From the sequence record OR327750.1: a stretch of 64,000 nucleotides of DNA, one strand, 5' to 3'. The notes below the pieces were generated by a model, which had not been told where the DNA came from, made no database searches, and saw only the letters and a program-made list of their open reading frames with translations. Position numbers and translations under genes: made by a program. Shown here one piece after another: positions 1 through 64,000 of this stretch; the first letter of the stretch is position 1; the number at the start of each line of letters is the position of its first letter. The stretch comes from Escherichia phage KK4.

Positions 1-1096
1 CAGTCGCTTTAACTCCTTTTAAGGAACTAATTCTACACATCAAGGCTTCAAAGCACAGATCCATTCGTTCATTAAATAGCTCAACAAATTTCTGTTCATT
101 GAACTGTGTTCCAATATAAGAATCTAACGCGATGCGAGGAAGATTCAGTGTTACAACACCGAGATTATTACGTCCATCAAGAATTTCATTACCAGTCGAA
201 TCTTTCCATACGCTCAAGAAACTACGGCAGCCCATCGGAGAAACAGGAATAGATGAACCAGTGATAGCTTTATTGTTCTTAGCTGAAATAATATCAGGAT
301 ACATCCTTTTGCTTGCACACTCTAGAGCAAGCTGCTTAATATTATAGTTCGGATCGTCTTTATAAAGATTAACACCTTCTTCAACGAACATAACAAGCTT
401 AGGGAAAATAGGAGTTATCCCATCACGACCGAGACCTTTAATACGATTTTTCAGAATTGCTTTCTGAATCATTCGTTCAGTCCAGTCAGTTCCCGTACCA
501 AATGTAATTGTTACAAAAGGCGTTTGTCCGTTTGAACTAAAGAGAGTATTTACTTCATATTCATAAGCTTGGAATGCATCGTATACGTCTTTTTCTGTTT
601 TAGATTGAGCATAATTTAACGCATCAGCGATTTGCCATTTTTCTGCATCCTCAATATGTTTTGCATAGGTGCGTTTAACATAAGGAGAAAGTACTTTATC
701 TACATTAGCAAAAGTCGTTCCGCCGTATTGGTGAGAAGCAACCTGTGCAGTAATTTGTGCCATAATTGCAGTAGCAACGCCAATTGATTTAGGAGTTTCA
801 ATCTGCGCATTACCTAGCTTAAATCCGTTCTCAAGCATTCCTTTTAAATCTACTAAACAGCAATTAGTAAATGGAAGAGCAGGGGAATAATCAATATCGT
901 GGAAATGGATAATTCCGCTTTCATGCGCTTTCATAATAAAAGACGGGACCATATTTTTGGCAATGTGTTTAGACACAATACCAGCCATAAGGTCCCGTTG
1001 AGTTGGAAAAACACGAGAATCTTTATTAGCATTCTCGTTTAAAAGGTCTTTATTAGTTTTATGAATCAATCCTTCAATTTCTTTTTCAATTGTCAT
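1..1096 (-). CDS. nrdD: anaerobic ribonucleoside-triphosphate reductase NrdD, N-terminal ~365 codons (gene continues beyond window start)
   Basis: Manual minus-strand translation from ATG at 1096-1094: MTIEKEIEGLIHKTNKDLLNENANKDSRVFPTQRDLMAGIVSKH...; absent from ORF track because open at window edge; sits next to gene 49 as in T4. Confidence 0.7.
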   Translation of the reverse strand, partial: MTIEKEIEGLIHKTNKDLLNENANKDSRVFPTQRDLMAGIVSKHIAKNMVPSFIMKAHESGIIHFHDIDYSPALPFTNCCLVDLKGMLENGFKLGNAQIETPKSIGVATAIMAQITAQVASHQYGGTTFANVDKVLSPYVKRTYAKHIEDAEKWQIADALNYAQSKTEKDVYDAFQAYEYEVNTLFSSNGQTPFVTITFGTGTDWTERMIQKAILKNRIKGLGRDGITPIFPKLVMFVEEGVNLYKDDPNYNIKQLALECASKRMYPDIISAKNNKAITGSSIPVSPMGCRSFLSVWKDSTGNEILDGRNNLGVVTLNLPRIALDSYIGTQFNEQKFVELFNERMDLCFEALMCRISSLKGVKAT

Positions 1097-1566
1097 TTTA
1101 AACTCTTTCTAAGCTGCTTCTTAAATGAAGCTATTAACTGTGTTTTGGTGTCAGATTCATTATATTCAAATCCTCTTTGAAGCATCTCGGCCATCATTTC
1201 CTCTTTTCCTAAACGAGAAAATTCCTTTGATTTATCTCCAACAAAGTTAGGGTGAATATTATTTTGGGTGTAATCGGATTTTAAATAAGTAAGTAAATTT
1301 TCTAACCATTCAAGATAATCAACACCTTGTCCCTTTAAGCCAGAACGATTAAATTTATGTTTCATTTGACCTTCTGCAGCATTGCATAGATTACAAAGCA
1401 ATCCACGTACCTTTCCTGCTTTTGGTCCATTTAATTCATGGTCATGGTCGAGGTGATTAGCTTGAACATCAGGATTTAGTTCTCGTTGGCAAATTAAGCA
1501 TTTACCGTTTTGTGCATCATAAAATTTCTGTTTTTCTTCTTTATATAATTTGCCAGTCAATAACAT
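1093..1566 (-). CDS. 49: endonuclease VII (Holliday junction resolvase)
   Basis: 157 aa; zinc-binding Cys/His cluster CLICQ..HLDHDH..CNLCN; matches T4 gp49 from memory. Confidence 0.9.
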   Translation of the reverse strand: MLLTGKLYKEEKQKFYDAQNGKCLICQRELNPDVQANHLDHDHELNGPKAGKVRGLLCNLCNAAEGQMKHKFNRSGLKGQGVDYLEWLENLLTYLKSDYTQNNIHPNFVGDKSKEFSRLGKEEMMAEMLQRGFEYNESDTKTQLIASFKKQLRKSLK

Positions 1567-1608
1567 AATAAAACCCTTACCTTAAATAGATAAGGGTATT
1601 TATTATTT

Positions 1609-2094
1609 TTAAGTATTGTAAAACATTTGATGCAATCGCTTATATTGCCGAATCATTTGGTCAGAAAAAGAAATTTGAGTTTCAAGCCATTCAATGTACT
1701 CTGCGGCAGCTTGCATTAAATTTCCTTCATAACCATCGTTATTTTCTTGTGCAGCTAATTTAGCTAATGCGTATGAAATACGTTCACCTTGAAAATCGGC
1801 TTTAGGCTTCTGAACAACTTGATTAGTTCGCTCTACAACTTCTTCAATTTCGCCATTTTCAACGGATTCAGTATTCCACAAACACCAATACGTAATTGGC
1901 TTATCATAGATGTTAATAATCTTTCCATCAGAAAGTTCAATTTCAATAATTCCAGTATCAGGTTCTATATCATCTTCACATTCTTTTGCAAGTTCACGAA
2001 CTTTAAAGACAGTACCTGCACTAAGTTCTGGCCAGTAATTACACAGCCCTGTATCAGCACGATTAATTCTAAACCACTTATCTACTGTAATCAT
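1609..2094 (-). CDS. hypothetical protein, 161 aa from first ATG (ORF-track start is TTG); Pin protease-inhibitor candidate by size and position only
   Basis: ATG at 2094 preceded by GGAG; same length as T4 Pin; no sequence recall. Confidence 0.4.
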   Translation of the reverse strand: MITVDKWFRINRADTGLCNYWPELSAGTVFKVRELAKECEDDIEPDTGIIEIELSDGKIINIYDKPITYWCLWNTESVENGEIEEVVERTNQVVQKPKADFQGERISYALAKLAAQENNDGYEGNLMQAAAEYIEWLETQISFSDQMIRQYKRLHQMFYNT

Positions 2095-2216
2095 GTCCCA
2101 TCTCCATGTCAATTAAGTCATTTATCGTTGGTTCATTATATACTGTTTCTTCATCAGTGTAAACCGGTTCTTCCGGCTCTGGCTCTACAGTTTCCCATCT
2201 AGCCGCCCACCAGGGT

Positions 2217-2387
2217 TTAACCCCGAAGCTTATTAAGTTCTTCATAATCAATCCAGGATTCTAATCCTGATGGCAAATCAGATTCAATTTCCCAAAGAAG
2301 CTCTTCAATTTTCTGAAGACGATCTAGTTCTTCAGCTGGAATAGTAACCATTGATGGAGTTCTTGATACACTAATATCGTAAATCAT
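2217..2387 (-). CDS. hypothetical small protein (56 aa from internal ATG)
   Basis: Minus ORF in operon context; ATG at 2387 abuts stop of upstream ORF. Confidence 0.35.
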   Translation of the reverse strand: MIYDISVSRTPSMVTIPAEELDRLQKIEELLWEIESDLPSGLESWIDYEELNKLRG

Positions 2388-2389
2388 AT

Positions 2390-2605
2390 TTACCCCAGTT
2401 TGACCATGCAATCACCGTATTTCCACTTAGAAATAGACTTTTCACCATTAGAATAACAAACTTCGAGTTTAGCACGATTATTTTTAATTTGAATAACCTT
2501 GGCTGTCATCAAAGTTCCATACCCATAATAAACTGCAACTTCATCACCTACATATACCGCGCTTCCGCGGTAATCATGGATATAATCAGTTCCTTCGAGC
2601 ATCAT
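2390..2605 (-). CDS. hypothetical protein, 71 aa
   Basis: Minus ORF; 4-nt overlap with nrdC stop (translational coupling). Confidence 0.45.
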   Translation of the reverse strand: MMLEGTDYIHDYRGSAVYVGDEVAVYYGYGTLMTAKVIQIKNNRAKLEVCYSNGEKSISKWKYGDCMVKLG

Positions 2606-2865
2606 TTAAAGTATTCCCGCAATTGGTCAAATCCACCAATATGACTTCCATCAGGAGCAAATACCTGAGGCATTGTTAAGCCGATTTGAGTATCACGACC
2701 TAGTTTAGTCAGAAGCTCAGCGATTTTCTCATCATCAAAAACACCTTTTTCCGGCATAATGTTGATAAATTCAAACGGCTGTTTCTTCACGGTCAAAAGA
2801 CGTTTTGCATTATCGCAATACACGCATTTGTGGATGTTGCTATCATAACCATATACTTTAAACAT
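2602..2865 (-). CDS. nrdC: glutaredoxin/thioredoxin NrdC
   Basis: 87 aa, CVYC redox motif, MFKVYGYDSNIHKCVYCDNAKRLL... matches T4 NrdC from memory. Confidence 0.9.
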   Translation of the reverse strand: MFKVYGYDSNIHKCVYCDNAKRLLTVKKQPFEFINIMPEKGVFDDEKIAELLTKLGRDTQIGLTMPQVFAPDGSHIGGFDQLREYFK

Positions 2866-2866
2866 A

Positions 2867-3109
2867 TTATTCCTTAATTCCTAATACTTGTTTAAAAGTC
2901 TCGTCGTAATCAAGACTTTGGCCTGTTTGTTCTTTATGTTTGTATATAATATCACTTACTTCTGATAGCATATTTTTATATGAACGAGTTAAAGCAGATT
3001 TAAGCACGCTGTATCTATCAGGAAATTTACCATGTTCATTATAATACGCTATTGCTAATTCACGGACTGCCTTTTCAGCAATCTCCATATATTCTTTACG
3101 CTTGGTCAT
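2867..3109 (-). CDS. hypothetical protein, 80 aa
   Basis: Minus ORF tightly packed after the next gene upstream. Confidence 0.5.
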
Positions 3110-3392
3110 TTTCTTCTCGGTTAAATCGGTGTTTGCAATGACGACATTTATAACGAAGAATACTAGTCTGCCAATGAACTAATTGTACCTGTTCAGTACC
3201 ACACTTTGGGCAGTTTGGAACATTCTTAGAAGATTGCTCACGACGACTAACCATAGCCATAATGGCATCCCATGCTGGAGGTTTAAAGTCTAAATCGTCG
3301 GTAACTAGCAGCCCTTTATCAAACCCAGCGCATGGAGTCCATTCAGGAAAATCTGAAGCTTCGGCAATATCTTCTAATAAGCGCTTTTTCAT
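3096..3392 (-). CDS. hypothetical zinc-ribbon protein, 98 aa
   Basis: CPKCG...CRHCKHRF Cys4 motif at C-terminus. Confidence 0.5.
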
Positions 3393-4318
3393 TTCAGTAC
3401 CTCAATAGCATTACGTAAACCATTTGCTTTTGCATTAAGAGCTTTTAACAATTTGGTGTGTTCGGCAATCTGGGCTTCAACTTCAACCAGTCGAGATTTG
3501 AGATATTCGCGTTCTTCACTCAGGTTATCAGCCTTTTCTGCTTTAGGTTCTTTTACAACTGGCTTATATGTATTAGGGTTCTTCAGTTTAATTAGAATGC
3601 GTGAACTGTACAGCATTGAACCATTATCTTCGGTTTCGTCATACATTTCTACTACGTCCATGATTTTTAACATCATGCGGAGTTTATAAGACAACGAACG
3701 AATAGTTTTGTTGTGCTTATTAATTTCTCTAGAGTTCATGGTGCCGAGATTACGTGAGTAATAATAAGGAACCTGGATATTAATTAATACTGATGAACCA
3801 CCTGGCTTGTGTGTTACTTCATCAGCAATAACCCAATCCTTAACATGAACTGTATTTGTACGGTCATCGCCCGTGGTAAATAGTTTACGAGCATGCTTAA
3901 AAAGCATATTCACTTGGTCATTGAATTGACAAGCGAATTTATCAGCAAATTTAGTTTCGGGAATGGTAGATAACCAATCAGCCAAATGGGTCTTTTTAAC
4001 ATCGTTAACAATAGTAAATTCAACCAAATCGGTTATAGATGTCTCAGATTTAATGAAGCTCGGCTTCATAAAGTTTTTAATGTTATCACTAGCTACAGTA
4101 GAAGATAACAGACGAGAACGTTTAAACCATTGAAGCAAATTGCCTAACGAATGAGAATAAGCGTTTTGAGTATCTTTACAGATATGATTTTCCTGGCCAA
4201 CATATTGAAGGAAATCACGAAGAATATTATTGATTACTGCCCTGTGTCCTATCTGATAATTACGATGTTTAGTAATAAGACTGTCAAAATAATCAATATA
4301 ATGTTTACGAGTTTTCAT
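3389..4318 (-). CDS. hypothetical protein, paralog family member 1 (309 aa, C-terminal coiled coil)
   Basis: ATG start; begins MKTR like member 3; heptad-rich C-terminus. Confidence 0.6.
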   Translation of the reverse strand: MKTRKHYIDYFDSLITKHRNYQIGHRAVINNILRDFLQYVGQENHICKDTQNAYSHSLGNLLQWFKRSRLLSSTVASDNIKNFMKPSFIKSETSITDLVEFTIVNDVKKTHLADWLSTIPETKFADKFACQFNDQVNMLFKHARKLFTTGDDRTNTVHVKDWVIADEVTHKPGGSSVLINIQVPYYYSRNLGTMNSREINKHNKTIRSLSYKLRMMLKIMDVVEMYDETEDNGSMLYSSRILIKLKNPNTYKPVVKEPKAEKADNLSEEREYLKSRLVEVEAQIAEHTKLLKALNAKANGLRNAIEVLK

Positions 4319-4370
4319 GTTCTTCTCACTTTGTTAATGATTTGTACTCCGAGCCATCCTTGGCTTTAAA

Positions 4371-5372
4371 TTACTTAATTAACTGTAAAGCTTGTTCAAG
4401 ACGATCCAAGCGATTAACAGATTCTTCCCAAATCCTTTTAGCCTGCTCATATTCTTTCTGTGCTTTATTAGAAATTTCTAGAACTTCTTTATAAGCTTTT
4501 TCTAGTGCAATAACTTCTGGACGAATTTCTACCGATTCAGGTGAATCATCAAGATTATCCATTAGTTCCTCAAGGGTAGTTTCTTCTTTAGGGGTATTCA
4601 CAATTTCTTCACATTTTTGTTGATAAATTTCTTTATTAGTAGGTGAGTACGCGCACTTTACTTCACGAAGACTAACTACAATTTTATATCCTTCCCAACC
4701 GCATATATTCTTAAAAGGATAAGTATGAATATTTTCTACTGTTTCCATACAAAGTAATGCGGTCTCTAACTGACGAGTTATATCGCTAGCAATTGAGAAA
4801 AATTTATTAATGTTCTTTTGATTAGCTTCTGGTGTAAAAAATTCATAATTCACAAAAATAGCTGCTTTATTTTTATCAAGCTCATATTCTTTTATGATAA
4901 TCATATCAGAAGCCCAAGGATGGATTTGACGATAATCACCATAGCATAATTTAGAAGCTGATTTTAGAATTTGCTTCTTGAAAAGTCTAAAATTACTAAT
5001 CCAACGACGAGTAAAAATATTCTCAGGGTCTTCTTTATTATTAAGATGATAAGAATTAACATCACCGAACCAACTGTATCCTACTACATCTTTAGTTCGT
5101 TTAATTTCTTTCCCAAATTTACCAAGAATATCTTGATTAACTAAATATGAAAGAAGACGAGAACCTTTAAAAGTTTCCTTAATATCATCTTTATATTCGC
5201 GACTAGAAATTTTATGAACTTCATGAATAAATTTGCTGGAAGAAACAATACTTGCATCAGTATTATTGAGCCATTGATTGATAATGGAAATAACACTATT
5301 CTGACTAAACACAGGTTTAACTTTATCATCAATAACGCTATTGAATGATTTGATATATTCGTTACGAGTCAT
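4371..5372 (-). CDS. hypothetical protein, paralog family member 2 (333 aa from ATG with GAGGAG Shine-Dalgarno)
   Basis: Shares RxW..F(R/K)KQ(I/L)..ASxL core and C-terminal coiled coil with neighbours. Confidence 0.6.
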   Translation of the reverse strand: MTRNEYIKSFNSVIDDKVKPVFSQNSVISIINQWLNNTDASIVSSSKFIHEVHKISSREYKDDIKETFKGSRLLSYLVNQDILGKFGKEIKRTKDVVGYSWFGDVNSYHLNNKEDPENIFTRRWISNFRLFKKQILKSASKLCYGDYRQIHPWASDMIIIKEYELDKNKAAIFVNYEFFTPEANQKNINKFFSIASDITRQLETALLCMETVENIHTYPFKNICGWEGYKIVVSLREVKCAYSPTNKEIYQQKCEEIVNTPKEETTLEELMDNLDDSPESVEIRPEVIALEKAYKEVLEISNKAQKEYEQAKRIWEESVNRLDRLEQALQLIK

Positions 5373-5429
5373 ATTAATCTCCTCAGTAGAAAGTAAGAAC
5401 ATTATACCACATCCTTGTGGCAAAGTAAA

Positions 5430-6449
5430 CTAGTTTAGTGCATTTAGTGCATTGTTCAGTTTAGAACGTTGCTTCGTAAGATTTTTGACTTTTTCTTGTG
5501 CTTTTTCTAGCATCTTTTCAGCTTCTAGCACTTCATTGGTCGCTTTAACGAGTTCATCATCTACTGTCTTAAGAGACTTCTCAATCGCATCCGCGTGCCA
5601 TTTTTCAACAGGTTTAAGACTCGGATTTTCAATAGGAAGAAAATTCACTTTATTAAATTTCCATGCATCTTTATTACCTGAGCTATACATCCAAAATTTA
5701 GGATCGTTTGATGAGCAATTAGATAAATTTAAGTTATCTTGCACTTCCTGCTTTTTCTCTTGCGGGACTTCGTCCTTTCTCAAAAAATCGTATTTAAATG
5801 AAACGATCATATCAAGTTCATACGTTGTTGTATGTTCCCAATTTCGCTCAAAATGAGGTAAAATCTTAGATTGAACAGCGGCAACAACATCCATATACTT
5901 AAATGCTTCTGTCAACTGTGATTTAAGGCATTCACAAATTGAAAGAGAATTTTTTGTATTAGGTTTAAAGCTAATTCGTGCAGTTCTGTTATTTTCTTTT
6001 AATGGTCTTACTTCCATCTGAAGAGTATAACCATCAAATTTCAGGTTCTTTAAGTTAATATCAGAACCTTTTAATCGACTAGCCGTCGACAAAATTTGCT
6101 TTAATTGTTTACGGAATAGAGCAATAAATCTCCATTCAATACGATAATGATTTGGATTAAAAAATCCAGATGATAAATTAACCTTACTCTGACCAACGCC
6201 TTGAACAAATAGAGGATTTTTATAATCAATAGTTTTACCGAAATCGGTGAGCTGCTCACGAGCAGTCATTTGTGTAATATACCCCGCTTTACTAAAATGA
6301 CGTAACCATTCACTGCTATTCATATATTTAAAGTGAATATCACGATTAACTTTATCAGGGTCTAAATTATTTTGGCACAAAAATGTCATAACATCACGAG
6401 TATAGCTGGCATTACGAACCATATCTTCAATTTGAGAACGAGTTTTCAT
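5430..6449 (-). CDS. hypothetical protein, paralog family member 3 (339 aa)
   Basis: ATG with AAGGAA Shine-Dalgarno; MKTR N-terminus; C-terminal coiled coil. Confidence 0.6.
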   Translation of the reverse strand: MKTRSQIEDMVRNASYTRDVMTFLCQNNLDPDKVNRDIHFKYMNSSEWLRHFSKAGYITQMTAREQLTDFGKTIDYKNPLFVQGVGQSKVNLSSGFFNPNHYRIEWRFIALFRKQLKQILSTASRLKGSDINLKNLKFDGYTLQMEVRPLKENNRTARISFKPNTKNSLSICECLKSQLTEAFKYMDVVAAVQSKILPHFERNWEHTTTYELDMIVSFKYDFLRKDEVPQEKKQEVQDNLNLSNCSSNDPKFWMYSSGNKDAWKFNKVNFLPIENPSLKPVEKWHADAIEKSLKTVDDELVKATNEVLEAEKMLEKAQEKVKNLTKQRSKLNNALNALN

Positions 6450-6457
6450 AGTGTTCC

Positions 6458-7345
6458 TTAAGATTTAAGTAAATCAACAATTTTAATTAACTTTTCACGC
6501 TCAGATTTAGCTTTACTACTCAGTCCAGATAGTCTGAAAATTTCATCATCATATTGCTGAATAGAAATATTCAGCTCTTCAATCTGCTTATTAAAATAAT
6601 CAATTTGTTCAGAATGTTTTTCGTTACTACGAACTGGTACAGGTTTTGTAGGTAATTTAGATGAACTGGATTCATCCTGGCGATAAATTAAAATACAACT
6701 TGAACCAATTGGACATTTTGCACCAGATGAATATTCTAATGTTCCAGCTTCTTTTAAAACTTCAAAAGCTAAACAGAGATGATGCCCCATATTGACATAA
6801 TCTGTAGAGCGAGCTCTGACGTAATAATCATCTCCGCGAATACTAAATTTAAAGCATTTAAGGTCTTCTGTATTATTGGTCTTAAAAATCATTTGTTTAT
6901 CTAGACCCTTAGCTAATCGAGCGCCTAATGCTAATAATCGTCGTTGATTTTCCCACAAATCCTCAATCATTTGATCGAATGATAATTTTGGCATTAGTCG
7001 ACCATAAAGGTCATATCCTTTATTATAATTACGAAGGATTTCACTCGCGTTAATACGAGACAACGCTCCAATTTTATTAAGGGCTTTCATGATGCGATTA
7101 GATAAACCCATTCCAGACCCGTTTGTTCGCTGTAAATGTTTTTCTAATCCAAATCCAATATCAACTTTAAACTTATCTAAAATTTCTGCATGAACATCTC
7201 TGTCAATAACATTTAAATTTAGTACTGGGTTAAATCTATGAAAAAATTTATCTGGCTCTCCACGACGAAGTACAGTCCATTCATTCAATTTTTTATTAAC
7301 TAAAGATTTAATTACTGCATTGACATTATTAATTACGACTGACAT
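6458..7345 (-). CDS. hypothetical protein, paralog family member 4 (295 aa from ATG; ORF-track start is TTG)
   Basis: ATG at 7345 preceded by GAGGAAAA; C-terminal coiled coil. Confidence 0.55.
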   Translation of the reverse strand: MSVVINNVNAVIKSLVNKKLNEWTVLRRGEPDKFFHRFNPVLNLNVIDRDVHAEILDKFKVDIGFGLEKHLQRTNGSGMGLSNRIMKALNKIGALSRINASEILRNYNKGYDLYGRLMPKLSFDQMIEDLWENQRRLLALGARLAKGLDKQMIFKTNNTEDLKCFKFSIRGDDYYVRARSTDYVNMGHHLCLAFEVLKEAGTLEYSSGAKCPIGSSCILIYRQDESSSSKLPTKPVPVRSNEKHSEQIDYFNKQIEELNISIQQYDDEIFRLSGLSSKAKSEREKLIKIVDLLKS

Positions 7346-7352
7346 ATTTTCC

Positions 7353-7760
7353 TCACTCAATTTCAATTTTACTAAATATACAGAATAAGATGGAACAGAC
7401 TATATAAGCACCGCATACAGATTGAACTAATACCATTCCAAAGAACCAAACAATATTATCAAACAATGTCTGTTTTACGTCGAAAGGACGTAAACTTACA
7501 GTAATATTATCACCTTTTTCTATTGAAGAATACATCTCTGGGGAAATATATTCACTAAATCTATAACCGTCTTTGAGTTCATATACGGCAATAAACGATA
7601 AACTAGACCCCTTTCCTTGTGTTCCTGTAATAGTATTAACTACAGTAACATCATAATCTTTATAATGCATATAATCATTAATTGCGTAATAACCATATGC
7701 AACTACTACACATAAACAACATATCAATAAATTCAATCTTTTAATTATCAACTGTTTCAT
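7353..7760 (-). CDS. predicted membrane protein, 135 aa (N- and C-terminal hydrophobic helices)
   Basis: Hydrophobic N-terminus LLICCLCVVVAYGYYAI and C-terminus FFGMVLVQSVCGAYIVCSILFCIF. Confidence 0.55.
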   Translation of the reverse strand: MKQLIIKRLNLLICCLCVVVAYGYYAINDYMHYKDYDVTVVNTITGTQGKGSSLSFIAVYELKDGYRFSEYISPEMYSSIEKGDNITVSLRPFDVKQTLFDNIVWFFGMVLVQSVCGAYIVCSILFCIFSKIEIE

Positions 7761-7815
7761 AATAATCTCAATTAAAAGGGCTTAGAACCATTATACCATC
7801 CTTGGTATAAAGCGG

Positions 7816-8343
7816 TTATGCGAGTACCGTCTTTAACCGTTCTTCAAACTTCCGAAGAGTATTTTGGCGTTCAGCTCTTTGCTTTTTGTAAGTTTCAATA
7901 CGCTCTGAAATGAGAGAGTATCGTTCATTTACTGATTCTTTCATAAAATCAGGAATTTCACGAGAAGCTTTAATCTCATCAAATTTATCAATAACAGCTT
8001 GCTCTTCAGCAATTAAGTTATCATACATTAAAATATCTTTCTTGATGAACTCAATATCTTCTTGAGTTACACGAGATAATTTAGATGCTTTATCCTTTTT
8101 GTACTGTTCGTTAGTATCACGAGACCAGTGTAATGTACGATTTTTATTCGTATTTTTGTAAATTTCTACAATACCAATCTCATCAATAATAACGATCCAA
8201 TTCCAGCGGGATTTGTAAATTTGTCCTCCATCAACTGTGATTTCACCTCCGATTGAGATGTCGTTAAAGAACTTGCTTTGTGCTTCAGATTTAAATTTAC
8301 CATCATTGTAATTTACCAGGTTGAAAATATCTTTAGCGTTCAT
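7816..8343 (-). CDS. hypothetical protein, 175 aa
   Basis: ATG with GGAGGA Shine-Dalgarno immediately downstream of early promoter cassette. Confidence 0.55.
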   Translation of the reverse strand: MNAKDIFNLVNYNDGKFKSEAQSKFFNDISIGGEITVDGGQIYKSRWNWIVIIDEIGIVEIYKNTNKNRTLHWSRDTNEQYKKDKASKLSRVTQEDIEFIKKDILMYDNLIAEEQAVIDKFDEIKASREIPDFMKESVNERYSLISERIETYKKQRAERQNTLRKFEERLKTVLA

Positions 8344-8372
8344 TTTGTGTTCCTCCGTAGTTGATAGTTGTA

Positions 8373-8401
8373 TAGTACCACAAAGGAACAGTCTTGTAAA
8401 C
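8373..8401 (-). promoter_or_regulatory. T4-type early promoter (-35 GTTTAC, 17-18 nt spacer, -10 TACTAT)
   Basis: Minus-strand GTTTACA...TACTATAC, ~25 nt upstream of ATG at 8343. Confidence 0.55.
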
Positions 8402-8403
8402 CA

Positions 8404-8706
8404 CTAAAAGAAACTTCTTTCACAATTTTTTCCACTGAACCACGCGCTCACCGCTTTCTTAGTCTCAGGAGCAGTGTTATCCATAAACCATTCAAAAGCA
8501 GCCTTTTTATGATTCTGGAGGGCTTCTCGGGCTTTAATCTGCTCACGGTCTATTAACACTAACATATGAGCCTTTCTTGTCACCATGGGCTTCTTATGAT
8601 TTTTTGAATACTCCCAATCATTTGTCCATCGCATCGTTGTTGCGAATTGAAGTACAGCTTCTTTAATTTTAGTTTCGTAAATTTCACGAGCCTTTGAGTA
8701 TAACAT
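8404..8706 (-). CDS. hypothetical protein, 100 aa (start moved to ATG after GGAGG)
   Basis: First ORF-track ATG lies inside the Shine-Dalgarno sequence. Confidence 0.45.
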   Translation of the reverse strand: MLYSKAREIYETKIKEAVLQFATTMRWTNDWEYSKNHKKPMVTRKAHMLVLIDREQIKAREALQNHKKAAFEWFMDNTAPETKKAVSAWFSGKNCERSFF

Positions 8707-8807
8707 CACTACCTCCATTTACCAGTTTAATTCTAGTCATCTTTTTGATGGCAGTCCATATAATCTATTTCTGAACTGCCTTTTTGTCATAGAAGTTCTC
8801 TTATGAA

Positions 8808-9776
8808 TTATTTCAGAAGAGTAACCTCAGCAATTTCTTCCCAACCGTTTTTGTCGGTCATAATAAAGTCAGCAAGATAAAGAGCAGTACGCAGTGAAAC
8901 ATTGCGTAAACGATTAACATTAACTTTCATCCATGATAATGCTTTATAAGTTTCTTCATCAGAAAGACCGCGCTTTTGCATCATGTCAGTTGAAAGAATA
9001 ACATCTTCAACCCTGACCATAATTTCTTCATTAGTGTGAACACCCAAATCCAAATAAACTGAGCGGGACACTAATGCTTGTAAGTGTGGAGCAAGTTTAG
9101 TACCACGGTCTAATTCGCGGTCAATGTCAACGTTTGTGATAAAAACAATCGTTCCTTTAAATTCAAACTCACGGTCAATGCCTTTTTCTTCTAAGTAAGA
9201 AGATGCAGTGCTCCAGCAGACTTTACGGGTCTCTCCAGTGTCCAGAGCAGCTTTCAGAAGATTAAGAATGTCCATATCAGAGAAAACATCCACATCATCA
9301 ATCAAAAGGACAGAATTCTCTTCACGATTATTCCAAAGCTGCTCATAAAGACCAATACCAGAGATTTTACCATTAATGCTTTTATATTCAATGTATCCAT
9401 TATCATTTGCTTTATTTAAAGCTTTATCTAAAGAATACGTTTTACCAATACCTGCTGCGCCAGAGATAATTAATGAACGAATATTTCCATTAATAATACC
9501 ATTCGTCATCATTCCCATAACATTAAATCTTTTATTAATGCGGGTTTTCATATCTTCATATGATTCTTTAACTTCTTCAACTTTTACACCATCATATGAA
9601 ATATCTGATTTGTAAACCCAAACACCGCGACGTTTACCGTCAATTTCAACAAAAACTTTACCATCTCCTTGTGCATCTACCGGAGCATTATCTGGGAACC
9701 ATTCGCCTAAGAGCTCAAAAGTTCCAGAGATTTCTTTACCGAAGTAGATACCCTTATTGATAGTTACAGTTTTCAT
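8808..9776 (-). CDS. P-loop (AAA-like) ATPase, 322 aa
   Basis: Walker A GAAGIGKT, Walker B LLIDDVD, TIVFITN sensor-like segment; start moved to ATG (MKTVTINKG) after GGAG because the longer ORF reads through the promoter. Confidence 0.65.
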   Translation of the reverse strand: MKTVTINKGIYFGKEISGTFELLGEWFPDNAPVDAQGDGKVFVEIDGKRRGVWVYKSDISYDGVKVEEVKESYEDMKTRINKRFNVMGMMTNGIINGNIRSLIISGAAGIGKTYSLDKALNKANDNGYIEYKSINGKISGIGLYEQLWNNREENSVLLIDDVDVFSDMDILNLLKAALDTGETRKVCWSTASSYLEEKGIDREFEFKGTIVFITNVDIDRELDRGTKLAPHLQALVSRSVYLDLGVHTNEEIMVRVEDVILSTDMMQKRGLSDEETYKALSWMKVNVNRLRNVSLRTALYLADFIMTDKNGWEEIAEVTLLK

Positions 9777-9800
9777 TTTATTCTCCAAATCCGTATCAGT

Positions 9801-9830
9801 TGATAGTTGTATAGTACCATAAAGCTTTAT
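9801..9830 (-). promoter_or_regulatory. T4-type early promoter cassette upstream of ATPase gene
   Basis: GTTTAC-N18-TACTAT; A/T-rich UP-like element; same 21-nt -10/leader segment as at 8360 and 24045. Confidence 0.55.
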
Positions 9831-9863
9831 GCTTGTAAACCGTTTTGTGAAAAAATTTTGAAA

Positions 9864-9891
9864 TAAAAAAAAAGGGAGCCCGAAGGCTCCC
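9864..9891 (-). terminator. rho-independent terminator after nucleotidyltransferase gene
   Basis: Hairpin GGGAGCC-ttcg-GGCTCCC then 9-nt U-run on minus strand. Confidence 0.7.
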
Positions 9892-9894
9892 TTA

Positions 9895-10908
9895 TCATTT
9901 ATAATAACTTCGGTGGTTTTCAAGATAAACCCTCTCAAGGAAGTCATCCCAAAAACCCATGTCTACTTTTTGCTGCATACCGTTCTTAGAAGCTTCAATG
10001 GATGCTGCTTCTACTTGATCGACCACATCTTCCAAAAACTCTTGAACAGTTTTAAATGGGTGTTTACCCAGCTTCACGTCGAGAATAAATGGAGCGTCTT
10101 GAAGTGGATAGACTAAGTCACCAGTTTTGTAAATTTCCAATAGTTGGAGTCCACCACGACAAGCATGACTCAGAGCTTTCCAGTCAATGCCCTCATTCGC
10201 TTCAGCCTTACGAGCACGTTCGCCGTATTCAGCATCTAATTTGTTCAGTGACTGCTTAAGCTCAATAAGAGAAAGTGTTGTCTGATATTTACGACCCAAC
10301 ACAGTGTAGAACGTTTGTGGACCGGTTTTCTCATGATTATGGAATACCCATTCACAGAATTCGTTCTCTGGAAGACGATGCTTAATATCTTCAACTTTAG
10401 TGCGACGCTGCTTAATGGAACCGTCTTCTTGATAATCAACCCACTGGTCAGGGATTTGATTAACTACTTTCAATACATCACGTAATGCGGCCAAACGAGA
10501 ACCCTTGACACCGTATTTAGAAGCTTGCTTGCGGACATATCCTAAATAGGATTTCATGTTAGTTGTATAAAACCGTGAACGATTGTCTTGGATAAATTTC
10601 CATACATCAGGTAAATCAGATTTAACCACTAGTTCAGGTGGAGTGTGGAGCATATCCAATGCTACAGTTTCACCATCTGCAGCTAATTTAAAGAAATACT
10701 TAAGACTGTATAGTTCATGGTCAATATCATCTTTAGTGTTTTTAGATGATGTGTTGTTCGTGTTTTTACTCATATGCTCTTTAACATTTCCGATAAGAAT
10801 ATCGCGAGCAGGAGGAACAAAGATTTCTTTAAAATCTACATCAGATTCTGGAGTAGAAGTTCCATAAAGATGACTACCAAAATAGCTTTTCATTACTGTT
10901 TTCATCAT
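9895..10908 (-). CDS. Pol-beta-superfamily nucleotidyltransferase-fold protein, 337 aa
   Basis: N-terminal FGSHLYGTSTPESDVDF fits hG[GS]x9-13DhDh; followed by minus-strand terminator. Confidence 0.55.
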   Translation of the reverse strand: MMKTVMKSYFGSHLYGTSTPESDVDFKEIFVPPARDILIGNVKEHMSKNTNNTSSKNTKDDIDHELYSLKYFFKLAADGETVALDMLHTPPELVVKSDLPDVWKFIQDNRSRFYTTNMKSYLGYVRKQASKYGVKGSRLAALRDVLKVVNQIPDQWVDYQEDGSIKQRRTKVEDIKHRLPENEFCEWVFHNHEKTGPQTFYTVLGRKYQTTLSLIELKQSLNKLDAEYGERARKAEANEGIDWKALSHACRGGLQLLEIYKTGDLVYPLQDAPFILDVKLGKHPFKTVQEFLEDVVDQVEAASIEASKNGMQQKVDMGFWDDFLERVYLENHRSYYK

Positions 10909-11366
10909 TCAGCCTTATATTCAATAACAGGACATACTTTAGCTTTACGCGCTTTTAAAAATTCGACGATAATAGATTTCTTTGGTTGAATAGGAGGTAA
11001 ACCTTTATACGCCCTATCAATATTTTCTACATGTAAAGCATAATCCTTTTTCCATTTATAATCTTTATATTTTTCATGCAGTTGTGCAGGAATAACAAAT
11101 GAACCAATAATAAGTAAAACAAGCAAAATAGCAAGTATAAATGCTGATGGAATAAGAGTCCATAAACTACCAAAAATAAGCCATTTCTGCATAATTTCTG
11201 CGCAGATGATAGTTAGACCTGCGAGTATAGTACATCCGAAAAAAGAAACGAAAAATGTAGGAATAACAATAGACCAAAAATACGCGCACAGTGTCTTAGG
11301 TCGTTTCCATTCATCATTAAACATTTTGAATAATTTATAGTGCCAAGAGCTTTCATTAATAATCAT
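10905..11366 (-). CDS. predicted multi-pass membrane protein, 153 aa
   Basis: Three hydrophobic segments; overlaps downstream gene start by 4 nt. Confidence 0.55.
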   Translation of the reverse strand: MIINESSWHYKLFKMFNDEWKRPKTLCAYFWSIVIPTFFVSFFGCTILAGLTIICAEIMQKWLIFGSLWTLIPSAFILAILLVLLIIGSFVIPAQLHEKYKDYKWKKDYALHVENIDRAYKGLPPIQPKKSIIVEFLKARKAKVCPVIEYKAE

Positions 11367-11368
11367 AA

Positions 11369-11890
11369 CTATCCTTTCATTGAAGGTGTAACAGTTGTTA
11401 AATACTTAATCATAGCTTCAGCTTCTGATTTTGATAATGAAATTTCTCCATTGTTTTGACGAATAGAAATAAAATCCGGATGACGATCACCACCAGCCTT
11501 TAAAACACACATATAAGTATCAGTTTCATCTTCAATATTTGAAATGATTGAAGCAGTTCCACATGAATGTGGTTTTTGATAAATCAATGCAGCTTTTCTT
11601 CCACCGTTTGACTGTTCATAAACTTTTAACACATCAAACAAATCACTTCTTTTATCAATAGCTAAGATGTTGTTTTCATCTTCAATGTTAAATCCTTCGG
11701 ATACTTCATAAAGTGTCACCCATAAATCACCTATATCGATAGTAGCATTTCCTTTTCCACGACTTTCAAGAATATGACAAATTTTCTTGATTTCGTCATA
11801 ACTCATTTTAATAATATCATCTCCTTGAATAAGGAAGATGTCATTTTTAAATTCAACACGAATTAAACCGCTTTCACTTGAAATAAACAT
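11369..11890 (-). CDS. hypothetical protein, 173 aa (paralog of next gene upstream)
   Basis: C-terminus ISLSKSEAEAMIKYLTTVTPSM resembles VTFTKDEAIALKTYLDSVIPTM of neighbour. Confidence 0.55.
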   Translation of the reverse strand: MFISSESGLIRVEFKNDIFLIQGDDIIKMSYDEIKKICHILESRGKGNATIDIGDLWVTLYEVSEGFNIEDENNILAIDKRSDLFDVLKVYEQSNGGRKAALIYQKPHSCGTASIISNIEDETDTYMCVLKAGGDRHPDFISIRQNNGEISLSKSEAEAMIKYLTTVTPSMKG

Positions 11891-11896
11891 ATTTCC

Positions 11897-12454
11897 TCAC
11901 TTTGAAATCATAGTTGGAATGACAGAATCAAGATAAGTCTTTAGCGCAATAGCTTCGTCTTTGGTAAATGTGACAATATGTGATCGAAAATCATCAATTT
12001 GACGAATAGTTAAGACATCTCCCTCTTCATAACATTTTGATACATTTAAAAGAGTTTCATCATTCTGATTGCAATCGTTAGTAATAATAGCATTGCAATT
12101 TTTGAGCCATTTTAAACTATGTTTTCTTTCATTAGAATAATAAAAATATTTAATCTTAGCTATAAAACTATCCCAATGAATAACTGATAAACACATTGAC
12201 TCACTTTTAATATTAAATCCTGGGCATGAAGAATAAAAATGAATTTTGTGCTCATCATTGATGCTTACTATTTTATCAGTATAAGGATATTCAATTTGGG
12301 TTAAATGAATGATTTCACTAGGCGTAAAATACAGCATATCGTCTTCTTGCGTCAAATGATACATGTTATTTACTTTTTCTATAGCCAATTCACCAAAAAG
12401 CGGACTAACTTCTAATACTAATCGTTTCATATTGATTCTCTTCGACTCACTCAC
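11897..12454 (-). CDS. hypothetical protein, 185 aa from GTG (177 aa from first ATG)
   Basis: GTG start preceded by AAAGGAG; paralog of 11369-11890. Confidence 0.5.
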   Translation of the reverse strand: MSESKRINMKRLVLEVSPLFGELAIEKVNNMYHLTQEDDMLYFTPSEIIHLTQIEYPYTDKIVSINDEHKIHFYSSCPGFNIKSESMCLSVIHWDSFIAKIKYFYYSNERKHSLKWLKNCNAIITNDCNQNDETLLNVSKCYEEGDVLTIRQIDDFRSHIVTFTKDEAIALKTYLDSVIPTMISK

Positions 12455-12456
12455 AA

Positions 12457-12561
12457 TTACATACTCCTTTGAATAATATCAATAATGTTGTTCACCAGAT
12501 TATAAGTAAACATTGGGTAATTATATTGAATCATCACATACACAACAAACAAAATTTTCAT
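12457..12561 (-). CDS. small hydrophobic peptide, 34 aa (below ORF-track cutoff)
   Basis: Manual translation MKILFVVYVMIQYNYPMFTYNLVNNIIDIIQRSM; AAGGAG then ATG directly after early promoter. Confidence 0.3.
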   Translation of the reverse strand: MKILFVVYVMIQYNYPMFTYNLVNNIIDIIQRSM

Positions 12562-12589
12562 TCTCTTCTCCTTGGCAGTTGACAAGATT

Positions 12590-12619
12590 ACTATACCATA
12601 ACCTTGCCAACTTGTAAAC
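12590..12619 (-). promoter_or_regulatory. T4-type early promoter
   Basis: GTTTAC-N18-TATAGT on minus strand, upstream of small ORF 12457-12561. Confidence 0.5.
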
Positions 12620-12621
12620 CA

Positions 12622-12795
12622 TTAAATGACGTTTTCAATAAAATTCTGAAGCTTTGTGTGAGCATCAACCATGATTTTCATTTCTTCCTTTGCGAAAGCT
12701 GTACCTCTTTCACGAGAAGAACACTCATAGTCAGAAACTGCATTAGCATATTCTTCAATTAGCTTCATTAAAAACATCTGCTTTTCAGTTTTCAT
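12622..12795 (-). CDS. hypothetical small protein, 57 aa (below ORF-track cutoff)
   Basis: Manual translation MKTEKQMFLMKLIEEYANAVSDYECSSRERGTAFAKEEMKIMVDAHTKLQNFIENVI; GGTGGA Shine-Dalgarno; coupled to upstream ORF. Confidence 0.35.
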   Translation of the reverse strand: MKTEKQMFLMKLIEEYANAVSDYECSSRERGTAFAKEEMKIMVDAHTKLQNFIENVI

Positions 12796-12979
12796 TATTC
12801 CACCTAATCATTTCAAGATATTGAACTAACTTAGCTTTGGATTTATCCAAATCCTTTTTAGCTGCTGCTATACCTTCGTATGAATATCCTTCGCAATGTT
12901 CAACTGCTAATTGATATGAATCTATTTCAACATCACGTGCTAATTTAATGATTTTTTCAAACTGTTCACGTGTCAGCAT
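12785..12979 (-). CDS. hypothetical protein, 64 aa
   Basis: Minus ORF, ATG start, tight spacing. Confidence 0.45.
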   Translation of the reverse strand: MLTREQFEKIIKLARDVEIDSYQLAVEHCEGYSYEGIAAAKKDLDKSKAKLVQYLEMIRWNNEN

Positions 12980-12981
12980 AC

Positions 12982-13185
12982 TTAAACTCTCGTATTGTGA
13001 TCGATAATTTCATCAAGAAACATATCTAAAGCTTCTACAGCATTATCAACTTTAGCTTCAAGTTCTTCAGCGCCTTTATTTGCAATGCCTGCCGAAAACC
13101 AAGCAAAGTCACTAAGTTCCTCGTCTGCTTTGCGAATTAAAGCTACCAATTCTTTAATTTTATCTGCTTGTTCGATACTAATCAT
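12982..13185 (-). CDS. hypothetical protein, 67 aa (start at MISIEQADK after GGTGGA)
   Basis: TAATG overlap with upstream stop. Confidence 0.45.
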   Translation of the reverse strand: MISIEQADKIKELVALIRKADEELSDFAWFSAGIANKGAEELEAKVDNAVEALDMFLDEIIDHNTRV

Positions 13186-13373
13186 TATTCCACCACATAT
13201 GAAAGAGAGAATATTGCACACGCCATATGAGTTGCAGCTTCATCACACATATCATAACGTTTCTTAAGAAGTTTTTCAAGTTCTTCACTGGTAACTTCAT
13301 CCATGTCGACGAAAAAATCACCATTAATGATGACGTAGATATTTCCTTCTTGATTAAGTGCTTCAATTTTCAT
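13185..13373 (-). CDS. hypothetical acidic protein, 62 aa (start at MKIEALNQ after GAGGAG)
   Basis: Longer ORF-track start lies inside the promoter cassette. Confidence 0.45.
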
Positions 13374-13400
13374 GATGTTCTCCTCTTTATCCGATGGTTG

Positions 13401-13430
13401 TATAGTATCACAGCTCAAATGGAAAGTAAA
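13401..13430 (-). promoter_or_regulatory. T4-type early promoter
   Basis: GTTTAC-N18-TACTAT, downstream of terminator 13442-13463. Confidence 0.5.
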
Positions 13431-13441
13431 CCGGTAAAATG

Positions 13442-13463
13442 AAAAAAGTCTCCCGAAGGAGAC
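13442..13463 (-). terminator. rho-independent terminator
   Basis: Hairpin GTCTCC-ttcg-GGAGAC then U-run on minus strand. Confidence 0.65.
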
Positions 13464-13468
13464 TAATG

Positions 13469-13855
13469 TTATTCGAGTGAAAGAAGATATTTACTTTGAT
13501 AAAACATCCCGGTAATATCATCTATCGTACTTTGAATGGCTGGAGGCATTTCTTTGTAAATGCTGTTAGATTGGTCTAGTATGCGATCAATCATTTTAAT
13601 TGTGTCGGTAGGAAGTTTACTAGCATCTGGAATTGAAGGTGTGTATTTTCTACCAGAATACCCCAAATATTGCTCACCAAATTTATCAATCAAATCTGGT
13701 AACTCAGAGAAAATAAAATCGTATGCTTTGTGTCTAGCATAACTTTTAGTTTCAAAATGCGCAGAATGAAAATAAGCTTGTGCAGCCATTAATAAACCTA
13801 AGTATTCATCTGCCTTTGAAGGTTTTCCACTTTGTGAAAAGTCGCTGAATTTCAT
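13469..13855 (-). CDS. hypothetical protein, rI.-1-like by position
   Basis: 128 aa ORF immediately downstream of rI. Confidence 0.5.
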
Positions 13856-14145
13856 TCAGTCTCCAATTTAATGTTCATAATTCTAGCGTATGATTGTGCC
13901 ATCTCCGCGCCTCGTTCTATACATTCAAAATCGGAAGAGCACGGGTCATTTTTATAGGTCGTTCGCATAAAACTATAGAACTGTTCAGATGATTCTACGC
14001 TTTTATTTTCAAAAAGCATATAAACATGTCTAATACCAGATTCCATAAATTTATCAAAATGAGGATCGACATTCGCTTCAATTGGCGGAGATAAAGCAAA
14101 CGCTAATCCTAGCATGGCAAATAGTGCCGTTGCTTTTAAGGCCAT
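13852..14145 (-). CDS. rI: lysis inhibition regulator RI (periplasmic antiholin)
   Basis: 97 aa with signal-anchor; MALKATALFAMLGL...NVDPHFDKFMESGIRHVYMLFENKS matches T4 RI from memory. Confidence 0.85.
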   Translation of the reverse strand: MALKATALFAMLGLAFALSPPIEANVDPHFDKFMESGIRHVYMLFENKSVESSEQFYSFMRTTYKNDPCSSDFECIERGAEMAQSYARIMNIKLETE

Positions 14146-14157
14146 AAAGGCCTCCTA

Positions 14158-14370
14158 TCATTTTTGTCCTGTATTTACTTTATGCCGATGCACGGCCTTA
14201 ACTTTATCAAGGTATTTTTCAAAATTTCGCAATCTAGTATAGTCTGCCGGAGATTGGTTGAGTGATACTTCTCGACGCAAAGCTGAAATGATATTTCCAA
14301 CTTCCCTACGAATTTCATCTAATTGAAGAACAGTAAGATTGCGAAGTTGCTTTTCAGTTAATTGTAGCAT
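14158..14370 (-). CDS. hypothetical protein, rI.1-like by position
   Basis: 70 aa; late-promoter motif upstream. Confidence 0.5.
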
Positions 14371-14395
14371 ATATACCCCTTTAGTTAGATAAACC

Positions 14396-14403
14396 TATTT
14401 ATA
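14396..14403 (-). promoter_or_regulatory. T4 late promoter motif TATAAATA
   Basis: Exact octamer on minus strand 26 nt upstream of the ATG at 14370. Confidence 0.4.
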
Positions 14404-14412
14404 ACTTTTGCA

Positions 14413-14994
14413 CTAACCGAGCTTTTTAGTTAATTCATTCCAATGTTTTCTACACAAAGAAACATAAATTTCATCACCAATACAGATTTGATTACCTTCT
14501 TTAACTGGTGTTCCATCTTCCATTAATCGAGCTGTCATAATCGCTTTTTTACCACAATGACAAACTGCTTTTAGTTCAATAAGTTTATCTGCAATTGCCA
14601 AAAGTTCTTTAGAACCTTCAAATAATTTTCCAGCGAAATCAGTCCTTAGTCCATAAGCCATAACAGGAACATTATATGTATCGACAATTCGGCTTAATTG
14701 ATGTACCTGTTCAGTTTTTAAAAACTGAGCTTCATCTACAAATACACAATGAATATCTTTTTGTGCTTCAGCCCATTTATAGAACTCAAAAATATCCATA
14801 TCATCCGTAATAATATTCGCTTCCTGTTTAATTCCAATGCGAGAAACGACTTCACAGACAGAATCGCGAGTATCAATAGCAGGCTTAAGAACTAATACAC
14901 TCATTCCGCGCTCTTTATAATTATGCGCAGCAGTCAAAAGAGAAGCAGATTTTCCAGCATTCATTGCTGCATAAGTAAAAATTAAACTCGCCAT
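14413..14994 (-). CDS. tk: thymidine kinase
   Basis: 193 aa; P-loop MNAGKS and CxxC...CxxH zinc motif typical of type II thymidine kinase. Confidence 0.9.
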   Translation of the reverse strand: MASLIFTYAAMNAGKSASLLTAAHNYKERGMSVLVLKPAIDTRDSVCEVVSRIGIKQEANIITDDMDIFEFYKWAEAQKDIHCVFVDEAQFLKTEQVHQLSRIVDTYNVPVMAYGLRTDFAGKLFEGSKELLAIADKLIELKAVCHCGKKAIMTARLMEDGTPVKEGNQICIGDEIYVSLCRKHWNELTKKLG

Positions 14995-15003
14995 ATCACC
15001 TTC

Positions 15004-15189
15004 TTAAAGCGTATTCACATAAGCTATTAATTCGTTTTCTTTCTTATCAAACCGGTCAGCAAATTCTTCTTGCTGATCGGGAGATAGCGGGCCATATTCA
15101 TCATAAAAGGTGTTTGCTTCTGTATGCTCATCTAGAAGTTCATGGATAAGCTCAAACAATTTATCTTTTTGTTCTTTACTCAGACTCAT
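15004..15189 (-). CDS. hypothetical acidic protein, 61 aa
   Basis: Minus ORF in tk-regB interval. Confidence 0.45.
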   Translation of the reverse strand: MSLSKEQKDKLFELIHELLDEHTEANTFYDEYGPLSPDQQEEFADRFDKKENELIAYVNTL

Positions 15190-15359
15190 ATATTAATTTC
15201 CAGAAGTTTTAAAATAATTCGCTTTTGCTTAAATATTTCCATAGTTAAATGATCAGTATCTTTTTGACCAATTCCGATGGCAAAACCTTTATTAACAGCG
15301 AGTTCAATTAAATTATCAAGCTCACGTAACACTTCATATTGTAACTCAGAACTATTCAT
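15186..15359 (-). CDS. hypothetical protein, 57 aa (below ORF-track cutoff)
   Basis: Manual translation MNSSELQYEVLRELDNLIELAVNKGFAIGIGQKDTDHLTMEIFKQKRIILKLLEINI; ATGA overlaps at both ends. Confidence 0.35.
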   Translation of the reverse strand: MNSSELQYEVLRELDNLIELAVNKGFAIGIGQKDTDHLTMEIFKQKRIILKLLEINI

Positions 15360-15562
15360 TTTGGTTTACCTTCTTTAACAAAATCGGGATAAGGATAAAA
15401 TCCTGAATAAAATCCTTCACCTTTATGATTAATGCATCCTTTATTAGAGCAATAGCACCAATAATCGAAATCACAAGCCATTTCATCATTGCATAAAGCA
15501 AAAACAACTGGCCATTTACACTTTTCACAATGTGCATTTTTAAGAATGCTAGTTTGGCTCAT
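15356..15562 (-). CDS. Cys-rich putative zinc-binding protein, 68 aa
   Basis: HCEKCKW...CNDEMACDFDYWCYCSNKGC; ATGA overlap with upstream stop. Confidence 0.45.
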   Translation of the reverse strand: MSQTSILKNAHCEKCKWPVVFALCNDEMACDFDYWCYCSNKGCINHKGEGFYSGFYPYPDFVKEGKPK

Positions 15563-15771
15563 AACCATGTAACCTTTAAGCAATATTCTTCTACATGCTG
15601 TTTACGACCTTTCTTATCAATAAAGGTATATTCAACGAATGTTCCAATATAGTCTTTATCTACATCATGTGGACTATTAATTGGGCATTTAGTACGGCAA
15701 ATGCGTTCCCATTGACGAATAATTTCTGCTTTGTTTTTAGGATCAAACGGATGCGGGTAATGTGCTTTCAT
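15559..15771 (-). CDS. hypothetical protein, 70 aa
   Basis: Overlaps 3-prime end of macro-domain gene by 29 nt in another frame. Confidence 0.4.
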   Translation of the reverse strand: MKAHYPHPFDPKNKAEIIRQWERICRTKCPINSPHDVDKDYIGTFVEYTFIDKKGRKQHVEEYCLKVTWL

Positions 15772-16222
15772 AATCCACCACTATTAAATCAATATCAGGA
15801 GTAAACATGTCGATTAATTTAGAAACCTTATCCCAATCACCGCCAGCAATACCACAACCTATGCGTGGAATGTAAATTACCGGTTTAAACAAAAGGGTTT
15901 CTGCCTGTAGATTTAATTCTATCATGCAGTTTACTAAAGCACCATAATCAAAATTAGGACCCGGTTCGTATTGCGTATACAAATTATAGCACATACTAAA
16001 TCCTGTAGGATTATGTTTAAAAACAATAGACATATCGCCTAATTTATCACGAGAACCGTACTCGGTAGTAGTTTTATCTATTTCTAAAATTTTGGGATAG
16101 GCTCTTGCTAATTGACCTGCTACGCCAGAGCCCATTGTGTGGAAGCAATTGCACCCGTGCGCAATAATATTACCTTGAAGAAATAGGGCGACAATATCGC
16201 CCTTGATATATTTTACAATCAT
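15743..16222 (-). CDS. macro-domain protein (ADP-ribose binding/processing fold)
   Basis: GDIVALFLQGNIIAHGCNCFHTMGSGVAGQLARAYP and PRIGCGIAGGDW resemble macrodomain glycine-rich phosphate-binding loops. Confidence 0.6.
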   Translation of the reverse strand: MIVKYIKGDIVALFLQGNIIAHGCNCFHTMGSGVAGQLARAYPKILEIDKTTTEYGSRDKLGDMSIVFKHNPTGFSMCYNLYTQYEPGPNFDYGALVNCMIELNLQAETLLFKPVIYIPRIGCGIAGGDWDKVSKLIDMFTPDIDLIVVDYESTLPASV

Positions 16223-16560
16223 CTAGTACTCAATCCTCGATTATAAGAATCTACTAAACGGTCAACCATTGAATGACAAGCGGCTTTATCTTTCTCCTCC
16301 GCAACTGAACATTCTAAGGTATTCCACTTTTTAGCATATCGTTTTAATAAAGTATCGTTCTTGTATCTGCTTGATTTATCTCTTTCTCCGTCTTTATATG
16401 CATATATTAATTTCTGCGCAAATTCAGCTTGGCATGCTTTATTTTTCCCGCAATAATCCGCGGCAGTACGGTTTACATACTCTCTAATTTCAGTATATGA
16501 TGTATTTGCTAACGCAGAAAATGAAATTAATCCTATACATAAAACCAAAATTTTAGTCAT
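16219..16560 (-). CDS. secreted small protein with signal peptide, 113 aa
   Basis: N-terminus MTKILVLCIGLISFSALANTS; four Cys. Confidence 0.5.
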   Translation of the reverse strand: MTKILVLCIGLISFSALANTSYTEIREYVNRTAADYCGKNKACQAEFAQKLIYAYKDGERDKSSRYKNDTLLKRYAKKWNTLECSVAEEKDKAACHSMVDRLVDSYNRGLSTR

Positions 16561-17098
16561 TTACTATTTCCAAAAGTTTATTATTTTTAAGGTAGTTAGC
16601 CTTTTCTAGGACTTCAGAAGCATATTTAGAACCTGCTTTAACATTCCATCCCGAATTATAAGAGGATATTGCCTTTCTTATATCACCCTTATGTATATTT
16701 AACCAATAAGAAAGTTCAATGTACGCCCAGGAAGCTGAATTGGACCGTTTATTCAACATTCTTTTTATTTCGGCATCGGTCATATTATAACCAAGTTCCT
16801 TAACTCTTGCTCGCATGGTCGGCAAATAATTTTGGAACATTCCGTAGGCATGATGCTTTGGTTTAGATTTTAAATTAACTCCAGCAGAGCTTTCTTGCCA
16901 TAAAATAGCAGCCATTATATGACCCAATCCGCTCTTATGGATATTTTTGTGTGTTTTATATTTTCCATCCTTAGAAAATTGTTCCCCGAATTGATACGCG
17001 TAACGCATGTTATCGAGTTGGACATTACTGAAAGTATGCTCGGAGCTATGTGCCATCATTGAAATGGCCAATAGACCAGCGAGTAGTGCTTTTCTCAT
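16553..17098 (-). CDS. secreted lytic-transglycosylase-like protein (SLT domain)
   Basis: Signal peptide MRKALLAGLLAISMMAHS; WQESSAG, YGMFQ and SSYNSGWN fit SLT catalytic-Glu and family motifs. Confidence 0.55.
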   Translation of the reverse strand: MRKALLAGLLAISMMAHSSEHTFSNVQLDNMRYAYQFGEQFSKDGKYKTHKNIHKSGLGHIMAAILWQESSAGVNLKSKPKHHAYGMFQNYLPTMRARVKELGYNMTDAEIKRMLNKRSNSASWAYIELSYWLNIHKGDIRKAISSYNSGWNVKAGSKYASEVLEKANYLKNNKLLEIVND

Positions 17099-17105
17099 GC
17101 TTACC

Positions 17106-17567
17106 TCATTGAGTTTTAATTACTGCTTTAGAAGCCTTTCCTGGTAAACGACGACTGTTGATAATTGCCATCCTGCATTGAAGTGACGGGTCTTTGAACT
17201 TCTCGTTAGGTTTACAAACTGTAAATCCAAGCCAAAGATTTCCATCTGTGATTTCTAAACGCCCAGGACGATATTCAATCCCATCAATAAAATCCTCATC
17301 AATATCAGGGCGTGGAGGCATACTCAAGAATTCATTAACTTCTAAAACATGGTCTTTTATTTTATGGAATAATTCAAAAACATATGTCTCATCAATCTCC
17401 CGTTGAATTGCACGATCAAGAAGATGCTGAGAATATTTTAGATGAAACGATGAGACCCCTGCTGCTTTTGATGCCTCACGAATCTCATTGTTAATTTGAC
17501 GAAACTCCGACTCAAAGTGACGACGGAGCTTATTTCGACGGATAAAAACTTCTGTGTTGATAGTCAT
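17106..17567 (-). CDS. regB: endoribonuclease RegB
   Basis: 153 aa, MTINTEVFIRRNKLRRHFESEFRQINNEIREASKAAG... matches T4 RegB from memory; consensus early promoter upstream. Confidence 0.9.
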   Translation of the reverse strand: MTINTEVFIRRNKLRRHFESEFRQINNEIREASKAAGVSSFHLKYSQHLLDRAIQREIDETYVFELFHKIKDHVLEVNEFLSMPPRPDIDEDFIDGIEYRPGRLEITDGNLWLGFTVCKPNEKFKDPSLQCRMAIINSRRLPGKASKAVIKTQ

Positions 17568-17594
17568 GTTATTCTCCTCTTAACTGATAGAAAA

Positions 17595-17624
17595 ATTATA
17601 CCACAGTCAAGAGGAAAAGTAAAC
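17595..17624 (-). promoter_or_regulatory. early promoter of regB
   Basis: GTTTAC-N18-TATAAT (consensus -10), ~28 nt upstream of regB ATG. Confidence 0.65.
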
Positions 17625-17626
17625 AG

Positions 17627-17905
17627 TTATTCTTTAAATCTAATCAATTTATTCATAGACTTTGAAACTTCTGCACGAACCTCATGTAGATTTTTGAGCT
17701 GTTCAAGACGCTGCTCATAGTAAGCAATTTCATCTTCTTCGAGACAGTCCTGTGAATCTTCTTTAAGATACCGTGCATAGTCCTGGAAAGCGTTACGGAC
17801 TACTTCCTGGAAGTCATCAAGACTTTGAATTTTCTTAGGAGCAGCAGACACACGACGAGGGGCAGTATAATACTCATAACCAAACCCTGCGCTTAATTGA
17901 GCCAT
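17627..17905 (-). CDS. hypothetical protein, 92 aa (vs.3 position)
   Basis: ATG after AGGA; TAATG overlap with upstream gene. Confidence 0.45.
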
Positions 17906-18171
17906 TAATATTTTTCCTCTGGTTGGAACACAGCACGACAAGCCCACATACTAGCTTCTTTGAGTTTCGTTTTAGCAATAGCTAACTGATCGAGGCTTTC
18001 AGCATAATTCTTCGCGAGTTCAAAGTCTTCGCAATTATCTAGTGCTTCCCAGAATTCATCATATAAAGCATCAAAGATAAGTCCTAAACGAACTTCAGCG
18101 TCTTTAATAGCATTTACTTTACCGATTTTTTCGTCGGTATGTGGCTTATAACCTTTAATATCTTCAATCAT
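17905..18171 (-). CDS. hypothetical protein, 88 aa (vs.4 position; candidate Acb2-like sponge by synteny only)
   Basis: Second ORF after regB; ATGATTGA overlap with upstream gene. Confidence 0.4.
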
Positions 18172-18385
18172 ATTTGACTTCCTCACCAGTACATAAATCG
18201 TATTCAACTAAACGAATAGGTTCATGAATGCCATATCCCTGAACAGAAATTTCTGTCGTAGGATAAATTCCACTAATATCACCCATATTCCACGCTTCAT
18301 TAAATTGCTGTTCGCCTGAATTACTAAACCATTCTGCGAAAGCATTTAACACATCTTTAGAACCTTCAATAATTATCTTTGCCAT
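18164..18385 (-). CDS. hypothetical protein, 73 aa
   Basis: Minus ORF, ATG start. Confidence 0.45.
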   Translation of the reverse strand: MAKIIIEGSKDVLNAFAEWFSNSGEQQFNEAWNMGDISGIYPTTEISVQGYGIHEPIRLVEYDLCTGEEVKYD

Positions 18386-18747
18386 TACAAGCTCTCAGTA
18401 AAGGTACGAGCGATAACGTCGCGCTGCTGTTCCGGAGTCAGAGAGTTAAAGCGAACTGCATAACCGGATACACGGATGGTCAGCTGCGGATATTTTTCCG
18501 GATGCTTAACTGCATCTTCCAGAGTTTCACGACGCAGAACGTTAACGTTCAGGTGTTGACCACCTTCAATTTTAACTGTAGGCTGTTGCTCAATTTCAAT
18601 TTCACGGGCATGCAAACCATAGAAAATTTCTGGGTCTACAAAAGAGTCCTCTTTAAAGGTTTTAGAGACAATAATTCGTGCTTGAATACCATCTTCAAAA
18701 TAAATAGTACCTTTATGTGTGCCTTCAAGAATTTGATATGCTTTCAT
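18385..18747 (-). CDS. autonomous glycyl-radical cofactor, GrcA/YfiD-like (T4 Y06I-like)
   Basis: C-terminal ~60 aa [63 protein letters not shown] matches E. coli GrcA glycyl-radical domain from memory; locally higher GC. Confidence 0.8.
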
Positions 18748-18753
18748 ATAACC

Positions 18754-19083
18754 TCAATTAGAAAATAATTTTATCCAAGATTGTTCTTTAATTAAAAATG
18801 GCTCAGAATCATATGCCATTAAACTTTGAGTAATTAATCCTTTAAATGGTCCATCAATAAATTCCATGGTAAAATATGGAATTTTATTCATTAATCTTGC
18901 ATTAGGAGCAGTGCACAAAACTCTGCATCCTTTGAATACACCTTTTTGTAATTTGTATTGCTTGGGATAAAATTCGCTCAAGACGTTGTTATTTGCCAAA
19001 ATTTCAAAATGATTCACCAATTTATTTTTAATAGTTTTTGGCGAAAAATAAAGATATTCGAAAAGTTGCGTATCTGTCATCAT
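18754..19083 (-). CDS. hypothetical protein, ~109 aa
   Basis: Start at tandem ATG ATG overlapping upstream stop. Confidence 0.45.
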   Translation of the reverse strand: MMTDTQLFEYLYFSPKTIKNKLVNHFEILANNNVLSEFYPKQYKLQKGVFKGCRVLCTAPNARLMNKIPYFTMEFIDGPFKGLITQSLMAYDSEPFLIKEQSWIKLFSN

Positions 19084-19619
19084 TGCATTCCAATTACGAA
19101 AAACTGCGGACGAGTAATACCGCCAATGCAGCATTTACTATTGCAGCAGTGTTGCACAGTTTCAATATGAATATCGTAAATCTTATCCATATCAGGAGAT
19201 TTGACAGGCTCATCAATTATATACAAAATTCGCGAAAGCGATAAACCTCTGAACTTGCTTCCTTTATTACCAATAAAACTGCGTACAGAATCAGTAAATA
19301 AACGAAAACGTATATCATCATTAGAATAACGTGAAAATTCCTTTTTAATGTTATTTGCAGAAATTTTAGCGTAAGCTGAAGTATTAGAAAGAACAATAAC
19401 TGTTCCGCCATCATACAACCAATTAGCAGCAAAGTTAGTCACAGCAATTGATTTACCAGATTGACGTCCACCGTCTAGTCGAAGTGTGCAATACTGTTTA
19501 AGCAAGTCTTCAAATGGCAGGATATATTCGTTTTTACAAATTTCTTCTACTCTAGCATCAGAATGGTGTGTAAAAGCATTCATCAGGGATAGATAAGGAC
19601 CAGTTAAAAATGTTCTCAT
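19080..19619 (-). CDS. small P-loop NTPase-like protein, 179 aa from ATG after AGAGAGAA
   Basis: Walker A GGRQSGKS and Walker-B-like ILYIIDEP. Confidence 0.5.
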   Translation of the reverse strand: MRTFLTGPYLSLMNAFTHHSDARVEEICKNEYILPFEDLLKQYCTLRLDGGRQSGKSIAVTNFAANWLYDGGTVIVLSNTSAYAKISANNIKKEFSRYSNDDIRFRLFTDSVRSFIGNKGSKFRGLSLSRILYIIDEPVKSPDMDKIYDIHIETVQHCCNSKCCIGGITRPQFFVIGMQ

Positions 19620-19764
19620 TTTATTCTCTCTAAATTTGGGCCATTCCATGGCGCATGAATTGTCCATTTCTGTATTTACCCATTACCGCACTTGGGCTCG
19701 ACCTTATTACAGGTTGGTGGGAATCCCTCACAGAATCATGAGGTCCAGGTTATTCCCATGTTAT

Positions 19765-20181
19765 TTAAATGTAAATATTTTTGCCGTAATACTTATACCA
19801 GTGTGGCTTCATTAAAATTTTTTCATCGAGTCGTTGTTGACTCAACTTAATAGCTGATTTGCATGGATTATAATCATTTTTCCATTCTACTGGAATATCG
19901 CTGATGTCAGGAACTTCAGTATCTTTTATACTGAACCCGCGTTTTAAGCATTCCGTTATAATGTCCGATTGACGCTTTCGCAAAAATTCTAACTTATCGT
20001 AAAAGAAAGTAACATGACCAGAACCTAAAATAAATTTAGAAGATATTTTAAAATCTTTAACGCGCTTACCGTTTGCCACATGCTTACGAACTATACCAAA
20101 AACACGCGGCAATTCACGGTATTCTGCGATTAAATGTTGATCAGCAAGTTCAGATACTAAAGTCAAATTAATACGAGTCAT
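19765..20181 (-). CDS. denV: endonuclease V (pyrimidine dimer DNA glycosylase)
   Basis: 138 aa; [37 protein letters not shown] matches T4 DenV from memory. Confidence 0.9.
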
Positions 20182-20206
20182 TTTATCCCTCCAAGTAACT
20201 GTGAAT

Positions 20207-20236
20207 ATACTATCACAATTCTAGGAGAAAGTAAAT
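20207..20236 (-). promoter_or_regulatory. early promoter of denV
   Basis: ATTTAC-N18-TAGTAT on minus strand. Confidence 0.5.
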
Positions 20237-20240
20237 AGCT

Positions 20241-20771
<531 letters not shown>

Positions 20772-21227
20772 TTAAAAGAGGCTGTTCATTATTCGGTAAA
20801 GTGAAGGACCCATCACATATTGCCACTGAGTACGAGGAATAAGAGCAAAAGCATCCATCTCTGGAATCATAACGCCATCTTTATTTTCAAAATAAGACTC
20901 GCAATGGCAATTTCTAAACATCTCATGCTTTACTGGAATCGTATAATAAAATAACTGTAAGTCTTTATTACTAGAATATTTAAATACACCTAAGTCTTCT
21001 AGAAGGTCTGGATTATAATCGATAAAACCAGTCTCTTCTGAGCATTCTCTTTTTGCAGCTTCCAGTGCATTCAAATCAGAACTTTCTACACGCCCCTTTG
21101 GAATATCCCAGCGATGTGCAATCATTCCAGGTTTACGAGAACCGGTAACTCGTCCCATAAATAAATCTTTATCTTCTGTCATAAAGATAATACCAGCTGA
21201 TAATGTTTTCATTTTAATTTCCTGCAT
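20772..21227 (-). CDS. nudE: Nudix hydrolase NudE
   Basis: 151 aa; Nudix box GRVESSDLNALEAAKRECSEETG. Confidence 0.85.
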   Translation of the reverse strand: MQEIKMKTLSAGIIFMTEDKDLFMGRVTGSRKPGMIAHRWDIPKGRVESSDLNALEAAKRECSEETGFIDYNPDLLEDLGVFKYSSNKDLQLFYYTIPVKHEMFRNCHCESYFENKDGVMIPEMDAFALIPRTQWQYVMGPSLYRIMNSLF

Positions 21228-21697
21228 TCAGTGATAAAATTATTTAATTTTTGAGCATATTTCTTTTCATCAAAAATCTTTTGTTGTCTGCGTAAACGCC
21301 ATGGCATTTCAATGAACATACGCCATATTCCTGATAATACTGCTGCTGTAAAAATATTAACAAGTATAGTTAAAAGAACCCAATCTCCTATTCTGTCCAT
21401 TGGATTTTTTATAAAAAAGTAAAATACGAACGATGATATAGGAAGACTAATGATATACCACAGAAGAACCTTCTTATCTGTGAACCAATCAGCATTCGTT
21501 AACTTAGCGCGACCGTTTTGAATACATACGAACTTATCATCTGTTACAGTAAATGGCTTAGCTGCTTGATATCCCATTCTAAACTCCCTAATTAATCGTT
21601 TCTTTGTATCTTCAGAACAGCCGCTCCAGTCAACTCTATCAACTGAAATGCCATCGTCCCCATCATCTAAATCATACCAGCGAGTTTTTAAAATCAT
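21209..21697 (-). CDS. small membrane protein, 162 aa (2 predicted TM helices)
   Basis: Hydrophobic segments LLWYIISLPISSFVFYFFI and WVLLTILVNIFTAAVLSGIW; C-terminal FITECRKLK. Confidence 0.5.
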   Translation of the reverse strand: MILKTRWYDLDDGDDGISVDRVDWSGCSEDTKKRLIREFRMGYQAAKPFTVTDDKFVCIQNGRAKLTNADWFTDKKVLLWYIISLPISSFVFYFFIKNPMDRIGDWVLLTILVNIFTAAVLSGIWRMFIEMPWRLRRQQKIFDEKKYAQKLNNFITECRKLK

Positions 21698-22056
21698 TTA
21701 ATTTTCCTACAATCACTCACAAACTCTTCCATTGATTCTTTTTCAATATAAGACATATAGCTATTATATTCCTTTAATTGTATTTTGTAATCCTTTTTTC
21801 TTTGCCAATTTATTTTAAAATTATCATAATGAAAATATAACATGGTACCAAAGAATGAAAATAATGAAATCGCTATAGTATAACAAAGCTCACTCCAAAC
21901 TTCTGTTATATTTACTGTGCCGTCGATGTTTAAAATAAGACAGTCAATCATTAATCCAATAAGACTACCTGCAAGAGCTGCAAATGCTGATATGGCAAGA
22001 ATTAATAGTGCCTCTGGAAACGAATATTTGACTTTATTTAGTTTTGGCTTTTGCAT
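21694..22056 (-). CDS. small membrane protein, 120 aa (2 predicted TM helices)
   Basis: Hydrophobic segments; C-terminal EEFVSDCRKIK; ATGA overlap. Confidence 0.5.
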   Translation of the reverse strand: MQKPKLNKVKYSFPEALLILAISAFAALAGSLIGLMIDCLILNIDGTVNITEVWSELCYTIAISLFSFFGTMLYFHYDNFKINWQRKKDYKIQLKEYNSYMSYIEKESMEEFVSDCRKIK

Positions 22057-22430
22057 CGTGATTCCTTAACAAATTTCATAATTTCATTAAATTCATACGC
22101 AGCAAGTTTAAGCTGATGTTCCTTTTTAATCTTTTTACACTGAGCTTTCCATTCGCGTACGCGTTTACGATAATGTCTTCCTTGATACCAGTATCCTACC
22201 CAATTTACAGGTACTAATAAAAATGGAACTACTAATGGAAGAATTAATACTAACAGAAATACTGCGTCTGATTCAATATCAGTAGTAACATCTATAACTA
22301 TTCCAATAATCATTAGGATTATAAATGATACAGCTGTCACAGGACCTACTAATACATCAGTAGGAATTAGCTGGCGCTTTAATTCATACTTCAACGGTTT
22401 ACTTGGAAGGTATAGTGATGGTTTTGACAT
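22038..22430 (-). CDS. small membrane protein, ~130 aa (2 predicted TM helices)
   Basis: Start at MSKPSLYLP; C-terminal KFVKESRCK. Confidence 0.45.
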   Translation of the reverse strand: MSKPSLYLPSKPLKYELKRQLIPTDVLVGPVTAVSFIILMIIGIVIDVTTDIESDAVFLLVLILPLVVPFLLVPVNWVGYWYQGRHYRKRVREWKAQCKKIKKEHQLKLAAYEFNEIMKFVKESRCKSQN

Positions 22431-23013
22431 ATTCTCTACATTCCTTAACAAATTTTTCTAGTAATAAATCGCTTTCAAAATTGGGATTTTCTACGAATTT
22501 ATCAAAAAGATCATCAACAATAGTTAAGATATTCTTTTTACTAAGAATACGTTTATTTTCATGCTTCGTTTCAGAATCAACTATAAGAGTAAAGAAATAT
22601 TTCTTGCCCTGAAATTTTACAGTAGTATCAATATAAAATAAATTTGACTTTTGTAAATTACGTTTAAACCATGCGTCACTTAAACTATAAACACCGAGAT
22701 AATCAAAATCGTCGTTTAAATAACAAACCGTCCATTCAGGAGAAATGAAATCAGTAAATTCAACATCAAAATCACACGTCAATGAATGAATTGATTCAAT
22801 ACTGTTAATGAGTATTCCAGGACGTATTAAAGACTTTTTACCTCTAGAAAATCTTCCGGAAAGGCTTTCATCAGTTTCATATGAAGACCCCCAATAGTAA
22901 TTACGTCCTTCTGCCATGCGTTTAAGAGCATTTAGTAATTGGTCTGGAACATCAACCTGTCTTTGGAACTCTTCAAACATTGAATTGAAATCACTTTGCA
23001 TTTTCATTTTCAT
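22399..23013 (-). CDS. hypothetical protein, 204 aa
   Basis: ATG after GGAG; C-terminal KFVKECREY encoded by the conserved junction sequence aaatttgttaaggaat. Confidence 0.5.
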   Translation of the reverse strand: MKMKMQSDFNSMFEEFQRQVDVPDQLLNALKRMAEGRNYYWGSSYETDESLSGRFSRGKKSLIRPGILINSIESIHSLTCDFDVEFTDFISPEWTVCYLNDDFDYLGVYSLSDAWFKRNLQKSNLFYIDTTVKFQGKKYFFTLIVDSETKHENKRILSKKNILTIVDDLFDKFVENPNFESDLLLEKFVKECREYVKTITIPSK

Positions 23014-23032
23014 TCCTATTTACTCCAAGTAT

Positions 23033-23050
23033 AAGGGGCCGAAGCCCCTT
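23033..23050 (-). terminator. stem-loop (possible terminator or RNA-stability element)
   Basis: AAGGGGC-cgaa-GCCCCTT hairpin right after stop; weak U-tract. Confidence 0.35.
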
Positions 23051-23054
23051 ATCA

Positions 23055-23648
23055 TTATTTCAGAGAATTAATGTATTCCTGAACATCGGCAGAGGTAGTT
23101 TCAACCCCAGAAATATTACCGTTAAAGGTTTCAACTCGAGCAAGGGTATCTTCAATATCAACCTTAGTCAGTGCTGCAATTTCAACTACATCATCAGCAG
23201 TACTAATTCCAAGGGCATTTGCTGCACGAGTTTCACGGATATATTCCAATTTAACCGCAAGTTCTTGACGAGCATCATCTAACTCAACTACTTTCTTGGC
23301 GATTTCAATTCGCATTTCAGCATAACCGTCAGCCTTAGTAGTCAACTGCTCAGCTGTTCGACGATATAGTAAACCGAGTTTAGCATGCATTGTTACATCT
23401 TGGCCTTCGGAAAGAAGTTTACGAATTTCACGCTCTTTTGATTCGGCCTGTCGATTCTTTTCGATAACAAGTTCACGAATACGTTTTTCTTCGTTAATAG
23501 ATTTAACAGAAGCAGTTTTTAGATCTTTAATTTTATCAAGTAGTTTTGCTGCTGCAGCAGTATACTGTTCTTCGACAGATAGATTTTTAGCCATAGCAGA
23601 ACCAAGTTTAGTGCGAATAAACTCAACAATTTTCTTCAGTGTGTTCAT
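23055..23648 (-). CDS. long alpha-helical coiled-coil protein, 197 aa (PspA/IM30-like architecture, tentative)
   Basis: Charged heptad-rich sequence throughout; own early promoter; stem-loop downstream. Confidence 0.5.
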
Positions 23649-23719
23649 AGTATTTCCTTAGGTTAATTGAGATTTAAAATCCGTAGGAGTATAATACTCT
23701 ATCGTCAAATTATAGGCTC

Positions 23720-23749
23720 ATAATATCTCAATCATGAGCCTGCGTAAAC
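23720..23749 (-). promoter_or_regulatory. T4-type early promoter upstream of coiled-coil protein gene
   Basis: GTTTAC-N18-TATTAT; overlaps 8-bp inverted repeat AGGCTCAT/ATGAGCCT. Confidence 0.5.
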
Positions 23750-24013
23750 TTATTTCATATTATTGAAATATTCTTCTGCGATTTCGTCGTTATCATGGTA
23801 AACTTTAGAAGACAGTTTAACATAACCTTCTGCTGTGAACATATTAATCACAACTTTTACAGTATACCACTGACCGTCTTCATTACCCATTACTGCGTAA
23901 GTTTCAAACATCGGATGATCAGGACCGATAACTTTAATATCATTCACTGTACGACCGAAATCTTCTGAAACGCATTTCATAAAGAAGTTGAACAGTTCGC
24001 CGTAATTATCCAT
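23750..24013 (-). CDS. hypothetical protein, 87 aa (start at MDNYGELF after GGAG)
   Basis: Longer ORF-track form reads through the promoter cassette. Confidence 0.45.
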   Translation of the reverse strand: MDNYGELFNFFMKCVSEDFGRTVNDIKVIGPDHPMFETYAVMGNEDGQWYTVKVVINMFTAEGYVKLSSKVYHDNDEIAEEYFNNMK

Positions 24014-24056
24014 TTCATTCTCCAAGTTGTTTTCTGTATCAGTAGTTGATAGTTGT

Positions 24057-24086
24057 ATAGTACCATGGAAGAACAGAGATGTAAAC
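24057..24086 (-). promoter_or_regulatory. T4-type early promoter cassette
   Basis: GTTTAC-N18-TACTAT with conserved 21-nt leader. Confidence 0.55.
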
Positions 24087-24209
24087 AGTTTTGTGAAAAA
24101 ATTTTTAGGGAATTCTAGGGCAGGGATGGGCAATTAAAGGATAGGATAATATATTATAAAGGGTATAAACTAAATGATGCCTAGAGAGGTCCAGAAAGGC
24201 CTAGATACC

Positions 24210-24234
24210 AAAAAGCCCTATCATTTAGATAGGG
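24210..24234 (-). terminator. rho-independent terminator after IPIII-like gene
   Basis: Hairpin CCCTATC-N5-GATAGGG then U-run on minus strand. Confidence 0.6.
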
Positions 24235-24242
24235 ATTTAAAA

Positions 24243-24806
24243 TTATTTACCTAGTTTACTTATTATAGCTTCTGCAGCAGCTTTTAGCTTAGATGCAGTG
24301 TTAATACGATTTTTAATTTCAGTATACGCATCGCCAAGAACATCAAGGCTATCAGAATAAACACTTACACTATTGCGTTCGCTATTTGAAATAGAACCTT
24401 TAGTTTTGCGGTCAAAATCGGTGTACACGTCTTGAAGATCGCGGGCTGCCTTCTTTGCATCATCCAATGCATCAAGAGCTTTATTCAAAGCATTAACGTA
24501 TTTTTTAGTGTCGAACATATTCTTAGAAATTTTAACAGGTGCGCGTTCAGGAGTAGCTAACACAGATTTAGGAACCTGAGCGCCAGATGCCAATTTCTTA
24601 GAAATTTTGAAAAATGCTTTATTGAATTTATTTTCTTGACTCATTGTAAAAGAACTATTATCGATGTTGTACATTTCAATAGCTTTAGCTTTCCACTTAA
24701 GAAAATCGCCGCGGTCTTTTGGGTCCAATTGGAAGAATACTTTAGTAAGATCTGCTTCAGATGGTAATTTTGCTGCTTCGGTTAAAAATTCGGCATAGGT
24801 TTTCAT
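24243..24806 (-). CDS. internal-protein-like head protein with capsid targeting sequence (IPIII-like), 187 aa
   Basis: N-terminus MKTYAEFLTE resembles T4 IP capsid targeting sequence MKTxxEF...E; Lys/Ala-rich; terminator downstream. Confidence 0.6.
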   Translation of the reverse strand: MKTYAEFLTEAAKLPSEADLTKVFFQLDPKDRGDFLKWKAKAIEMYNIDNSSFTMSQENKFNKAFFKISKKLASGAQVPKSVLATPERAPVKISKNMFDTKKYVNALNKALDALDDAKKAARDLQDVYTDFDRKTKGSISNSERNSVSVYSDSLDVLGDAYTEIKNRINTASKLKAAAEAIISKLGK

Positions 24807-24896
24807 TTAAAATCCTTGAAATAATTTATCGGTTGGTTATTAATTATTTATTACTTTGTTACTATCCGTAACAGCGTTATCCGAGTGATTCAAACT

Positions 24897-24923
24897 AAAA
24901 AGCCCCAACCTTTCGGTCGGGGC
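24897..24923 (-). terminator. rho-independent terminator after IPII-like gene
   Basis: Hairpin GCCCCGACC-gaaa-GGTTGGGGC then UUUUU; identical copy at 25454-25480. Confidence 0.7.
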
Positions 24924-24931
24924 TAAGAATG

Positions 24932-25405
24932 TCATTTGATTTGTTTAGCAGACCAAATGCGGTCTTTAATAATTTTTTGGATGTCTTCAACATACTCAAG
25001 AGAGTGAACATGTGGATTATCTTTGAAACTATAAGCACGGGCTAACTTTTGGCCTTCGGTTTTGATTACTAAAAGCTCTTTAAGGATAGCTTCATATTTA
25101 GCGATAATTCCTTTAACGATATTTTTTTCTTGTGCCGCTTTAGGATCTGCTTTAGGAGCAGGTTTACCCGAAGCCTTTGCAAAAGCAGCGCCAGTAGCAA
25201 CTAAACTTTTCCAGGCCATACTAACTGCATTTCCCGTAAATCCTTCCGCTTTCATGTCGCGTGCAAACTGGAATCGCGATTCATCAGAAGCATCTTTATA
25301 GGAATATTTACCCGCGGCAATGGCAGCTTTTGCAACAGCTTGAATTTCGGTGCTAGATGCTTCATTTAACACCGCTTCATTTAAAAATTGAGTATATGAT
25401 TTCAT
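24932..25405 (-). CDS. internal-protein-like head protein with capsid targeting sequence (IPII-like), 157 aa
   Basis: Starts MKSYTQFLNE; TATAAATA late promoter upstream; ORF-track N-terminal extension rejected because it reads through terminator and promoter. Confidence 0.55.
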   Translation of the reverse strand: MKSYTQFLNEAVLNEASSTEIQAVAKAAIAAGKYSYKDASDESRFQFARDMKAEGFTGNAVSMAWKSLVATGAAFAKASGKPAPKADPKAAQEKNIVKGIIAKYEAILKELLVIKTEGQKLARAYSFKDNPHVHSLEYVEDIQKIIKDRIWSAKQIK

Positions 25406-25443
25406 CTTATTTCCTGTTTTAATTTGTAGATTTAATATACTAA

Positions 25444-25451
25444 TATTTATA
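25444..25451 (-). promoter_or_regulatory. T4 late promoter motif TATAAATA upstream of IPII-like gene
   Basis: Exact octamer on minus strand ~39 nt upstream of ATG at 25405. Confidence 0.5.
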
Positions 25452-25453
25452 CC

Positions 25454-25480
25454 AAAAAGCCCCAACCTTTCGGTCGGGGC
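25454..25480 (-). terminator. rho-independent terminator at end of tRNA/small-RNA transcription unit
   Basis: Same hairpin and U-run as 24897-24923. Confidence 0.7.
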
Positions 25481-25487
25481 TAAGCCT

Positions 25488-25788
25488 TGCGGCAACCTTG
25501 TCGGGGTTCCACCTGCTAAGGCAAGTGTTTGTACGAAACGCCGGGATTCGAACCCGGTTATTAAGTAGTTGACGCTACTCAATATTTTTAAAAGGCCATA
25601 TCTCGACCATATCCGAACGTTCCGTCAAAAACGCTACTCGGCTTACGGCAAAGATATTTCCTCGAATCGATAATTCGGTGCGCCGTTTCTGCTGTGATAG
25701 TAAAGAGCCAGAACACAGTAAAACTGTGGGAGGAAACTATACTCCAGGGAACATCAGTCCGACGACTTACCGGTAGCGACCCGGTTTC
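25488..25788 (-). ncRNA. structured non-coding region distal to the tRNA cluster; possible small stable RNA(s) with a tRNA-like T-arm
   Basis: No credible ORF; several hairpins; CCGGGTTCGAATCCCGG T-arm-like element at 25541-25557; position equals that of T4 species 1/2 RNAs from memory. Confidence 0.3.
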
Positions 25789-26139
25789 TTAATATTCTTT
25801 TAAAGAATCAATATATTCACGGCGTTTACGCCACAAATCAATTGCTTCATACGCGGATTCAGCATTTCGAATTAGCCGGCATTTATGTAAAGACTTATGA
25901 TTTTGATATTGTGTAGATAACGGAATTGTATCTAAAAGGTCTTTACGATCAAAATATTCGTAACCATCTAAACCAAATGAACGATTTTTGAGAAATTGCC
26001 AATGACCAAATTCGTTTTGAATATAAATATAATCCGCGTGTTGATAAAGTAAATTAATTTCACGAAATGAGATATGTTTTTCATATTCATTGAAGTAAAA
26101 TGTTAAATCATGAACTACTAAATAAACATTACCTTTCAT
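25789..26139 (-). CDS. hypothetical protein, 116 aa, embedded in the tRNA operon
   Basis: ATG after GAGGAAAA, 19 nt downstream of tRNA-Arg. Confidence 0.45.
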   Translation of the reverse strand: MKGNVYLVVHDLTFYFNEYEKHISFREINLLYQHADYIYIQNEFGHWQFLKNRSFGLDGYEYFDRKDLLDTIPLSTQYQNHKSLHKCRLIRNAESAYEAIDLWRKRREYIDSLKEY

Positions 26140-26157
26140 ATTTTCCTCACTTATAAT

Positions 26158-26233
26158 TGGTCGAGGCAGTAGGGATCGAACCTACGACCTAGGACTTAGA
26201 AGGTCCTTGCTCTTCCTTCTGAGCTATGCCCCG
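26158..26233 (-). tRNA. tRNA-Arg (anticodon UCU)
   Basis: Manual cloverleaf: 7-bp acceptor, T-loop TTCGATC, anticodon loop CTTCTAA, encoded CCA. Confidence 0.8.
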
Positions 26234-26237
26234 TAAT

Positions 26238-26313
26238 TGGGGTGACCGATGGGAGTCGAACCCATGACTACGAGAATCACAATCTCGAGTTCTACCAACT
26301 GAACTACGGCCAC
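26238..26313 (-). tRNA. tRNA-His (anticodon GUG)
   Basis: Manual cloverleaf: anticodon loop TTGTGAT, discriminator C73, encoded CCA; position -1 is not G. Confidence 0.7.
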
Positions 26314-26426
26314 ATTAATACCTACTCCAACAATCAAGATGTCTTCACACGAAATTAAGAGAAGAGTGATCAGTTCAACCCTATAATCGCGTCAAGTAGA
26401 TATTAATGTGACAGTTGTCACAAATT

Positions 26427-26501
26427 TGGCGGACGTGATAGGATTCGAACCTATAACCAATCGCTTAACAGGCGATCGCTCTGCCATTGAGCTACACATC
26501 C
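26427..26501 (-). tRNA. tRNA-Asn (anticodon GUU)
   Basis: Manual cloverleaf: anticodon loop CTGTTAA, T-loop TTCGAAT, encoded CCA. Confidence 0.75.
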
Positions 26502-26505
26502 AAAT

Positions 26506-26592
26506 TGGTGGGGAGTGATGGAGTCGAACCACCCGAGTCGCAATGACAATGGATTTACAGTCCACACCGCTACCTCTACGGGATAACTCCCC
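26506..26592 (-). tRNA. tRNA-Tyr (anticodon GUA), type II with long variable arm
   Basis: Manual cloverleaf: anticodon loop CTGTAAA, 87 nt, encoded CCA. Confidence 0.7.
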
Positions 26593-26605
26593 TTAATTCT
26601 TAATT

Positions 26606-26680
26606 TGGTGGCCCTGGGTGGAATTGAACCACCATCTGGCGATTATGAGTCGCTTGCTTGAACCTTCCAGCTACAGGGCC
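26606..26680 (-). tRNA. tRNA with CAU anticodon (Met, or Ile2-type AUA reader)
   Basis: Manual cloverleaf: anticodon loop CTCATAA, T-loop TTCAATT, encoded CCA. Confidence 0.7.
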
Positions 26681-26681
26681 T

Positions 26682-26757
26682 TGGTGCTGATTGACGGAAT
26701 CGAACCGCCGACCTTCTCATTACAAGTGAGTTGCTCTACCTACTAAGCTAAATCAGC
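26682..26757 (-). tRNA. tRNA-Thr (anticodon UGU)
   Basis: Manual cloverleaf: anticodon loop CTTGTAA, perfect 7-bp acceptor, encoded CCA. Confidence 0.8.
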
Positions 26758-26762
26758 AAAAC

Positions 26763-26852
26763 TGGCGGAGGCGATAGGATTTGAACCTATGAGTCGCCGG
26801 AGCGACTGCCGGTTTTCAAGACCGGTGCATTAAACCACTCTGCCACGCCTCC
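26763..26852 (-). tRNA. tRNA-Ser (anticodon UGA), type II
   Basis: Manual cloverleaf: anticodon loop CTTGAAA, long variable arm, encoded CCA. Confidence 0.8.
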
Positions 26853-26854
26853 AG

Positions 26855-26928
26855 TCTCCATACAAGGATTTGAACCTTGGACCTCCTGATCCCAAATCAG
26901 GCGCTCTACCAAACTGAGCTACACGGAG
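26855..26928 (-). tRNA. tRNA-Pro (anticodon UGG), CCA not encoded
   Basis: Manual cloverleaf: anticodon loop TTTGGGA; 3-prime end abuts tRNA-Ser by 2 nt (dimeric precursor arrangement as in T4). Confidence 0.8.
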
Positions 26929-26938
26929 TAAATTAAAT

Positions 26939-27012
<74 letters not shown>

Positions 27013-27017
27013 AAATT

Positions 27018-27104
27018 TGGTGCGAGAAGTGGGACTCGAACCCACAAGGAAATCATTCCGCAGCATTTTAAGTGCTGTGCCTTTACCAATTTGACCATTC
27101 TCGC
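27018..27104 (-). tRNA. tRNA-Leu (anticodon UAA), type II
   Basis: Manual cloverleaf: anticodon loop CTTAAAA, long variable arm, encoded CCA. Confidence 0.8.
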
Positions 27105-27105
27105 G

Positions 27106-27178
27106 CTGGGAATAAAGGACTCGAACCTTTGCATCCTGGAATCAAAATCCAGTGCCTTACCAACTTGGCTAATTCCCA
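27106..27178 (-). tRNA. tRNA-Gln (anticodon UUG), CCA not encoded
   Basis: Manual cloverleaf: anticodon loop TTTTGAT; abuts tRNA-Leu (Gln-Leu dimeric arrangement as in T4). Confidence 0.8.
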
Positions 27179-27275
27179 ATTATTAACAAAGGCTCTCAAG
27201 CAAGAACCCTTGATGATAGAGGGTATTAATCAGTGCGATATGAGTTAATAATAACAAATAATTCTTAAAGCATAT

Positions 27276-27563
27276 TTACCATTTATGATAATACATATTT
27301 ACGATGCATTCAAGACCCAAAGGATTCTTGAAAATATCATATTCAAGAGGACCTTTTTCCGTTTCAATAAAGAAATCAAAATTTACTGTATTAAATTTAC
27401 GGTCTTCCTTCACTAATTTAACTTGAGAAGATGAACGATCAATGTAAACCTTTTCAACTTCAAAACATGTTAAAATGCCATAATCATCAATCAAGGCTTT
27501 AGCTGCTTCTTGATCATATTTATATCCATTTTCAATGGATGATACTTTCGCATAAAGAATCAT
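27276..27563 (-). CDS. hypothetical protein, 95 aa
   Basis: Minus ORF upstream of tRNA cluster. Confidence 0.5.
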   Translation of the reverse strand: MILYAKVSSIENGYKYDQEAAKALIDDYGILTCFEVEKVYIDRSSSQVKLVKEDRKFNTVNFDFFIETEKGPLEYDIFKNPLGLECIVNMYYHKW

Positions 27564-27565
27564 TA

Positions 27566-27970
27566 TTAACCTTTATCAACAATAGTATGTGTATGGGCAT
27601 TTACGATTTGCCACCAGTCAAAACTATCGCCAAATCGTTTTGATTTATTGTCTTCAATAATTTGGCGTAATTCATCTTCTGTTTCAGCATACGCAATCAA
27701 ATCATCATATCCACCGCAAGGATAGTAATTATCGCCTGCGAACAAAAGAAAATTTACTTTAGATGGGTCTACATAATAATGCTCTTTAGGATATTTAGTT
27801 CCTTTCCAATCAGTTACTTCAACATAACGATAAGAAAATCCATTTTTACTTTCAACCCAACTCCACGCTTCAAAAGGAGTATTAAAAACTCTATCAGGTA
27901 TTAAATTACCTTCAAAATGAGAAGGATTTGCATAATCCCCAGCATAAACATAATATTCGTTAATATTCAT
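27566..27970 (-). CDS. hypothetical protein, 134 aa (aromatic-rich)
   Basis: ATG start; stop-start coupling to upstream ORF. Confidence 0.5.
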   Translation of the reverse strand: MNINEYYVYAGDYANPSHFEGNLIPDRVFNTPFEAWSWVESKNGFSYRYVEVTDWKGTKYPKEHYYVDPSKVNFLLFAGDNYYPCGGYDDLIAYAETEDELRQIIEDNKSKRFGDSFDWWQIVNAHTHTIVDKG

Positions 27971-28156
27971 TTATTCACCTTTAGAAATTTTATCCATAAC
28001 AATAGCGATTAAACCAATTAAAAATGCTACTACAAGTGAAAAAACATTTTCTGCTGTAGTCAATAATCCGCATATAAATCCAACAAACATTGAAAAACTA
28101 AAAGCGGAAGCAGAAATTGCAATAGCAACATTTCGAATTAATTCACAACGTTTCAT
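27971..28156 (-). CDS. small membrane protein, 61 aa
   Basis: Two hydrophobic segments; GGAG then ATG directly downstream of early promoter cassette. Confidence 0.5.
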   Translation of the reverse strand: MKRCELIRNVAIAISASAFSFSMFVGFICGLLTTAENVFSLVVAFLIGLIAIVMDKISKGE

Positions 28157-28184
28157 TTTATTCTCCTCGGTAGTTGATAGGGTA

Positions 28185-28214
28185 ATAGTATCACAACTAA
28201 AACCCTATGTAAAC
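28185..28214 (-). promoter_or_regulatory. T4-type early promoter cassette
   Basis: GTTTAC-N18-TACTAT upstream of 61-aa membrane protein ORF. Confidence 0.55.
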
Positions 28215-28232
28215 AACTTTGTGAAATATTTA

Positions 28233-28520
28233 TTACAAAAGATTTTTAGCAATAATCTTGAGATGTGCCGCAGAAATGTGTTTAGCTTTAAACAACGCAG
28301 TTTCTTCAGCAGGAGAGATAATGATTGTAGCACCATCCTTTTTAGCAGACCACCCATCACCTAGGTAAACAGTACCTTTGATTTCTTCGCCATCAACCAA
28401 ACTAATCATTGGTTTACCTTCTCGTCCTTTATTTGCTTTAATAACTTCAGAAGTAAGAGTAGCTTCAGTAATAGTAGAAACCGGGGTAGTTGTAGAAGTA
28501 AATTCTTTGAAAGTTTTCAT
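28233..28520 (-). CDS. ipI: internal protein I (capsid-packaged, injected)
   Basis: 95 aa; MKTFKEF... capsid targeting sequence; matches T4 IPI from memory. Confidence 0.85.
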   Translation of the reverse strand: MKTFKEFTSTTTPVSTITEATLTSEVIKANKGREGKPMISLVDGEEIKGTVYLGDGWSAKKDGATIIISPAEETALFKAKHISAAHLKIIAKNLL

Positions 28521-28550
28521 TTTATTTTCCTAATTAATTTTGATGAGATA

Positions 28551-28580
28551 ATAGTATCACTACCTCATCAACGTGTAAAC
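28551..28580 (-). promoter_or_regulatory. early promoter of ipI
   Basis: GTTTAC-N18-TACTAT ~30 nt upstream of ipI ATG. Confidence 0.55.
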
Positions 28581-28592
28581 AACTTTGTGAAA

Positions 28593-29289
<697 letters not shown>

Positions 29290-29290
<1 letters not shown>

Positions 29291-30003
29291 TATAGTACCT
29301 TTAGTGTATTTTTAATTTTAGAAAAAAGTTCTTCAAGAGAACCATCGTTTGTAATTACTAAATCGCCATCACGAATTGGCAATCCAGCTTCTGTAATATG
29401 AGTATCATTGGATTTTTGACCAGGACGAACTACATGAATTACTGTAGCACCCATCGCCCTAGCCGCATCCATTTCATGATCTTGACGAGTATCAGGAACG
29501 ATATAATAATCATAACCTGAGTTAAATTTATCAAGATAATCTAAAGCAAATAATTTTACCCAATACATGCGGTCGAAGTTATTAACAATCAAATCCGTAC
29601 CTAGGGCTTGCATCAGACGACGGACTGACCATTGATCTTCAATATTATTTATAACGTCAGCAATCTTGTTAAATGCTACGAAATTAACTGCGTCATCAAA
29701 AACAAACACACCTTTAATTGGGCTTTTACTATTAAGATAGCAAAATGCTTGTTCCATAATCGTAATTACTTCTAATTTAGTCAGATTTAAATTAGTCTCA
29801 CGATCATAGTCAATTCCTTCAAACTCTTTACGAGTTAAGCAAGGATAGTCAGTGTTTGCTGCAAATACACCCCATGCATAAGCCAATGCATCCTTAATAG
29901 GACCAGCAAGTTGATATTTAACTGCAGAATAATTATTCATGATAAAATCTGCAGTAGTATCTTTTCCACTACGCTTTACACCACTTAAAAAGATTAGTTT
30001 CAT
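29290..30003 (-). CDS. 1: deoxynucleoside monophosphate kinase
   Basis: 237 aa; P-loop GVKRSGKDT; matches T4 gp1 from memory. Confidence 0.9.
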
Positions 30004-30052
30004 ATGTTTCTCCTCAAATTTAGTTAAGATTATAACACATGAAACTGAAGCA

Positions 30053-30583
30053 TTAAACTTCTGCTATAATTTTGCCATCTTTTTCTACTTGAAAATACGT
30101 ATAAGGAATCGTTGCTGTACATACTAAAGCTGGGTCTGAATCTTCCGTGTAGCTAAATTCTACTTCAGACAGGTCAGAAACCCAAGGCTTATAAAAATTT
30201 ATTGACATCACGATTTCAGTTTTACTGTTGTCTAAAATGTAAAGCGTAATGTATTCGGGACCAGTTTTTTGGGCAGTATTTTCGCCTGTAAGATAGTTAC
30301 TAGTTCCTAGCATCCATTCATACATTCCTATCCACGACTTAAGCTCTTCATCAACTATAAATCTCACGATGAGTGGGTCGTACTCAAATGTAACACCTGG
30401 ACGTTGTGCTCGGCCCAGTCCAAACGGCCCAGTCACGGTATCAGTAACAGGTATCCTAATTCCCGGAATAGGAACTGACTGAGCATTTAAAGTAAAAGCA
30501 GATGTAGTATTACTATGTGGTATTGATACTACAAAGTTAGTTGTATTTGCTTGGTTAAAAATTTGTTGCAGTGCTTGCGACAT
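30053..30583 (-). CDS. 3: tail completion / sheath stabilizer protein gp3
   Basis: 176 aa from first ATG (MSQALQQ); ORF-track start is TTG. Confidence 0.75.
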   Translation of the reverse strand: MSQALQQIFNQANTTNFVVSIPHSNTTSAFTLNAQSVPIPGIRIPVTDTVTGPFGLGRAQRPGVTFEYDPLIVRFIVDEELKSWIGMYEWMLGTSNYLTGENTAQKTGPEYITLYILDNSKTEIVMSINFYKPWVSDLSEVEFSYTEDSDPALVCTATIPYTYFQVEKDGKIIAEV

Positions 30584-30689
30584 ATATTCCTCATAATGCT
30601 TTATAACTGTTGGTGGTATAATGGGTCTAAGTCCCTTCCATTCAATTCCATTTAGAACAAACAACAGAAAAGAATGGAAGATAATAGAA

Positions 30690-31514
30690 TTAGATATTTG
30701 ACCAGACTTTGTTTGCAGAGAAACGTTTTCCTTTTGAAACGAACTGCTGAAGTGGCATTAACACAACGTTCGCCCAGTCTTTCGGGGCGATTTCAACAAG
30801 GCTACCCATAATATTACCAGGTATATATGCCTTAATCATTTGGTCTGCACCCCTAAATCCTTTCACTTGACTCCAATCAATTTTTAATTTCGTTTTATTA
30901 GTAATAGTAGGTGTATTTGAATATTGCTTTAAAAGCTCTTCTAGGAATTGCTGGCGAGCTTTAGGTGGAATATAGTGCAAGTTCAATCCGTACATTAAAT
31001 TATGCTTACCTAAACCAAGGTAAATTATCAAAGGAAATTTATCCCAGTAAGGAAGAGTTTCCTTGTGTTTAGCATCATAAGCAAAAGCATATATTCGTCC
31101 CGGCTGCGGGCGAACAACTTTATGTCCTTTTACTTGCTTAATAGTTTCAGCAAACCACTTTCTGGTTTTATTATTAATTGCTGCGCCTTCATTACGAATT
31201 TTATCGCGCAATGTTTGTCTGAATGAATTTATCATAAGCAGTTGTCTTTCTTGCTTATTGAGTTTATTCATTGGTTTTGATTCAAGCTTTTGAATCTTTT
31301 CAGCCGTTTTAATTCCTGAAGCATATTTTGACATTGCTGAAGTAAACGTAGAGTATTTGATTCCTCTTTCTTCAGCAAATTGCTTTCCGGTCATTCCTTT
31401 TGCTTTGGCCTTTTTATATTCAAGACCTATCTGAATCCATTTCTTTTCGTTTAATGATTGCTTAACCTTTGGAACTTGGGGAGTGCTTTCATTAATTATT
31501 TGAAAAATAGCCAT
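30690..31514 (-). CDS. 2: DNA end protector protein gp2
   Basis: 274 aa, same length and position as T4 gp2. Confidence 0.8.
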
Positions 31515-31966
31515 TATGCCCCCTTAAAGCCAAGAGCTCGTAATCCATCTTCTGTTAAAATTCTAAATTTTATTCCACGCTTTTCAGCTAAAGCTTGAGC
31601 TGCTTTCCATTTGTCAGTATTAACGGAATATGTATAAATTTCATTCATAAATCTTTTCTTCGCTGCAGTTGTTAGATGTGCTGGTTTAACTGGTGGTTGT
31701 GTTTCTTTTTTAGGTTTTATTTCAATAAAAAATTCTTGTCCAGAAGAATCTTTCATCCAAATATCCATGAAGTATCTACGTTTTTTCCCTTCTGCATTAC
31801 AAAAATAAGGAATTACTGCTGTTTCACTACCCCATGCAATAATTTCTGGATTTTTATCTAACCATTCAAAAAAGAATTTTTCCCAATTTGATCTATACGT
31901 AATTTTTTTAGGGTCACCTCTATACTTTGATATATTTTTAGGAACCCATTTTCCAGAATATGCCAT
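31514..31966 (-). CDS. 4: head completion protein gp4
   Basis: 150 aa; divergent from gene 53 with late promoter upstream. Confidence 0.85.
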
Positions 31967-31977
31967 TGGATTCTCCT

Positions 31978-32000
31978 TATAAATAGATAATATATTTATA
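31978..32000. promoter_or_regulatory. divergent overlapping late promoters for gene 53 (plus) and gene 4 (minus)
   Basis: Plus TATAAATA 31978-31985 and minus TATAAATA 31993-32000 in the 47-bp intergenic region. Confidence 0.65.
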
Positions 32001-32013
32001 AACAGGAGGGCCC

Positions 32014-32604
32014 ATGCTCTTTACATTTTTTGATCCGATTGAATATGCGGCCAAAACGGTGAATAAAAACGCGCCGACTATTCCTATGACAGATATTTTT
32101 AGAAACTATAAAGACTATTTTAAACGCGCTCTTGCGGGATACCGCTTACGTACTTATTATATCAAAGGTTCACCACGCCCGGAAGAATTAGCAAATACTA
32201 TATATGGAAATCCACAGTTGTATTGGGTTTTATTGATGTGTAATGATAATTATGACCCGTATTATGGATGGATTACTTCACAAGAAGCTGCTTATCAAGC
32301 ATCTATACAAAAATACAAAAATGTGGGTGGAGACCAAATAGTATATCATGTGAATGAGAACGGTGAAAAATTTTATAATTTAATATCATATGATGATAAT
32401 CCATATGTTTGGTATGATAAAGGCGATAAAGCTAGAAAATATCCTCAATATGAAGGAGCACTTGCTGCGGTAGATACGTATGAAGCGGCTGTTCTTGAAA
32501 ATGAAAAACTTCGTCAAATAAAAATAATAGCAAAATCAGACATCAATTCATTTATGAACGACCTTATACGTATAATGGAGAAATCTTATGGAAATGATAA
32601 GTAA
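32014..32604 (+). CDS. 53: baseplate wedge protein gp53
   Basis: 196 aa; late promoter and Shine-Dalgarno upstream. Confidence 0.9.
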   Translation: MLFTFFDPIEYAAKTVNKNAPTIPMTDIFRNYKDYFKRALAGYRLRTYYIKGSPRPEELANTIYGNPQLYWVLLMCNDNYDPYYGWITSQEAAYQASIQKYKNVGGDQIVYHVNENGEKFYNLISYDDNPYVWYDKGDKARKYPQYEGALAAVDTYEAAVLENEKLRQIKIIAKSDINSFMNDLIRIMEKSYGNDK

Positions 32605-34318
32605 TAACCTTAATTGGTTTGTCGGTGTTGTTGAAGATAGAATGGACCCATTAAAATTAGGTCGTGTTCGCGTTCGTGTGGTTGGTCTGCATCCACCTCA
32701 AAGAGCACAAGGTGATGTAATGGGTATTCCAACTGAAAAATTACCATGGATGTCAGTTATTCAACCTATAACTTCTGCAGCAATGTCAGGAATTGGAGGT
32801 TCTGTTACTGGACCGGTAGAAGGAACTAGAGTTTATGGTCATTTTTTAGACAAATGGAAAACTAACGGAATTGTCCTTGGCACGTATGGCGGAATAGTTC
32901 GCGAAAAACCGAATAGACTTGAAGGATTTTCTGACCCAACTGGGCAATATCCTAGACGTCTAGGAAATGATACTAACGTATTAAACCAAGGCGGAGAAGT
33001 AGGATATGATTCCTCTTCTAACGTTATTCAAGATAGTAACTTAGACACCGCAATAAATCCCGATGATAGACCACTATCAGAGATTCCAACCGATGATAAT
33101 CCAAATATGTCAATGGCTGAAATGCTTCGCCGTGATGAAGGATTAAGATTAAAAGTTTATTGGGATACTGAAGGATATCCGACAATTGGCATTGGCCATC
33201 TTATCATGAAGCAGCCAGTTCGTGATATGACTCAAATTAATAAAGTTTTATCAAAACAAGTTGGTCGTGAAATTACCGGAAATCCAGGTTCTATTACAAT
33301 GGAAGAAGCGGTAACTTTATTTGAACGTGATTTAGCTGATATGCAACGCGACATTAAATCGCATTCTAAAGTTGGCCCAGTTTGGCAGGCAGTTAATCGT
33401 TCTCGTCAAATGGCATTAGAAAATATGGCATTTCAGATGGGTGTTGGCGGTGTAGCTAAATTTAACACAATGTTAACTGCTATGTTAGCCGGAGATTGGG
33501 AAAAAGCATATAAAGCTGGTCGTGATTCATTGTGGTATCAACAAACAAAAGGCCGTGCATCCCGTGTTACCATGATTATTCTTACAGGGAATTTGGAATC
33601 ATACGGTATTGAAGTGAAAACACCGGCTAGGTCTTTGTCAGCAATGGCTGCTACTGTGGCAAAGTCTTCTGATCCAGCTGACCCTCCTATTCCGAATGAT
33701 TCGAGAATTTTATTTAAAGAACCTGTTTCTTCATATAAAGGTGAATATCCGTATGTTCACACAATGGAAACTGAAAGCGGTCATATTCAGGAATTTGACG
33801 ATACCCCGGGACAAGAACGATACAGATTAGTTCATCCGACTGGAACATATGAGGAAGTATCACCGTCAGGAAGAAGAACAAGAAAAACTGTTGATAATTT
33901 GTATGATATAACAAATGCTGATGGTAATTTTTTGGTAGCTGGCGATAAAAAGACTAACGTCGGTGGGTCAGAAATTTATTACAACATGGATAATCGTCTC
34001 CACCAAATAGATGGAAGCAATACAATATTTGTACGTGGCGATGAAACTAAGACAGTTGAAGGTAATGGAACTATCCTAGTCAAAGGTAATGTTACTATTG
34101 TAGTTGAAGGTAATGCTGACATTACAGTTAAAGGAGATGCTACCACTTTAGTTGAAGGAAATCAAACTAACACAGTAAATGGAAATCTTTCTTGGAAAGT
34201 TGCTGGGACAGTTGATTGGGACGTTGGTGGTGATTGGACAGAAAAAATGGCATCTATGAGTTCTATTTCATCTGGTCAATACACAATTGATGGTAGCCGT
34301 ATAGACGTAGGTTTATAA
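32588..34318 (+). CDS. 5: baseplate hub subunit and tail lysozyme gp5
   Basis: 576 aa; OB-fold N-terminus, internal lysozyme domain MAEMLRRDEGLRLKVYWDTEGYPTIGIGHL, C-terminal VxGxxxxx beta-helix repeats. Confidence 0.95.
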   Translation: MEMISNNLNWFVGVVEDRMDPLKLGRVRVRVVGLHPPQRAQGDVMGIPTEKLPWMSVIQPITSAAMSGIGGSVTGPVEGTRVYGHFLDKWKTNGIVLGTYGGIVREKPNRLEGFSDPTGQYPRRLGNDTNVLNQGGEVGYDSSSNVIQDSNLDTAINPDDRPLSEIPTDDNPNMSMAEMLRRDEGLRLKVYWDTEGYPTIGIGHLIMKQPVRDMTQINKVLSKQVGREITGNPGSITMEEAVTLFERDLADMQRDIKSHSKVGPVWQAVNRSRQMALENMAFQMGVGGVAKFNTMLTAMLAGDWEKAYKAGRDSLWYQQTKGRASRVTMIILTGNLESYGIEVKTPARSLSAMAATVAKSSDPADPPIPNDSRILFKEPVSSYKGEYPYVHTMETESGHIQEFDDTPGQERYRLVHPTGTYEEVSPSGRRTRKTVDNLYDITNADGNFLVAGDKKTNVGGSEIYYNMDNRLHQIDGSNTIFVRGDETKTVEGNGTILVKGNVTIVVEGNADITVKGDATTLVEGNQTNTVNGNLSWKVAGTVDWDVGGDWTEKMASMSSISSGQYTIDGSRIDVGL

Positions 34319-34336
34319 ATAATTCAGAGGTGAATT

Positions 34337-35203
34337 ATGAAAAAATCTAACACAGTTCAATTTAGATACATATATAAAACAACCGTTACTAATCCGAAAG
34401 GATTAGTACGTGTTTATATTGGTAAACATGAATCTAGATATTTTGATTTAGAAAATGACAAGTATATAGGTTCCGGTGATTATATTAAAAAGATACGCAA
34501 TAAACCTGGTTATAAAATAGATTTTGAAATAATTGAATTTGTTTCTACTTATGAAATTCTTAATTTAAGAGAAAGGTATTGGATTTCGAAATATAAATCA
34601 TCTGACATTCTATGTACCAATATAAAATCCGGCGGTGATGGTTTTTCATCCGAAGATTTGAAGAGAATGTGGTCTAATCCTGAATATAGGAAAGCTCAAT
34701 TGAAGGCATTAGCTAAATCAACGTCAACTAAAGAATTTTCAGAGAAAATATCTAAAATAAACAAAGAAAGATGCGCATCACCAGAATATCGAAAGAAAAT
34801 GAGTAATGCGATGAAAACTGCTTTTGAAAATGATCCAACATTAAAAATTCGTATTTCTAATACTGTTAAATCTTTATGGAAATCCGATGAATACAGAAAC
34901 AAATTAATCAATCATCCAGGAAAAATAGAAGGAACTAAACAATCATGGAATGATCCTTTGATAAGAAAATCGAGATTAGATGCTAGAAATAAAAAACTAA
35001 GATCAGTTGAACCTTGGATTAGTATAGAAAAAGTCAAAAAACTTTGGGAGGATTTGGGAAAACCACATCCGCAGAAATACAAATGGTTTAGAGAAAAAGC
35101 AATTGAACGTGATCTCCCGGATGTAAGTTATAACGCAATTTTAAAAGCGTTGAAAAAATGTGATTATAAATTTACATCATTAGAGAATTCAACAATTGGC
35201 TAA
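34337..35203 (+). CDS. GIY-YIG family homing endonuclease (Seg-like), 288 aa
   Basis: N-terminal FRYIYKTTV...VYIGK...RERYWISKY GIY-YIG module; repeated W.NPEYR-type motifs; between gene 5 and gene 6. Confidence 0.75.
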   Translation: MKKSNTVQFRYIYKTTVTNPKGLVRVYIGKHESRYFDLENDKYIGSGDYIKKIRNKPGYKIDFEIIEFVSTYEILNLRERYWISKYKSSDILCTNIKSGGDGFSSEDLKRMWSNPEYRKAQLKALAKSTSTKEFSEKISKINKERCASPEYRKKMSNAMKTAFENDPTLKIRISNTVKSLWKSDEYRNKLINHPGKIEGTKQSWNDPLIRKSRLDARNKKLRSVEPWISIEKVKKLWEDLGKPHPQKYKWFREKAIERDLPDVSYNAILKALKKCDYKFTSLENSTIG

Positions 35204-35213
35204 TATACTTCCA

Positions 35214-35732
35214 ATGAGCGCTGATTTAGGAGAATCCATGGAAGGTTCTTCTATCGACGTCACCTTTACCGCTCAATTAGAAACAGGTGAAACGTTAGTA
35301 TCTATAAATATAACTAGTTACGAAGAAACTCCTGGGGTTTTAGTAGAAGAAAATCGCTTATATGGAACATATGAATCTGTGTTTGGATTTGGAAATGACG
35401 CGTTGAAATATCGTTTAGGCGATGAATTTAAAACTGCTGCTTCATGGGAAGAACTTCCTACTGATTCTGATACTCAGTTGTATTTGTGGAAAGCTCCTCA
35501 AAATCTCCAGAAGACATTCACTTACGAAGTAACATTAATATATGACTACCAAGAACAAAGTGAATCTGGAGGTTCTGGCAGTAATTCTAGATCATCTTCT
35601 GATACTACTGAACCGACAGATCCTCCTGCTCCAGTAAGAAAAACTCTAGTTAAAAATTACACAAAAACTATAGTTGGAAATTGGAGTCGTTGGGCTAATA
35701 AATTAAGAAGCTATGTGTATGAGAGGCAATAA
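35214..35732 (+). CDS. hypothetical protein (gene 5.1 position), ~172 aa from first ATG
   Basis: ORF-track start is TTG; acidic Ser/Gly-rich C-terminal half. Confidence 0.5.
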
Positions 35733-36026
35733 ATGTCAGGATTGAGTTATGATAAGTGTGTTACTGCTGGCCATGAAGCGTGGCCTCCAACAGTTGTGAA
35801 TGCTACGCAAAGTAAAGTATTCACTGGAGGAATTGCTGTTCTAGTAGCAGGCGATCCAATTACAGAACATACAGAAATTAAAAAGCCATATGAAACACAT
35901 GGCGGAGTGACACAACCTAGAACTTCTAAGGTATATGTCACTGGAAAGAAAGCTGTTCAAATGGCTGATCCAATATCATGTGGTGATACTGTGGCTCAGG
36001 CATCATCTAAAGTATTCATTAAATAG
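35733..36026 (+). CDS. 5.4: PAAR-repeat spike-tip protein gp5.4
   Basis: 97 aa; position directly upstream of gene 6. Confidence 0.75.
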
Positions 36027-36034
36027 GATTTAAA

Positions 36035-38017
36035 ATGGCAAATACCCCTGTAAATTATCAATTAACAAGAACAGCAAATGCTATTCCCGAGATATTCGTC
36101 GGGGGTACGTTTGCTGAAATAAAACAAAACCTCATTGAATGGCTTAATGGCCAAAATGAATTTTTGGATTATGATTTTGAAGGCTCAAGATTAAACGTTC
36201 TGTGTGACCTTTTGGCTTATAATACGCTGTACATTCAGCAGTTTGGTAATGCTGCTGTATATGAAAGCTTTATGCGTACTGCTAACTTACGAAGCTCAGT
36301 TGTTCAAGCTGCACAAGATAACGGATATTTACCTACTTCAAAATCCGCTGCGCAAACCGAAATTATGTTAACATGCACCGACGCATTGAATAGGAATTAC
36401 ATTACAATTCCTCGCGGAACTCGCTTTTTAGCATATGCAAAAGATACTTCTGTTAATCCATATAACTTCGTTTCTACCGAAGACGTTATTGCTATTCGTG
36501 ATAAAAATAACCAATATTTTCCACGTTTAAAATTGGCCCAGGGACGTATAGTAAGAACTGAAATCATTTATGATAAATTAACACCTATTATCATTTATGA
36601 TAAAAATATTGATAGAAACCAGGTTAAATTATATGTTGATGGAGCGGAATGGATTAACTGGACGAGAAAGTCAATGGTTCATGCTGGTTCAACATCAACG
36701 ATTTACTATATGCGTGAAACTATTGATGGAAACACTGAATTCTATTTTGGTGAAGGTGAAATTTCTGTTAATGCTTCTGAAGGAGCTTTGACTGCCAATT
36801 ATATCGGAGGTCTTAAACCTACTCAGAACTCTACGATTGTTATTGAGTACATCAGTACTAATGGTGCTGACGCGAACGGAGCAGTAGGATTTTCATACGC
36901 AGATACATTAACAAATATAACTGTCATCAATATTAATGAAAATCCAAACGGTGACCCAGATTTTGTTGGGGCAGATGGAGGCGGTGATCCAGAAGATATT
37001 GAGCGTATTCGCGAATTGGGTACTATTAAACGCGAAACACAGCAACGATGCGTAACTGCGACTGATTATGATACATTCGTTTCAGAGAGATTCGGTTCTA
37101 TTATTCAGGCAGTTCAGACTTTCACTGATTCTACTAAACCTGGGTATGCATTTATTGCTGCTAAACCTAAATCAGGTCTGTATTTAACTACCGTACAGCG
37201 TGAAGATATTAAAAATTATCTCAAAGACTATAATTTAGCTCCTATTACGCCATCAATTATTTCTCCTAATTATCTTTTTATTAAGACTAATTTAAAAGTC
37301 ACATATGCTTTAAATAAACTGCAAGAATCCGAACAGTGGCTTGAAGGTCAAATAATTGATAAAATTGATCGCTATTATACCGAAGATGTAGAAATTTTTA
37401 ACTCATCTTTCGCTAAATCTAAGATGTTAACTTATGTAGATGATGCAGATCATTCTGTCATCGGTTCATCAGCGACTATTCAAATGGTTCGTGAAGTACA
37501 AAACTTCTATAAAACACCTGAAGCAGGTATTAAATACAATAATCAAATAAAAGATCGTTCTATGGAATCTAATACGTTTTCATTTAATTCTGGACGAAAG
37601 GTTGTAAATCCTGATACTGGTTTAGAAGAAGATGTATTATATGACGTTCGTATAGTATCAACAGACCGAGATTCTAAAGGAATTGGTAAAGTTATTATTG
37701 GTCCATTTGCTTCTGGCGATGTTACAGAAAATGAAAACATTCAGCCGTATACAGGCAACGATTTTAACAAATTAGCAAATTCTGATGGACGCGACAAATA
37801 CTATGTTATCGGTGAAATAAATTATCCGGCTGACATGATTTATTGGAATATCGCTAAAATTAATTTAACATCTGAAAAATTTGAGGTTCAGACTATTGAA
37901 TTATATTCTGACCCAACCGATGATGTTATCTTTACCCGTGATGGTTCACTGATTGTATTTGAAAATGATTTACGTCCGCAATACTTAACTATCGATTTGG
38001 AGCCTATATCACAATGA
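36035..38017 (+). CDS. 6: baseplate wedge protein gp6
   Basis: 660 aa; position and size as T4. Confidence 0.9.
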   Translation: MANTPVNYQLTRTANAIPEIFVGGTFAEIKQNLIEWLNGQNEFLDYDFEGSRLNVLCDLLAYNTLYIQQFGNAAVYESFMRTANLRSSVVQAAQDNGYLPTSKSAAQTEIMLTCTDALNRNYITIPRGTRFLAYAKDTSVNPYNFVSTEDVIAIRDKNNQYFPRLKLAQGRIVRTEIIYDKLTPIIIYDKNIDRNQVKLYVDGAEWINWTRKSMVHAGSTSTIYYMRETIDGNTEFYFGEGEISVNASEGALTANYIGGLKPTQNSTIVIEYISTNGADANGAVGFSYADTLTNITVININENPNGDPDFVGADGGGDPEDIERIRELGTIKRETQQRCVTATDYDTFVSERFGSIIQAVQTFTDSTKPGYAFIAAKPKSGLYLTTVQREDIKNYLKDYNLAPITPSIISPNYLFIKTNLKVTYALNKLQESEQWLEGQIIDKIDRYYTEDVEIFNSSFAKSKMLTYVDDADHSVIGSSATIQMVREVQNFYKTPEAGIKYNNQIKDRSMESNTFSFNSGRKVVNPDTGLEEDVLYDVRIVSTDRDSKGIGKVIIGPFASGDVTENENIQPYTGNDFNKLANSDGRDKYYVIGEINYPADMIYWNIAKINLTSEKFEVQTIELYSDPTDDVIFTRDGSLIVFENDLRPQYLTIDLEPISQ

Positions 38018-41000
38018 CAGTAAAAGCACCTTCAGTCACTAGTCTCAGAATTTCCAAGTTATCCGCAAATCAGGTGCAAGTACGCTGGGATGACGTTGGT
38101 GCTAATTTCTACTATTTTGTAGAAATCGCTGAGACAAAAACGGACTCGGGGGAAAATCTCCCGAGCGATCAATATCGTTGGATTAATTTAGGATATACTG
38201 CAAATAACAGCTTCTTTTTTGATGATGCTGATCCATTAACAACGTACATTATTAGAGTAGCCACAGCTGCGCAAGATTTTGAGCAGTCTGATTGGATTTA
38301 TACTGAAGAGTTTGAAACTTTTGCTACGAATGCTTACACATTTCAAAACATGATTGAAATGCAATTAGCCAATAAATTCATTCAGGAAAAATTTACTCTT
38401 AACAATTCTAATTATGTCAATTTTAATAATGACACTATAATGGCTGCATTGATGAATGAATCGTTTCAATTCAGCCCATCATATGCTGATGTTTCTTCAA
38501 TTAGTAATTTTATTATTGGTGAAAATGAATACCATGAAATACAGGGTTCTATTCAACAAGTATGTAAGGATATTAATCGAGTTTATTTGATGGAATCAGA
38601 AGGGATTCTGCATCTTTTTGAGCGCTATCAACCCGTAGTTAAAGTATCTAATGATAAAGGACAAACCTGGAAAGCTGTAAAGCTCTTCAATGACCGTGTA
38701 GGATATCCTTTATCTAAGACAGTATATTACCAATCTGCAAACACAACATACGTTCTAGGATACGACAAGATTTTCTACGGCCGTAAATCTACTGATGTTA
38801 GATGGTCAGCTGATGATGTCAGATTTAGTTCGCAGGATATAACATTCGCTAAACTTGGCGACCAATTACATCTAGGATTTGATGTAGAAATTTTTGCCAC
38901 TTACGCGACTTTACCAGCGAATGTATACCGCATTGCAGAAGCTATTACTTGCACCGATGATTACATTTACGTTGTCGCAAGAGACAAAGTTAGATACATA
39001 AAAACGAGTAATGCACCTATAGATTCTGATCCATTATCTCCGACATATTCGGAAAGACTTTTTGAACCTGATACAATGACTATAACTGGAAATCCTAAAG
39101 CAGTATGCTATAAAATGGATTCTATCGGTGATAAAGTTTTTGCTCTTATTATTGGCGAAGTTGAAACATTAAATGCCAATCCAAGAACATCAAAAATAAT
39201 TGATTCTGTTGATAAAGGAATATATGTTTTAAATCATGACGAAAAAACATGGAAAAGAGTTTTCGGTAATACCGAAGAAGAAAGAAGACGTATTCAACCC
39301 GGATATGCGAATATGTCAACTGACGGTAAATTAGTTTCTCTATCTTCGAGTAATTTTAAATTTTTAAGTGATAACATTGTTAATGACCCTGAAACTGTGG
39401 TGAAATATCAGTTAATCGGTGCTGTTAAATATGAATTTCCCCGTGAATGGTTAGCTGATAAGCATTATCATATGATGGCATTTATAGCGGATGAAAAATC
39501 TGATTGGGAGACTTTTACTCCTCAACCAATGAAATACTACGCAGAACCGTTCTTTAACTGGTCTAAAAAATCTAACACACGCTGTTGGATAAACAACTCT
39601 AATAGAGCTGTAGTAGTTTATGCTGATTTAAAATACACTAAAGTTATAGAAAATATTCCGGAAACATCACCAGATAGATTAGTTCATGAATACTGGGATG
39701 ATGGTGATTGCACTATAGTAATGCCAAATGTTAAATTCACCGGATTTAAAAAATATGCATCTGGGATGCTTTTCTATAAAGCCTCCGGTGAAATAATTTC
39801 TTACTATGATTTTAACTATCGTGTGAGAGATACAGTAGAAATTATTTGGAAGCCGACTGGAGTATTTTTAAAAGCATTTTTACAAAACCAAGAGCATGAT
39901 ACTCCTTGGTCACCAGAAGAAGAGCATGGATTAGCTGATCCTGATTTAAGACCATTAATTGGCACAATGATGCCTGATTCTTATTTGTTACAGGATTCGA
40001 ATTTTGAGGCATTTTGCGAAGCATATATTCAGTATCTTTCTGATGGATATGGAACTCAGTATAACAATTTACGAAATTTAATTCGTAATCAGTATCCACG
40101 AGAAGAGCATGCATGGGAATATTTGTGGTCAGAGATATATAAAAGAAACATTTATTTGAACGCGGATAAGCGAGATGCTGTAGCAAGATTTTTTGAATCA
40201 CGTAGTTATGATTTTTATTCTACTAAAGGAATTGAAGCATCATACAAATTTCTTTTTAAAGTTCTTTATAATGAAGAAGTTGAAATTGAAATTGAATCTG
40301 GAGCTGGTACTGAATATGATATAATCGTTCAATCTGATTCTTTGACTGAAGATTTAGTAGGACAAACGATTTATACGGCAACAGGAAGATGTAATGTTAC
40401 TTATATAGAAAGAAGCTATTCTAATGGTAAATTGCAATGGACCGTAACTATTCATAATCTTTTGGGACGATTAATTGCTGGTCAAGAAGTTAAAGCAGAA
40501 AGACTCCCTAGTTTTGAAGGCGAAATTATTCGTGGAGTTAAAGGAAAGGATTTGCTTCAAAACAATATAGACTATATTAATAGAAGTAGATCATACTATG
40601 TAATGAAAATTAAATCCAATTTACCTTCTTCCCGCTGGAAATCTGACGTTATTCGTTTTGTTCATCCAGTAGGATTTGGATTTATAGCAATTACTCTTTT
40701 AGCAATGTTTATTAATGTCGGTTTAACTCTTAAACACACAGAGACTATAATTAATAAATACAAAAACTATAAATGGGATTCTGGATTGCCTACTGAATAT
40801 GCTGATAGAGTAGCTAAATTGACTCCAACTGGTGAAATTGAGCATGATTCAGTAACAGGCGAAGCAATTTATGAGCCTGGCCCAATGGCTGGTGTAGAAT
40901 ATCCTCTTCCTGATGACTATAATGCTGAAAATAATAATTCAATATTTCAAGGTCAATTGCCGTCTGAACGACGTAAATTAATGAGTCCTTTATTTGATGC

Positions 41001-41112
41001 ATCTGGAACAACATTTGCGCAATTTAGAGATTTAGTTAATAAACGTCTAAAAGACAATATAGGAAATCCAAGAGACCCTGAAAATCCAACACAGGTTAAA
41101 ATAGATGAATGA
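38014..41112 (+). CDS. 7: baseplate wedge initiator gp7
   Basis: 1032 aa; position and size as T4. Confidence 0.9.
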   Translation: MTVKAPSVTSLRISKLSANQVQVRWDDVGANFYYFVEIAETKTDSGENLPSDQYRWINLGYTANNSFFFDDADPLTTYIIRVATAAQDFEQSDWIYTEEFETFATNAYTFQNMIEMQLANKFIQEKFTLNNSNYVNFNNDTIMAALMNESFQFSPSYADVSSISNFIIGENEYHEIQGSIQQVCKDINRVYLMESEGILHLFERYQPVVKVSNDKGQTWKAVKLFNDRVGYPLSKTVYYQSANTTYVLGYDKIFYGRKSTDVRWSADDVRFSSQDITFAKLGDQLHLGFDVEIFATYATLPANVYRIAEAITCTDDYIYVVARDKVRYIKTSNAPIDSDPLSPTYSERLFEPDTMTITGNPKAVCYKMDSIGDKVFALIIGEVETLNANPRTSKIIDSVDKGIYVLNHDEKTWKRVFGNTEEERRRIQPGYANMSTDGKLVSLSSSNFKFLSDNIVNDPETVVKYQLIGAVKYEFPREWLADKHYHMMAFIADEKSDWETFTPQPMKYYAEPFFNWSKKSNTRCWINNSNRAVVVYADLKYTKVIENIPETSPDRLVHEYWDDGDCTIVMPNVKFTGFKKYASGMLFYKASGEIISYYDFNYRVRDTVEIIWKPTGVFLKAFLQNQEHDTPWSPEEEHGLADPDLRPLIGTMMPDSYLLQDSNFEAFCEAYIQYLSDGYGTQYNNLRNLIRNQYPREEHAWEYLWSEIYKRNIYLNADKRDAVARFFESRSYDFYSTKGIEASYKFLFKVLYNEEVEIEIESGAGTEYDIIVQSDSLTEDLVGQTIYTATGRCNVTYIERSYSNGKLQWTVTIHNLLGRLIAGQEVKAERLPSFEGEIIRGVKGKDLLQNNIDYINRSRSYYVMKIKSNLPSSRWKSDVIRFVHPVGFGFIAITLLAMFINVGLTLKHTETIINKYKNYKWDSGLPTEYADRVAKLTPTGEIEHDSVTGEAIYEPGPMAGVEYPLPDDYNAENNNSIFQGQLPSERRKLMSPLFDASGTTFAQFRDLVNKRLKDNIGNPRDPENPTQVKIDE

Positions 41113-42109
41113 TTCAAGTGTTATCTATCGTGCGATAGTTACTTCAAAATTTAGAACAGAAAAAATGTTGAATTTTTATAATTCAATTGGAAGTGGTCCG
41201 GATAAAAACACTATCTTTATCACATTTGGAAGATCAGAACCGTGGTCATCAAATGAAAATGAGGTGGGCTTTGCCCCACCTTATCCAACCGATTCTGTAT
41301 TAGGAGTAACTGACATGTGGACGCATATGATGGGAACAGTAAAAGTTCTTCCATCAATGCTTGATGCAGTTATTCCTCGTCGAGATTGGGGAGATACTAG
41401 ATATCCGGATCCGTATACATTTAGAATTAACGATATTGTAGTGTGTAACTCAGCTCCTTACAACGCTACTGAATCAGGCGCAGGCTGGTTAGTATATCGT
41501 TGTTTAGATGTTCCTGATACCGGAATGTGTTCAATCGCATCTTTAACTGATAAGGATGAATGCCTTAAATTAGGCGGAAAATGGACACCTTCTGTTAGGT
41601 CAATGACTCCTCCTGAAGGTCGAGGAGATGCTGAAGGAACAATTGAACCTGGGGACGGGTATGTATGGGAATATCTATTTGAGATTCCACCCGATGTATC
41701 TATAAATAGATGCACGAATGAATATATCGTGGTTCCTTGGCCTGAGGAATTAAAAGAAGACCCGACTAGATGGGGATATGAAGATAATCTCACTTGGCAG
41801 CAAGATGATTTTGGATTAATTTACCGGGTTAAGGCAAATACTATCCGTTTTAAAGCATATTTAGATTCAGTTTACTTTCCTGATGCTGCATTGCCAGGAA
41901 ATAAAGGATTTAGACAAATATCAATAATCACGAATCCTCTTGAAGCTAAAGCTCATCCAAATGACCCAAACGTTAAAGCTGAAAAGGATTATTATGATCC
42001 AGAAGATTTAATGAGGCATTCGGGCGAAATGATTTATATGGAAAATAGGCCACCTATTATCATGGCAATGGATCAAACAGAAGAAATCAATATTCTGTTT
42101 ACATTTTAA
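41105..42109 (+). CDS. 8: baseplate wedge protein gp8
   Basis: 334 aa; followed by terminator. Confidence 0.9.
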   Translation: MNDSSVIYRAIVTSKFRTEKMLNFYNSIGSGPDKNTIFITFGRSEPWSSNENEVGFAPPYPTDSVLGVTDMWTHMMGTVKVLPSMLDAVIPRRDWGDTRYPDPYTFRINDIVVCNSAPYNATESGAGWLVYRCLDVPDTGMCSIASLTDKDECLKLGGKWTPSVRSMTPPEGRGDAEGTIEPGDGYVWEYLFEIPPDVSINRCTNEYIVVPWPEELKEDPTRWGYEDNLTWQQDDFGLIYRVKANTIRFKAYLDSVYFPDAALPGNKGFRQISIITNPLEAKAHPNDPNVKAEKDYYDPEDLMRHSGEMIYMENRPPIIMAMDQTEEINILFTF

Positions 42110-42114
42110 ATTAA

Positions 42115-42140
42115 GGGAGCCCATGGGCTCCCTTTTTCTT
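42115..42140 (+). terminator. rho-independent terminator after gene 8
   Basis: Hairpin GGGAGCCC/GGGCTCCC then TTTTTCTT. Confidence 0.7.
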
Positions 42141-42148
42141 TATAAATA
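42141..42148 (+). promoter_or_regulatory. late promoter of gene 9
   Basis: TATAAATA ~25 nt upstream of ATG, just after terminator. Confidence 0.6.
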
Positions 42149-42172
42149 CTATAAACTCATAAGGAAACCGCT

Positions 42173-43039
42173 ATGTTCATTCAAGAACCAAAGAAATTGA
42201 TTGATACCGGCGAAATTGGTAACGCTTCTACTGGTGATATCTTATTCGACGGTGGTAATAAAATTAATAGTGATTTTAACGCAATTTATAATGCGTTTGG
42301 CGATCAGCGTAAAATGGCAGTAGCAAATGGCACTGGAGCAGATGGTCAAATTATCCATGCTACTGGGTATTATCAAAAACACTCTATTACAGAGTACGCA
42401 ACTCCAGTGAAAGTTGGCACTAGACATGATATTGATACCTCTACTGTAGGTGTTAAAGTTATTATTGAAAGAGGCGAACTCGGCGATTGTGTTGAATTCA
42501 TTAACTCTAATGGATCAATATCAGTTACTAATCCTTTAACAATTCAAGCTATTGATTCAATTAAAGGTGTTTCAGGTAATTTAGTAGTAACTAGCCCATA
42601 TAGTAAAGTTACTTTACGCTGTATTTCATCTGATAATTCTACGTCGGTTTGGAATTATTCTATTGAAAGTATGTTTGGACAAAAGGAATCACCAGCTGAA
42701 GGCACATGGAATATTTCTACATCCGGATCAGTTGATATTCCACTATTTCATCGCACTGAATACAATATGGCTAAATTGTTAGTTACGTGCCAATCGGTAG
42801 ATGGAAGAAAAATTAAAACGGCAGAAATAAATATTCTTGTGGATATTGTTAATTCAGAGGTCATTTCTTCTGAATATGCTGTCATGCGAGTTGGGAATGA
42901 AACCGAAGAAGACGAAATCGCTAATATTGCATTCAGTATTAAAGAAAATTATGTAACGGCGACTATAAGTTCTTCAACTGTCGGTATGAGAGCAGCAGTT
43001 AAAGTTATCGCTACGCAGAAAATCGAGGTGGCTCAATAA
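42173..43039 (+). CDS. 9: baseplate wedge / long-tail-fiber socket protein gp9
   Basis: 288 aa; late promoter upstream. Confidence 0.9.
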   Translation: MFIQEPKKLIDTGEIGNASTGDILFDGGNKINSDFNAIYNAFGDQRKMAVANGTGADGQIIHATGYYQKHSITEYATPVKVGTRHDIDTSTVGVKVIIERGELGDCVEFINSNGSISVTNPLTIQAIDSIKGVSGNLVVTSPYSKVTLRCISSDNSTSVWNYSIESMFGQKESPAEGTWNISTSGSVDIPLFHRTEYNMAKLLVTCQSVDGRKIKTAEINILVDIVNSEVISSEYAVMRVGNETEEDEIANIAFSIKENYVTATISSSTVGMRAAVKVIATQKIEVAQ

Positions 43040-44844
43040 TGAAACAAAATATTAATATCGGTAATGTTGTAGATGATGGTACCGGTGACTACCTGCGTAA
43101 AGGTGGTATAAAAATAAATGAAAACTTTGATGAGCTTTATTACGAGCTTGGTGACGGTGATGTTCCATATTCAGCTGGTGCCTGGAAAACTTATAATGCT
43201 TCATCAGGACAAACACTAACAGCAGAATGGGGAAAATCATATGCCATTAACACTTCATCTGGAAGAGTAACTCTACAACTTCCTAAAGGAACCGTTAATG
43301 ATTATAATAAAGTAATTAAAGCTAGGGATGTATTTGCAACATGGAATGTTAATCCAGTTACTCTAGTAGCCGCTTCTGGTGATACTATTAAAGGATCATC
43401 GTCATCAGTTGAAATTAATGTTCAATTTAGCGATTTAGAATTAGTTTATTGTGCTCCAGGACGTTGGGAATATGTCAAAAACAAACAAATTGACAAAATT
43501 GTTAGTTCAGATATTAGTAATGTAGCTCGCAAAGAATTTTTAGTTGAAGTTCAAGGACAAACTGACTTTTTAGATGTTTTCAATGGAACTAGTTATAATG
43601 TTAATAACATAAGAGTGAAGCATCGTGGTAACGAATTATATTACGGTGATGTATTTAGTGAAAATAGCGACTTTGGCTCTCCAGGGGAAAATGAAGGAGA
43701 ACTAATTCCTCTCGATGGATTTAATATTCGATTAAGACAGCCTTGTAATATTGGTGACACTGTTCAAATTGAAACATTCATGGATGGTGTATCACAATGG
43801 AGAAGTTCATATACAAGACGCCAAATAAAAGTATTAGATTCAAAATTAACGTCAAAAACTTCTTTAGAAGGAAGTATTTACGTTACTGATTTATCAACAA
43901 TGAAATCAATTCCATTCTCTGCATTTGGATTAATTCCCGGAGAACCTATTAATCCTAATTCTCTTGAAGTTCGTTTTAATGGAATTTTACAACAACAAGC
44001 TGGAACAGCCGGATATCCTCTGTTTTTGTGTGAAGGTGCTAATTCAGATACGCAAGCAGGATGTATATCTCTTGGTGGTGAATGGAAAGAATCGAACACA
44101 GATTATTCTATAGAATATGAAGATGGAAAACCTGTCAGTCTTTTATTTGATAGAAAATTTGAATCAGGAGATATAATCGTTATAACATGGTTCAATAATG
44201 ATTTAGGAACTCTTTTAGAAAAAGATGACATTATTGAATTAACTGATGACCGTTATGTTAGTAAAGGATCATCTACTGAAGTTACTGGTGATGTAGCCTT
44301 AACAGATTTTGATAAAATCGGTTGGCCAAATGTTGAAAAAGTTGATTCTTATACTAGAACGTATAATTCAATATCATCTATTTTCGACAGCATTTATCCT
44401 GTTGGTTCAATTTATGAAAATGCTATAAACCCAAATAATCCGGTGACTTATATGGGATTTGGTTCATGGAAATTATTTGGTAAAGGGCAGGTTTTAGTAG
44501 GATGGAATGATGATGTTACGGATCCAAACTTTGCTTTAAACAATAATGATTTAGATTCTAGCGGAAATCCTTCACATACTGCCGGTGGAACAGTTGGTAC
44601 AACATCAGTAACGCTTGAAAACGCAAATCTTCCTGCGACTAAAACTGATGAAAGAGTTTTAATTGAAGACGAAAATGGATCGGTTATTATTGGAGGTTGC
44701 CAATATGACCCAGACGAAACTGGTCCTATATATACAAAATATCGTGAAGACTACGCAACAACAAACTCTTCACATACTCCTCCTGCTAATATTAGTAATA
44801 TTCAACCGTCTATTACTGTATACCGTTGGATAAGGATTGCATAA
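43039..44844 (+). CDS. 10: baseplate wedge / short-tail-fiber attachment protein gp10
   Basis: 601 aa. Confidence 0.9.
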
Positions 44845-45503
44845 TGAGTTTACTTAATAATAAAGCGGGAGTTATTTCCCGCTTAGCAGATTTTCTTGGT
44901 TTTAGAACTAAGAAAAATGATATTTCGGTTATGAATAATCAGCCGGTAGGCGCTGTAACAATTTCACAAATAGCAAAAGGTTTTTATGACTCAAATGTAG
45001 AATCTGCTATCAATGATGTTAGAAATATGGCAGAGCAACAGGTTGGAGCTGTATTAATTAATATAAGCGGCGTATCTCCTACTGGCGTGCAGCAAACAGA
45101 CTATTGGTCATTTGAAGGAACTGTTACTGATACTTCAGCCAAACCAGGTGACCCAGTTATTGTTAACATGTTTGGTATTCCAGTTAAAGCTACTAATGGA
45201 ATGACTTCAATTGAATTTACTAGTGCTGTTAGAACAGCTCTACAGGAAATGGTTGTAAAATTTATTGCAATTGATTCATTTGAAGACCATCCTACAATAG
45301 GAAATAAAATACAAGTTAAGTATTTAGATAACCAAGAACATATCTTAGAACAATACTCTGATAAAGGAATTACTTTCAAACAGGAAATAATTTCTCCTTC
45401 TAAACCTGGATACGGAACTTGGCAATTATTAGGTGCGCAAACTGTCACGCTAGATAGTCACACACAACCTACAGTATTTTATTATTTTGAGAGAATAGCA
45501 TGA
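44844..45503 (+). CDS. 11: baseplate wedge protein gp11
   Basis: 219 aa from ATG overlapping gp10 stop (ATAATG). Confidence 0.85.
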
Positions 45504-47050
45504 GTAACAATACATATCAGCACGTATCAAATGAATCAAAATATGTTAAATTCGATCCAGTAGGATCGAATTTTCCTGACACTGTCACGACAGTGCAGTC
45601 TGCATTATCAAAAATAAGTAATATCGGCGTAAATGGTATTCCTGATGCAACTATGGAAGTTAAAGGAATAGCAATGATCGCGTCAGAGCAAGAGGTTTTA
45701 GATGGAACAAATAATTCTAAAATCGTTACACCAGCTACATTAGCAACAAGATTATTGTATCCAAACGCTACTGAAACTAAATATGGTTTAACGCGTTATT
45801 CAACAAATGAAGAAACATTACAAGGCTCAGATAATAATTCATCAATAACGCCGCAAAAACTGAAATACCACACTGACGATGTGTTCCAAAATAGATATTC
45901 GTCTGAGTCATCAAACGGGGTTATTAAAATATCATCTACACCTGCAGCTTTAGCTGGAGTTGATGATACTACGGCAATGACTCCATTAAAAACACAAAAA
46001 CTTGCAATAAAATTAATTTCACAAATAGCTCCTTCCGAAGATACTGCATCAGAATCTGTGAGAGGTGTAGTTCAATTATCTACTGTTGCGCAAACTCGTC
46101 AAGGAACTCTCCGCGAAGGATATGCAATTTCTCCGTATACCTTTATGAATTCTGTTGCAACACAAGAATATAAGGGTGTTATACGTTTAGGAACACAATC
46201 GGAAATTAACAGTAATTTAGGAGATGTTGCAGTAACAGGTGAAACACTAAATGGTCGAGGAGCTACTGGTTCTATGCGCGGAGTAGTTAAATTAACGACG
46301 CAAGCCGGTATTGCCCCTGAAGGTGATAGTTCTGGAGCATTAGCATGGAACGCAGATGTAATTAATACTCGTGGTGGACAAACTATTAATGGTTCTTTAA
46401 ATTTAGACCATCTTACAGCAAACGGAATTTGGTCGCGCGGCGGAATGTGGAAAAATGGCGATCAACCTGTTGCCACTGAAAGATACGCGTCCGAAAGAAT
46501 TCCAGTTGGGACTATTATGATGTTTGCAGGTGATTCAGCACCTCCTGGTTGGCTTATGTGCCATGGTGGAACCGTGTCAGGTGACCAATTTCCTGATTAT
46601 AGAAACGTAGTTGGAGGAAGATTTGGTGGGGATTGGAATAATCCAGGGATTCCTGATATGCGAGGTCTTTTCGTCAGAGGAGCCGGCACAGGCGGTCATA
46701 TTTTAAATCAACGTGGACAAGATGGCTATGGAAAGGATAGACTGGGCGTAGGATGTGACGGAATGCATGTTGGTGGTGTTCAGACACAACAAATGTCATA
46801 CCATAAACACGCTGGTGGTTGGGGAGAATACCAAAGACATGAAGCTCCATTTGGCGCGTCCGTTTATCAAGGATATCTTGGAACTAGAAAATATTCCGAC
46901 TGGGATAATGCTTCATACTTCACTAATGATGGATTTGAATTAGGTGGACCGAGAGATGCTCTCGGTACACTTAATCGTGAAGGATTAATTGGTTATGAAA
47001 CTAGACCATGGAATATATCATTAAACTATATTATTAAAGTTCATTACTAA
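45500..47050 (+). CDS. 12: short tail fiber protein gp12
   Basis: 516 aa; Gly-rich C-terminal receptor-binding region. Confidence 0.9.
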
Positions 47051-48517
<1,467 letters not shown>

Positions 48518-48520
48518 CAT

Positions 48521-48536
48521 GGGGCCGCAAGGCCCC
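48521..48536 (+). terminator. GC-rich stem-loop after wac (weak terminator)
   Basis: GGGGCC-gcaa-GGCCCC; no strong U-run. Confidence 0.35.
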
Positions 48537-48548
48537 AAAGGATTTTAA

Positions 48549-50250
<1,702 letters not shown>

Positions 50251-50291
50251 TAAATATTATAAACTAATTAAAGCCCAGATTAGGAGAAATC

Positions 50292-53432
<3,141 letters not shown>

Positions 53433-53460
53433 TATTAAAGCATATTAAAGAGGATTAAAA

Positions 53461-55440
53461 ATGACTTTATTATCTCCGGGCATTGAGCTCAAAGAAACTA
53501 CGGTTCAAAGCACCGTGGTTAATAACTCTACTGGTACAGCAGCTTTGGCCGGTAAATTCCAGTGGGGTCCTGCTTTTCAGATTAAACAGGTTACAAATGA
53601 AGTAGATTTAGTTAATACTTTTGGTCAACCAACCGCTGAAACTGCTGACTATTTTATGTCTGCGATGAATTTCTTGCAGTACGGAAATGACTTACGAGTA
53701 GTTCGTGCTGTTGATAGAGATACCGCTAAAAACTCATCGCCAATTGCTGGTAATATTGAATACACAATTTCTACCCCAGGTAGTAACTACGCGGTTGGAG
53801 ATAAAATCACTGTCAAATATGTTTCAGATGATATTGAAACTGAAGGTAAAATTACTGAAGTAGACGCAGATGGAAAAATTAAGAAAATTAATATTCCTAC
53901 TGCAAAAATTATCGCTAAAGCTAAAGAAGTCGGTGAATACCCGGAATTAGGTTCTAACTGGACTGCGGAAATTTCTTCGTCTTCCTCTGGTTTAGCTGCA
54001 GTAATAACTCTTGGAAAAATTATTACTGATTCTGGTATTTTATTAGCTGAAATTGAAAATGCTGAAGCTGCTATGACAGCGGTTGACTTTCAAGCAAATC
54101 TTAAAAAATACGGAATTCCGGGAGTAGTAGCGCTTTATCCAGGCGAATTAGGCGATAAAATTGAAATTGAAATCGTATCTAAAGCTGACTATGCAAAAGG
54201 AGCTTCTGCATTACTCCCAATTTATCCGGGCGGTGGTACTCGTGCATCTACTGCTAAAGCAGTGTTTGGGTATGGACCACAAACTGATTCACAGTACGCT
54301 ATTATAGTTCGTCGCAATGATGCTATTGTTCAAAGCGTTGTTCTTTCAACTAAGCGTGGTGAAAAAGATATTTACGATAGTAACATCTATATCGATGACT
54401 TTTTCGCAAAAGGTGGTTCAGAATATATTTTTGCAACTGCACAAAACTGGCCAGAAGGCTTCTCTGGAATTTTAACTCTGTCTGGTGGATTATCATCAAA
54501 TGCTGAAGTAACAGCAGGAGATTTGATGGAAGCTTGGGACTTCTTTGCTGACCGCGAATCTGTTGATGTTCAGTTGTTTATTGCGGGTTCTTGTGCCGGT
54601 GAATCTTTAGAAACAGCATCTACTGTCCAAAAACACGTCGTTTCAATTGGGGATGCTCGCCAAGATTGCTTAGTATTGTGCTCTCCTCCGCGTGAAACTG
54701 TAGTTGGAATTCCTGTAACTCGTGCTGTTGATAACTTAGTCAATTGGAGAACTGCAGCAGGTTCATACACTGATAATAACTTTAATATCAGTTCAACCTA
54801 CGCAGCAATTGATGGTAACTACAAGTATCAGTATGACAAATATAATGATGTGAATCGTTGGGTTCCATTAGCAGCTGATATTGCTGGTTTATGCGCAAGA
54901 ACTGATAACGTATCTCAGACTTGGATGTCTCCAGCTGGTTATAATCGTGGCCAAATTTTGAACGTTATTAAACTGGCTATTGAAACTCGCCAGGCTCAGC
55001 GCGACCGTTTATACCAAGAAGCTATCAACCCAGTAACTGGTACAGGTGGTGATGGTTACGTATTGTATGGTGATAAAACAGCTACTTCTGTTCCTTCTCC
55101 ATTTGATCGTATTAACGTTCGTCGTCTGTTTAACATGTTGAAAACGAACATCGGACGTAGTTCAAAATATCGTTTGTTCGAATTAAACAACGCGTTTACT
55201 CGTTCATCATTCCGCACAGAAACTGCCCAGTACTTACAGGGAATTAAAGCTCTCGGTGGAATTTATGAATATCGTGTAGTTTGCGATACAACAAATAACA
55301 CTCCGTCAGTAATTGATAGAAATGAGTTTGTTGCAACATTCTACATCCAACCGGCTAGAAGCATTAACTACATTACCTTAAACTTCGTAGCAACTGCTAC
55401 TGGTGCAGATTTCGATGAGTTAACTGGTCTTGCAGGTTAA
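53461..55440 (+). CDS. 18: tail sheath protein gp18
   Basis: 659 aa; late promoter upstream. Confidence 0.95.
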   Translation: MTLLSPGIELKETTVQSTVVNNSTGTAALAGKFQWGPAFQIKQVTNEVDLVNTFGQPTAETADYFMSAMNFLQYGNDLRVVRAVDRDTAKNSSPIAGNIEYTISTPGSNYAVGDKITVKYVSDDIETEGKITEVDADGKIKKINIPTAKIIAKAKEVGEYPELGSNWTAEISSSSSGLAAVITLGKIITDSGILLAEIENAEAAMTAVDFQANLKKYGIPGVVALYPGELGDKIEIEIVSKADYAKGASALLPIYPGGGTRASTAKAVFGYGPQTDSQYAIIVRRNDAIVQSVVLSTKRGEKDIYDSNIYIDDFFAKGGSEYIFATAQNWPEGFSGILTLSGGLSSNAEVTAGDLMEAWDFFADRESVDVQLFIAGSCAGESLETASTVQKHVVSIGDARQDCLVLCSPPRETVVGIPVTRAVDNLVNWRTAAGSYTDNNFNISSTYAAIDGNYKYQYDKYNDVNRWVPLAADIAGLCARTDNVSQTWMSPAGYNRGQILNVIKLAIETRQAQRDRLYQEAINPVTGTGGDGYVLYGDKTATSVPSPFDRINVRRLFNMLKTNIGRSSKYRLFELNNAFTRSSFRTETAQYLQGIKALGGIYEYRVVCDTTNNTPSVIDRNEFVATFYIQPARSINYITLNFVATATGADFDELTGLAG

Positions 55441-55475
55441 TACGGTGCATTCTAAAGGCCTGTTTCGGCAGGCCA

Positions 55476-55542
55476 TATAAATACACTATATCCTTAATTC
55501 TTTAATTCTATATGCCCTAGGTTAAACATAGGGATATAAATA
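55476..55542 (+). promoter_or_regulatory. two late promoters upstream of gene 19
   Basis: TATAAATA at 55476-55483 and 55535-55542, separated by a stem-loop. Confidence 0.6.
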
Positions 55543-55556
55543 CTACAGAGGCTAAT

Positions 55557-56048
55557 ATGTTTGTAGATGATGTAACACGAGCGTTTGAATCTGGTGATTT
55601 TGCTCGACCTAACTTATTCCAAGTAGAAATTTCTTATCTTGGACAAAATTTTACGTTTCAATGTAAAGCCACTGCTTTACCAGCTGGTATTGTAGAAAAA
55701 ATTCCAGTCGGATTTATGAACCGTAAAATTAACGTAGCAGGCGATCGTACATTCGATGACTGGACTGTTACAGTAATGAACGATGAAGCTCATGATGCTC
55801 GCCAGAAGTTTGTTGATTGGCAAAGCATTGCTGCTGGTCAAGGAAACGAAATTACTGGTGGAAAACCTGCAGAGTATAAAAAGAGCGCTATCGTTCGTCA
55901 ATATGCTCGTGACGCTAAAACAGTAACAAAAGAAATTGAAATTAAAGGTCTGTGGCCTACTAACGTAGGTGAACTTCAGTTAGATTGGGATTCAAACAAT
56001 GAAATCCAAACCTTTGAAGTAACTCTTGCTCTCGATTATTGGGAATAA
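55557..56048 (+). CDS. 19: tail tube protein gp19
   Basis: 163 aa; two late promoters upstream. Confidence 0.95.
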   Translation: MFVDDVTRAFESGDFARPNLFQVEISYLGQNFTFQCKATALPAGIVEKIPVGFMNRKINVAGDRTFDDWTVTVMNDEAHDARQKFVDWQSIAAGQGNEITGGKPAEYKKSAIVRQYARDAKTVTKEIEIKGLWPTNVGELQLDWDSNNEIQTFEVTLALDYWE

Positions 56049-56080
56049 AATGAATGGGGAGAAATCCCCATCCTGCTTAA

Positions 56081-57705
<1,625 letters not shown>

Positions 57706-57706
<1 letters not shown>

Positions 57707-57945
57707 TGGAAGGTTTAATTGAAGCTATTAAATCAAACGACCTCGTAGCCGCTCGTAAATTATTTGCTGAAGCCATGGCTGCAAGAACGATTGATTTAAT
57801 TAAAGAAGAAAAAATCGCTATCGCTCGTAATTTCTTAATCGAAGGTGAAGAACCTGAAGACGAGGATGAAGATGATGACAAAGATAGCGATGATAAAGAC
57901 GACAAAAAAGACAAAGACTCTGACGAAGACGAGGATGATGAATAA
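57706..57945 (+). CDS. 67: prohead core protein gp67
   Basis: 79 aa with strongly acidic D/E-rich C-terminus. Confidence 0.85.
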
Positions 57946-58370
57946 TGCTTCTGATCCCTGAAACTCATGAATTAGTTCTCGAGAATGTCGAAGCACTTAT
58001 TCCTGAAGCACAGGGTCGCTTTGACGAATTGTCTTCTGCTTTAAATAAAGACGATATAAATACAATTGTCGAGAATATGCTTGATGATGAAACTGATTTA
58101 GCGGTTGCATTAGCTTCTATTAATGAAAATATGCCGTTAAATGAATTCATCGTTAAACATGTTTCCGCTCGTGGTGAAATTACTCGCACTAAAGACCGCA
58201 AAACGCGTGAACGTAATGCATTTCAAACCACTGGGCTGTCTAAAGCAAAACGTAGACAAATTGCTCGTAAAGCTACCAAAACGAAGATTGCCAATCCAGC
58301 AGGTCAATCTCGTGCTCAGCGTAAGCGTAAAAAAGCTCTTAAACGCCGTAAAGCATTAGGATTAAGCTAA
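57945..58370 (+). CDS. 68: prohead core protein gp68
   Basis: 141 aa; basic C-terminus. Confidence 0.85.
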
Positions 58371-59008
58371 TGAATGAACCCCAATTACTAATTGAAACTT
58401 GGGGTCAACCTGGCGAAATTATTGATGGCGTGCCAATGCTTGAATCTCATGATGGAAAAGACTTAGGTTTAAAACCGGGTTTATACATCGAAGGAATATT
58501 CATGCAAGCGGAAGTCGTCAATAGAAATAAACGTCTTTATCCAAAACGCATATTAGAAAAAGCGGTAAAAGACTATATTAATGAGCAAGTTTTAACTAAA
58601 CAAGCTCTCGGAGAATTAAATCATCCTCCACGCGCTAATGTTGACCCGATGCAAGCCGCTATCATTATAGAAGATATGTGGTGGAAAGGAAATGACGTAT
58701 ACGGACGAGCTCGTGTTATTGAAGGTGACCATGGTCCTGGAGATAAATTAGCAGCTAATATTCGTGCCGGATGGATTCCAGGAGTTTCTTCTCGTGGATT
58801 AGGTTCATTGACTGACACAAATAAAGGTTATCGTATCGTAAACGAAGGATTCAAATTAACTGTAGGTGTTGATGCAGTATGGGGTCCAAGTGCTCCAGAT
58901 GCATGGGTAACTCCTAAGGAAATTACAGAATCACAGACGGCGGAAGCCGATACAAGTGCCGATGACGCCTATATGGCTCTCGCAGAGGCCATGAAAAAAG
59001 CGTTATAA
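58370..59008 (+). CDS. 21: prohead core scaffold protein and protease gp21
   Basis: 212 aa. Confidence 0.9.
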   Translation: MNEPQLLIETWGQPGEIIDGVPMLESHDGKDLGLKPGLYIEGIFMQAEVVNRNKRLYPKRILEKAVKDYINEQVLTKQALGELNHPPRANVDPMQAAIIIEDMWWKGNDVYGRARVIEGDHGPGDKLAANIRAGWIPGVSSRGLGSLTDTNKGYRIVNEGFKLTVGVDAVWGPSAPDAWVTPKEITESQTAEADTSADDAYMALAEAMKKAL

Positions 59009-59038
59009 ATATTATTATCTAAACAACAGGACTACAAA

Positions 59039-59848
59039 ATGCTTAAAGAACAACTGATTGCCGAAGCGCAGAAAATTGATGCTTCCGTTGCTCTTGATAG
59101 TATTTTCGAATCAGTTAATATTTCTCCGGAAGCAAAAGAAACTTTCGGCACTGTATTCGAAGCTACCGTCAAGCAGCACGCCGTTAAATTAGCTGAATCT
59201 CATATCGCTAAAATTGCTGAAAAAGCAGAAGAAGAAGTAGAAAAAAATAAAGAAGAAGCCGAAGAAAAAGCTGAGAAGAAAATCGCTGAGCAAGCTTCTA
59301 AATTCATTGACCATCTTGCAAAAGAATGGCTCGCTGAAAATAAATTAGCAGTTGATAAAGGCATCAAAGCCGAACTGTTTGAATCCATGCTTGGTGGATT
59401 GAAAGAGCTCTTCGTTGAACACAACGTTGTTGTTCCAGAAGAATCAGTTGATGTTGTAGCTGAAATGGAAGAAGAACTGCAAGAACATAAAGAAGAATCA
59501 GCTCGTCTGTTCGAAGAACTCAATAAGCGTGACGCATATATCAATTATGTGCAGCGTGAAGTGGCATTGAGCGAAAGTACTAAAGATCTGACTGAGTCTC
59601 AAAAAGAAAAAGTCTCTGCTCTGGTCGAAGGTATGGATTATTCAGATGCATTCTCAAGTAAATTGAGTGCAATCGTAGAAATGGTGAAGAAATCTAATAA
59701 AGATGAAAGCACTATTACTGAGAGTATAAATACTCCTGATACTGAAGCAGCCGGACTGAATTTCGTCACTGAAGCTGTAGAAGATAAATCTGCACAAGGT
59801 GCAGAAGATATTGTAAGTGTATATGCGAAAGTCGCATCTCGTTTCTAA
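59039..59848 (+). CDS. 22: prohead core scaffolding protein gp22
   Basis: 269 aa, acidic coiled coil. Confidence 0.9.
   Translation: MLKEQLIAEAQKIDASVALDSIFESVNISPEAKETFGTVFEATVKQHAVKLAESHIAKIAEKAEEEVEKNKEEAEEKAEKKIAEQASKFIDHLAKEWLAENKLAVDKGIKAELFESMLGGLKELFVEHNVVVPEESVDVVAEMEEELQEHKEESARLFEELNKRDAYINYVQREVALSESTKDLTESQKEKVSALVEGMDYSDAFSSKLSAIVEMVKKSNKDESTITESINTPDTEAAGLNFVTEAVEDKSAQGAEDIVSVYAKVASRF
59725..59732 (+). promoter_or_regulatory. candidate late promoter of gene 23, inside gene 22
   Basis: TATAAATA ~135 nt upstream of gene 23 ATG. Confidence 0.4.
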
Positions 59849-59866
59849 TTTTAAAGGTTAACACAA

Positions 59867-61432
59867 ATGACTATCAAAACTAAAGCTGAACTTTTGAACA
59901 AATGGAAGCCATTACTGGAAGGTGAAGGTTTACCGGAAATTGCTAATAGCAAACAAGCGATTATCGCTAAAATCTTTGAAAACCAGGAAAAAGATTTCCA
60001 GACAGCTCCGGAATATAAAGACGAAAAAATTGCTCAGGCATTCGGTTCTTTCTTAACAGAAGCTGAAATCGGTGGTGACCACGGTTACAATGCTACCAAC
60101 ATCGCTGCTGGTCAGACTTCTGGCGCAGTAACTCAGATTGGCCCAGCTGTTATGGGTATGGTACGTCGTGCTATTCCTAACCTGATTGCTTTCGATATTT
60201 GTGGTGTTCAGCCAATGAACAGCCCGACTGGCCAGGTATTCGCGCTGCGCGCAGTATATGGTAAAGATCCAATCGCTTCCGGCGCTAAAGAAGCATTCCA
60301 CCCAATGTATGGTCCAGATGCAATGTTCTCTGGTCAGGGTGCTGCTAAGAAATTCGCTGCTTTGAAAGCAAGTGATACTCTTGAAGTCGGAACTATTTAC
60401 ACTCACTTCTTCCAGGAAACTGGTACAGTATATCTGCAAGCTACAGCAGCTAAACAAATTGATTCAGGCGCATCTGACGCAGACAAATTAGATGCTGAAA
60501 TTAAGAAACAAATGGAAGCTGGTGTACTGGTAGAAATCGCTGAAGGTATGGCTACTTCTATCGCTGAACTTCAGGAAGGTTTCAACGGTTCTACCGATAA
60601 CCCATGGAATGAAATGGGCTTCCGTATCGATAAACAAGTTATCGAAGCTAAATCTCGTCAGCTGAAAGCTGCTTACTCTATTGAATTAGCACAAGACCTC
60701 CGCGCTGTTCATGGTATGGATGCTGATGCTGAACTGTCTGGTATTCTGGCTACAGAAATTATGCTGGAAATCAACCGCGAAGTTGTTGATTGGATTAACT
60801 ACTCCGCTCAGGTTGGTAAATCTGGTATGACCCTGACTCCGGGTTCTAAAGCTGGTGTATTTGACTTCCAGGACCCAATCGATATTCGTGGTGCTCGCTG
60901 GGCAGGTGAATCCTTTAAAGCTCTGTTGTTCCAGATTGACAAAGAAGCAGTTGAAATTGCTCGTCAGACTGGTCGCGGCGAAGGTAACTTCATTATCGCT
61001 TCCCGTAACGTAGTTAACGTTCTGGCTTCAGTTGATACCGGCATTTCTTATGCTGCACAGGGTCTGGCTACCGGCTTTAACACTGATACTACCAAGTCAG
61101 TATTTGCTGGTGTTCTGGGTGGTAAATACCGTGTATATATCGACCAGTATGCTAAACAGGATTATTTCACTGTAGGTTATAAAGGTCCGAACGAAATGGA
61201 TGCTGGTATTTACTACGCTCCATATGTAGCTCTGACTCCGCTGCGTGGTTCCGATCCGAAGAACTTCCAACCGGTAATGGGATTCAAAACTCGTTACGGT
61301 ATCGGTATCAACCCATTTGCAGAATCCGCTGCTCAGGCTCCGGCTTCTCGCATCCAGAGCGGTATGCCTTCTATTCTGAATAGCCTTGGTAAAAATGCTT
61401 ACTTCCGCCGTGTATATGTTAAAGGTATCTAA
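59867..61432 (+). CDS. 23: major capsid protein gp23
   Basis: 521 aa; MTIKTKAELLNKWKPLLEGEGLPEIANSKQAIIAKIFENQEKDFQTAPEYKDEKIAQAF matches T4 gp23 from memory; higher GC and biased codons; terminator downstream. Confidence 0.97.
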   Translation: MTIKTKAELLNKWKPLLEGEGLPEIANSKQAIIAKIFENQEKDFQTAPEYKDEKIAQAFGSFLTEAEIGGDHGYNATNIAAGQTSGAVTQIGPAVMGMVRRAIPNLIAFDICGVQPMNSPTGQVFALRAVYGKDPIASGAKEAFHPMYGPDAMFSGQGAAKKFAALKASDTLEVGTIYTHFFQETGTVYLQATAAKQIDSGASDADKLDAEIKKQMEAGVLVEIAEGMATSIAELQEGFNGSTDNPWNEMGFRIDKQVIEAKSRQLKAAYSIELAQDLRAVHGMDADAELSGILATEIMLEINREVVDWINYSAQVGKSGMTLTPGSKAGVFDFQDPIDIRGARWAGESFKALLFQIDKEAVEIARQTGRGEGNFIIASRNVVNVLASVDTGISYAAQGLATGFNTDTTKSVFAGVLGGKYRVYIDQYAKQDYFTVGYKGPNEMDAGIYYAPYVALTPLRGSDPKNFQPVMGFKTRYGIGINPFAESAAQAPASRIQSGMPSILNSLGKNAYFRRVYVKGI

Positions 61433-61447
61433 TCTTTGACGATTTAA

Positions 61448-61476
61448 GGGACCTTCGGGTCCCTTTAGTTGTTTTT
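61448..61476 (+). terminator. rho-independent terminator after gene 23
   Basis: Hairpin GGGACC-ttcg-GGTCCC then U-rich tract. Confidence 0.7.
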
Positions 61477-61480
61477 ATGG

Positions 61481-61488
61481 TATAAATA
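61481..61488 (+). promoter_or_regulatory. late promoter of gene 24
   Basis: TATAAATA between gene 23 terminator and gene 24. Confidence 0.6.
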
Positions 61489-61515
61489 AATCATATAAAC
61501 CAAAAGGAAAGCGCA

Positions 61516-62799
61516 ATGGCTAAAATCAACGAACTTCTGCGCGAATCAACCACAACGAATAGCAACTCAATCGGTCGCCCAAATCTCGTTGCTTTGACTC
61601 GCGCTACCACTAAATTAATATATTCTGACATTGTAGCAACGCAAAGAACTAATCAACCTGTTGCTGCTTTTTATGGTATCAAATACCTTAACCCAGACAA
61701 TGAATTTACATTTAAAACTGGTGCTACTTATGCTGGCGAAGCTGGATATGTAGACCGAGAACAAATCACAGAATTAACAGAAGAGTCTAAATTAACTCTC
61801 AATAAAGGCGATTTATTCAAATATAATAATATCGTTTATAAAGTATTAGAAGATACTCCATTTGCTGATATTGAAGAAAGCGACTTAGAGTTAGCTCTTC
61901 AGATTGCAATTGTTCTTTTAAAGGTTCGTCTATTTTCTGACGCAGCGTCAACAAGCAAATTTGAAAGCTCTGATAGTGAAATTGCGGATGCTAGATTCCA
62001 GATTAATAAATGGCAAACCGCAGTTAAATCTCGTAAACTTAAAACTGGTATCACAGTTGAATTAGCACAAGATTTAGAAGCAAATGGATTCGATGCTCCT
62101 AATTTCTTGGAAGATTTGCTTGCAACTGAAATGGCAGATGAAATCAATAAAGATATTCTGCAGTCTTTGATTACAGTGTCAAAACGCTATAAAGTTACAG
62201 GAATTACTGATACTGGATTCATCGATTTGAGTTATGCATCTGCACCTGAAGCTGGTCGTTCATTATACCGAATGGTATGTGAAATGGTTTCGCATATCCA
62301 AAAAGAATCAACTTATACAGCAACGTTCTGTGTTGCTTCAGCTCGTGCTGCTGCGATTCTTGCTGCATCAGGTTGGTTAAAACATAAACCAGAAGATGAT
62401 AAATATCTTTCACAAAATGCCTATGGGTTCTTAGCTAATGGTTTACCGCTTTATTGCGATACTAACAGCCCATTAGATTATGTAATCGTTGGTGTAGTAG
62501 AAAATATTGGTGAAAAAGAAATTGTTGGATCAATTTTCTATGCTCCGTATACAGAAGGTCTTGACTTAGATGATCCTGAACATGTAGGTGCATTTAAAGT
62601 TGTGGTTGATCCAGAAAGCTTACAACCATCTATCGGTTTATTAGTTAGATATGCTTTATCAGCAAATCCTTATACTGTAGCAAAAGATGAAAAAGAAGCA
62701 AGAGTAATTGACGGTGGAGACATGGATAAAATGGCGGGTCGTTCAGATTTGTCTGTTTTATTAGGTGTTAAACTACCAAAAATTATCATTGATGAATAA
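61516..62799 (+). CDS. 24: capsid vertex protein gp24
   Basis: 427 aa; late promoter upstream, bidirectional terminator downstream. Confidence 0.95.
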   Translation: MAKINELLRESTTTNSNSIGRPNLVALTRATTKLIYSDIVATQRTNQPVAAFYGIKYLNPDNEFTFKTGATYAGEAGYVDREQITELTEESKLTLNKGDLFKYNNIVYKVLEDTPFADIEESDLELALQIAIVLLKVRLFSDAASTSKFESSDSEIADARFQINKWQTAVKSRKLKTGITVELAQDLEANGFDAPNFLEDLLATEMADEINKDILQSLITVSKRYKVTGITDTGFIDLSYASAPEAGRSLYRMVCEMVSHIQKESTYTATFCVASARAAAILAASGWLKHKPEDDKYLSQNAYGFLANGLPLYCDTNSPLDYVIVGVVENIGEKEIVGSIFYAPYTEGLDLDDPEHVGAFKVVVDPESLQPSIGLLVRYALSANPYTVAKDEKEARVIDGGDMDKMAGRSDLSVLLGVKLPKIIIDE

Positions 62800-62805
62800 A
62801 ACAAA

Positions 62806-62830
62806 GGGACCTTTCGGTCCCTTTTTATTT
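62806..62830. terminator. bidirectional terminator between gene 24 (plus) and rnlB (minus)
   Basis: Hairpin GGGACC-tttc-GGTCCC flanked by T-run on plus and A-run on minus side. Confidence 0.7.
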
Positions 62831-63833
62831 AACTTACCAATTCAATCCAAGCCGGACGAAGTACATCTTGTACCATTTTAACTAATTCCTTTTTAATCAA
62901 AGAAGGATTATCTGCTTGAGTTAGAGTAATACCTTCACGAGAAGTTTCTTCCAAAATATCTTGAACAGTTAGCCCCATCACCTTTCCAAAATCCTTTGGA
63001 CCAATTTCGCCAATTTTAGAAATAACGTTATTTACTCGGTTCAGTGTAACGTAACAAGCTAAAATTCCCACCAATTTGTTATCAGCTTCTGATAGTTCAA
63101 CTTTAGCTTTAATAGGCTTATCAGACTTTTTCTTTTCACTAAATTTGGAATTCTTGCATTTAATTGCTACACGATTTCCATTACGAAGCCAAGAAGGATA
63201 ACAAGGTTTCAATACATATCCTTCAGCGGTAAATACTTCGCCTTTTGCTTCGGCATTCCAAATGCATTTATTTGCATCAACTAATCCGGCATGGTCTACT
63301 GTAAAATTATAATCTTGGACGACAGAATCTAAATCATTTGGCAATTTAATAAGCTCTTCAAATTTACCACGACCTAAAAGTGGAGCCATTTTAAATTTAA
63401 ATGTATTACAGAATGATTCCATCATATAATCGTCGACATAAGTCACATCACCACTTTCTGTAGTGACAATAATGTCAAATACATAAAAATCTTTATCGCC
63501 ATAATCAACATTCTTCTGAATGCCAGGTCCAGCGAATTCGCCAAAGACTTGATAAGATACAACCGCTGAGGTTTCCATAATATCTTGTACTGCTTTAATG
63601 GAATCAGCGTAATTCTTTAGAATAATTTCATACCCAAAGAAATCTTCAGCAGGAAGAATAGGACCAGTGCGTTTAGCGCAAGTTACTTTATCACGCTCAA
63701 TAATCAATGAGAAATTTGTACCATGAATCTTTTCACGAGCTACCCACTCCCCACCAGTCAATCCCAAGCTATAAAGTTTTTCAATAAATTTAGAGTTGTA
63801 ATGATTTTCAAGACTGCTATACTTTTTAAACAT
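62829..63833 (-). CDS. rnlB: RNA ligase 2
   Basis: 334 aa; nucleotidyltransferase motif I KIHG (adenylated Lys); matches T4 Rnl2 from memory. Confidence 0.9.
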
Positions 63834-63842
63834 AATTAATCC

Positions 63843-64000
63843 TCAAAATGTAATTTCCAACCAATCACCATCACGCTGATCACTATTGACTTTAAAGCTA
63901 AATCCTTCTTTTCTCAGCCAATCACCAATTTCTTCAGTAATCAATTTATCGCGAGCAGTACAATAATAACTAAAATATGTTTTACCTTGTTCAGCTGCTT
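63843..64000 (-). CDS. hypothetical protein, C-terminal fragment (gene runs off window end; 24.2 position)
   Basis: Manual minus-strand translation ...ARDKLITEEIGDWLRKEGFSFKVNSDQRDGDWLEITF then stop; GAGGA follows ahead of rnlB ATG. Confidence 0.4.
   Translation of the reverse strand, partial: AAEQGKTYFSYYCTARDKLITEEIGDWLRKEGFSFKVNSDQRDGDWLEITF

Follow-up and report, generated by a model that had tools for sequence, protein, structure and literature searches.

The analysed window is a stretch of 64,000 nucleotides from Escherichia phage KK4 (sequence record OR327750.1). It derives from a Tequatrovirus, is 100% identical to Escherichia phage GADU22 over positions 8000-12000 and is colinear with positions 44-78 kb of T4, from which the source phage diverges by a few percent. 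The minus-strand early region, running from nrdC to gene 57, takes up its first ~31 kb, and an Rfam search of positions 1-32000 returned tRNAs only. Within this region, the focal cassette lies between the homologues of nrdC.11 and nrdC.10. The nrdC.11 homologue ends with a stop codon at 9895-9897 and is followed by an intrinsic terminator hairpin, for which the terminator scan gave a stem of nine pairs (six G-C) closed by a 4-nt loop and followed by a T-run; the fold of the 73 nt preceding the focal -35 box has -20.4 kcal/mol, and the orthologous terminator is annotated in the e11/2 and fPS-2 records. An AT-rich stretch (80% A+T in the 25 nt upstream of the -35 box), a promoter core with an 18-nt gap and TGG immediately before the -10 box, and a leader with a Shine-Dalgarno (SD) sequence complete the cassette. 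Transcription from it is predicted to begin at ~9804, on the A of CTATCAAC. The coding sequence of the nrdC.10 homologue is 8808-9776; the longest ORF, 8808-9947, crosses the terminator and the promoter, and the real start is 9776. Over the 81 nt of window 9765-9845, the region of the focal cassette (9776-9893) is 100% identical to the T4 record.

Table 1 Features of the early-promoter cassettes in the window. Predicted 5' ends are approximate and lie ~7 nt past the -10 box.
Feature	Coordinates	Strand	Predicted 5' end	T4 counterpart	Details
Intrinsic terminator hairpin after nrdC.11 homologue	9872..9893	-			AAGGGAGCC-TTCG-GGCTCCCTT, then nine T
AT-rich UP-element-like stretch, focal promoter	9841..9871	-			TTTCACAAAACG adjoins -35
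Focal early promoter core	9811..9840	-	9804	55384	-35 GTTTAC 9835-9840; -10 TACTAT 9811-9816
Focal leader	9774..9810	-			SD GGAG 9783-9786; nrdC.10 homologue ATG 9774-9776
nrdC.8 homologue early promoter cassette	8341..8401	-	8365	53943	shares the 21-mer; spacer pairs with SD region, TGTTCCTTTGTGG / CTACGGAGGAACA; hairpin -17.5 kcal/mol, z -4.7
e.8 homologue early promoter cassette	24011..24086	-	24050	70696	21-mer
trna.4 homologue early promoter cassette	28154..28214	-	28178		stem ATAGGGT/ACCCTAT around -10
ipI early promoter cassette	28518..28580	-	28544		stem TTGATGAGGTA/TATCTCATCAA around -10, z -4.1
e.6 homologue early promoter cassette	23646..23749	-	23713	69967 (Pe69.9)	stem AGGCTCAT/ATGAGCCT around -10, z -3.3; TAA stop directly before, second-promoter remnant after
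denV chimeric cassette	20179..20236	-	20200		ipIII-type promoter joined to denV SD and ATG; -35 ATTTAC, -10 TAGTAT; stem AATTGTGA/TCACAGTT
regB early promoter cassette	17565..17624	-	17588		15 nt after -35, TTTTCCTCTTGACTG, pair with SD-containing CAGTTAAGAGGAGAA; -21.4 kcal/mol, z -4.9
mobD.5 homologue terminator and early promoter cassette	13371..13464	-	13395	58780	terminator 13447-13464, AGTCTCC-TTCG-GGAGACT and T-run
mobD.2 homologue early promoter cassette	12559..12619	-	12583	57990	-10 TATAGT; 15-bp stem around -10, -19.0 kcal/mol, z -4.5
nrdC.4 homologue early promoter cassette	5370..5430	-	5394	50973	small hairpin within spacer
Promoter-like site inside 49.1 CDS	2092..2164	-	2128	47452	70 nt upstream of pin ATG

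Cassettes of the same form recur through the early region (Table 1). The motif GTTTAC-N18-TAnnAT has ten matches in the 64-kb window, every one of them on the minus strand, where 0.29 would be expected by chance and no shuffled sequence gave more than two; including two one-base variants, the early-promoter sites number 12. The original prediction of at least nine minus-strand sites with a GTTTAC -35 box and a -10 box after an 18-nt spacer is thus borne out. Four sites that it had added to its main series are real as well: 17595-17624 and 23720-23749 match exactly, 12590-12619 has the -10 box TATAGT, and 20207-20236 has ATTTAC at -35. We found two additional sites of the same form, at 5401-5430 and 2135-2164. 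The 21-nt segment GTTGATAGTTGTATAGTACCA, said to be identical at three sites, does occur in three exact plus-strand copies (none expected in shuffles), but the second copy lies at 9799-9819 and not at 9789-9809. The top family in an unbiased repeat search was the cassette itself, in five 54-nt copies. Counts of the cassette come to 12-13 copies, confined to the first 31 kb of the window, and relaxing the motif across all 64 kb brought up no site on the plus strand and none in the late-gene half. A weaker GTTTAA variant of the motif starts at 30058.

The -35 hexamer is GTTTAC at 11 of the 12 sites and ATTTAC at one. After the 18-nt gap, the -10 box reads TACTAT, TATAAT, TATAGT, TATTAT or TAGTAT, and the four bases before it are GTGG, GTGA or ATGG in ten of the 12. 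The 25 nt upstream of the -35 box contain 60-84% A+T at ten scored sites and 40% at 2164, with the cassette at 23749 left unscored. Downstream of every site, at 55-101 nt and in the same orientation, an SD and ATG open a genuine ORF; the distance from the start of the -35 box to the ATG is 55-60 nt in eight of the 12 and 64-101 nt in the other four. Some similarity extends upstream of the promoter core: the block TTTCACAAA(A/G) of the focal AT-rich stretch also precedes the cassettes at 24086, 28214 and 28580, and the e.8 and focal cassettes have the upstream block TTTCACAAAAC in common. The site at 2164 is the least certain of the 12, lying inside a coding sequence and downstream of the 40% A+T stretch, although it has a T4 counterpart and recurs in all five genomes listed for it among those compared.

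Early promoters of T4 have a -35 box GTTTAC, a GT-rich stretch before the -10 box, TAnnnT at -10 and an AT-rich upstream region (PMC1524935; PMC2988021); GTTTAC occupies -36 to -31 (PMC1524935), and these promoters are sometimes termed UP/-35/TGn/-10 promoters. The sites in the window have the same -35 box, spacing, GT/TG segment, TAnnnT and AT-rich upstream region, and show no substantive difference from T4 early promoters. The consensus derived from the T4/PST pair, TTTACW-N17-TAYWAT (PMC4122927), fits all sites except for the -10 boxes TATAGT (12619) and TAGTAT (20236), the 18-nt gap becoming 17 nt when it is counted between the hexamers TTTACA and TAnnAT. T4 has counterparts with the same motif for all 12 sites, before the same gene, although T4 has another cassette in front of e.6 and of denV. 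The T4 GenBank record carries no promoter features, and T4 promoter names could be tied to a few sites through other papers: the regB early promoter (PMC3014915), and Pe57.9 and Pe69.9 (named in PMC6024815), the mobD.2 counterpart lying near the literature promoters Pe57.9 and Pe57954. The public annotation of Yersinia phage fPS-2 has 'predicted early promoter' or 'terminator' at most orthologous positions, and both at the mobD.5 spot; the focal nrdC.10 site has no promoter feature there.

We regard the sites as very probably ordinary, strong early promoters of the T4 type, some of which would also serve as recombination homology for the exchange of gene modules. Their promoter activity is read from the sequence and from T4 orthology. 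The sigma-70 RNA polymerase of the host would transcribe from each site as soon as infection begins. From 5' to 3', a cassette would consist of the AT-rich stretch, the -35 box, the gap, a GT-rich or TG segment, the -10 box, the start, the leader, a GGAG-type SD and the ATG, and transcription is predicted to begin at a purine 7 nt past the -10 box, usually the A of CTATCAA. In the minus-strand early region, transcription would in this way be restarted at intervals of 0.4-4 kb, and the UUCG-loop terminators before the cassettes at 9840 and 13431 would close the upstream unit. As catalogued T4 early promoters in a close relative of T4, the sites have little discovery value; their use lies in annotation, with 12 early transcription units with predicted starts and a corrected start codon for nrdC.10.

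The cassettes also contain stem-loops of several kinds. Several of them had been described as directly preceded by a terminator hairpin; this is the case for the cassettes at 9840 and 13431, but not for the other ten of the 12. Six cassettes other than these two have a stem-loop bracketing the -10 box, and for these six stems together with the spacer hairpin at 5430 z ranges from -2.4 to -4.9. At 20236 a stem is visible in the sequence, and the folds gave no convincing stem there, at 24086 or at 2164; a hairpin at 24216-24234 lies ~130 nt upstream of the 24086 cassette. The -10-bracketing stems are unlike intrinsic terminators because no T-run follows them. We had considered these stems as a new element and dropped the idea, as overlap with the -10 box is already part of the published description of the promoter-early-stem-loop (PeSL) cassettes of T4-type phages, whose stem-loop has five published positions including 'overlapping the -10 box' and 'upstream of the -35' (PMC2839356). 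In 84 non-redundant promoters, spacer-to-leader complementarity exceeded that of mismatched pairs (p = 7e-4). That all nine arm differences across three sites of the window are G-U wobbles had suggested that the stems must act in sense-strand RNA. We withdrew this proposal, since sense and antisense duplex energies in these 84 promoters did not differ (Wilcoxon p = 0.97) and stems allowing A-C pairs are as long as stems allowing G-U pairs. No signal came from testing for pairing in a fixed register relative to the -10 box; the stems occupy different registers. Per-site p-values for contiguous stems against shuffles have little power in such AT-rich sequence.

Both the cassettes of this kind and their link to gene shuffling are already known, having been published in 2010 and 2014 (Arbiol 2010, PMC2839356; Comeau 2014, PMC4122927). 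When six relatives were compared, five cassettes (9840, 20236, 23749, 28214 and 28580) proved to be places where modules had been inserted, lost or exchanged, and the junction sequences at the first four support cassette-linked events. The nrdC.11/nrdC.10 slot is empty in the window and T4 but occupied in other Tequatroviruses, by two ORFs, by three or by a modA-like gene, each inserted module carrying its own promoter. In ECML-134, 493 nt with two ORFs and a second promoter stand in place of window 9789-9799 (11 nt), which is a replacement and not a clean crossover between two cassettes; in ECO07P3 the modA-like module has its own promoter and terminator. Among database records, ~346 show the window-type junction (empty slot) and ~131 the ECML-134 type (two ORFs), and many break off at window position 9800. 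At the 28214 cassette, ECML-134, e11/2 and 121/2022-2B have an extra internal-protein gene with GTGATACTATTACCCTATCAA on either side, so that 21 nt of promoter core are directly repeated, and the single cassette of the window reads as the crossover product of these two copies. The ipI gene is swapped in EL and e11/2 between the 28580 cassette and the next (window 28231 to 28488). The gene e.7 is absent from the window and present in five of the six relatives (not in ECML-134), with breakpoints at 23664-23750. At the denV cassette, T4 has an additional 1094 nt holding ipIII and ipII, and a four-way alignment with the T4 ipIII, ipII and denV promoters identified the cassette of the window as a chimera, joined over only ~5 nt of microhomology. 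The nrdC.8 promoter of e11/2 carries the variant TACCCTATCAA of another cassette family, which looks like a patch exchange.

The reading of the cassettes as sites of modular shuffling is thus supported by the published T4-type precedent and by the variable focal slot. Near-identical stretches of 20-100 nt shared by the cassettes would provide short homology for the phage recombination system, so that some of them may be points at which promoter-led modules enter, leave or are exchanged; a causal role of the cassettes in recombination is proposed. Modules change at five of the cassettes, but most cassettes keep the same downstream gene without any change of partner in the seven genomes, preceding it in five to seven of the 7 Tequatroviruses, and the excess of indels is weak against junction-based nulls. 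Eight of 21 indel events touch a cassette zone. The excess of indel edges at cassettes has p = 7e-4 against raw sequence, 0.03 under a one-junction null and 0.42 under a two-edge junction null, so statistical support beyond the tendency of indels to fall between genes is weak.

These numbers bear on the most serious alternative, which we hold to be possible but the less likely account, namely that the sites are early promoters and nothing more, alike through selection for strength and close to indels only because viable indels are intergenic. The constancy of most downstream genes and the loss of the enrichment under the two-edge null agree with it, as does the fact that neither the focal indel nor the denV chimera is a clean homologous crossover. 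Other indels of the early region are tied to homing endonucleases, paralogous genes or terminator repeats, and four or five of the 21 events involve homing endonucleases or an intron instead of a cassette. Against this account, the internal-protein module at 28214 lies between direct repeats of the promoter core, the likeness of the 9840 and 24086 cassettes goes far past the promoter consensus (window 9774-9863 and the T4 copy of the e.8 cassette are 77% identical over 99 nt), and the TACCCTATCAA variant in e11/2 has the appearance of an exchanged patch. Moreover, PeSL-PeSL recombination generating mini-circles was demonstrated experimentally in RB49 and phi1 (PMC2839356).

It is very improbable that a site-specific recombinase or homing endonuclease acts on the repeats and that their promoter likeness is secondary. 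Genes such as mobD, segB and I-TevII do occur in this region of the relatives, indels are frequent, and Arbiol 2010 left open a possible helper protein (PMC2839356). However, the joints fall at differing points of the cassette (the start-site motif, the SD, upstream of the -35 box), no endonuclease gene stands beside the cassette-linked indels, and the motif matches RNA polymerase elements position by position. Even less credit can be given to MotA-dependent middle promoters. About half of T4 middle promoters likewise have a sigma-70 -10 box after TG or GT, as is often seen here (PMC2988021), but in middle promoters the MotA box (a/t)(a/t)(a/t)TGCTTtA, centred at -30, replaces the -35 box (PMC1524935; PMC2988021), and every site has GTTTAC or ATTTAC at -35 and none has GCTT. 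A chance AT-rich pattern is practically negligible as an explanation: the genome is low in G+C and a generic sigma-70 scan gave no promoter excess (67 sites against 70 expected), the excess being confined to the T4-specific pattern, but ten exact matches were reached by no shuffle, all matches lie on the coding strand of the early region directly before start codons, and the counts of the motif and of the 21-mer already refute it.

As T4-type early promoters with a probable second role in module exchange, the cassettes agree closely with PeSLs. Their layout is that of a PeSL, in which an AT-rich region and an early promoter with a stem-loop lead to the SD and ATG. Copies recur in variable regions, some of them beside indels that distinguish close relatives, and stem-loops are found both across the -10 box and ahead of the -35 box. 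Unlike in RB49 and phi1, where terminator activity as well as the mini-circles is experimental, the Tequatrovirus cassettes are known from sequence. Compared with T4, denV stands under an ipIII-type promoter, and e.7, ipII and ipIII are missing from these loci in the window. In T-even phages the internal-protein (IP) loci were described as polymorphic by Repoila et al. 1994, as cited in PMC4122927, and IP genes are similarly swapped, added or lost at window 28174-28488 and 19762-20252. As far as the citing paper relates them, the conserved flanks of IP loci include the promoter and first codons, as in the window, and the description covers IP loci only; the nrdC.11/nrdC.10 and e.7 slots are not IP loci. 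Modules such as the modA-like one of ECO07P3 also resemble lambdoid morons in being single genes with their own promoter and terminator (Hendrix et al. 2000, via PMC2839356). Morons, in the summary given there, have no conserved linker flanks and are often opposite to the surrounding transcription (PMC2839356), whereas the Tequatrovirus modules are co-oriented with their neighbours and have cassette sequence in common. The nrdC.11/nrdC.10, e.7 and internal-protein slots are places of accessory-gene turnover in Tequatroviruses.

At regB and nrdC.8, the 3' arm of the hairpin is the SD itself. For regB, the arm pairs best with its own partner in nine of 11 distinct orthologues (permutation p ~5e-5), and after independent de-duplication the own-partner test gave p = 0.0002. 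This comparison of own- and cross-partner duplexes was limited to regB because there were too few diverged orthologues for the others (nrdC.8, nrdC.4, mobD.5, mobD.2, e.8 and trna.4). With the regB promoters aligned by MAFFT, RNAalifold gave no predicted pairs, the arms being out of register in that alignment. In T4, a hairpin that masks the ribosome-binding site on long transcripts and holds an internal promoter is known for the genes e, soc, 49 and I-TevI (PMC3014915). The SD of regB and nrdC.8 forms the 3' arm as in those genes, but the internal promoter is early here and late there, and a hairpin masking the regB or nrdC.8 SD is not described in that review. Some early promoters might lie inside an SD-masking hairpin, with an anti-SD after the -35 box and their own SD as 3' arm, a suggestion that we make with considerable doubt. 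Only read-through RNA could form the regB and nrdC.8 hairpins, because the 5' arm is upstream of the gene's own start. In RNA read through from upstream promoters the SD would be masked and GGAG shielded from RegB, and RNA begun at the gene's own promoter would be without the 5' arm and have an open SD, carrying the principle of the e, soc, 49 and I-TevI genes over to early promoters. The lack of a sense/antisense difference in the wider promoter set speaks against this suggestion, and the stems overlapping the -10 box are in any case covered by the PeSL description. The covarying, SD-paired hairpin around the regB promoter is the one point that merits a bench test; its pairing is kept through different arm sequences in orthologues whose RegB proteins are 58-100% identical.

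The first ~31 kb of the window is assigned to the minus-strand early region by its sequence: positions 8000-12000 matched Escherichia phage GADU22 at 100% identity and hundreds of other Tequatroviruses at 97-98%, and T4 44.2-78.0 kb was colinear with window positions 1-32600 at 90-98% identity, with a handful of indels between them. The gene run comprises nrdD/49/pin, nrdC, mobD, tk, regB, denV, e, the tRNA cluster, ipI and genes 57 and 1, and a sign flip of GC skew at ~31 kb marks the onset of the plus-strand late genes.

The motif GTTTAC-N18-TAnnAT was found 10 times, on the minus strand every time (0.29 expected). Relaxing the -10 to TAnnnT added a site at 12590-12619, and allowing one mismatch in the -35 brought in the ATTTAC site at 20207-20236 and, from 30058, a weaker site with GTTTAA; the relaxed scan of the window uncovered no plus-strand sites and none in the late half. 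The expectation of at least nine minus-strand GTTTAC-N18 promoter sites was borne out, with 12 sites when those at 12590-12619 and 20207-20236 are counted. An unbiased repeat search returned the cassette as its top family (five 54-nt copies). The SD and ATG of a genuine ORF followed each of the 12 sites (pin, nrdC.4, nrdC.8, nrdC.10, mobD.2, mobD.5, regB, denV, e.6, e.8, trna.4 and ipI), with 55-60 nt from the -35 start to the ATG at eight sites and 64, 70, 73 and 101 nt at the remaining four. The 21-mer GTTGATAGTTGTATAGTACCA had three exact copies (8360-8380, 9799-9819 and 24045-24065) and none in 100 shuffles; the original prediction had listed all three, with the second misplaced by 10 nt at 9789-9809. 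The weaker site (30003-30058; GTTTAA, 18 nt, TATAAT with GTGT before it) lies 55 nt 5' of the ATG of a gene 1 (dNMP kinase) homologue.

T4 carries the same pattern before the same genes, and the focal promoter, which precedes the nrdC.10 homologue, was 100% identical to a T4 record over 81 nt. The promoter names Pe57.9, Pe57954 and Pe69.9 come from PMC6024815. The fPS-2 record has 'predicted early promoter' and 'terminator' features at most orthologous spots, with no promoter feature at the focal site, and the e11/2 record has terminators at orthologous spots. No MotA box was present at any of the sites. The T4 counterparts, the focal identity, the public annotation and the absence of MotA boxes all support the assignment of the cassettes as early promoters.

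Early promoter cassettes, named by the window coordinate where the -35 starts, with T4 counterparts, and anatomy of the focal cassette
Feature	Window position	Strand	T4 position
Cassette 28580	28580	minus	73939
Cassette 28214	28214	minus	73572
Cassette 24086	24086	minus	70696
Cassette 23749	23749	minus	~69967
Cassette 20236 (T4 ipIII promoter)	20236	minus	66498
Cassette 17624	17624	minus	62797
Cassette 13431	13431	minus	58780
Cassette 12619	12619	minus	57990
Cassette 9840 (focal; whole cassette 9774-9893)	9840	minus	55384
Cassette 8401	8401	minus	53943
Cassette 5430	5430	minus	50973
Cassette 2164	2164	minus	47452
nrdC.11 stop codon	9895-9897	minus
Focal terminator hairpin, then nine T	9872-9893	minus
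AT-rich stretch ending in TTTCACAAAACG, between hairpin and -35		minus
Focal -35 GTTTAC	9835-9840	minus
Focal -10 TACTAT, TGG just before	9811-9816	minus
Predicted start of focal promoter, within CTATCAAC	~9804	minus
Focal SD GGAG	9783-9786	minus
nrdC.10 homologue ATG	9776	minus

Reading from the ATG at 9776 gives 322 aa matching T4 nrdC.10. The longest ORF (8808-9947, 379 aa, ATG at 9947) is an artefact that crosses both terminator and promoter; the SD, T4 and all relatives favour the start at 9776.

Neither the promoters nor the idea of shuffling at cassettes is new to the literature. Arbiol et al. 2010 described the promoter-early stem-loop (PeSL) cassette, which combines an AT-rich region and a sigma-70-like promoter with a stem-loop, SD and ATG. 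The stem-loop may sit between the two boxes, overlap the -35 or the -10, or lie upstream or just downstream. The same study demonstrated promoter activity, terminator activity and mini-circles from recombination in RB49 and phi1. Comeau et al. 2014 carried the idea to the T4/PST pair (consensus TTTACW-N17-TAYWAT). The original observation is real, with small corrections, and its interpretation is right.

Gene turnover was compared with T4, ECML-134, fPS-2, EL, e11/2 and 121/2022-2B. At the focal slot, ECML-134 has 493 nt in place of window 9789-9799, carrying two ORFs and a second promoter cassette; homology ends directly past CTATCAA and restarts at the SD. In an IMG/VR contig (L004) the slot includes a third ORF as well as a third cassette, and in ECO07P3 a promoter-modA-like-terminator module sits between the terminator of nrdC.11 and the focal cassette. 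The phage database held 346 records with the window-type junction and 131 with the ECML-134 type, and partial matches end at window 9800. At 28214, three relatives carry an extra internal-protein gene between two copies of GTGATACTATTACCCTATCAA, and the single cassette of the window reads as the crossover product of those copies. EL and e11/2 carry a swapped ipI between cassettes 28214 and 28580. At 23749, e.7 is absent from the window and a second-promoter remnant is present, and at 20236 an ipIII-type promoter is fused to denV, with ipIII and ipII absent from the locus (20179-20236). The denV segment (19762-20194) is replaced by an internal-protein gene in ECML-134, fPS-2, e11/2 and 121/2022-2B.

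The proposal that the cassettes are sites of modular shuffling fits the gene turnover at these five places (focal slot, 28214, ipI, 23749 and 20236), but most partner genes are fixed and the enrichment depends on the null. Eight of 21 distinct indel events touched a cassette zone. Relative to a raw-sequence null this is a clear excess (p = 7e-4); a one-junction null leaves it marginal (p = 0.03), and it does not exceed a two-edge junction null (p = 0.42). Homing endonucleases or an intron lay behind four or five of the 21 (I-TevII, mobD, segB and others); one event lay between the paralogues nrdC.4 and nrdC.5, and one involved a repeated terminator. Among the seven genomes, the regB, e.8, mobD.5 and nrdC.4 cassettes never changed partner where the gene was present, and neither did the nrdC.8 cassette except for a patch exchange in e11/2. 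Therefore, the cassettes are mainly conserved promoters, with a subset at slots that turn over.

Other differences were also seen. fPS-2 lacks 2112 nt (4325-6438) that include sections of the nrdC.4 and nrdC.5 homologues and the 5430 promoter; the 19-nt flank overlap suggests deletion by recombination between these similar-sized neighbours. Differences at 558-561, 10909-11872 and 30692-30702 are linked to mobile endonuclease genes. The window has no nrdD intron with I-TevII, other sequence replaces mobD, and the window also lacks the homing endonuclease gene that fPS-2 and e11/2 have between genes 3 and 2. Eleven tRNA genes (Rfam) were found at 26161-27178 (minus strand), compared with eight in the T4 cluster; the window lacks segB, and relatives differ in what surrounds the cluster.

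Several cassettes had been described as directly preceded by a terminator hairpin. A GC-rich hairpin with a T-run lay directly 5' of the promoter at two only, the focal cassette and the mobD.5 cassette (hairpin at 13447-13464), and the description fails for the rest. The loop of both terminators is C(UUCG)G, and hairpins of this type have reportedly long been known from T4 intergenic regions (Tuerk et al. 1988). Six cassettes (28580, 28214, 23749, 17624, 12619 and 8401) form a stable stem with its 5' arm in the spacer and its 3' arm past the -10 box, and 5430 has a small hairpin within the spacer; the fold energies of these seven were 2.4-4.9 SD below shuffles. The -10-bracketing stems were rejected as a new element, since the published PeSL classes already include stem-loops at this position. 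Among 84 non-redundant promoters from 44 loci, spacers paired more strongly with their own leaders than with others (mean -8.05 vs -6.10 kcal/mol, p = 7e-4), 23% lying past the control's 5th percentile. Sense and antisense duplex energies of the 84 did not differ (p = 0.97), which leaves a role of the stems in RNA unproven.

Three further terminator hairpins (24201-24240, 24888-24927 and 25445-25484; 687 and 557 nt apart) lie upstream of the tRNA cluster, each closing off one small module of ORFs. Two are near-identical copies of AGCCCCGACC-GAAA-GGTTGGGGCT plus a T-run, and the third has diverged. This area has 1214 nt extra relative to T4 and 659 nt extra relative to four other Tequatroviruses, and the indel flanks share an overlap of 28-30 nt, which recombination between terminator repeats would be expected to give. 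In more distant phages, the RB49-like contigs L029-L035, ~60-100 nt 5' of position 10001, a GC-rich stem brackets the -35 of the nrdC.10-homologue promoter and the T-run after it forms the spacer, which amounts to a terminator overlapping the promoter.

The clearest case of own-leader pairing is the SD-pairing hairpin of the regB cassette (17565-17624), where the early promoter lies within a hairpin whose 5' arm is an anti-SD sequence directly after the -35. In nine of 11 distinct orthologues, the 16 nt past the -35 hexamer form pairs with the leader that contains the SD; RegB protein identity in this set spans 58-100%, and the arm sequences vary. The arms covary across genera (regB orthologues in L006-L038, loci from other phage genomes), with a mean own-partner energy of -15.7 vs -8.9 kcal/mol for cross pairs (permutation p ~5e-5; p = 0.0002 when repeated with independent de-duplication). 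The hairpin resembles those of genes e, soc, 49 and I-TevI, in which the ribosome-binding site is masked on long transcripts; however, the internal promoter is late in those genes (PMC3014915). The regB promoter hairpin is the sole item that might repay a bench experiment. Promoters before nrdC.10 orthologues showed a weaker own-partner effect (p = 0.005), with no SD-pairing stem in the window's own nrdC.10 promoter, and the nrdC.8 promoter (8341-8401) has the same hairpin layout as regB.

Follow-up and report, generated by a model that had tools for sequence, protein, structure and literature searches.

The analysed window, a 64,000-nucleotide stretch of Escherichia phage KK4 DNA, encodes a protein of the macrodomain fold and class that occupies the same slot as the phage T4 gene tk.4 and retains a conserved active site. 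We consider it likely that this positional orthologue of T4 Tk.4/AdfM is an early macrodomain enzyme that reverses the ADP-ribosylation of DNA by DarT2 without lysine chemistry. In the proposed mechanism, Tk.4 would be produced early in infection. The host toxin DarT2 would attach ADP-ribose to thymidines of single-stranded phage DNA, and Tk.4 would strip it from them, such that replication could proceed on hosts carrying DarTG2. The reaction would probably not follow the lysine chemistry of DarG and TARG1 but the lysine-free mechanism proposed for SCO6735, and the invariant Q84 would position substrate and water. By analogy, we infer that the window allele would be protective like the T4 allele and that its mechanism would be the enzymatic de-ADP-ribosylation of DNA. 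Gene, domain and likely role are all on record: the annotation dates from 2006 and the role from genetics published in 2025.

The tk.4 reading frame begins with ATG and comprises 159 codons on the minus strand, and its coordinates in the ORF list were re-checked by translation. It is flanked by tk (14413-14994) and regB (17106-17567) and belongs to a run of short, overlapping ORFs of the same strand. Both the 159-amino acid ORF and the run of small genes between tk and regB had been proposed in the first-pass annotation of this DNA, as had a GDIV motif and glycine-rich loops; the translation contains KGDIV at residues 7-11, HGCNCFHTMGSGVAG at residues 22-36 and IGCGIAGG at residues 121-128. 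The coordinates of the gene, its active-site segments and the neighbouring signals are listed in the table.

Table. Features of the tk.4 gene and its surroundings, in positions of the window.
Feature	Position	Strand	Basis
tk.4/adfM-type CDS, 159 aa, single-domain macrodomain	15743..16222	-	ORF list, Pfam Macro, GADU22 annotation, T4 synteny
ATGA overlap of the vs stop codon and the tk.4 start codon	16219..16222	-	read from sequence
Loop 1, H22-G-C-N25-C-F-H-T-M-G-S-G33-V-A35, ADP-ribose binding/catalytic loop	16118..16159	-	family alignment
Strand end N80-L-Y82-T-Q84	15971..15985	-	profile alignment to TARG1/BT1257, column counts
Loop 2, P119-R-I-G-C-G-I-A126-G-G-D-W130, diphosphate-binding glycine-rich loop	15833..15868	-	alignments
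Sigma-70-like promoter, TTTACT-17-TATAAT with TG, 5' of regB	17595..17623	-	consensus match only

The ATGA overlap suggests that vs and tk.4 are co-transcribed and possibly translated in a coupled manner, and at its 3' end tk.4 shares 29 nt with tk.3. For the regB-vs.1-vs-tk.4 run, the sigma-70-like sequence upstream of regB is the closest candidate for an early promoter, a match to be read in the light of a scan in which promoter-like matches in the region were fewer than in shuffled controls. Just within the 5' end of tk.4, an 8-bp GC-rich hairpin (16185-16203) was flagged as terminator-like on both strands, and a 'terminator' is annotated at this site in some related GenBank records. The folding of the hairpin was not significant (z = -1.7) and its presence is probably incidental.

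Several independent searches identified the tk.4 product as a macrodomain. The Pfam Macro profile (PF01661) matched residues 22-136 over profile positions 2-117 of 118 with an E-value of 6.6e-8 and 32.9 bits, above the gathering cut-off of 22. The protein also matched PHROG 335 (E=3.7e-71), and tblastn retrieved homologues in 2758 phage records; the gene is therefore not a chance ORF. By sequence and profile, the nearest solved structures in the PDB were BT1257, Poa1p, SCO6735, M. tuberculosis DarG and TARG1. An AlphaFold model built from a 68-sequence homologue alignment reached a pLDDT of 94 and a pTM of 0.89, against a pLDDT of only 33.7 when a single sequence was used as input. The model has the three-layer alpha/beta/alpha macro fold, and its best structural matches were macrodomains without exception. 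When it was compared to the PDB with Foldseek, TARG1, Poa1p, BT1257 and DarG ranked first with TM values of 0.70-0.75, and the closest neighbours were TARG1/ALC1/DarG/Poa1p-like rather than MacroD, viral Mac1 or PARG. Based on the profile matches, the PDB neighbours and the Foldseek ranking, the protein is a macrodomain of the TARG1/ALC1/DarG/Poa1p-like class. The macrodomain identity proposed from the letters alone thus agrees with the Pfam search, the PDB sequence and profile searches and the structural model; the macro match and the glycine-rich loops, whose absence had been named as grounds for giving it up, are both present.

Outside one indel at 28195-28486, the window is 99.97-99.99% identical to the genome of Escherichia phage GADU22 (Tequatrovirus), where tk.4 is already labeled 'macro domain-containing protein'. 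The GADU22 genome has only one macrodomain gene, the tk.4 gene flanked by vs and tk.3. In T4, tk.4 occupies this slot under the annotation "phosphatase; contains A1pp phosphatase motif", and a 2006 paper already reported that tk.4 orthologues match A1pp (macro) (PMC1524935). The function of T4 tk.4 was addressed in a preprint of November 2025 (bioRxiv 10.1101/2025.11.20.689424). When a T4 transposon library was grown on a DarTG2-expressing host, only tk.4 came up as a significant hit, and T4 became sensitive to DarTG2 when the gene was cleanly knocked out. On a plain K-12 host T4 could do without tk.4, and its loss had an effect only with DarTG2. It was named adfM (anti-DarT factor Macrodomain), and an enzymatic removal of ADP-ribose from DNA was suggested. 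The knockout phenotype fits the observation that T4 without adfA and adfN still resists DarTG2 (PMC11825919). The DarT-reversal role put forward in the first-pass annotation is in line with these genetics of the T4 orthologue, obtained with the T4 allele at 59% identity, while the degradation of immune signals, put forward alongside it, found no support. Two points weigh against a direct transfer of the proposed function: in the accessible part of the preprint the support for adfM consists of genetics and structural similarity, and T2, T4 and T6 all carry the T4-type allele and not the window allele. Our literature search retrieved no experiment on the window-type allele, and in the CmdTAC paper macrodomains are named solely in the reference list.

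The active site was analyzed in an alignment of 68 family sequences. Loops HGCNCFHTMGSGVA (residues 22-36, with the trailing G) and PRIGCGIAGGDW (residues 119-130) were near-invariant across these homologues, and H22, G23, N25, C26, G33, A35, D49, N80, Y82, Q84, P119 and W130 were invariant, with Q84 conserved in 68 of 68 sequences. In profile alignments Q84 was placed opposite TARG1 K84 and A126 opposite TARG1 D125, and BT1257 also had a glutamine at the Q84 position. In SCO6735, Gln85 sits where the catalytic lysines of DarG (K80) and TARG1 (K84) sit (PMC9411070). The equivalence of Q84 and SCO6735 Gln85 is transitive, as it combines our TARG1 and BT1257 alignments with the published alignment to TARG1 K84; through these two steps the Tk.4 family is predicted to be a lysine-free, Gln-type enzyme family. 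SCO6735 efficiently removes thymidine-linked ADP-ribose from DarT-modified DNA, and its activity was abolished in the Q85A variant (PMC9411070). Further, H22 aligned with the histidine of the Poa1p HSCNC motif, and N25 aligned with N23 of PhiKZ gp104, a residue whose exchange (N23A) reduced the de-ADP-ribosylation activity (PMC13309987). The strict invariance of H22, N25 and Q84 favors catalysis over plain sequestration, and for this reason an inhibition of DarT2 by binding without catalysis is highly improbable. The same low probability applies to a binding or degradation of Thoeris signals (cADPR isomers, His-ADPR), as no link between Tk.4 and Thoeris was present in the literature searched.

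Among the characterized relatives, SCO6735 of Streptomyces coelicolor (5E3B) and BT1257 (2FG1/2AFC) are Gln-type, ALC1-like proteins with ∼26-30% identity to the window protein, and the SCO6735 loop 2 motif PRIGCGLAGGTW is near-identical to loop 2 of the window protein. The SCO6735/BT1257 subclass differs by a longer 'mobile loop' after the glutamine (PMC9411070), which the window protein lacks. Compared with the Tk.4 family profile, BT1257 has six extra residues at this point. Adpp-type proteins have a 7-residue insertion after the glutamine that Tk.4 does not have; in the alignment to an Adpp-type protein, the window and T4 proteins accordingly show a 7-column gap, and six of the seven columns are filled in BT1257. 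As the extended 'mobile loop' is credited with the high DNA activity of SCO6735, its absence from the tk.4 protein counts against DNA as the substrate. The DarG antitoxins (T. aquaticus 5M31/5M3E; M. tuberculosis 5M3I) carry a catalytic lysine, whereas the window protein carries Gln84. They also have a DarT-binding domain at the C-terminus and a darT gene alongside, and the window gene has neither, its neighbors being vs and tk.3. Membership in the DarG family was rejected on these grounds and on the score with the NCBIfam DarG model NF048014, which was 28.9 bits (cut-off 250); the PADLOC DarG model gave 28 bits. A bacterial homologue from Pelagimonas is an orphan without a DarT neighbor. Together, this orphan homologue and the wide misses of the DarG models mean that phage tk.4 is not simply a captured DarG antitoxin.

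A second phage macrodomain, PhiKZ gp104, also bears the name AdfM. This DarG2-like protein of a chimallivirus counters DarTG2 and removes thymidine-linked ADP-ribose in vitro (PMC13309987). Its relationship to the window protein is remote, with a BLASTP E-value of 1e-3 over 33 residues and an hhalign value of 96.6%. In the aligned region where DarG and TARG1 carry the catalytic lysine, gp104 has a PTK (Thr-Lys) motif and the window protein has glutamine, although hhalign and MAFFT place this lysine one or two residues away from Q84 and the placement is not reliable. The remoteness of the protein with proven DNA activity, and its PTK motif in place of glutamine, again weigh against the proposed function of tk.4. 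The name AdfM was given independently to PhiKZ gp104 (PMC13309987) and to T4 Tk.4 (10.1101/2025.11.20.689424); it denotes shared function and not close homology, and is a source of annotation confusion.

The closest biochemically characterized phage relative of the window protein, Adpp of Vibrio phage Gary, is an ADPR-1''P phosphatase, which counts against the DNA-directed function. Purified Gary Adpp converts ADPR-1''P to ADPR and lets NARP1 overcome aRES (10.64898/2026.01.28.702374). The tk.4 product could thus mainly be a phosphatase of the Poa1p/Adpp kind, instead of or besides acting on DNA, and the ADPR-1''P would come from RES-type NAD+ phosphorylases (aRES defence) or from RNA 2'-phosphotransferase reactions; this is the main alternative, though we consider it unlikely. 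Poa1p is among the top sequence and structure matches, and the label 'phosphatase, A1pp motif' of T4 tk.4 is long-standing and recurs as 'phosphatase' in PHROG 335. Achelous gp176, a Vibrio phage protein 98.7% identical to the verified Gary Adpp, is 39% identical to the window protein (E 2e-26) and shares with it the HxCNC, N.Y.Q and IGCGxAGGDW motifs. Because an Adpp-type protein at 39% identity has the same three motifs, including the glutamine, homology alone cannot tell whether the window protein is a DNA glycohydrolase or a metabolite phosphatase, and it may do both. Net charge and pI did not separate the DNA-acting from the metabolite-acting relatives. The genetic setting, however, differs. 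Adpp depends on the three-gene NARP1-AP operon, in which any single deletion abolishes the anti-aRES effect (10.64898/2026.01.28.702374), and tk.4 lies outside such an Adps-Namat operon. No homologues of Adps or Namat were found in the GADU22 genome (best tblastn E-values 0.43 and 1.4); with these partners missing, we rejected NARP1-AP function as the main explanation. The neighbors of tk.4 are vs and tk.3. The window protein is also nearer to T4 Tk.4 (59%) than to Adpp (39%), and DarTG2 sensitivity is the sole phenotype reported for a Tk.4 (10.1101/2025.11.20.689424). In Vibrio phage Achelous, a three-gene NARP1-AP operon at 3132-6138 encodes an Adps-like protein, the macrodomain gp176, which is a member of the Tk.4 family, and a Namat-like protein. 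RefSeq calls both Tk.4 and Achelous-type macrodomain proteins 'phosphatase'.

GADU22 encodes two Alt-like and two ModA/ModB-like ADP-ribosyltransferases, and Tk.4 might act on the products of such enzymes. It would then temper or recycle the phage's own ADP-ribosylation (Alt, ModA, ModB) by taking ADP-ribose or RNA-linked ADP-ribose off host proteins, a role that we regard as very doubtful. In its favor, SCO6735 and TARG1 de-modify proteins as well (PMC9411070). The T4 ADP-ribosyltransferases modify arginine, and macrodomains of the TARG1/ALC1 class are not known to cleave the arginine linkage; this linkage counts against such a role. Against it stands also the dispensability of tk.4 on plain K-12 and its requirement only with DarTG2 (10.1101/2025.11.20.689424).

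The tk.4 gene of the window is a divergent allele in a backbone that otherwise resembles T4. The same vs - tk.4 - tk.3 slot is occupied in T4 (Tk.4/AdfM, NP_049723), and the backbone is otherwise 94-100% identical. The window protein and T4 Tk.4, by contrast, are only 58.7% identical, compared to 97% for rI, 100% for rI.1, 99.5% for Tk and 94% for Tk.3, and 96.5% for Vs, 99.4% for Vs.1 and 99.3% for RegB. At the DNA level, identity to T4 was 46-78% at ∼15750-16200, inside the tk.4 ORF, and 94-100% on both flanks. The allele replacement is thus restricted to the tk.4 ORF and has sharp boundaries. Both proteins are single-domain, with 155 aa in T4 and 159 aa in the window, the latter having a 4-residue C-terminal extension. 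Residues 1-40 are more alike (34 of 40 identical), and the twelve family-invariant residues are kept in both allele types. Loop 2 reads IGCGIAGGDW in the window protein and IGAGIGKGNW in T4 Tk.4; AGG is the majority form in the family (63-65 of 68 sequences), and GKG is rarer. At an identity of at least 90%, the window-type allele was present in about 312 deposited phage genomes; the T4-type allele was present in 224 records at at least 90% and in 159 at 80-90%.

A second block replaced relative to T4 is located at 15000-15550, in the tk.1/tk.2 region. Three ORFs there (15004-15189, 15186-15359 and 15356-15568) match PHROGs 653, 3452 and 2306, whose function is unassigned, and the third encodes a Cys-rich, possibly zinc-binding product (CEKCKW...CNDEMACDFDYWCYCSNKGC). 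The indel at 28195-28486 is the only large difference from GADU22, with 292 nt in the window against 556 nt in GADU22 (126011-126566), and lies close to the gene of an 'internal (core) protein'; the window thus stems from a very close relative of GADU22 and not from that very record. The minus strand also carries a NudE-like nudix hydrolase gene (20772-21212), whose product might in principle use up free ADP-ribose that the macrodomain releases, and a gene for the anti-CBASS nuclease Acb1 (28857-29312). According to the GADU22 annotation, 11 tRNA genes (Arg, His, Asn, Tyr, Met, Thr, Ser, Pro, Gly, Leu, Gln) are located at 26161-27178 on the minus strand; T6 has fewer tRNA genes than GADU22 in the counterpart region.

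The proposed function bears on macrodomain counter-defence, that is, on how lytic phages survive toxin-antitoxin systems that ADP-ribosylate DNA, and tk.4 would be relevant to the choice of therapeutic T4-like phages against DarTG2-carrying E. coli. As the tk.4 family spans DNA-repair-like and metabolite-phosphatase roles, it offers a case for studying substrate specificity in lysine-free macrodomains. It is possible, if somewhat unlikely, that the tk.4 slot is a hotspot of allele exchange and that the window allele differs in specificity from the T4 allele; at least two deeply diverged versions (∼59% identity) occur in near-identical Tequatrovirus backbones. If so, the targets of the window allele could be other DarT2 variants or a different ADP-ribose adduct, or its product could combine de-ADP-ribosylation of DNA with ADPR-1''P phosphatase activity; the tk.4 locus would then document a continuing arms race and not a single fixed function.

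Follow-up and report, generated by a model that had tools for sequence, protein, structure and literature searches.

Vs.1 of a T4-like phage is a predicted early exported SLT-family lytic transglycosylase, encoded together with a probably exported Vs protein

In the 64,000-nucleotide stretch of the Escherichia phage KK4 genome that we analyzed (OR327750.1; hereafter, the window), the early gene vs.1 is predicted to encode a small exported lytic transglycosylase of the SLT/GH23 family, as judged from sequence motifs and a structural model. Our data also show that the gene overlapping its 3' end, vs, which is annotated as coding for a modifier of the cytoplasmic valyl-tRNA synthetase (ValRS), has the features of a gene for an exported protein. 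We favor, with moderate confidence, a joint model in which Vs.1 is a Sec-exported, early periplasmic lytic transglycosylase and the coupled, exported Vs acts with it in the envelope.

The window comes from a Tequatrovirus (T4-like) genome, and the region considered here is 100% identical to Escherichia phage GADU22 and ~98% identical to further Tequatroviruses, in which the annotated order is regB/vs.1/vs/tk.4. An earlier reading made from the DNA letters alone (hereafter, the sequence-only reading) had proposed two early signal-peptide proteins in this region, and we found their minus-strand ORFs at exactly 16553-17098 (181 aa) and 16219-16560 (113 aa). The 181-aa ORF is the T4-type gene vs.1 and the 113-aa ORF is gene vs, identities that the sequence-only reading did not give. 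Together, regB, vs.1, vs, and tk.4 form a tightly packed early operon on the minus strand (Table 1), with a GAGG Shine-Dalgarno sequence 5 nt 5' of the vs.1 ATG and a tk.4 ATG that overlaps the vs stop codon (ATGA). The tk.4 product has been reported to be the anti-DarTG2 factor AdfM (bioRxiv 10.1101/2025.11.20.689424). The T4 lysozyme gene e is also located within the window (start 20735, minus strand). A search of NCBIfam returned zero family matches for Vs.1 or Vs.

Table 1. Features of the regB-vs.1-vs-tk.4 region (positions in the window)
Feature	Position	Strand	Basis
T4-type early promoter, upstream of regB	17595..17623	minus	promoter scan and sequence
regB, endoribonuclease RegB, 153 aa; first gene of the operon	17106..17567	minus	Pfam REGB_T4, E = 9.6e-69
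vs.1 CDS, encoding a 181-aa precursor; predicted product, a small SLT/GH23 lytic transglycosylase with one domain	16553..17098	minus	
vs.1 codons 1-18, predicted Sec signal peptide, MRKALLAGLLAISMMAHS	17045..17098	minus	heuristic analysis
vs.1 Glu69 codon (GAA), predicted catalytic acid/base in the W-Q-E-S motif	16892..16894	minus	homolog alignment
8-nt overlap of vs.1 stop and vs start, AAATGACTAA	16553..16560	minus	sequence
vs CDS, 113 aa, annotated "valyl-tRNA synthetase modifier", predicted exported four-helix protein	16219..16560	minus	
vs codons 1-18, predicted signal peptide, MTKILVLCIGLISFSALA	16507..16560	minus	heuristic analysis, pLDDT
tk.4, macro-domain protein, 159 aa; downstream of vs	15743..16222	minus	Pfam Macro, E = 6.6e-8

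Vs.1 of the window is 99-100% identical to many Tequatrovirus Vs.1 proteins, from which it does not differ structurally, and T4 Vs.1 (UniProt P13311, Y06E_BPT4) and the Straboviridae orthologs represent the same gene in the same position between regB and vs. Its SLT assignment is already known: in UniRef and NCBI, a sequence identical to that of the window is listed as "Transglycosylase SLT domain-containing protein", and Nolan et al. (2006) described the SLT similarity of T4 vs.1, citing the 2003 T4 genome review. Our search of the searchable literature found no experimental study of Vs.1 function.

The motifs WQESSAG, YGMFQ, and SYNSGWN are all present in the 181-aa Vs.1. The protein matches Pfam SLT (PF01464) at 23.4 bits (E = 4.8e-5), a narrow margin (~2 bits) over the gathering cut-off of 21.3 bits, and 27 of the 29 members of the Vs.1 family match SLT at E <= 0.01 (best, 1.3e-7). 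Glu69 is invariant in 29/29 aligned homologs, as are G86, F88, Q89, Y147, N148, G150, and Y159, and Ser70 is nearly invariant (at least 90% conserved among the 29 sequences). SLT motifs II-IV correspond to G86-M-F88-Q89, S146-Y147-N148-x-G150, and Y159, invariant or nearly so, and the catalytic motif recurs in six distant relatives as E-S or E-T. In addition, E69 aligns with Glu505 (precursor numbering) in "ARQES" of E. coli Slt70 and with Glu64 in "AIES" of MltE, both of which we take from the established literature to be catalytic residues, and the counterpart of GMFQ in E. coli Slt and MltE is GLMQ. When hhalign was run against the single E. coli Slt and MltE sequences, the motifs were aligned correctly at negligible probability, and hhalign was therefore used for residue correspondence only. 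Between E69 and G86 there is no conserved Asp or Glu, an observation on the alignment only that does not decide the chemistry. The absence of a second catalytic carboxylate separates transglycosylases from the hydrolytic goose-type lysozymes.

A search of PDB sequences with the Vs.1 family profile returned no lytic transglycosylase and a weak match to a C-terminal motif of goose-type lysozyme (E = 0.3), and a fold search was therefore needed. The AF2 model of Vs.1 (pLDDT 88.8, pTM 0.83) places E69 at the end of a predicted helix (59-70), and its top Foldseek matches in the PDB are all GH23 proteins (MltD, a GH23 chitinase, Slt, LtgA, phi6 P5, and T7 gp16), with a probability of 0.97-1.00 for ranks 1-23, a TM-score of ~0.45-0.53, and E-values no better than 6.6e-3. 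The SLT domain claimed by the sequence-only reading is thus sustained by a Pfam match above threshold, a predicted GH23 fold, and the motifs themselves, and the catalytic Glu-Ser by the invariance of Glu69 and its alignment with the catalytic Glu of Slt70 and MltE; neither a missing SLT match nor an unconserved Glu was encountered.

Like the C-domain of Slt70, MltE/EmtA, MltC, and MltD (PF01464, CAZy GH23), Vs.1 combines an E-S motif with a helical goose-lysozyme-like fold, the latter seen in the model. It shares with family-1 lytic transglycosylases the G-(L/M)-(M/F)-Q and (A/S)-Y-N-x-G motifs and a downstream Tyr and, by prediction, the periplasmic location of the Gram-negative enzymes. Unlike these enzymes, it has a conserved segment of its own near the N-terminus, FSNxQLDNLxYAYxFGEQ (residues 19-58). 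Compared with Slt70 it is far smaller; it lacks a lipid anchor, LysM, superhelical, or other accessory domains, and is only weakly related to GH23 structures (13-19% identity in structural alignments). A Sec signal peptide followed by one SLT domain of ~150-180 aa, as in Vs.1, is the layout of the VirB1 N-domain, P19 of plasmid R1, EtgA, IpgF, and IagB. These secretion and conjugation enzymes open the wall locally in living cells, and some of them, e.g., EtgA, are controlled by a partner; to our knowledge, T4-infected cells have no machine for Vs.1 to serve. The N-terminus of T7 gp16 and phi6 P5 (Foldseek ranks 24-28, 41, and 42) also have the GH23 fold. They are virion components that serve entry from outside, whereas Vs.1 has a signal peptide and is made early inside the cell, and we know of no evidence that it is a virion protein.

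The N-termini of Vs.1 and Vs are both organized like signal peptides, with basic first residues, 13-15 uncharged hydrophobic residues, and a small-x-small site. The N-terminus is MRK-ALLAGLLAISMMA-HS/S in Vs.1 and MTK-ILVLCIGLISFSALA/N in Vs (slashes mark the predicted cleavage, after Ala-His-Ser18 and Ala-Leu-Ala18, respectively). Using a simple rule set (basic n-region, uncharged h-region of 7-15 residues, and small residues at -3/-1), we found a signal-like N-terminus in 3 of the 115 ATG-initiated ORFs of at least 60 aa in the window, namely Vs.1, Vs, and RI (gene rI), the last of which, being the known periplasmic antiholin, acts as a positive control for the rule set. The layout is kept in 47/47 related loci and in six distant phage lineages, and every Vs.1 homolog sampled has a short, cleavable-looking hydrophobic N-terminus. 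The signal region of Vs.1 evolves faster than the mature part (mean pairwise identity of 50% and 67%, respectively), whereas Vs displays no such contrast (0.37 vs 0.39) because the entire protein evolves fast. Model confidence (pLDDT) is ~56 for residues 1-20 of Vs.1 and >90 beyond, and it is <50 for residues 1-18 of Vs. Cleavage at the predicted sites would leave the neo-N-terminal peptides SEHTFSNVQLDNMR in Vs.1 and NTSYTEIR in Vs (DTSYTEIR in T4 Vs). Given the n/h/c layout and its conservation across homologs, export of both proteins, as the sequence-only reading had supposed, stands as a prediction. The 13-residue hydrophobic region of Vs.1 is too short for a membrane anchor, and we discarded a SAR-endolysin reading of the protein on the grounds of this length and of the canonical cleavage site that follows.

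The early promoter upstream of regB (GTTTAC(T), a 17-nt spacer, and TGGTATAAT, read from 17623 to 17595) is likely the source of the regB-vs.1-vs-tk.4 transcript, and no MotA-box middle promoter was found before vs.1 or vs in the interval between this promoter and vs. In published T4 data, vs.1 and vs belong to the early RNA/middle protein class, and both T4 proteins have been detected by mass spectrometry. The promoter, the lack of an intervening MotA-box promoter, and the T4 RNA class agree with the early expression suggested by the sequence-only reading.

We postulate that the Vs.1 precursor would be exported by Sec and cut by signal peptidase I, as predicted, after Ser18, to yield a basic (pI ~9.6), single-domain periplasmic SLT/GH23 enzyme of 18.8 kDa. 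If the chemistry follows that of family-1 lytic transglycosylases, Glu69, located at the end of the catalytic helix, would first donate a proton to the MurNAc-beta-1,4-GlcNAc bond and then activate the MurNAc C6-OH, with glycan strands being cut non-hydrolytically and 1,6-anhydroMurNAc ends being left. Since vs.1 would be transcribed from the regB early promoter in the first minutes of infection, Vs.1 may act on the wall while the infected cell is still alive, without a need for holin and not as a terminal endolysin. Vs, the synthesis of which would be translationally coupled to that of Vs.1, would also be exported and, as a mature basic four-helix protein of ~11 kDa with four conserved Cys, would most likely act jointly with Vs.1 in the envelope, whether as its partner, its regulator, or a targeting subunit. 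Export with cleavage, enzyme activity, and a Vs-Vs.1 interaction are what we infer from these data; the role in superinfection or envelope remodeling that the sequence-only reading envisaged for the enzyme is speculation.

T4 is usually credited with two muralytic enzymes, gp5 and e (e.g., in PMC7650644). Vs.1 is a predicted third one, exported early, with relatives in more than 2000 phage genomes of several families, and has been annotated for about 20 years. If Vs.1 is active, these phages would modify the host wall well before lysis, while the cell is still alive, which would be relevant to superinfection exclusion, to envelope integrity when cells grow slowly, and to resistance to lysis from without. 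Since the 113-aa ORF is the annotated cytoplasmic ValRS modifier, the signal peptide of Vs is of greater interest than the Vs.1 half of the finding. The sharper point is this conflict of annotation, which concerns a medium-dependent gene with the features of an exported protein, locked to vs.1. The conflict is open to a direct genetic test, which could confirm or overturn the classical annotation.

Vs of the window is 96% identical to the 115-aa form in the T4 and T2 records and 96-100% identical to Tequatrovirus vs ORFs including those of T4/T2, with the same map position; it matches phrog_1256 (E = 6.5e-40), and T4 Vs is UniProt P13310. It is predicted to be a four-helix protein with four conserved Cys (37, 43, 84, and 95). 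These Cys could bind zinc in a cytoplasmic protein instead of forming disulfides, which counts against the export reading. A lipoprotein reading of this particular Vs was rejected, as "LVLC" at residues 5-8 is too near the N-terminus and has Leu at -1.

The vs start lies -8 to +3 nt from the vs.1 stop in 47/47 related loci, including two without regB and tk.4, unlike the vs to tk.4 spacing, which varies by up to ~650 nt. This arrangement, with an 8-nt overlap in the window, suggests translational coupling. The pair is also found in Acinetobacter phage AC4, and Vs is missing beside Vs.1 in Aeromonas, Kuttervirus, Felixounavirus, and other phages. Relatives of Vs.1 occur in 2084 phage records and those of Vs in 795, so Vs is not required by Vs.1. 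A mirror-tree/partial-correlation test on pairwise distances was uninformative, revealing no Vs-Vs.1 signal beyond that shared with RegB (r = 0.72 for vs-vs.1 and 0.77 for vs-regB). In addition, mature Vs.1 and Vs are both basic, and an electrostatic complex is not favored. Transposon data for T4 in LB give 26.6 reads per site for vs and 22.6 for vs.1, compared with 178.6 for regB, 289.6 for tk.4, and 652 for vs.3 (Data S8, bioRxiv 10.1101/2025.11.20.689424); insertions in vs and vs.1 are both ~10-fold rarer than in the adjoining genes. The scarcity in vs.1 could reflect a polar effect on vs. In M9 glucose, the log2FC is -2.19 for vs and -0.87 for vs.1 (same Data S8), and vs was recently reported to be the most medium-dependent gene of T4.

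McClain, Marchin, and Neidhardt reportedly tied the vs locus, in the 1970s and by both genetics and biochemistry, to the in vivo modification of cytoplasmic ValRS. It is possible, if in our view doubtful, that Vs.1 is exported and acts alone while Vs is this cytoplasmic modifier (the tau factor), in which case its N-terminus would be a non-working export signal and the adjacency of the genes inherited synteny. Genetic interactions between classical vs mutants and valS(ts) hosts count in favor of a cytoplasmic Vs, as does a modifier annotation that is universal in phage records. ValRS binding and altered properties are attributed in PMC8076793 to Muller and Marchin (1975, 1977), and a basic protein of 11-13 kDa could plausibly increase the tRNA affinity of the synthetase. 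The many lineages that have Vs.1 without Vs and the missing co-evolution signal point the same way, as does the poor plaque formation of a clean vs knockout on minimal medium, interpreted by the authors of that work as a defect that depends on nutrients. However, the modifier annotation needs a cytoplasmic protein, and this is contradicted by the predicted export of all Vs homologs: every one of them, down to 33% identity, has the basic-hydrophobic-small-x-small N-terminus, and in five loci of one subclade the signal-peptidase site is replaced with a lipoprotein lipobox (LSGC; MKKLFVLLVVFALSGC), which makes sense only for an exported protein. With basic residues ahead of its hydrophobic segment, Vs would have its remaining chain in the periplasm even if uncleaved, and the only other Met of Vs is residue 98, so a cytoplasmic, signal-less isoform cannot come from an internal start codon. 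Also at odds with a cytoplasmic Vs are the fixed vs.1 junction, in an operon in which other junctions vary, and the insolubility of N-terminally His-tagged Vs in the E. coli cytoplasm (PMC8076793). The accessible literature did not reveal how the ORF had been matched to the genetic vs locus.

Based on the export signals and the lipobox, the lack of an internal start, the fixed vs.1 junction, and the shared transposon depletion, Vs is probably an envelope protein working with Vs.1. Only tentatively do we extend this reading to a fuller one, in which the exported Vs (a lipoprotein in one subclade) forms a conserved module with Vs.1, the minimal-medium defect of vs is an envelope or peptidoglycan phenotype, and the 50-year-old ValRS link stems from a different ORF of the region or from an association formed after cell breakage.

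Rather than a partner, Vs might be a periplasmic protein dedicated to holding Vs.1 in check, as an inhibitor or immunity protein, in the manner of Spackle-gp5, PliG/Ivy-type inhibitors, or the muramidase-immunity pairs of T6SS, a relation that we regard as improbable. An enzyme gene followed by a translationally coupled gene for a small exported protein would fit it, as would the greater harm in M9 from the loss of vs than from that of vs.1. T4 even offers a precedent: according to PMC7677548 and PMC7650644, Spackle (gp61.3) is an early, small periplasmic protein acting on the gp5 lysozyme, and the former describes a helical inhibitor of a muralytic enzyme. Spackle is the nearest precedent for the possible action of Vs, the target of which is only putative. 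Nevertheless, Vs has no detectable sequence or fold similarity to Spackle or to any known inhibitor, many phages carry Vs.1 without Vs, both proteins are basic, and vs.1 insertions are not neutral, being depleted ~10-fold in LB.

For Vs.1 itself, we find it slightly less probable still that it is an auxiliary lysis enzyme, i.e., a secreted or SAR-type endolysin that acts at the end of the cycle with holin and spanins. Such a function is hinted at by Citrobacter phage Ci1, in which a vs.1-like gene is immediately followed by TM/coiled-coil and lipoprotein genes resembling the pseT.3/pseT.2 spanins and then by pseT, by Felixounavirus DE17, in which a vs.1-like gene adjoins a polynucleotide kinase gene, and by one record in which a relative is named "putative lysin". 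Early transcription and a middle-class protein argue against it, as does a hydrophobic region that is, with its 13 residues and canonical cleavage site, unlike SAR. T4 e-minus mutants fail to lyse, and Vs.1 therefore cannot substitute for the endolysin. Moreover, hardly any insertions occur in e, in t, or in pseT.2 and pseT.3, the spanin genes, in contrast to vs.1, which is non-essential.

Finally, Vs.1 could be a catalytically dead, SLT-like peptidoglycan-binding protein, or its SLT likeness could be marginal or due to chance, as a Pfam score barely exceeding the cut-off, the term "marginally significant" used of the similarity in earlier literature, and a PDB sequence-profile search without a lytic transglycosylase match might be taken to mean, but we consider this highly improbable given that relatives down to ~30% identity keep all four SLT signature motifs unchanged, the catalytic Glu among them, that 27 of the 29 members match SLT independently, and that the confident model resembles GH23 enzymes only.

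The window belongs to a T4-like (Tequatrovirus) genome. Its 15700-17700 region matches Escherichia phage GADU22 at 100% identity and hundreds of other Tequatroviruses at ~98%. In annotated relatives, regB, vs.1, vs, and tk.4 lie in this order on the same strand; here, the vs ATG overlaps the vs.1 stop codon by 8 nt, and the tk.4 ATG overlaps the vs stop codon. A T4-type early promoter precedes regB, and no MotA-box middle promoter is present between it and vs. Time-resolved omics of T4 class vs.1 and vs as early RNA/middle protein, and mass spectrometry detects both proteins in T4 (PMC9697503 supplement). T4 Tk.4 has been reported as AdfM, an anti-DarTG2 factor (2025 preprint, 10.1101/2025.11.20.689424).

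Features of the vs.1-vs region and of compared phage loci (L-numbers)
Feature	Coordinates	Strand	Details
T4-type early promoter	17623-17595	minus	GTTTACT, 17-nt spacer, TGGTATAAT; just upstream of regB
regB Shine-Dalgarno region	17567-17585	minus	AAGAGGAGAATAACATG
regB	17106-17567	minus	153 aa
vs.1	16553-17098	minus	181 aa
vs	16219-16560	minus	113 aa
GC-rich palindromic hairpin	16185-16203	both	AGGGCGATATTGTCGCCCT; 7-8 bp stem
tk.4	15743-16222	minus	159 aa; macro-domain protein (Pfam Macro, E = 6.6e-8)
rI	13852-14145	minus	97 aa; MALKATALFAMLGLAFALSPP...
Vs with lipobox MKKLFVLLVVFALSGC (L032, L033, L035, L036, L048)	~3549-3875 (L033: 2495-2821; L035: 3549-3746)
Aeromonas phage AS-gz (L051)	2417-2857		predicted lipoprotein MKKTIAALFALSVYGC..., in a phage with regB and vs.1 but no Vs
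Felixounavirus DE17 (L054)	1501-2722		polynucleotide kinase and Vs.1-like genes
Citrobacter phage Ci1 (L055)	1495-2682		Vs.1-like SLT gene to pseT

Two sequence elements of the operon can be added. The hairpin lies ~19 nt into tk.4 from its 5' end, just past the vs stop codon, with a terminator-like score on both strands; it might act in RNA processing, RNA stability, or attenuation. The regB Shine-Dalgarno region includes GGAG, the RegB cleavage motif, consistent with published regB autoregulation; the vs.1 Shine-Dalgarno (TGAGGT) has no GGAG.

Vs.1 matches Pfam SLT at 23.4 bits (cut-off 21.3), and independent SLT matches were obtained for 27 of 29 diverse relatives (best E = 1.3e-7). PHROGs assigns Vs.1 to phrog_600, a group of unknown function, and also gives weak matches to lytic proteins of phages. 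Across the alignment of the 29 relatives (identity down to 41%), the SLT signature residues E69 (with S70), G86-x-F88-Q89, Y147-N148-x-G150, and Y159 are invariant. Profile alignment places E69 on the Glu of E. coli Slt 'ARQES' (Glu505, precursor) and MltE 'AIES' (Glu64), the catalytic E478 (mature numbering) and E64 of these enzymes, and GMFQ on GLMQ of both enzymes; since these alignments carry no statistical weight alone, they serve for residue correspondence only. In addition, a confident AlphaFold2 model (pLDDT 88.8, pTM 0.83) shows an all-helical body behind an N-terminus that is unstructured and of low confidence. Only GH23 enzymes appear among its best PDB matches (MltD, a GH23 chitinase, Slt/LtgA-type transglycosylases, phi6 P5, and T7 gp16).

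Signal peptides were judged by explicit rules together with conservation. The N-termini read MRK-ALLAGLLAISMMA-HS/SEH for Vs.1 and MTK-ILVLCIGLISFSALA/NTS for Vs (slash, predicted cleavage). Of the window's 115 ATG-initiated ORFs with 60 aa or more, only 3 passed the rule set, namely vs.1, vs, and rI, the last of which encodes a known periplasmic antiholin and served as positive control. All Vs.1 and Vs sequences of 47 related IMG/VR loci share this layout, as do Vs.1 relatives from Aeromonas, Acinetobacter, Kuttervirus, Felixounavirus, Citrobacter, and Klebsiella phages. At 13 residues, the hydrophobic run of Vs.1 is too short to serve as a membrane anchor or SAR domain. The predicted mature proteins are 18.8 kDa, pI 9.65 (Vs.1) and 11.0 kDa, pI 9.05 (Vs). 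The sequence-only reading had described two early-expressed ORFs with SLT motifs in one and signal peptides on both; the ORFs, the motifs, and early expression are confirmed, and the rule set and the conserved layout support the signal peptides.

We propose that the early regB transcript would direct synthesis of Vs.1, which would be exported via Sec and processed after Ser18. In the periplasm, it would then work as a family-1-type lytic transglycosylase that relies on Glu69 as its only acid/base catalyst. The family and location are very probably as proposed, and enzyme activity is inferred. Because it would be exported independently of holin and made early, Vs.1 would act on the cell wall while the infected host is still alive. 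With a signal peptide and one SLT domain, its architecture is closest to that of the specialized lytic transglycosylases that serve secretion and conjugation systems. Vs would be co-translated and likewise exported, and we tentatively favor the reading that it works with Vs.1 in the envelope.

All records name the 113-aa ORF 'valyl-tRNA synthetase modifier'. Classical evidence does link the vs locus to the host synthetase (ValRS), through the ~10 kDa tau factor and a genetic interaction with valS(ts) hosts. Such a function needs a cytoplasmic protein, and several features of Vs argue for export instead. An export-type N-terminus is found on all Vs homologs, down to 33% identity, and in five loci it is a textbook lipoprotein lipobox; both are at odds with a function in the cytoplasm. 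A signal-less isoform cannot arise, since Met98 is the only Met besides Met1. Four conserved Cys (37, 43, 84, and 95) lie where the two hairpins of a predicted four-helix bundle turn, which fits disulfide staples, a zinc site being less likely. When produced in the E. coli cytoplasm with an N-terminal His tag, Vs was insoluble (PMC8076793). The Vs family amounts to 8 representative clusters in a set of 1.84 billion proteins and occurs in 795 phage records (tblastn); we found no relative of known function for it, and searches of solved and predicted structures gave no informative match. That Vs is truly a cytoplasmic ValRS modifier, its adjacency to vs.1 being mere synteny, is a serious reading, albeit an unlikely one.

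In all 47 loci encoding a Vs.1 relative (identities from 100% to 44%; two of the loci without regB and tk.4), a Vs-family ORF starts -8 to +3 nt from the vs.1 stop codon, whereas vs to tk.4 spacing varies by up to ~650 nt. Acinetobacter phage AC4 has the pair as well. No co-evolution signal specific to Vs and Vs.1 emerged from a mirror-tree test. Vs.1 is much more widespread (2084 phage records versus 795) and is found without Vs in Aeromonas phage AS-gz, Kuttervirus heyday, Felixounavirus DE17, Citrobacter phage Ci1, and Klebsiella phage KM3; therefore, Vs is an accessory of Vs.1 rather than a requirement.

T4 transposon data in a 2025 preprint identify vs as the gene most strongly depleted in M9 glucose versus LB, and a clean knockout of vs forms plaques poorly on M9; of vs and vs.1, the preprint text takes up vs alone, and for M9 alone (bioRxiv 10.1101/2025.11.20.689424).

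Transposon insertions in T4 vs and neighboring genes (mean reads per site; Data S8, bioRxiv 10.1101/2025.11.20.689424)
Gene	LB	M9 glucose	log2FC	Significance
regB	178.6	403.0	+1.17	p = 0.049, adjusted p = 0.80
vs.1	22.6	11.9	-0.87	p = 0.0055, adjusted p = 0.155
vs	26.6	5.0	-2.19	adjusted p = 0
tk.4	289.6	275.0	-0.07	not significant
vs.3	652.1	626.2	-0.06	not significant
vs.4	265.2	262.3	-0.02	not significant

The read counts thus show that insertions in vs and vs.1, alone in this neighborhood, are ~10-fold under-represented already in LB relative to flanking non-essential genes (regB, tk.4, vs.3). The two genes are themselves classed as non-essential. A shared pathway would fit this depletion, and so would polarity of vs.1 insertions on vs. 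Were Vs a dedicated inhibitor of Vs.1, which we regard as improbable, vs.1 insertions would be expected to be neutral, and their depletion in LB argues against a pure toxin-and-inhibitor model.

An auxiliary role in lysis is suggested by the spanin-like genes adjoining the Vs.1-like gene in Citrobacter phage Ci1, but we hold it to be quite improbable. T4 phage lacking the lysozyme gene e fail to lyse, and therefore Vs.1 is no substitute endolysin. That Vs.1 is catalytically dead, or matched SLT by chance, is hardly credible: the SLT assignment of the sequence-only reading stands, with the domain matched and Glu69 invariant.

That observation was real and correctly interpreted, though largely annotated already. 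Nolan et al. 2006 (PMC1524935) reported the SLT similarity as 'marginally significant', citing PSI-BLAST matches already given in the T4 genome review, and in UniRef and GenBank this very sequence carries the name 'Transglycosylase SLT domain-containing protein'; the finding is therefore known at annotation level. In the searchable literature, we found no experimental study of Vs.1 and no description of the Vs-family export signal or lipobox, the invariant vs.1-vs coupling, or the shared fitness signature. Together, these last three challenge the classical annotation, a conflict of moderate interest that is cheap to test.

In AS-gz, which has regB and vs.1 without a Vs homolog, an unrelated predicted lipoprotein (MKKTIAALFALSVYGC...) is encoded two genes downstream; it might stand in for Vs as a non-homologous replacement, or its presence might be coincidental. 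In Ci1, the Vs.1-like gene is immediately followed by genes for an N-terminal-TM/coiled-coil protein and a lipoprotein (MRKTIIALTLLLVGC), which resemble the T4 spanins PseT.3 and PseT.2, and then by pseT. In DE17, the polynucleotide kinase gene abuts the Vs.1-like gene, and the Ci1 and DE17 contexts hint at a link between the Vs.1-type SLT family and the spanin/pseT cluster.

Follow-up and report, generated by a model that had tools for sequence, protein, structure and literature searches.

A vs.4 (acb2) gene in Escherichia phage KK4 that closely resembles the T4 cyclic-dinucleotide sponge in sequence and predicted fold

In a stretch of 64,000 nucleotides from Escherichia phage KK4 (OR327750.1; hereafter the window), we identify a small open reading frame as, with high confidence, vs.4 (acb2), the cyclic-dinucleotide sponge gene of T4-like phages (Tequatrovirus). 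The coding sequence occupies positions 17905..18171 on the minus strand and comprises 88 codons plus a TAA stop, as supported by the ORF list, the match to PDB entry 7UQ2, the Pfam family PF24729 and a structural model. These are the exact boundaries given in a first-pass annotation of the window, which had left the strand unstated. The assignment draws on direct observation of sequence identity, family membership, fold, functional-residue retention and synteny. The gene, the family and the phage lineage are all already known, and so is the protein: identical 88-aa products are deposited for other phages, such as ECML-123-2 and vB_EcoM-G3F6 (tblastn, 100%), and tblastn recovers homologs from 1239 phage records.

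In a phmmer search of all PDB chains, the closest match to the KK4 protein is Vs.4 of phage T4 (7UQ2, titled 'Vs.4 from T4 phage in complex with cGAMP'), to which it is identical at 84 of 88 positions (95.5%) from end to end, with an E value of 8.2e-54. The next matches, at E values of ~0.01 and in the same register, are the structures 8IXZ and 8H2J of Acb2 ('p26') from Pseudomonas phage PaMx33. The Pfam family Acb2_Tad1_hairpin (PF24729) is matched with 73.6 bits (curated cutoff 27; E = 1.5e-20), and the match spans residues 7–83 of Vs.4 and profile positions 1–58 of 58. The PHROGs assignment is phrog_717, a group that carries no functional label. Alignment to T4 Vs.4/Acb2, which the first-pass annotation had proposed as a check for any similarity to Acb2 proteins, thus gives overwhelming similarity.

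We modeled the Vs.4 monomer with ColabFold from an alignment of 36 homologs in which the row for the T4 locus had been left out. The model has a mean pLDDT of 87.5 and consists of two long helices, at residues 13–45 and 50–81, with no beta-strands. It has the fold of the Acb2 protomer, an antiparallel two-helix hairpin with short N- and C-terminal extensions. A Foldseek search of the PDB ranks the 7UQ2 chains first (TM 0.76) and PaMx33 Acb2 second (8H2X/8H2J; TM 0.73–0.74, probability 1.00), and all other matches have E values above 0.4. Taken together, the identity to T4 Vs.4, the Pfam score and the fold match to the PaMx33 protein bear out the first-pass proposal of an Acb2-type sponge at the vs.4 position, which had been made from synteny only. 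The PF24729 helical hairpin is also shared by Tad1, a protein larger than the hairpin alone that binds primarily gcADPR, whereas residues 7–83 of KK4 Vs.4 are entirely hairpin. Tad1 is likewise a hexameric signal sponge, with CBASS dinucleotides and trinucleotides among the ligands it can bind (PMC10680739). PaMx33 Acb2 (p26; 8H2J, 8H2X and 8IXZ; Huiting et al. 2023; PMC10312549) belongs to the same family and has the same fold (TM ~0.74), although it is only about 24–25% identical to KK4 Vs.4. The two proteins share dinucleotide-pocket residues, with Y11 and K26 of PaMx33 Acb2 corresponding to Y8 and K23 of Vs.4, and the PaMx33 protein, a hexamer with three dinucleotide sites, uses the same sponge mechanism that we predict for KK4.

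The T4 protein offers a detailed reference for individual residues. T4 Vs.4 came to light when T4 mutants were screened genetically for sensitivity to a type II CBASS (Jenson et al. 2023, PMC10097602; also summarised in PMC10449767), and its structure at 2.0 Å reveals a hexamer with three cGAMP molecules (PMC10097602). Its reported KD for 3',3'-cGAMP is about 30–84 nM (PMC10097602, PMC10312549). The roles of its residues rest on mutagenesis, ITC and crystallography: Y8 and F82 engage in pi-stacking, Y8, H11, K23 and R79 make polar contacts, L29, A66, A73 and A77 together with F33 form the hexamer interface, and T12I, S74N and A77I emerged from the screen as loss-of-function alleles (PMC10097602). 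KK4 Vs.4 resembles T4 Vs.4 (NP_049728; 7UQ2) in its 88-aa length, its position between vs.3 and vs.5, its predicted hairpin and its contact and interface residues. The two are identical at Y8, H11, T12, K23, L29, F33, L60, A66, A73, S74, A77, R79 and F82, a set that includes all of the cGAMP contacts (Y8, H11, K23, S74, R79 and F82) as well as the helix cap T12. Because all five interface residues (L29, F33, A66, A73 and A77) are as in T4, the KK4 protein, which we modeled as a monomer alone, is very likely to form a hexamer.

The same residues are constrained across the family. In alignments of 27 and 36 homologs, with identities down to ~57%, Y8, K23, R79 and F82 are invariant; residues 3–30 and 66–88, which include H11 and S74, are almost invariant, whereas residues 34–65 are highly variable. 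The Vs.4 motifs hold in 38–42 of 42 IMG/VR loci. KK4 Vs.4 differs from the T4 protein by four substitutions (E13D, C50F, F52L and T64A), all of them outside the sites to which experiments have assigned a function. At position 13 the KK4 protein has the consensus residue of the family (D13), and the other three changes sit in the variable middle segment of the family; F50/L52 and A64 are also seen in further natural alleles of Tequatrovirus (P0001, P0002).

We propose that the 88-aa protein folds as a two-helix hairpin and would assemble into an interlocked hexamer, in which each of three dimer interfaces would form a pocket that clamps one cyclic dinucleotide. Candidate ligands are 3',3'-cGAMP (bound at tens of nM), 2',3'-cGAMP, c-di-AMP, cUA and others, which would be held by pi-stacking from Y8 and F82 and by polar contacts from H11, K23, S74 and R79. 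Since the protein would sequester these signals without degrading them, CBASS would need more signal before its effector fires, and the raised threshold would allow phage replication to finish. The sponge would act alongside the nuclease Acb1 (57B), which is encoded ~10.5 kb away. From experiments with the T4 protein, we infer by analogy the hexamer assembly, the ligand affinity, the anti-CBASS effect and the lack of cyclic trinucleotide binding.

The last of these points sets the expected ligand range. T4-Acb2 binds cyclic dinucleotides and not cA3 or cAAG, as measured by ITC and native gel (Cao et al., PMC10312549), whereas each PaMx33 Acb2 hexamer takes up two cyclic trinucleotides as well, by way of R67 and T74 (PMC10312549). 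The R67A substitution abolishes cA3 binding in PaMx33 Acb2, yet the D61R substitution in the T4 protein brings no gain of it, and the small pocket of T4-Acb2 is credited chiefly to a helix that lacks a kink and to altered helix angles rather than to single side chains (PMC10312549). In KK4 Vs.4, the position of PaMx33 R67 is occupied by D61, as in T4, such that the arginine of the broad-spectrum PaMx33/JBD67 subgroup is absent. The position of PaMx33 T74 is T68, a threonine that T4-Acb2 also has without binding cA3. Because D61 is kept and we expect no change in helix geometry, we predict that KK4 Vs.4 is a dinucleotide-only sponge and that a cA3 assay would be negative. The first-pass description of a cyclic-oligonucleotide sponge, with cA3 among the ligands to be assayed, is therefore upheld for cyclic dinucleotides but not for cA3, given D61 and the T4-Acb2 data (PMC10312549).

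The substitution T64A is located on the helix that borders the trinucleotide pocket, which is non-functional in T4 Vs.4. It might, possibly in concert with the changes at the hairpin tip (C50F and F52L), subtly shift the ligand spectrum, either through a partial trinucleotide pocket or through a change in affinity for decoy nucleotides such as 2',3'-c-di-AMP and in sensitivity to the host system Panoptes. We regard such a shift as very improbable; if it were real, natural Tequatrovirus acb2 alleles would be functionally non-equivalent. A related reading, in which T64A unblocks the vestigial pocket and the allele binds cA3 or cAAG in addition to dinucleotides, as PaMx33 Acb2 does, strikes us as highly improbable. 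T64 is indeed listed among the T4-Acb2 residues likely to clash with cA3 (Y37, A57, L60, D61 and T64; PMC10312549), and the alanine of the KK4 allele aligns in the phmmer alignment with A70 of PaMx33 Acb2, which makes a hydrophobic contact with cA3 (PMC10312549). The other four clashing residues, however, are the same as in T4 (Y37, A57, L60 and D61, with T68 also retained), the essential arginine is still replaced by D61, at which even an engineered arginine gave T4-Acb2 no cA3 binding, and the size of the pocket is ascribed to helix shape and angles (PMC10312549). In addition, A64 is a common natural polymorphism in close relatives (P0001, P0002).

A dinucleotide sponge is also favored over a protein retargeted to another signal, such as the 3'cADPR of type I Thoeris, as has been reported for some Acb2 homologs. 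Thoeris-type Acb2 proteins have extra N- and C-terminal beta-strands and a pocket built from L6, V7, H5, K19 and K55, and one of them, Acb2_43, does not inhibit CBASS (PMC12393519). The KK4 pocket instead matches the T4 dinucleotide set residue for residue, and the KK4 model has no beta-strands, unlike Acb2_43 with its 3'cADPR pocket. On these grounds we reject Thoeris retargeting, to which we give a near-zero likelihood.

The boundaries of the gene follow from several lines of evidence. On translation of the sequence, the ATG lies at 18171..18169 and the stop codon, TAA, at 17907..17905. In the mechanical ORF list the frame is 100 aa long and begins at an in-frame upstream TTG at 18207, which explains the length of '88-100 aa' given in the first-pass annotation. 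Read from the ATG, the 88-aa protein agrees residue for residue with annotated T4 Vs.4 and with the construct crystallised in 7UQ2, and all Vs.4 homologs in the alignments and IMG/VR loci begin M(I/x)EDIKGY. A Shine-Dalgarno-like GAGGAAG (18178..18184, minus strand), which is the same in the aligned T4 sequence, lies 6 nt upstream of the ATG within the 3' end of vs.5 and is a putative ribosome-binding motif for vs.4. Because of the agreement with T4 and 7UQ2, the homolog N termini and this upstream motif, we take the ATG at 18171 as the true start; the same evidence rules out the 100-aa product from the TTG. Relative to T4, vs.4 carries 12 nucleotide differences, eight synonymous and four non-synonymous, a ratio that indicates purifying selection. 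These differences and the homologs in 1239 phage records mark vs.4 as a coding gene and not a chance ORF.

The neighbourhood is that of T4. A tblastn search of the window with T4 proteins recovered the order regB–vs.3–vs.4–vs.5–vs.6 (GrcA)–vs.7–vs.8–denV, so that the gene order on which the first-pass annotation had relied is indeed the T4 order. Identities to the T4 proteins are 99% for regB, 98% for vs.3, 95.5% for vs.4, 98% for vs.6, 97% for vs.7, 90% for vs.8 and 78% for denV; vs.5 was also matched, and the vs.6 product matches the Pfam family Gly_radical. From vs.8 to vs.3, six genes form a tight block in which neighbours are separated by –8 to +6 nt. At a larger scale, positions 17000–19200 are 100% identical, and positions 10000–34000 are 99.9% identical, to Escherichia phage GADU22 (OQ944321, Tequatrovirus).

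On the downstream side, vs.3 (17627..17905, minus strand) encodes a 92-aa protein of unknown function that is 98% identical to T4 Vs.3 and belongs to phrog_2037. Its ATG shares 1 nt with the TAA of vs.4 (TAATG), and this overlap of stop and start suggests that translation of the two genes may be coupled. The GADU22 record labels both vs.3 and vs.7 'endoribonuclease RegB domain-containing protein'. No Pfam family matches Vs.3 significantly (the best is Tex_N, at 18.6 bits under a cutoff of 32), so for this protein the label looks like annotation carry-over. The regB gene itself follows at 17567..17109 (minus strand).

On the upstream side, vs.5 (18164..18385, minus strand) encodes a 73-aa protein of unknown function, with a full-length match to phrog_1986 and an alignment to T4. 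Its TGA stop overlaps the start of vs.4 by 8 nt (ATGATTGA), and its ATG overlaps the stop of vs.6 (TAATG). In T4, by contrast, vs.5 is frameshifted and ends 36 nt upstream of vs.4. The T4 reference gene (T4 63381..63557; 4382..4558 in the T4 locus, L001) encodes 58 aa and is one base short, with CTTTCGC-GAGTGG in place of the KK4 sequence CTTTCGCAGAATGG, and its +1 frame carries on the same protein to the same stop. The T4 reference thus reflects either a genuine frameshift in the gene or a sequencing error of long standing.

Further upstream, vs.8 appears split (19080..19731, minus strand). The 219-aa T4 Vs.8 matches 19731..19627 in one frame and 19667..19083 in another; the longest ORF, of 195 aa, begins at an internal ATG, and the GADU22 record has two ORFs here. 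Beyond it, denV is followed by e (lysozyme) after a gap of 59 nt (19765..20735, minus strand); ipII and ipIII, which lie between denV and e in T4, have no tblastn match anywhere in the window. The lower identity of denV to T4 (78%, against 90–99% for its neighbours) suggests a mosaic junction in this region.

Crude promoter scans revealed no dedicated vs.4 promoter directly upstream of the gene. A sigma-70-type scan returned 10 sites, fewer than the 14.6 in shuffled sequences, and the nearest sigma-70-like minus-strand site upstream of vs.4 precedes denV, at 20344..20316. This is a strong match (region 20182..20360), as is a second, TTTACT-17-TATAAT at 17623..17595 just upstream of regB (minus strand; region 17568..17640). 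A crude MotA-box pattern has no match between vs.4 and denV, and the late-promoter motif TATAAATA is confined to the region upstream of e (20749–20769). No Rfam family matches positions 15000–22000 at E ≤ 1. The regB gene is preceded by a GGAG-containing Shine-Dalgarno sequence (AAGAGGAGAA), which fits the autoregulation of RegB at GGAG sites. With no vs.4-specific promoter found, we infer expression of the gene from T4, in which acb1 and acb2 are expressed predominantly in the middle and late periods (transcriptome atlas, bioRxiv 10.64898/2026.03.30.715471).

The promoter scans, and the truncated or frameshifted copies in some related IMG/VR contigs (L044, L047 and L048), are what could be cited for vs.4 as a degenerate or silent relic that no longer has a function, a reading whose probability we put close to nil: the frame is intact and full length, with its Shine-Dalgarno-like motif and start/stop overlaps with both neighbours, all functional residues are kept, the changes are biased to synonymous sites, and the T4 ortholog is expressed and required for CBASS evasion (PMC10449767, PMC10097602, bioRxiv 10.64898/2026.03.30.715471).

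The presumed sponge does not stand alone in the KK4 counter-defence repertoire. The 57B (acb1) gene lies in the same window at 28593..29051 on the minus strand, not adjacent to vs.4, and its product is 98.7% identical to T4 57B (tblastn) and matches the Pfam family Acb1 (PF23474) with 201 bits (cutoff 27). Where T4 has its annotated start codon the KK4 sequence reads Ile, and the first ATG is the codon that follows, at 29048. Acb1 and Acb2 serve the same purpose, the neutralisation of CBASS signals, but have unrelated folds and mechanisms: Acb1 enzymatically cleaves cyclic oligonucleotides, and Acb2 sequesters them without cleavage. Because KK4 has both acb1 and acb2, it would, like T4, oppose CBASS signals with a nuclease and a sponge.

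Sequestration may also carry a cost. T4 Acb2 triggers the host system Panoptes (OptSE) by sequestering its decoy, 2',3'-c-di-AMP, which releases the OptE toxin (PMC12657218). Phages that escape Panoptes carry mutations in acb2, among them F82C, and triggering is likewise lost with Y8A (PMC12657218). Panoptes belongs to the host, and the KK4 window contains none of its genes. Because Y8 and F82 are both kept, KK4 Vs.4 should be sensed by Panoptes as T4 Acb2 is.

Among the 42 T4-like IMG/VR loci, vs.4/acb2 is frameshifted or truncated in three. In L044 (1501–1737) the C terminus of Vs.4 is replaced after W76, and in L047 (1501–1778) and L048 (1501–1772) the frame meets a stop after 26 and 72 aa, respectively. 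These broken copies could be assembly errors or natural losses of acb2, and natural loss would be an expected escape route from Panoptes-type sensing.

The value of the identification lies in correct annotation rather than in new biology. Most deposited T4-like genomes, including the GADU22 record, call vs.4 a 'hypothetical protein', although its T4 ortholog is a structurally and biochemically characterised anti-CBASS sponge. A T4-like phage that carries both acb1 and acb2, whether therapeutic or environmental, is predicted to evade most dinucleotide-based CBASS, and the same phage is predicted to be vulnerable to hosts that deploy the Panoptes decoy, a liability that acb2 would bring with it.

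Follow-up and report, generated by a model that had tools for sequence, protein, structure and literature searches.

The E. coli protein GrcA (YfiD) acts as a spare part for pyruvate formate-lyase (PFL), which belongs to the glycyl-radical enzymes: residues 61-127 form a structured domain that duplicates PFL residues 693-759 and docks into the damaged enzyme (PMC8683613; PMC13450708), and the disordered residues 1-60 help in binding and in activation (PMC8683613). As far as the work of Wagner et al. (2001) is related in PMC8683613, both YfiD and its bacteriophage T4 counterpart, Y06I, restore O2-cleaved PFL in vitro once PFL-AE has placed the radical on them. The phage gene, vs.6, was present in all six (6/6) T4-like genomes compared by Nolan et al. 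(2006, PMC1524935), where a role in nucleotide metabolism was guessed. In an unrelated metabolic setting, T4-like cyanophages carry psbA, a host-derived metabolic gene rendered mosaic through exchange with the host, in which the GC content of a segment betrays its origin (Sullivan et al. 2006, PMC1484495). Here we analyse a vs.6 gene in which both of these themes meet. We consider it highly probable that the gene encodes a phage-borne GrcA-type spare part for the host PFL, that its 3' half was converted from E. coli grcA, and that such conversion is recurrent.

The gene lies in a 64,000-nt stretch of DNA from Escherichia phage KK4 (hereafter the window), the first 12 kb of which are 100% identical to the Tequatrovirus Escherichia phage GADU22. 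In the ORF listing it appears as a 120-aa ATG-to-TAA reading frame on the minus strand (Table 1). The Pfam domain Gly_radical (PF01228) spans residues 60-101 of the product (E 2.5e-18, 67 bits against a cut-off of 22.2 bits), the match to PHROG 1209 is full-length (residues 1-120 on profile positions 1-121 of 121, E 5.7e-63), and the syntenic T4 vs.6/Y06I product is identical at 118/120 residues. Gene order follows the T4 tk-regB-denV early region (vs.1, regB, vs.3-5, vs.6, vs.7, vs.8, denV, e), with vs.6 placed between vs.7 and vs.5 as in T4. Its TAA (18387-18385) overlaps the ATG of vs.5 (18385-18383), and the GAGG motif upstream of its own start overlaps the TGA stop of vs.7 (18756-18754); the same start/stop-coupled arrangement is common to HX01, Nispero, Roth27 and Taquito. 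We identify the ORF as the vs.6 gene of a Tequatrovirus and the orthologue of T4 vs.6 (Y06I). An antisense ORF on the plus strand (18379-18768) was dismissed as lacking support, and a scan for promoters and terminators returned no more sites than were found in shuffled sequence.

Table 1. Features of the vs.6 locus, in window coordinates.
Feature	Position	Strand	Basis
vs.6 (Y06I) CDS, predicted autonomous glycyl-radical cofactor	18385..18747	-	ORF, Pfam, T4 synteny, PHROG 1209
GAGG Shine-Dalgarno-like motif, 4 nt 5' of the vs.6 ATG	18752..18755	-	read from the sequence; putative function
Phage-type 5' half, residues 1-59 and first base of codon 60	18570..18747	-	45.5% nt identity to grcA, GC3 0.20, dN/dS, conserved residues
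Host-derived patch, 175 nt, encoding the structured glycyl-radical domain (GrcA codons 68-127 region)	18395..18569	-	SK1144 match, BLAST, breakpoint statistics, GC
GGT codon of Gly95 in RVSGYAV, predicted radical glycine (= GrcA Gly102, PFL Gly734)	18463..18465	-	alignment to PFL 697-759 and GrcA
Last 10 nt, phage-type bases (GAG, TTG), marking the 3' recombination junction	18385..18394	-	both grcA mismatches

Public records label vs.6 homologues inconsistently, as 'pyruvate formate-lyase', '2-ketobutyrate formate-lyase', 'ribonucleotide reductase subunit' or 'hypothetical protein', and PHROG 1209 carries the label 'unknown function', although T4 Y06I was characterised in 2001; our analysis corrects this common mis-annotation. 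Elsewhere in the window, the gap between denV (19765-20181) and e (20241-20735), positions 20182-20240, holds neither ipII nor ipIII, both of which lie between denV and e in T4 (about 1.1 kb); this internal-protein region varies among close T4 relatives. Two adjoining minus-strand ORFs at 8808-10908 correspond to T4 nrdC.10 and nrdC.11, the one at 8808-9947 with weak AAA/STAND NTPase matches and the one at 9895-10908 with an RlaP nucleotidyltransferase match.

The two halves of vs.6 relate to host grcA in entirely different ways. A BLASTP alignment with E. coli GrcA covers residues 22-120 at 74% identity; from residue 61 to residue 120 the sequence is the same as that of GrcA 68-127. At the DNA level, a BLAST search of complete E. 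coli genomes showed that positions 18385-18569 match the 3' end of grcA at 183/185 nt (98.9%) in 5,426/5,426 genomes; the core of this segment is identical to the SK1144-type E. coli grcA allele over 175/175 nt, and the K-12 allele differs from it by one mismatch, at a synonymous site. The homology to grcA starts abruptly two bases before the EGGQH codons and runs up to and including the stop codon. By a maximum chi-square test (chi-square 130), the 5' breakpoint falls after gene position 178 (window position 18570), with identity to grcA rising from 45.5% on its left to 98.9% on its right; none of the permutations was as extreme (0/2000; Fisher p = 1.7e-35). This crossover coincides with the onset of nucleotide similarity between any phage copy and grcA, and residues of the 5' half are conserved across phage lineages. 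We place the 3' crossover at the last 10 nt because both mismatches to grcA within 18385-18569 fall there, and because the GAG base is common to unrelated phage lineages.

Base composition changes at the same place. GC content is 0.33 in the 5' half and 0.49-0.50 in the 3' half, the window as a whole averaging 0.358. GC3 rises from 0.20 in the 5' half to 0.45 in the patch, where the background value for phage ORFs is 0.236 +/- 0.068; a GC3 of 0.45 is reached by only 0.35% of 60-codon windows in the ORFs of the whole 64-kb stretch. Codons favoured by E. coli (CTG, CGT, CCG) are used in the patch. When the entire 64 kb was compared with E. coli chromosomes, no match other than the patch segment was found; a weaker match to pflB falls on this same segment. 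We take grcA and not pflB to be the donor, since the patch DNA is 98.9% identical to the former and 79.5% identical to the latter. The host-like character of the 3' half of vs.6 is thus confirmed, far beyond chance.

Most of what the first-pass annotation had read from the letters of the window stands. It had described a GrcA/YfiD-like autonomous glycyl-radical protein, in agreement with the Gly_radical match and the orthology to T4 Y06I given above; it had equated the C-terminal ~60 residues with those of GrcA, and the 29-letter peptide that it quoted is present exactly; it had seen that the DNA there is more GC-rich than its phage surroundings, as the composition figures bear out; and it had proposed the nucleotide BLAST comparison with grcA that yielded the 183/185 nt. 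Its description of the N-terminal half as phage-specific has to be softened. The low nucleotide identity to grcA agrees with it, but the protein remains weakly alignable to GrcA from residue 22 onwards, as a diverged homologue.

Two further observations concern matches between phage and host DNA. A synonymous Arg site at window position ~18500 is polymorphic: E. coli has CGT or CGC, and phages have CGT, CGC (L095) or CGG (L097), the last two being T4-type contigs from IMG/VR; in T4 the same codon is CAT (His). Conversion from different host alleles could account for this variation, as could a mutable site, the data being too few to tell. Secondly, the tRNA cluster of the window (26441-26598) matches tRNA-Tyr/Thr/Asn arrays on plasmids of ~90-110 kb in 255/5,426 E. 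coli genomes (83-90% identity), with no chromosomal match in these 5,426 genomes; these probably represent phage-plasmids whose tRNA arrays are related.

Synonymous sites locate the source of the patch and its direction of travel. The phage 3' half has a dS of 0.046 to E. coli (2/45 synonymous sites), the values for Salmonella, Citrobacter and Klebsiella being 0.53, 0.44 and 0.66-0.78; for the same domain, dS between E. coli and Salmonella is 0.44, and that between E. coli and Klebsiella is 0.56-0.65. With 0.046 to E. coli and 0.44-0.78 to the other genera, the patch therefore nests inside the genus Escherichia. The first-pass annotation had named elevated nucleotide identity relative to protein identity as the touchstone of its reading, and the host-likeness of the DNA indeed exceeds what the protein needs, as the 0.046 set against the E. 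coli/Salmonella value of 0.44 makes clear. Extreme nucleotide conservation or convergence after a single ancient capture, imposed by codon or RNA-structure constraint and involving no recent transfer, might be invoked instead, given how little the protein domain varies among bacteria and phages. We give this explanation practically no credence: synonymous sites vary freely among hosts at the dS values just listed, other phage lineages encode nearly the same protein with just 70-85% DNA identity, and the phage 3' halves carry host-species-specific synonymous states, including a Klebsiella-type 3' half in Klebsiella phages.

It is just as improbable that the transfer ran the other way, with E. 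coli taking the 3' half of grcA from a T4-like phage. Identity alone says nothing about direction, and no specific evidence favours this route. The composition and codon usage of the patch are E. coli-like and not phage-like, and the discontinuity is in the phage gene. Bacterial grcA, for its part, is equally diverged in its two halves (E. coli vs Klebsiella: dS 0.57 in the 5' half and 0.56 in the 3' half; E. coli vs another Escherichia species: 0.044 and 0.045) and keeps a conserved ung-grcA synteny, as vertical descent predicts. Note that Citrobacter values for the 5' half were left out of this comparison due to a wrong start codon. Taken as a whole, the sequence pattern indicates that the patch moved from host to phage.

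The pattern fits homologous recombination that replaced the matching part of an existing phage homologue, and not a fresh capture of the whole gene. The 5' half of vs.6 is old phage sequence; the phage already had a homologue, and the 175-nt grcA core was very probably copied into it from host DNA by homologous recombination (gene conversion). The crossovers are at the edges of the sole region conserved enough for pairing, i.e. at the EGGQH codons on the 5' side and within the last ~10 nt on the 3' side. Once the patch was installed, perfect homology would ease re-conversion and could hold the phage and host copies in concert.

Homologues of vs.6 are found in ~1,500 phage records, at least 505 of which have >=95% identity to the 3' half of grcA. 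A comparison of the window with HX01-type phages (Mosigvirus) isolates the patch from its surroundings: identity is 68-70% in the flanks, 88-90% in the 5' half, 98-100% in the patch and 70% in the last 10 nt, and one HX01-type phage (L098) matches E. coli over the patch at 175/175 nt. Synonymous divergence between the Tequatrovirus window and the HX01-type phages is 0.42-0.47 in the 5' half and 0.07-0.15 in the 3' half, where 6/45 synonymous sites differ against an expected proportion of 0.349 (binomial p = 0.001); raw counts for L118 were left out because of a frameshift in the contig. As the 3' half is less diverged than the 5' half, the patch is younger than the split between the Tequatrovirus and HX01-type lineages. 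The E. coli patch in Tequatrovirus and Mosigvirus may reflect independent conversions, or one conversion followed by phage-to-phage exchange.

Phages of Klebsiella have undergone an analogous replacement. In Jiaodavirus, GC content reaches 0.57 in the 3' half, which matches a Klebsiella grcA at 96.5% over 173 nt and that of E. coli at 85%, carries the Klebsiella-specific residues LLDAVEH, and has the same boundaries as in T4. That the best Klebsiella match is 96.5% and not 100% means either that the true donor species is unsampled or that the event is older. In CC31-like, Slopekvirus/Pseudotevenvirus, T5-like, Aeromonas and giant phages, the 3' halves reach only 70-85% identity to whichever of 85 host grcA genes is nearest, and have a GC content near that of their own genomes; these phages retain old, AT-adapted 3' halves. 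A Salmonella grcA query found no phage above 95% identity, and the grcA 3' halves of 36 other host species found no near-identical phage in the phage collection (E limit 1e-68). Host-specific patching is not general, since none was found for Salmonella or for these 36 species. The IMG/VR loci L121 and L162-L172 were excluded from the phage cases, since these contigs, although classed as viral, carry what looks like grcA or pflB of bacteria.

Judging from these sequences, host-specific replacement has happened at least twice, and three times if both E. coli-type lineages were converted independently. One can go further and propose that the glycyl-radical half of vs.6 evolves in concert with the host chromosome, having been overwritten by the grcA of the current host at least twice (Escherichia and Klebsiella), in the same domain and between the same two anchors, and being refreshed by host DNA; we rate the chances of this stronger statement as evenly balanced. 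A further possibility is that the patch, while real, is selectively neutral, a by-product of the highly active T4 recombination system, which pairs degraded host DNA with the only segment that can pair, and without effect on function. The protein would be almost unchanged without the patch (dN of the 3' half is 0.09 for CC31-like and 0.02 for Slopekvirus-type phages), the patch boundaries are the limits of nucleotide similarity, and the searches for Salmonella and the 36 other hosts yielded no patch, all of which suits neutrality. The fixation of the patch in at least 505 phage records and the host-specific amino acids LLDAVEH brought in by the Jiaodavirus patch speak against it, neither being proof of selection. 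While taking neutrality seriously, we lean somewhat against it.

Searches for vs.6 homologues also turned up sequences of separate interest. A distinct phage group of uncultured ~150-kb viral contigs (L111-L116 and L123) has a vs.6 homologue with a longer N-terminal part of 70-77 aa; the 3' halves are nearest mostly to Pasteurellaceae grcA, at just 78-83%, which suggests that the hosts are non-enterobacterial. Among bacterial GrcA clusters, P0015 and P0038 combine the N-terminal part of GrcA with a PflB-type C-terminus (SLTKEQQQDVITRTFTQSM), one of the two clusters having 900 members in Logan assemblies. Such clusters could stem from gene conversion between grcA and pflB within bacteria, or else be chimeras of the two paralogues created during assembly.

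What the converted domain is likely to do follows from its relatives. In a PDB sequence search, the radical domain of Vs.6 aligned with PFL 697-759 at 49/63 identical residues (78%, E 5e-26), and the C-terminal half matched GrcA in entry 6OWR (E 9e-42), the C-terminal domain being identical to this solved structure. The phage patch matches the structured half of GrcA almost exactly, and because of this correspondence we predict Gly95 to be the radical site. The 5' half of the gene has a dN/dS of about 0.058/0.47, i.e. about 0.12, relative to HX01, and, being under purifying selection, is functional; by analogy with GrcA, this phage-specific part may serve in binding. The NCBIfam GrcA equivalog model TIGR04365 has a cut-off of 170 bits, which the window protein, at 154.9 bits, does not reach, because its N-terminal half is divergent; the same model scores E. 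coli GrcA at 233.9, a CC31-like phage protein at 157 and a T5-like protein at 121.9 bits. With the architecture and motif of GrcA, the protein is best filed under the phage Vs.6/Y06I family, as a member that is putatively GrcA-like in action.

In the infected cell, host PFL-AE would install the radical on Gly95 of the Vs.6 C-terminal domain, which would then replace the O2-cleaved glycyl-radical domain of host PFL, and PFL would keep making acetyl-CoA, as well as formate, in a cell that no longer produces GrcA. Such spare-part activity has been shown in vitro for the T4 orthologue, and we infer it for the window protein. Once infection has silenced host genes, its likely use would be to keep PFL running despite exposure to oxygen in the gut.

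The first-pass annotation had suggested a different use, in maintaining anaerobic dNTP synthesis by the glycyl-radical ribonucleotide reductase NrdD, which it placed in the same window. Window positions 1-1096 (minus strand) hold the first 1096 nt of nrdD only, encoding the N-terminal ~365 aa, and both the glycyl-radical C-terminus of nrdD and nrdG fall outside the window. (In GADU22, a putative homing endonuclease lies between nrdD and nrdG, just outside the region corresponding to the window.) The direct version of this proposal, that Vs.6 is a spare part for the class III ribonucleotide reductase (RNR) of the phage itself, replacing the O2-cleaved C-terminus of NrdD and being activated by NrdG, has some circumstantial appeal. 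NrdD and NrdG are encoded in the phage genome about 18 kb from vs.6, the T5-like phage Bf23 also has both a GrcA-like gene and nrdD, and the same O2 cleavage affects all glycyl-radical enzymes; reviewers have speculated about spare parts for others (PMC8683613). Nevertheless, direct repair of NrdD finds no support in the sequence. BLASTP detected no similarity between Vs.6 and the NrdD of this phage (E 3.9), and there were no NrdD chains among the PDB matches to Vs.6, even at E<=10, as against 5e-26 for PFL. A scan of the window for the NrdD radical motif (RxCGY-type) revealed none, returning RVSGY in vs.6 and a chance RSCGY in a 42-codon ORF. The radical domain is, base for base, that of host GrcA, with its 78% identity to PFL 697-759, and demonstrated spare parts exist solely for formate lyases (PMC13450708). 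We consider direct NrdD repair very improbable.

An indirect connection to dNTP synthesis is another matter. By preserving PFL, Vs.6 could secure formate as the reductant for phage NrdD, and this could be its main benefit, with energy secondary. The class III RNRs characterised so far, those of the T4 and E. coli type included, use formate as their reductant (PMC4493059). As a matter of established biochemistry, PFL is the formate source of the cell. In two phage families without relation to each other, the T4-like and the T5-like, a GrcA-like gene is found together with nrdD, but this co-occurrence is anecdotal, and the supply of acetyl-CoA and ATP by PFL is equally able to explain the benefit. 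The path from vs.6 via PFL formate to anaerobic dNTP synthesis is plausible as such; that it constitutes the main benefit we regard as unlikely, without dismissing it.

The vs.6 gene, its T4 orthologue and the in vitro activity published in 2001 are not new, and GenBank already contains the sequence. We found no description of the nucleotide identity between vs.6 and grcA, or of the host-specific replacement in Klebsiella phages, in the searchable literature; Wagner 2001 or Miller 2003 may mention the identity. The quantified result is the mosaic, with 175 nt of living E. coli sequence residing in a lytic phage and the rest of 64 kb being without a chromosomal match. Should the swap be recurrent, vs.6 offers a natural gauge of how frequently T4-like phages recombine with host DNA. 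This frequency is hard to measure, and it matters for the evolution of host range and for how safe therapeutic phages are. Concerted evolution, of which the searchable literature yielded no account, would, if true, offer a rare chance to track host-to-virus gene conversion as it proceeds, and this in strictly lytic phages, which break down the genome of their host. Finally, our analysis indicates PFL, and via formate possibly the anaerobic ribonucleotide reductase, as the process that these gut phages shield from oxygen.

How, then, does vs.6 compare with the systems described to date? Class III RNR NrdD shares with Vs.6 the glycyl-radical superfamily and O2 cleavage at the radical glycine, but its activase, NrdG, is another one, and a spare part for NrdD has yet to be described. 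The C-terminal domain of PflB (residues 693-759; PDB 1H16) has the RVSGYAVRF radical loop in common with Vs.6 and is the part that a spare-part protein replaces; however, Vs.6 is a stand-alone 14-kDa protein, whereas PFL is an 85-kDa enzyme. E. coli GrcA (YfiD, 6OWR, TIGR04365) shares the two-part build, with ~60 N-terminal residues followed by the structured glycyl-radical domain. Vs.6 differs from it in having an N-terminal half that is only weakly similar (about 45% at the nt level) and 7 residues shorter, and in being carried by a lytic phage, where it lies in a cluster of early genes and lacks the host promoter region. T4 Vs.6/Y06I (NC_000866, 63557-63919) is the same gene, with the same length, the same position between vs.7 and vs.5, the same mosaic and the same breakpoints. 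The two proteins differ at two residues, Q54 and R73 in the window protein being P and H in T4, and relative to E. coli grcA the patch has no differences in the window copy and one, non-synonymous, in the T4 copy.

As for the mosaic itself, host-phage intragenic recombination in cyanophage psbA is the closest described analogue. Like psbA, vs.6 has a sharp intragenic breakpoint, synonymous sites nested within those of the host and a host-like base composition. Unlike psbA, vs.6 encodes an accessory protein of enterobacterial fermentation, and the exchange involves one defined domain, with the same boundaries in every case; furthermore, the Tequatrovirus vs.6 patch is still identical to a living host allele.
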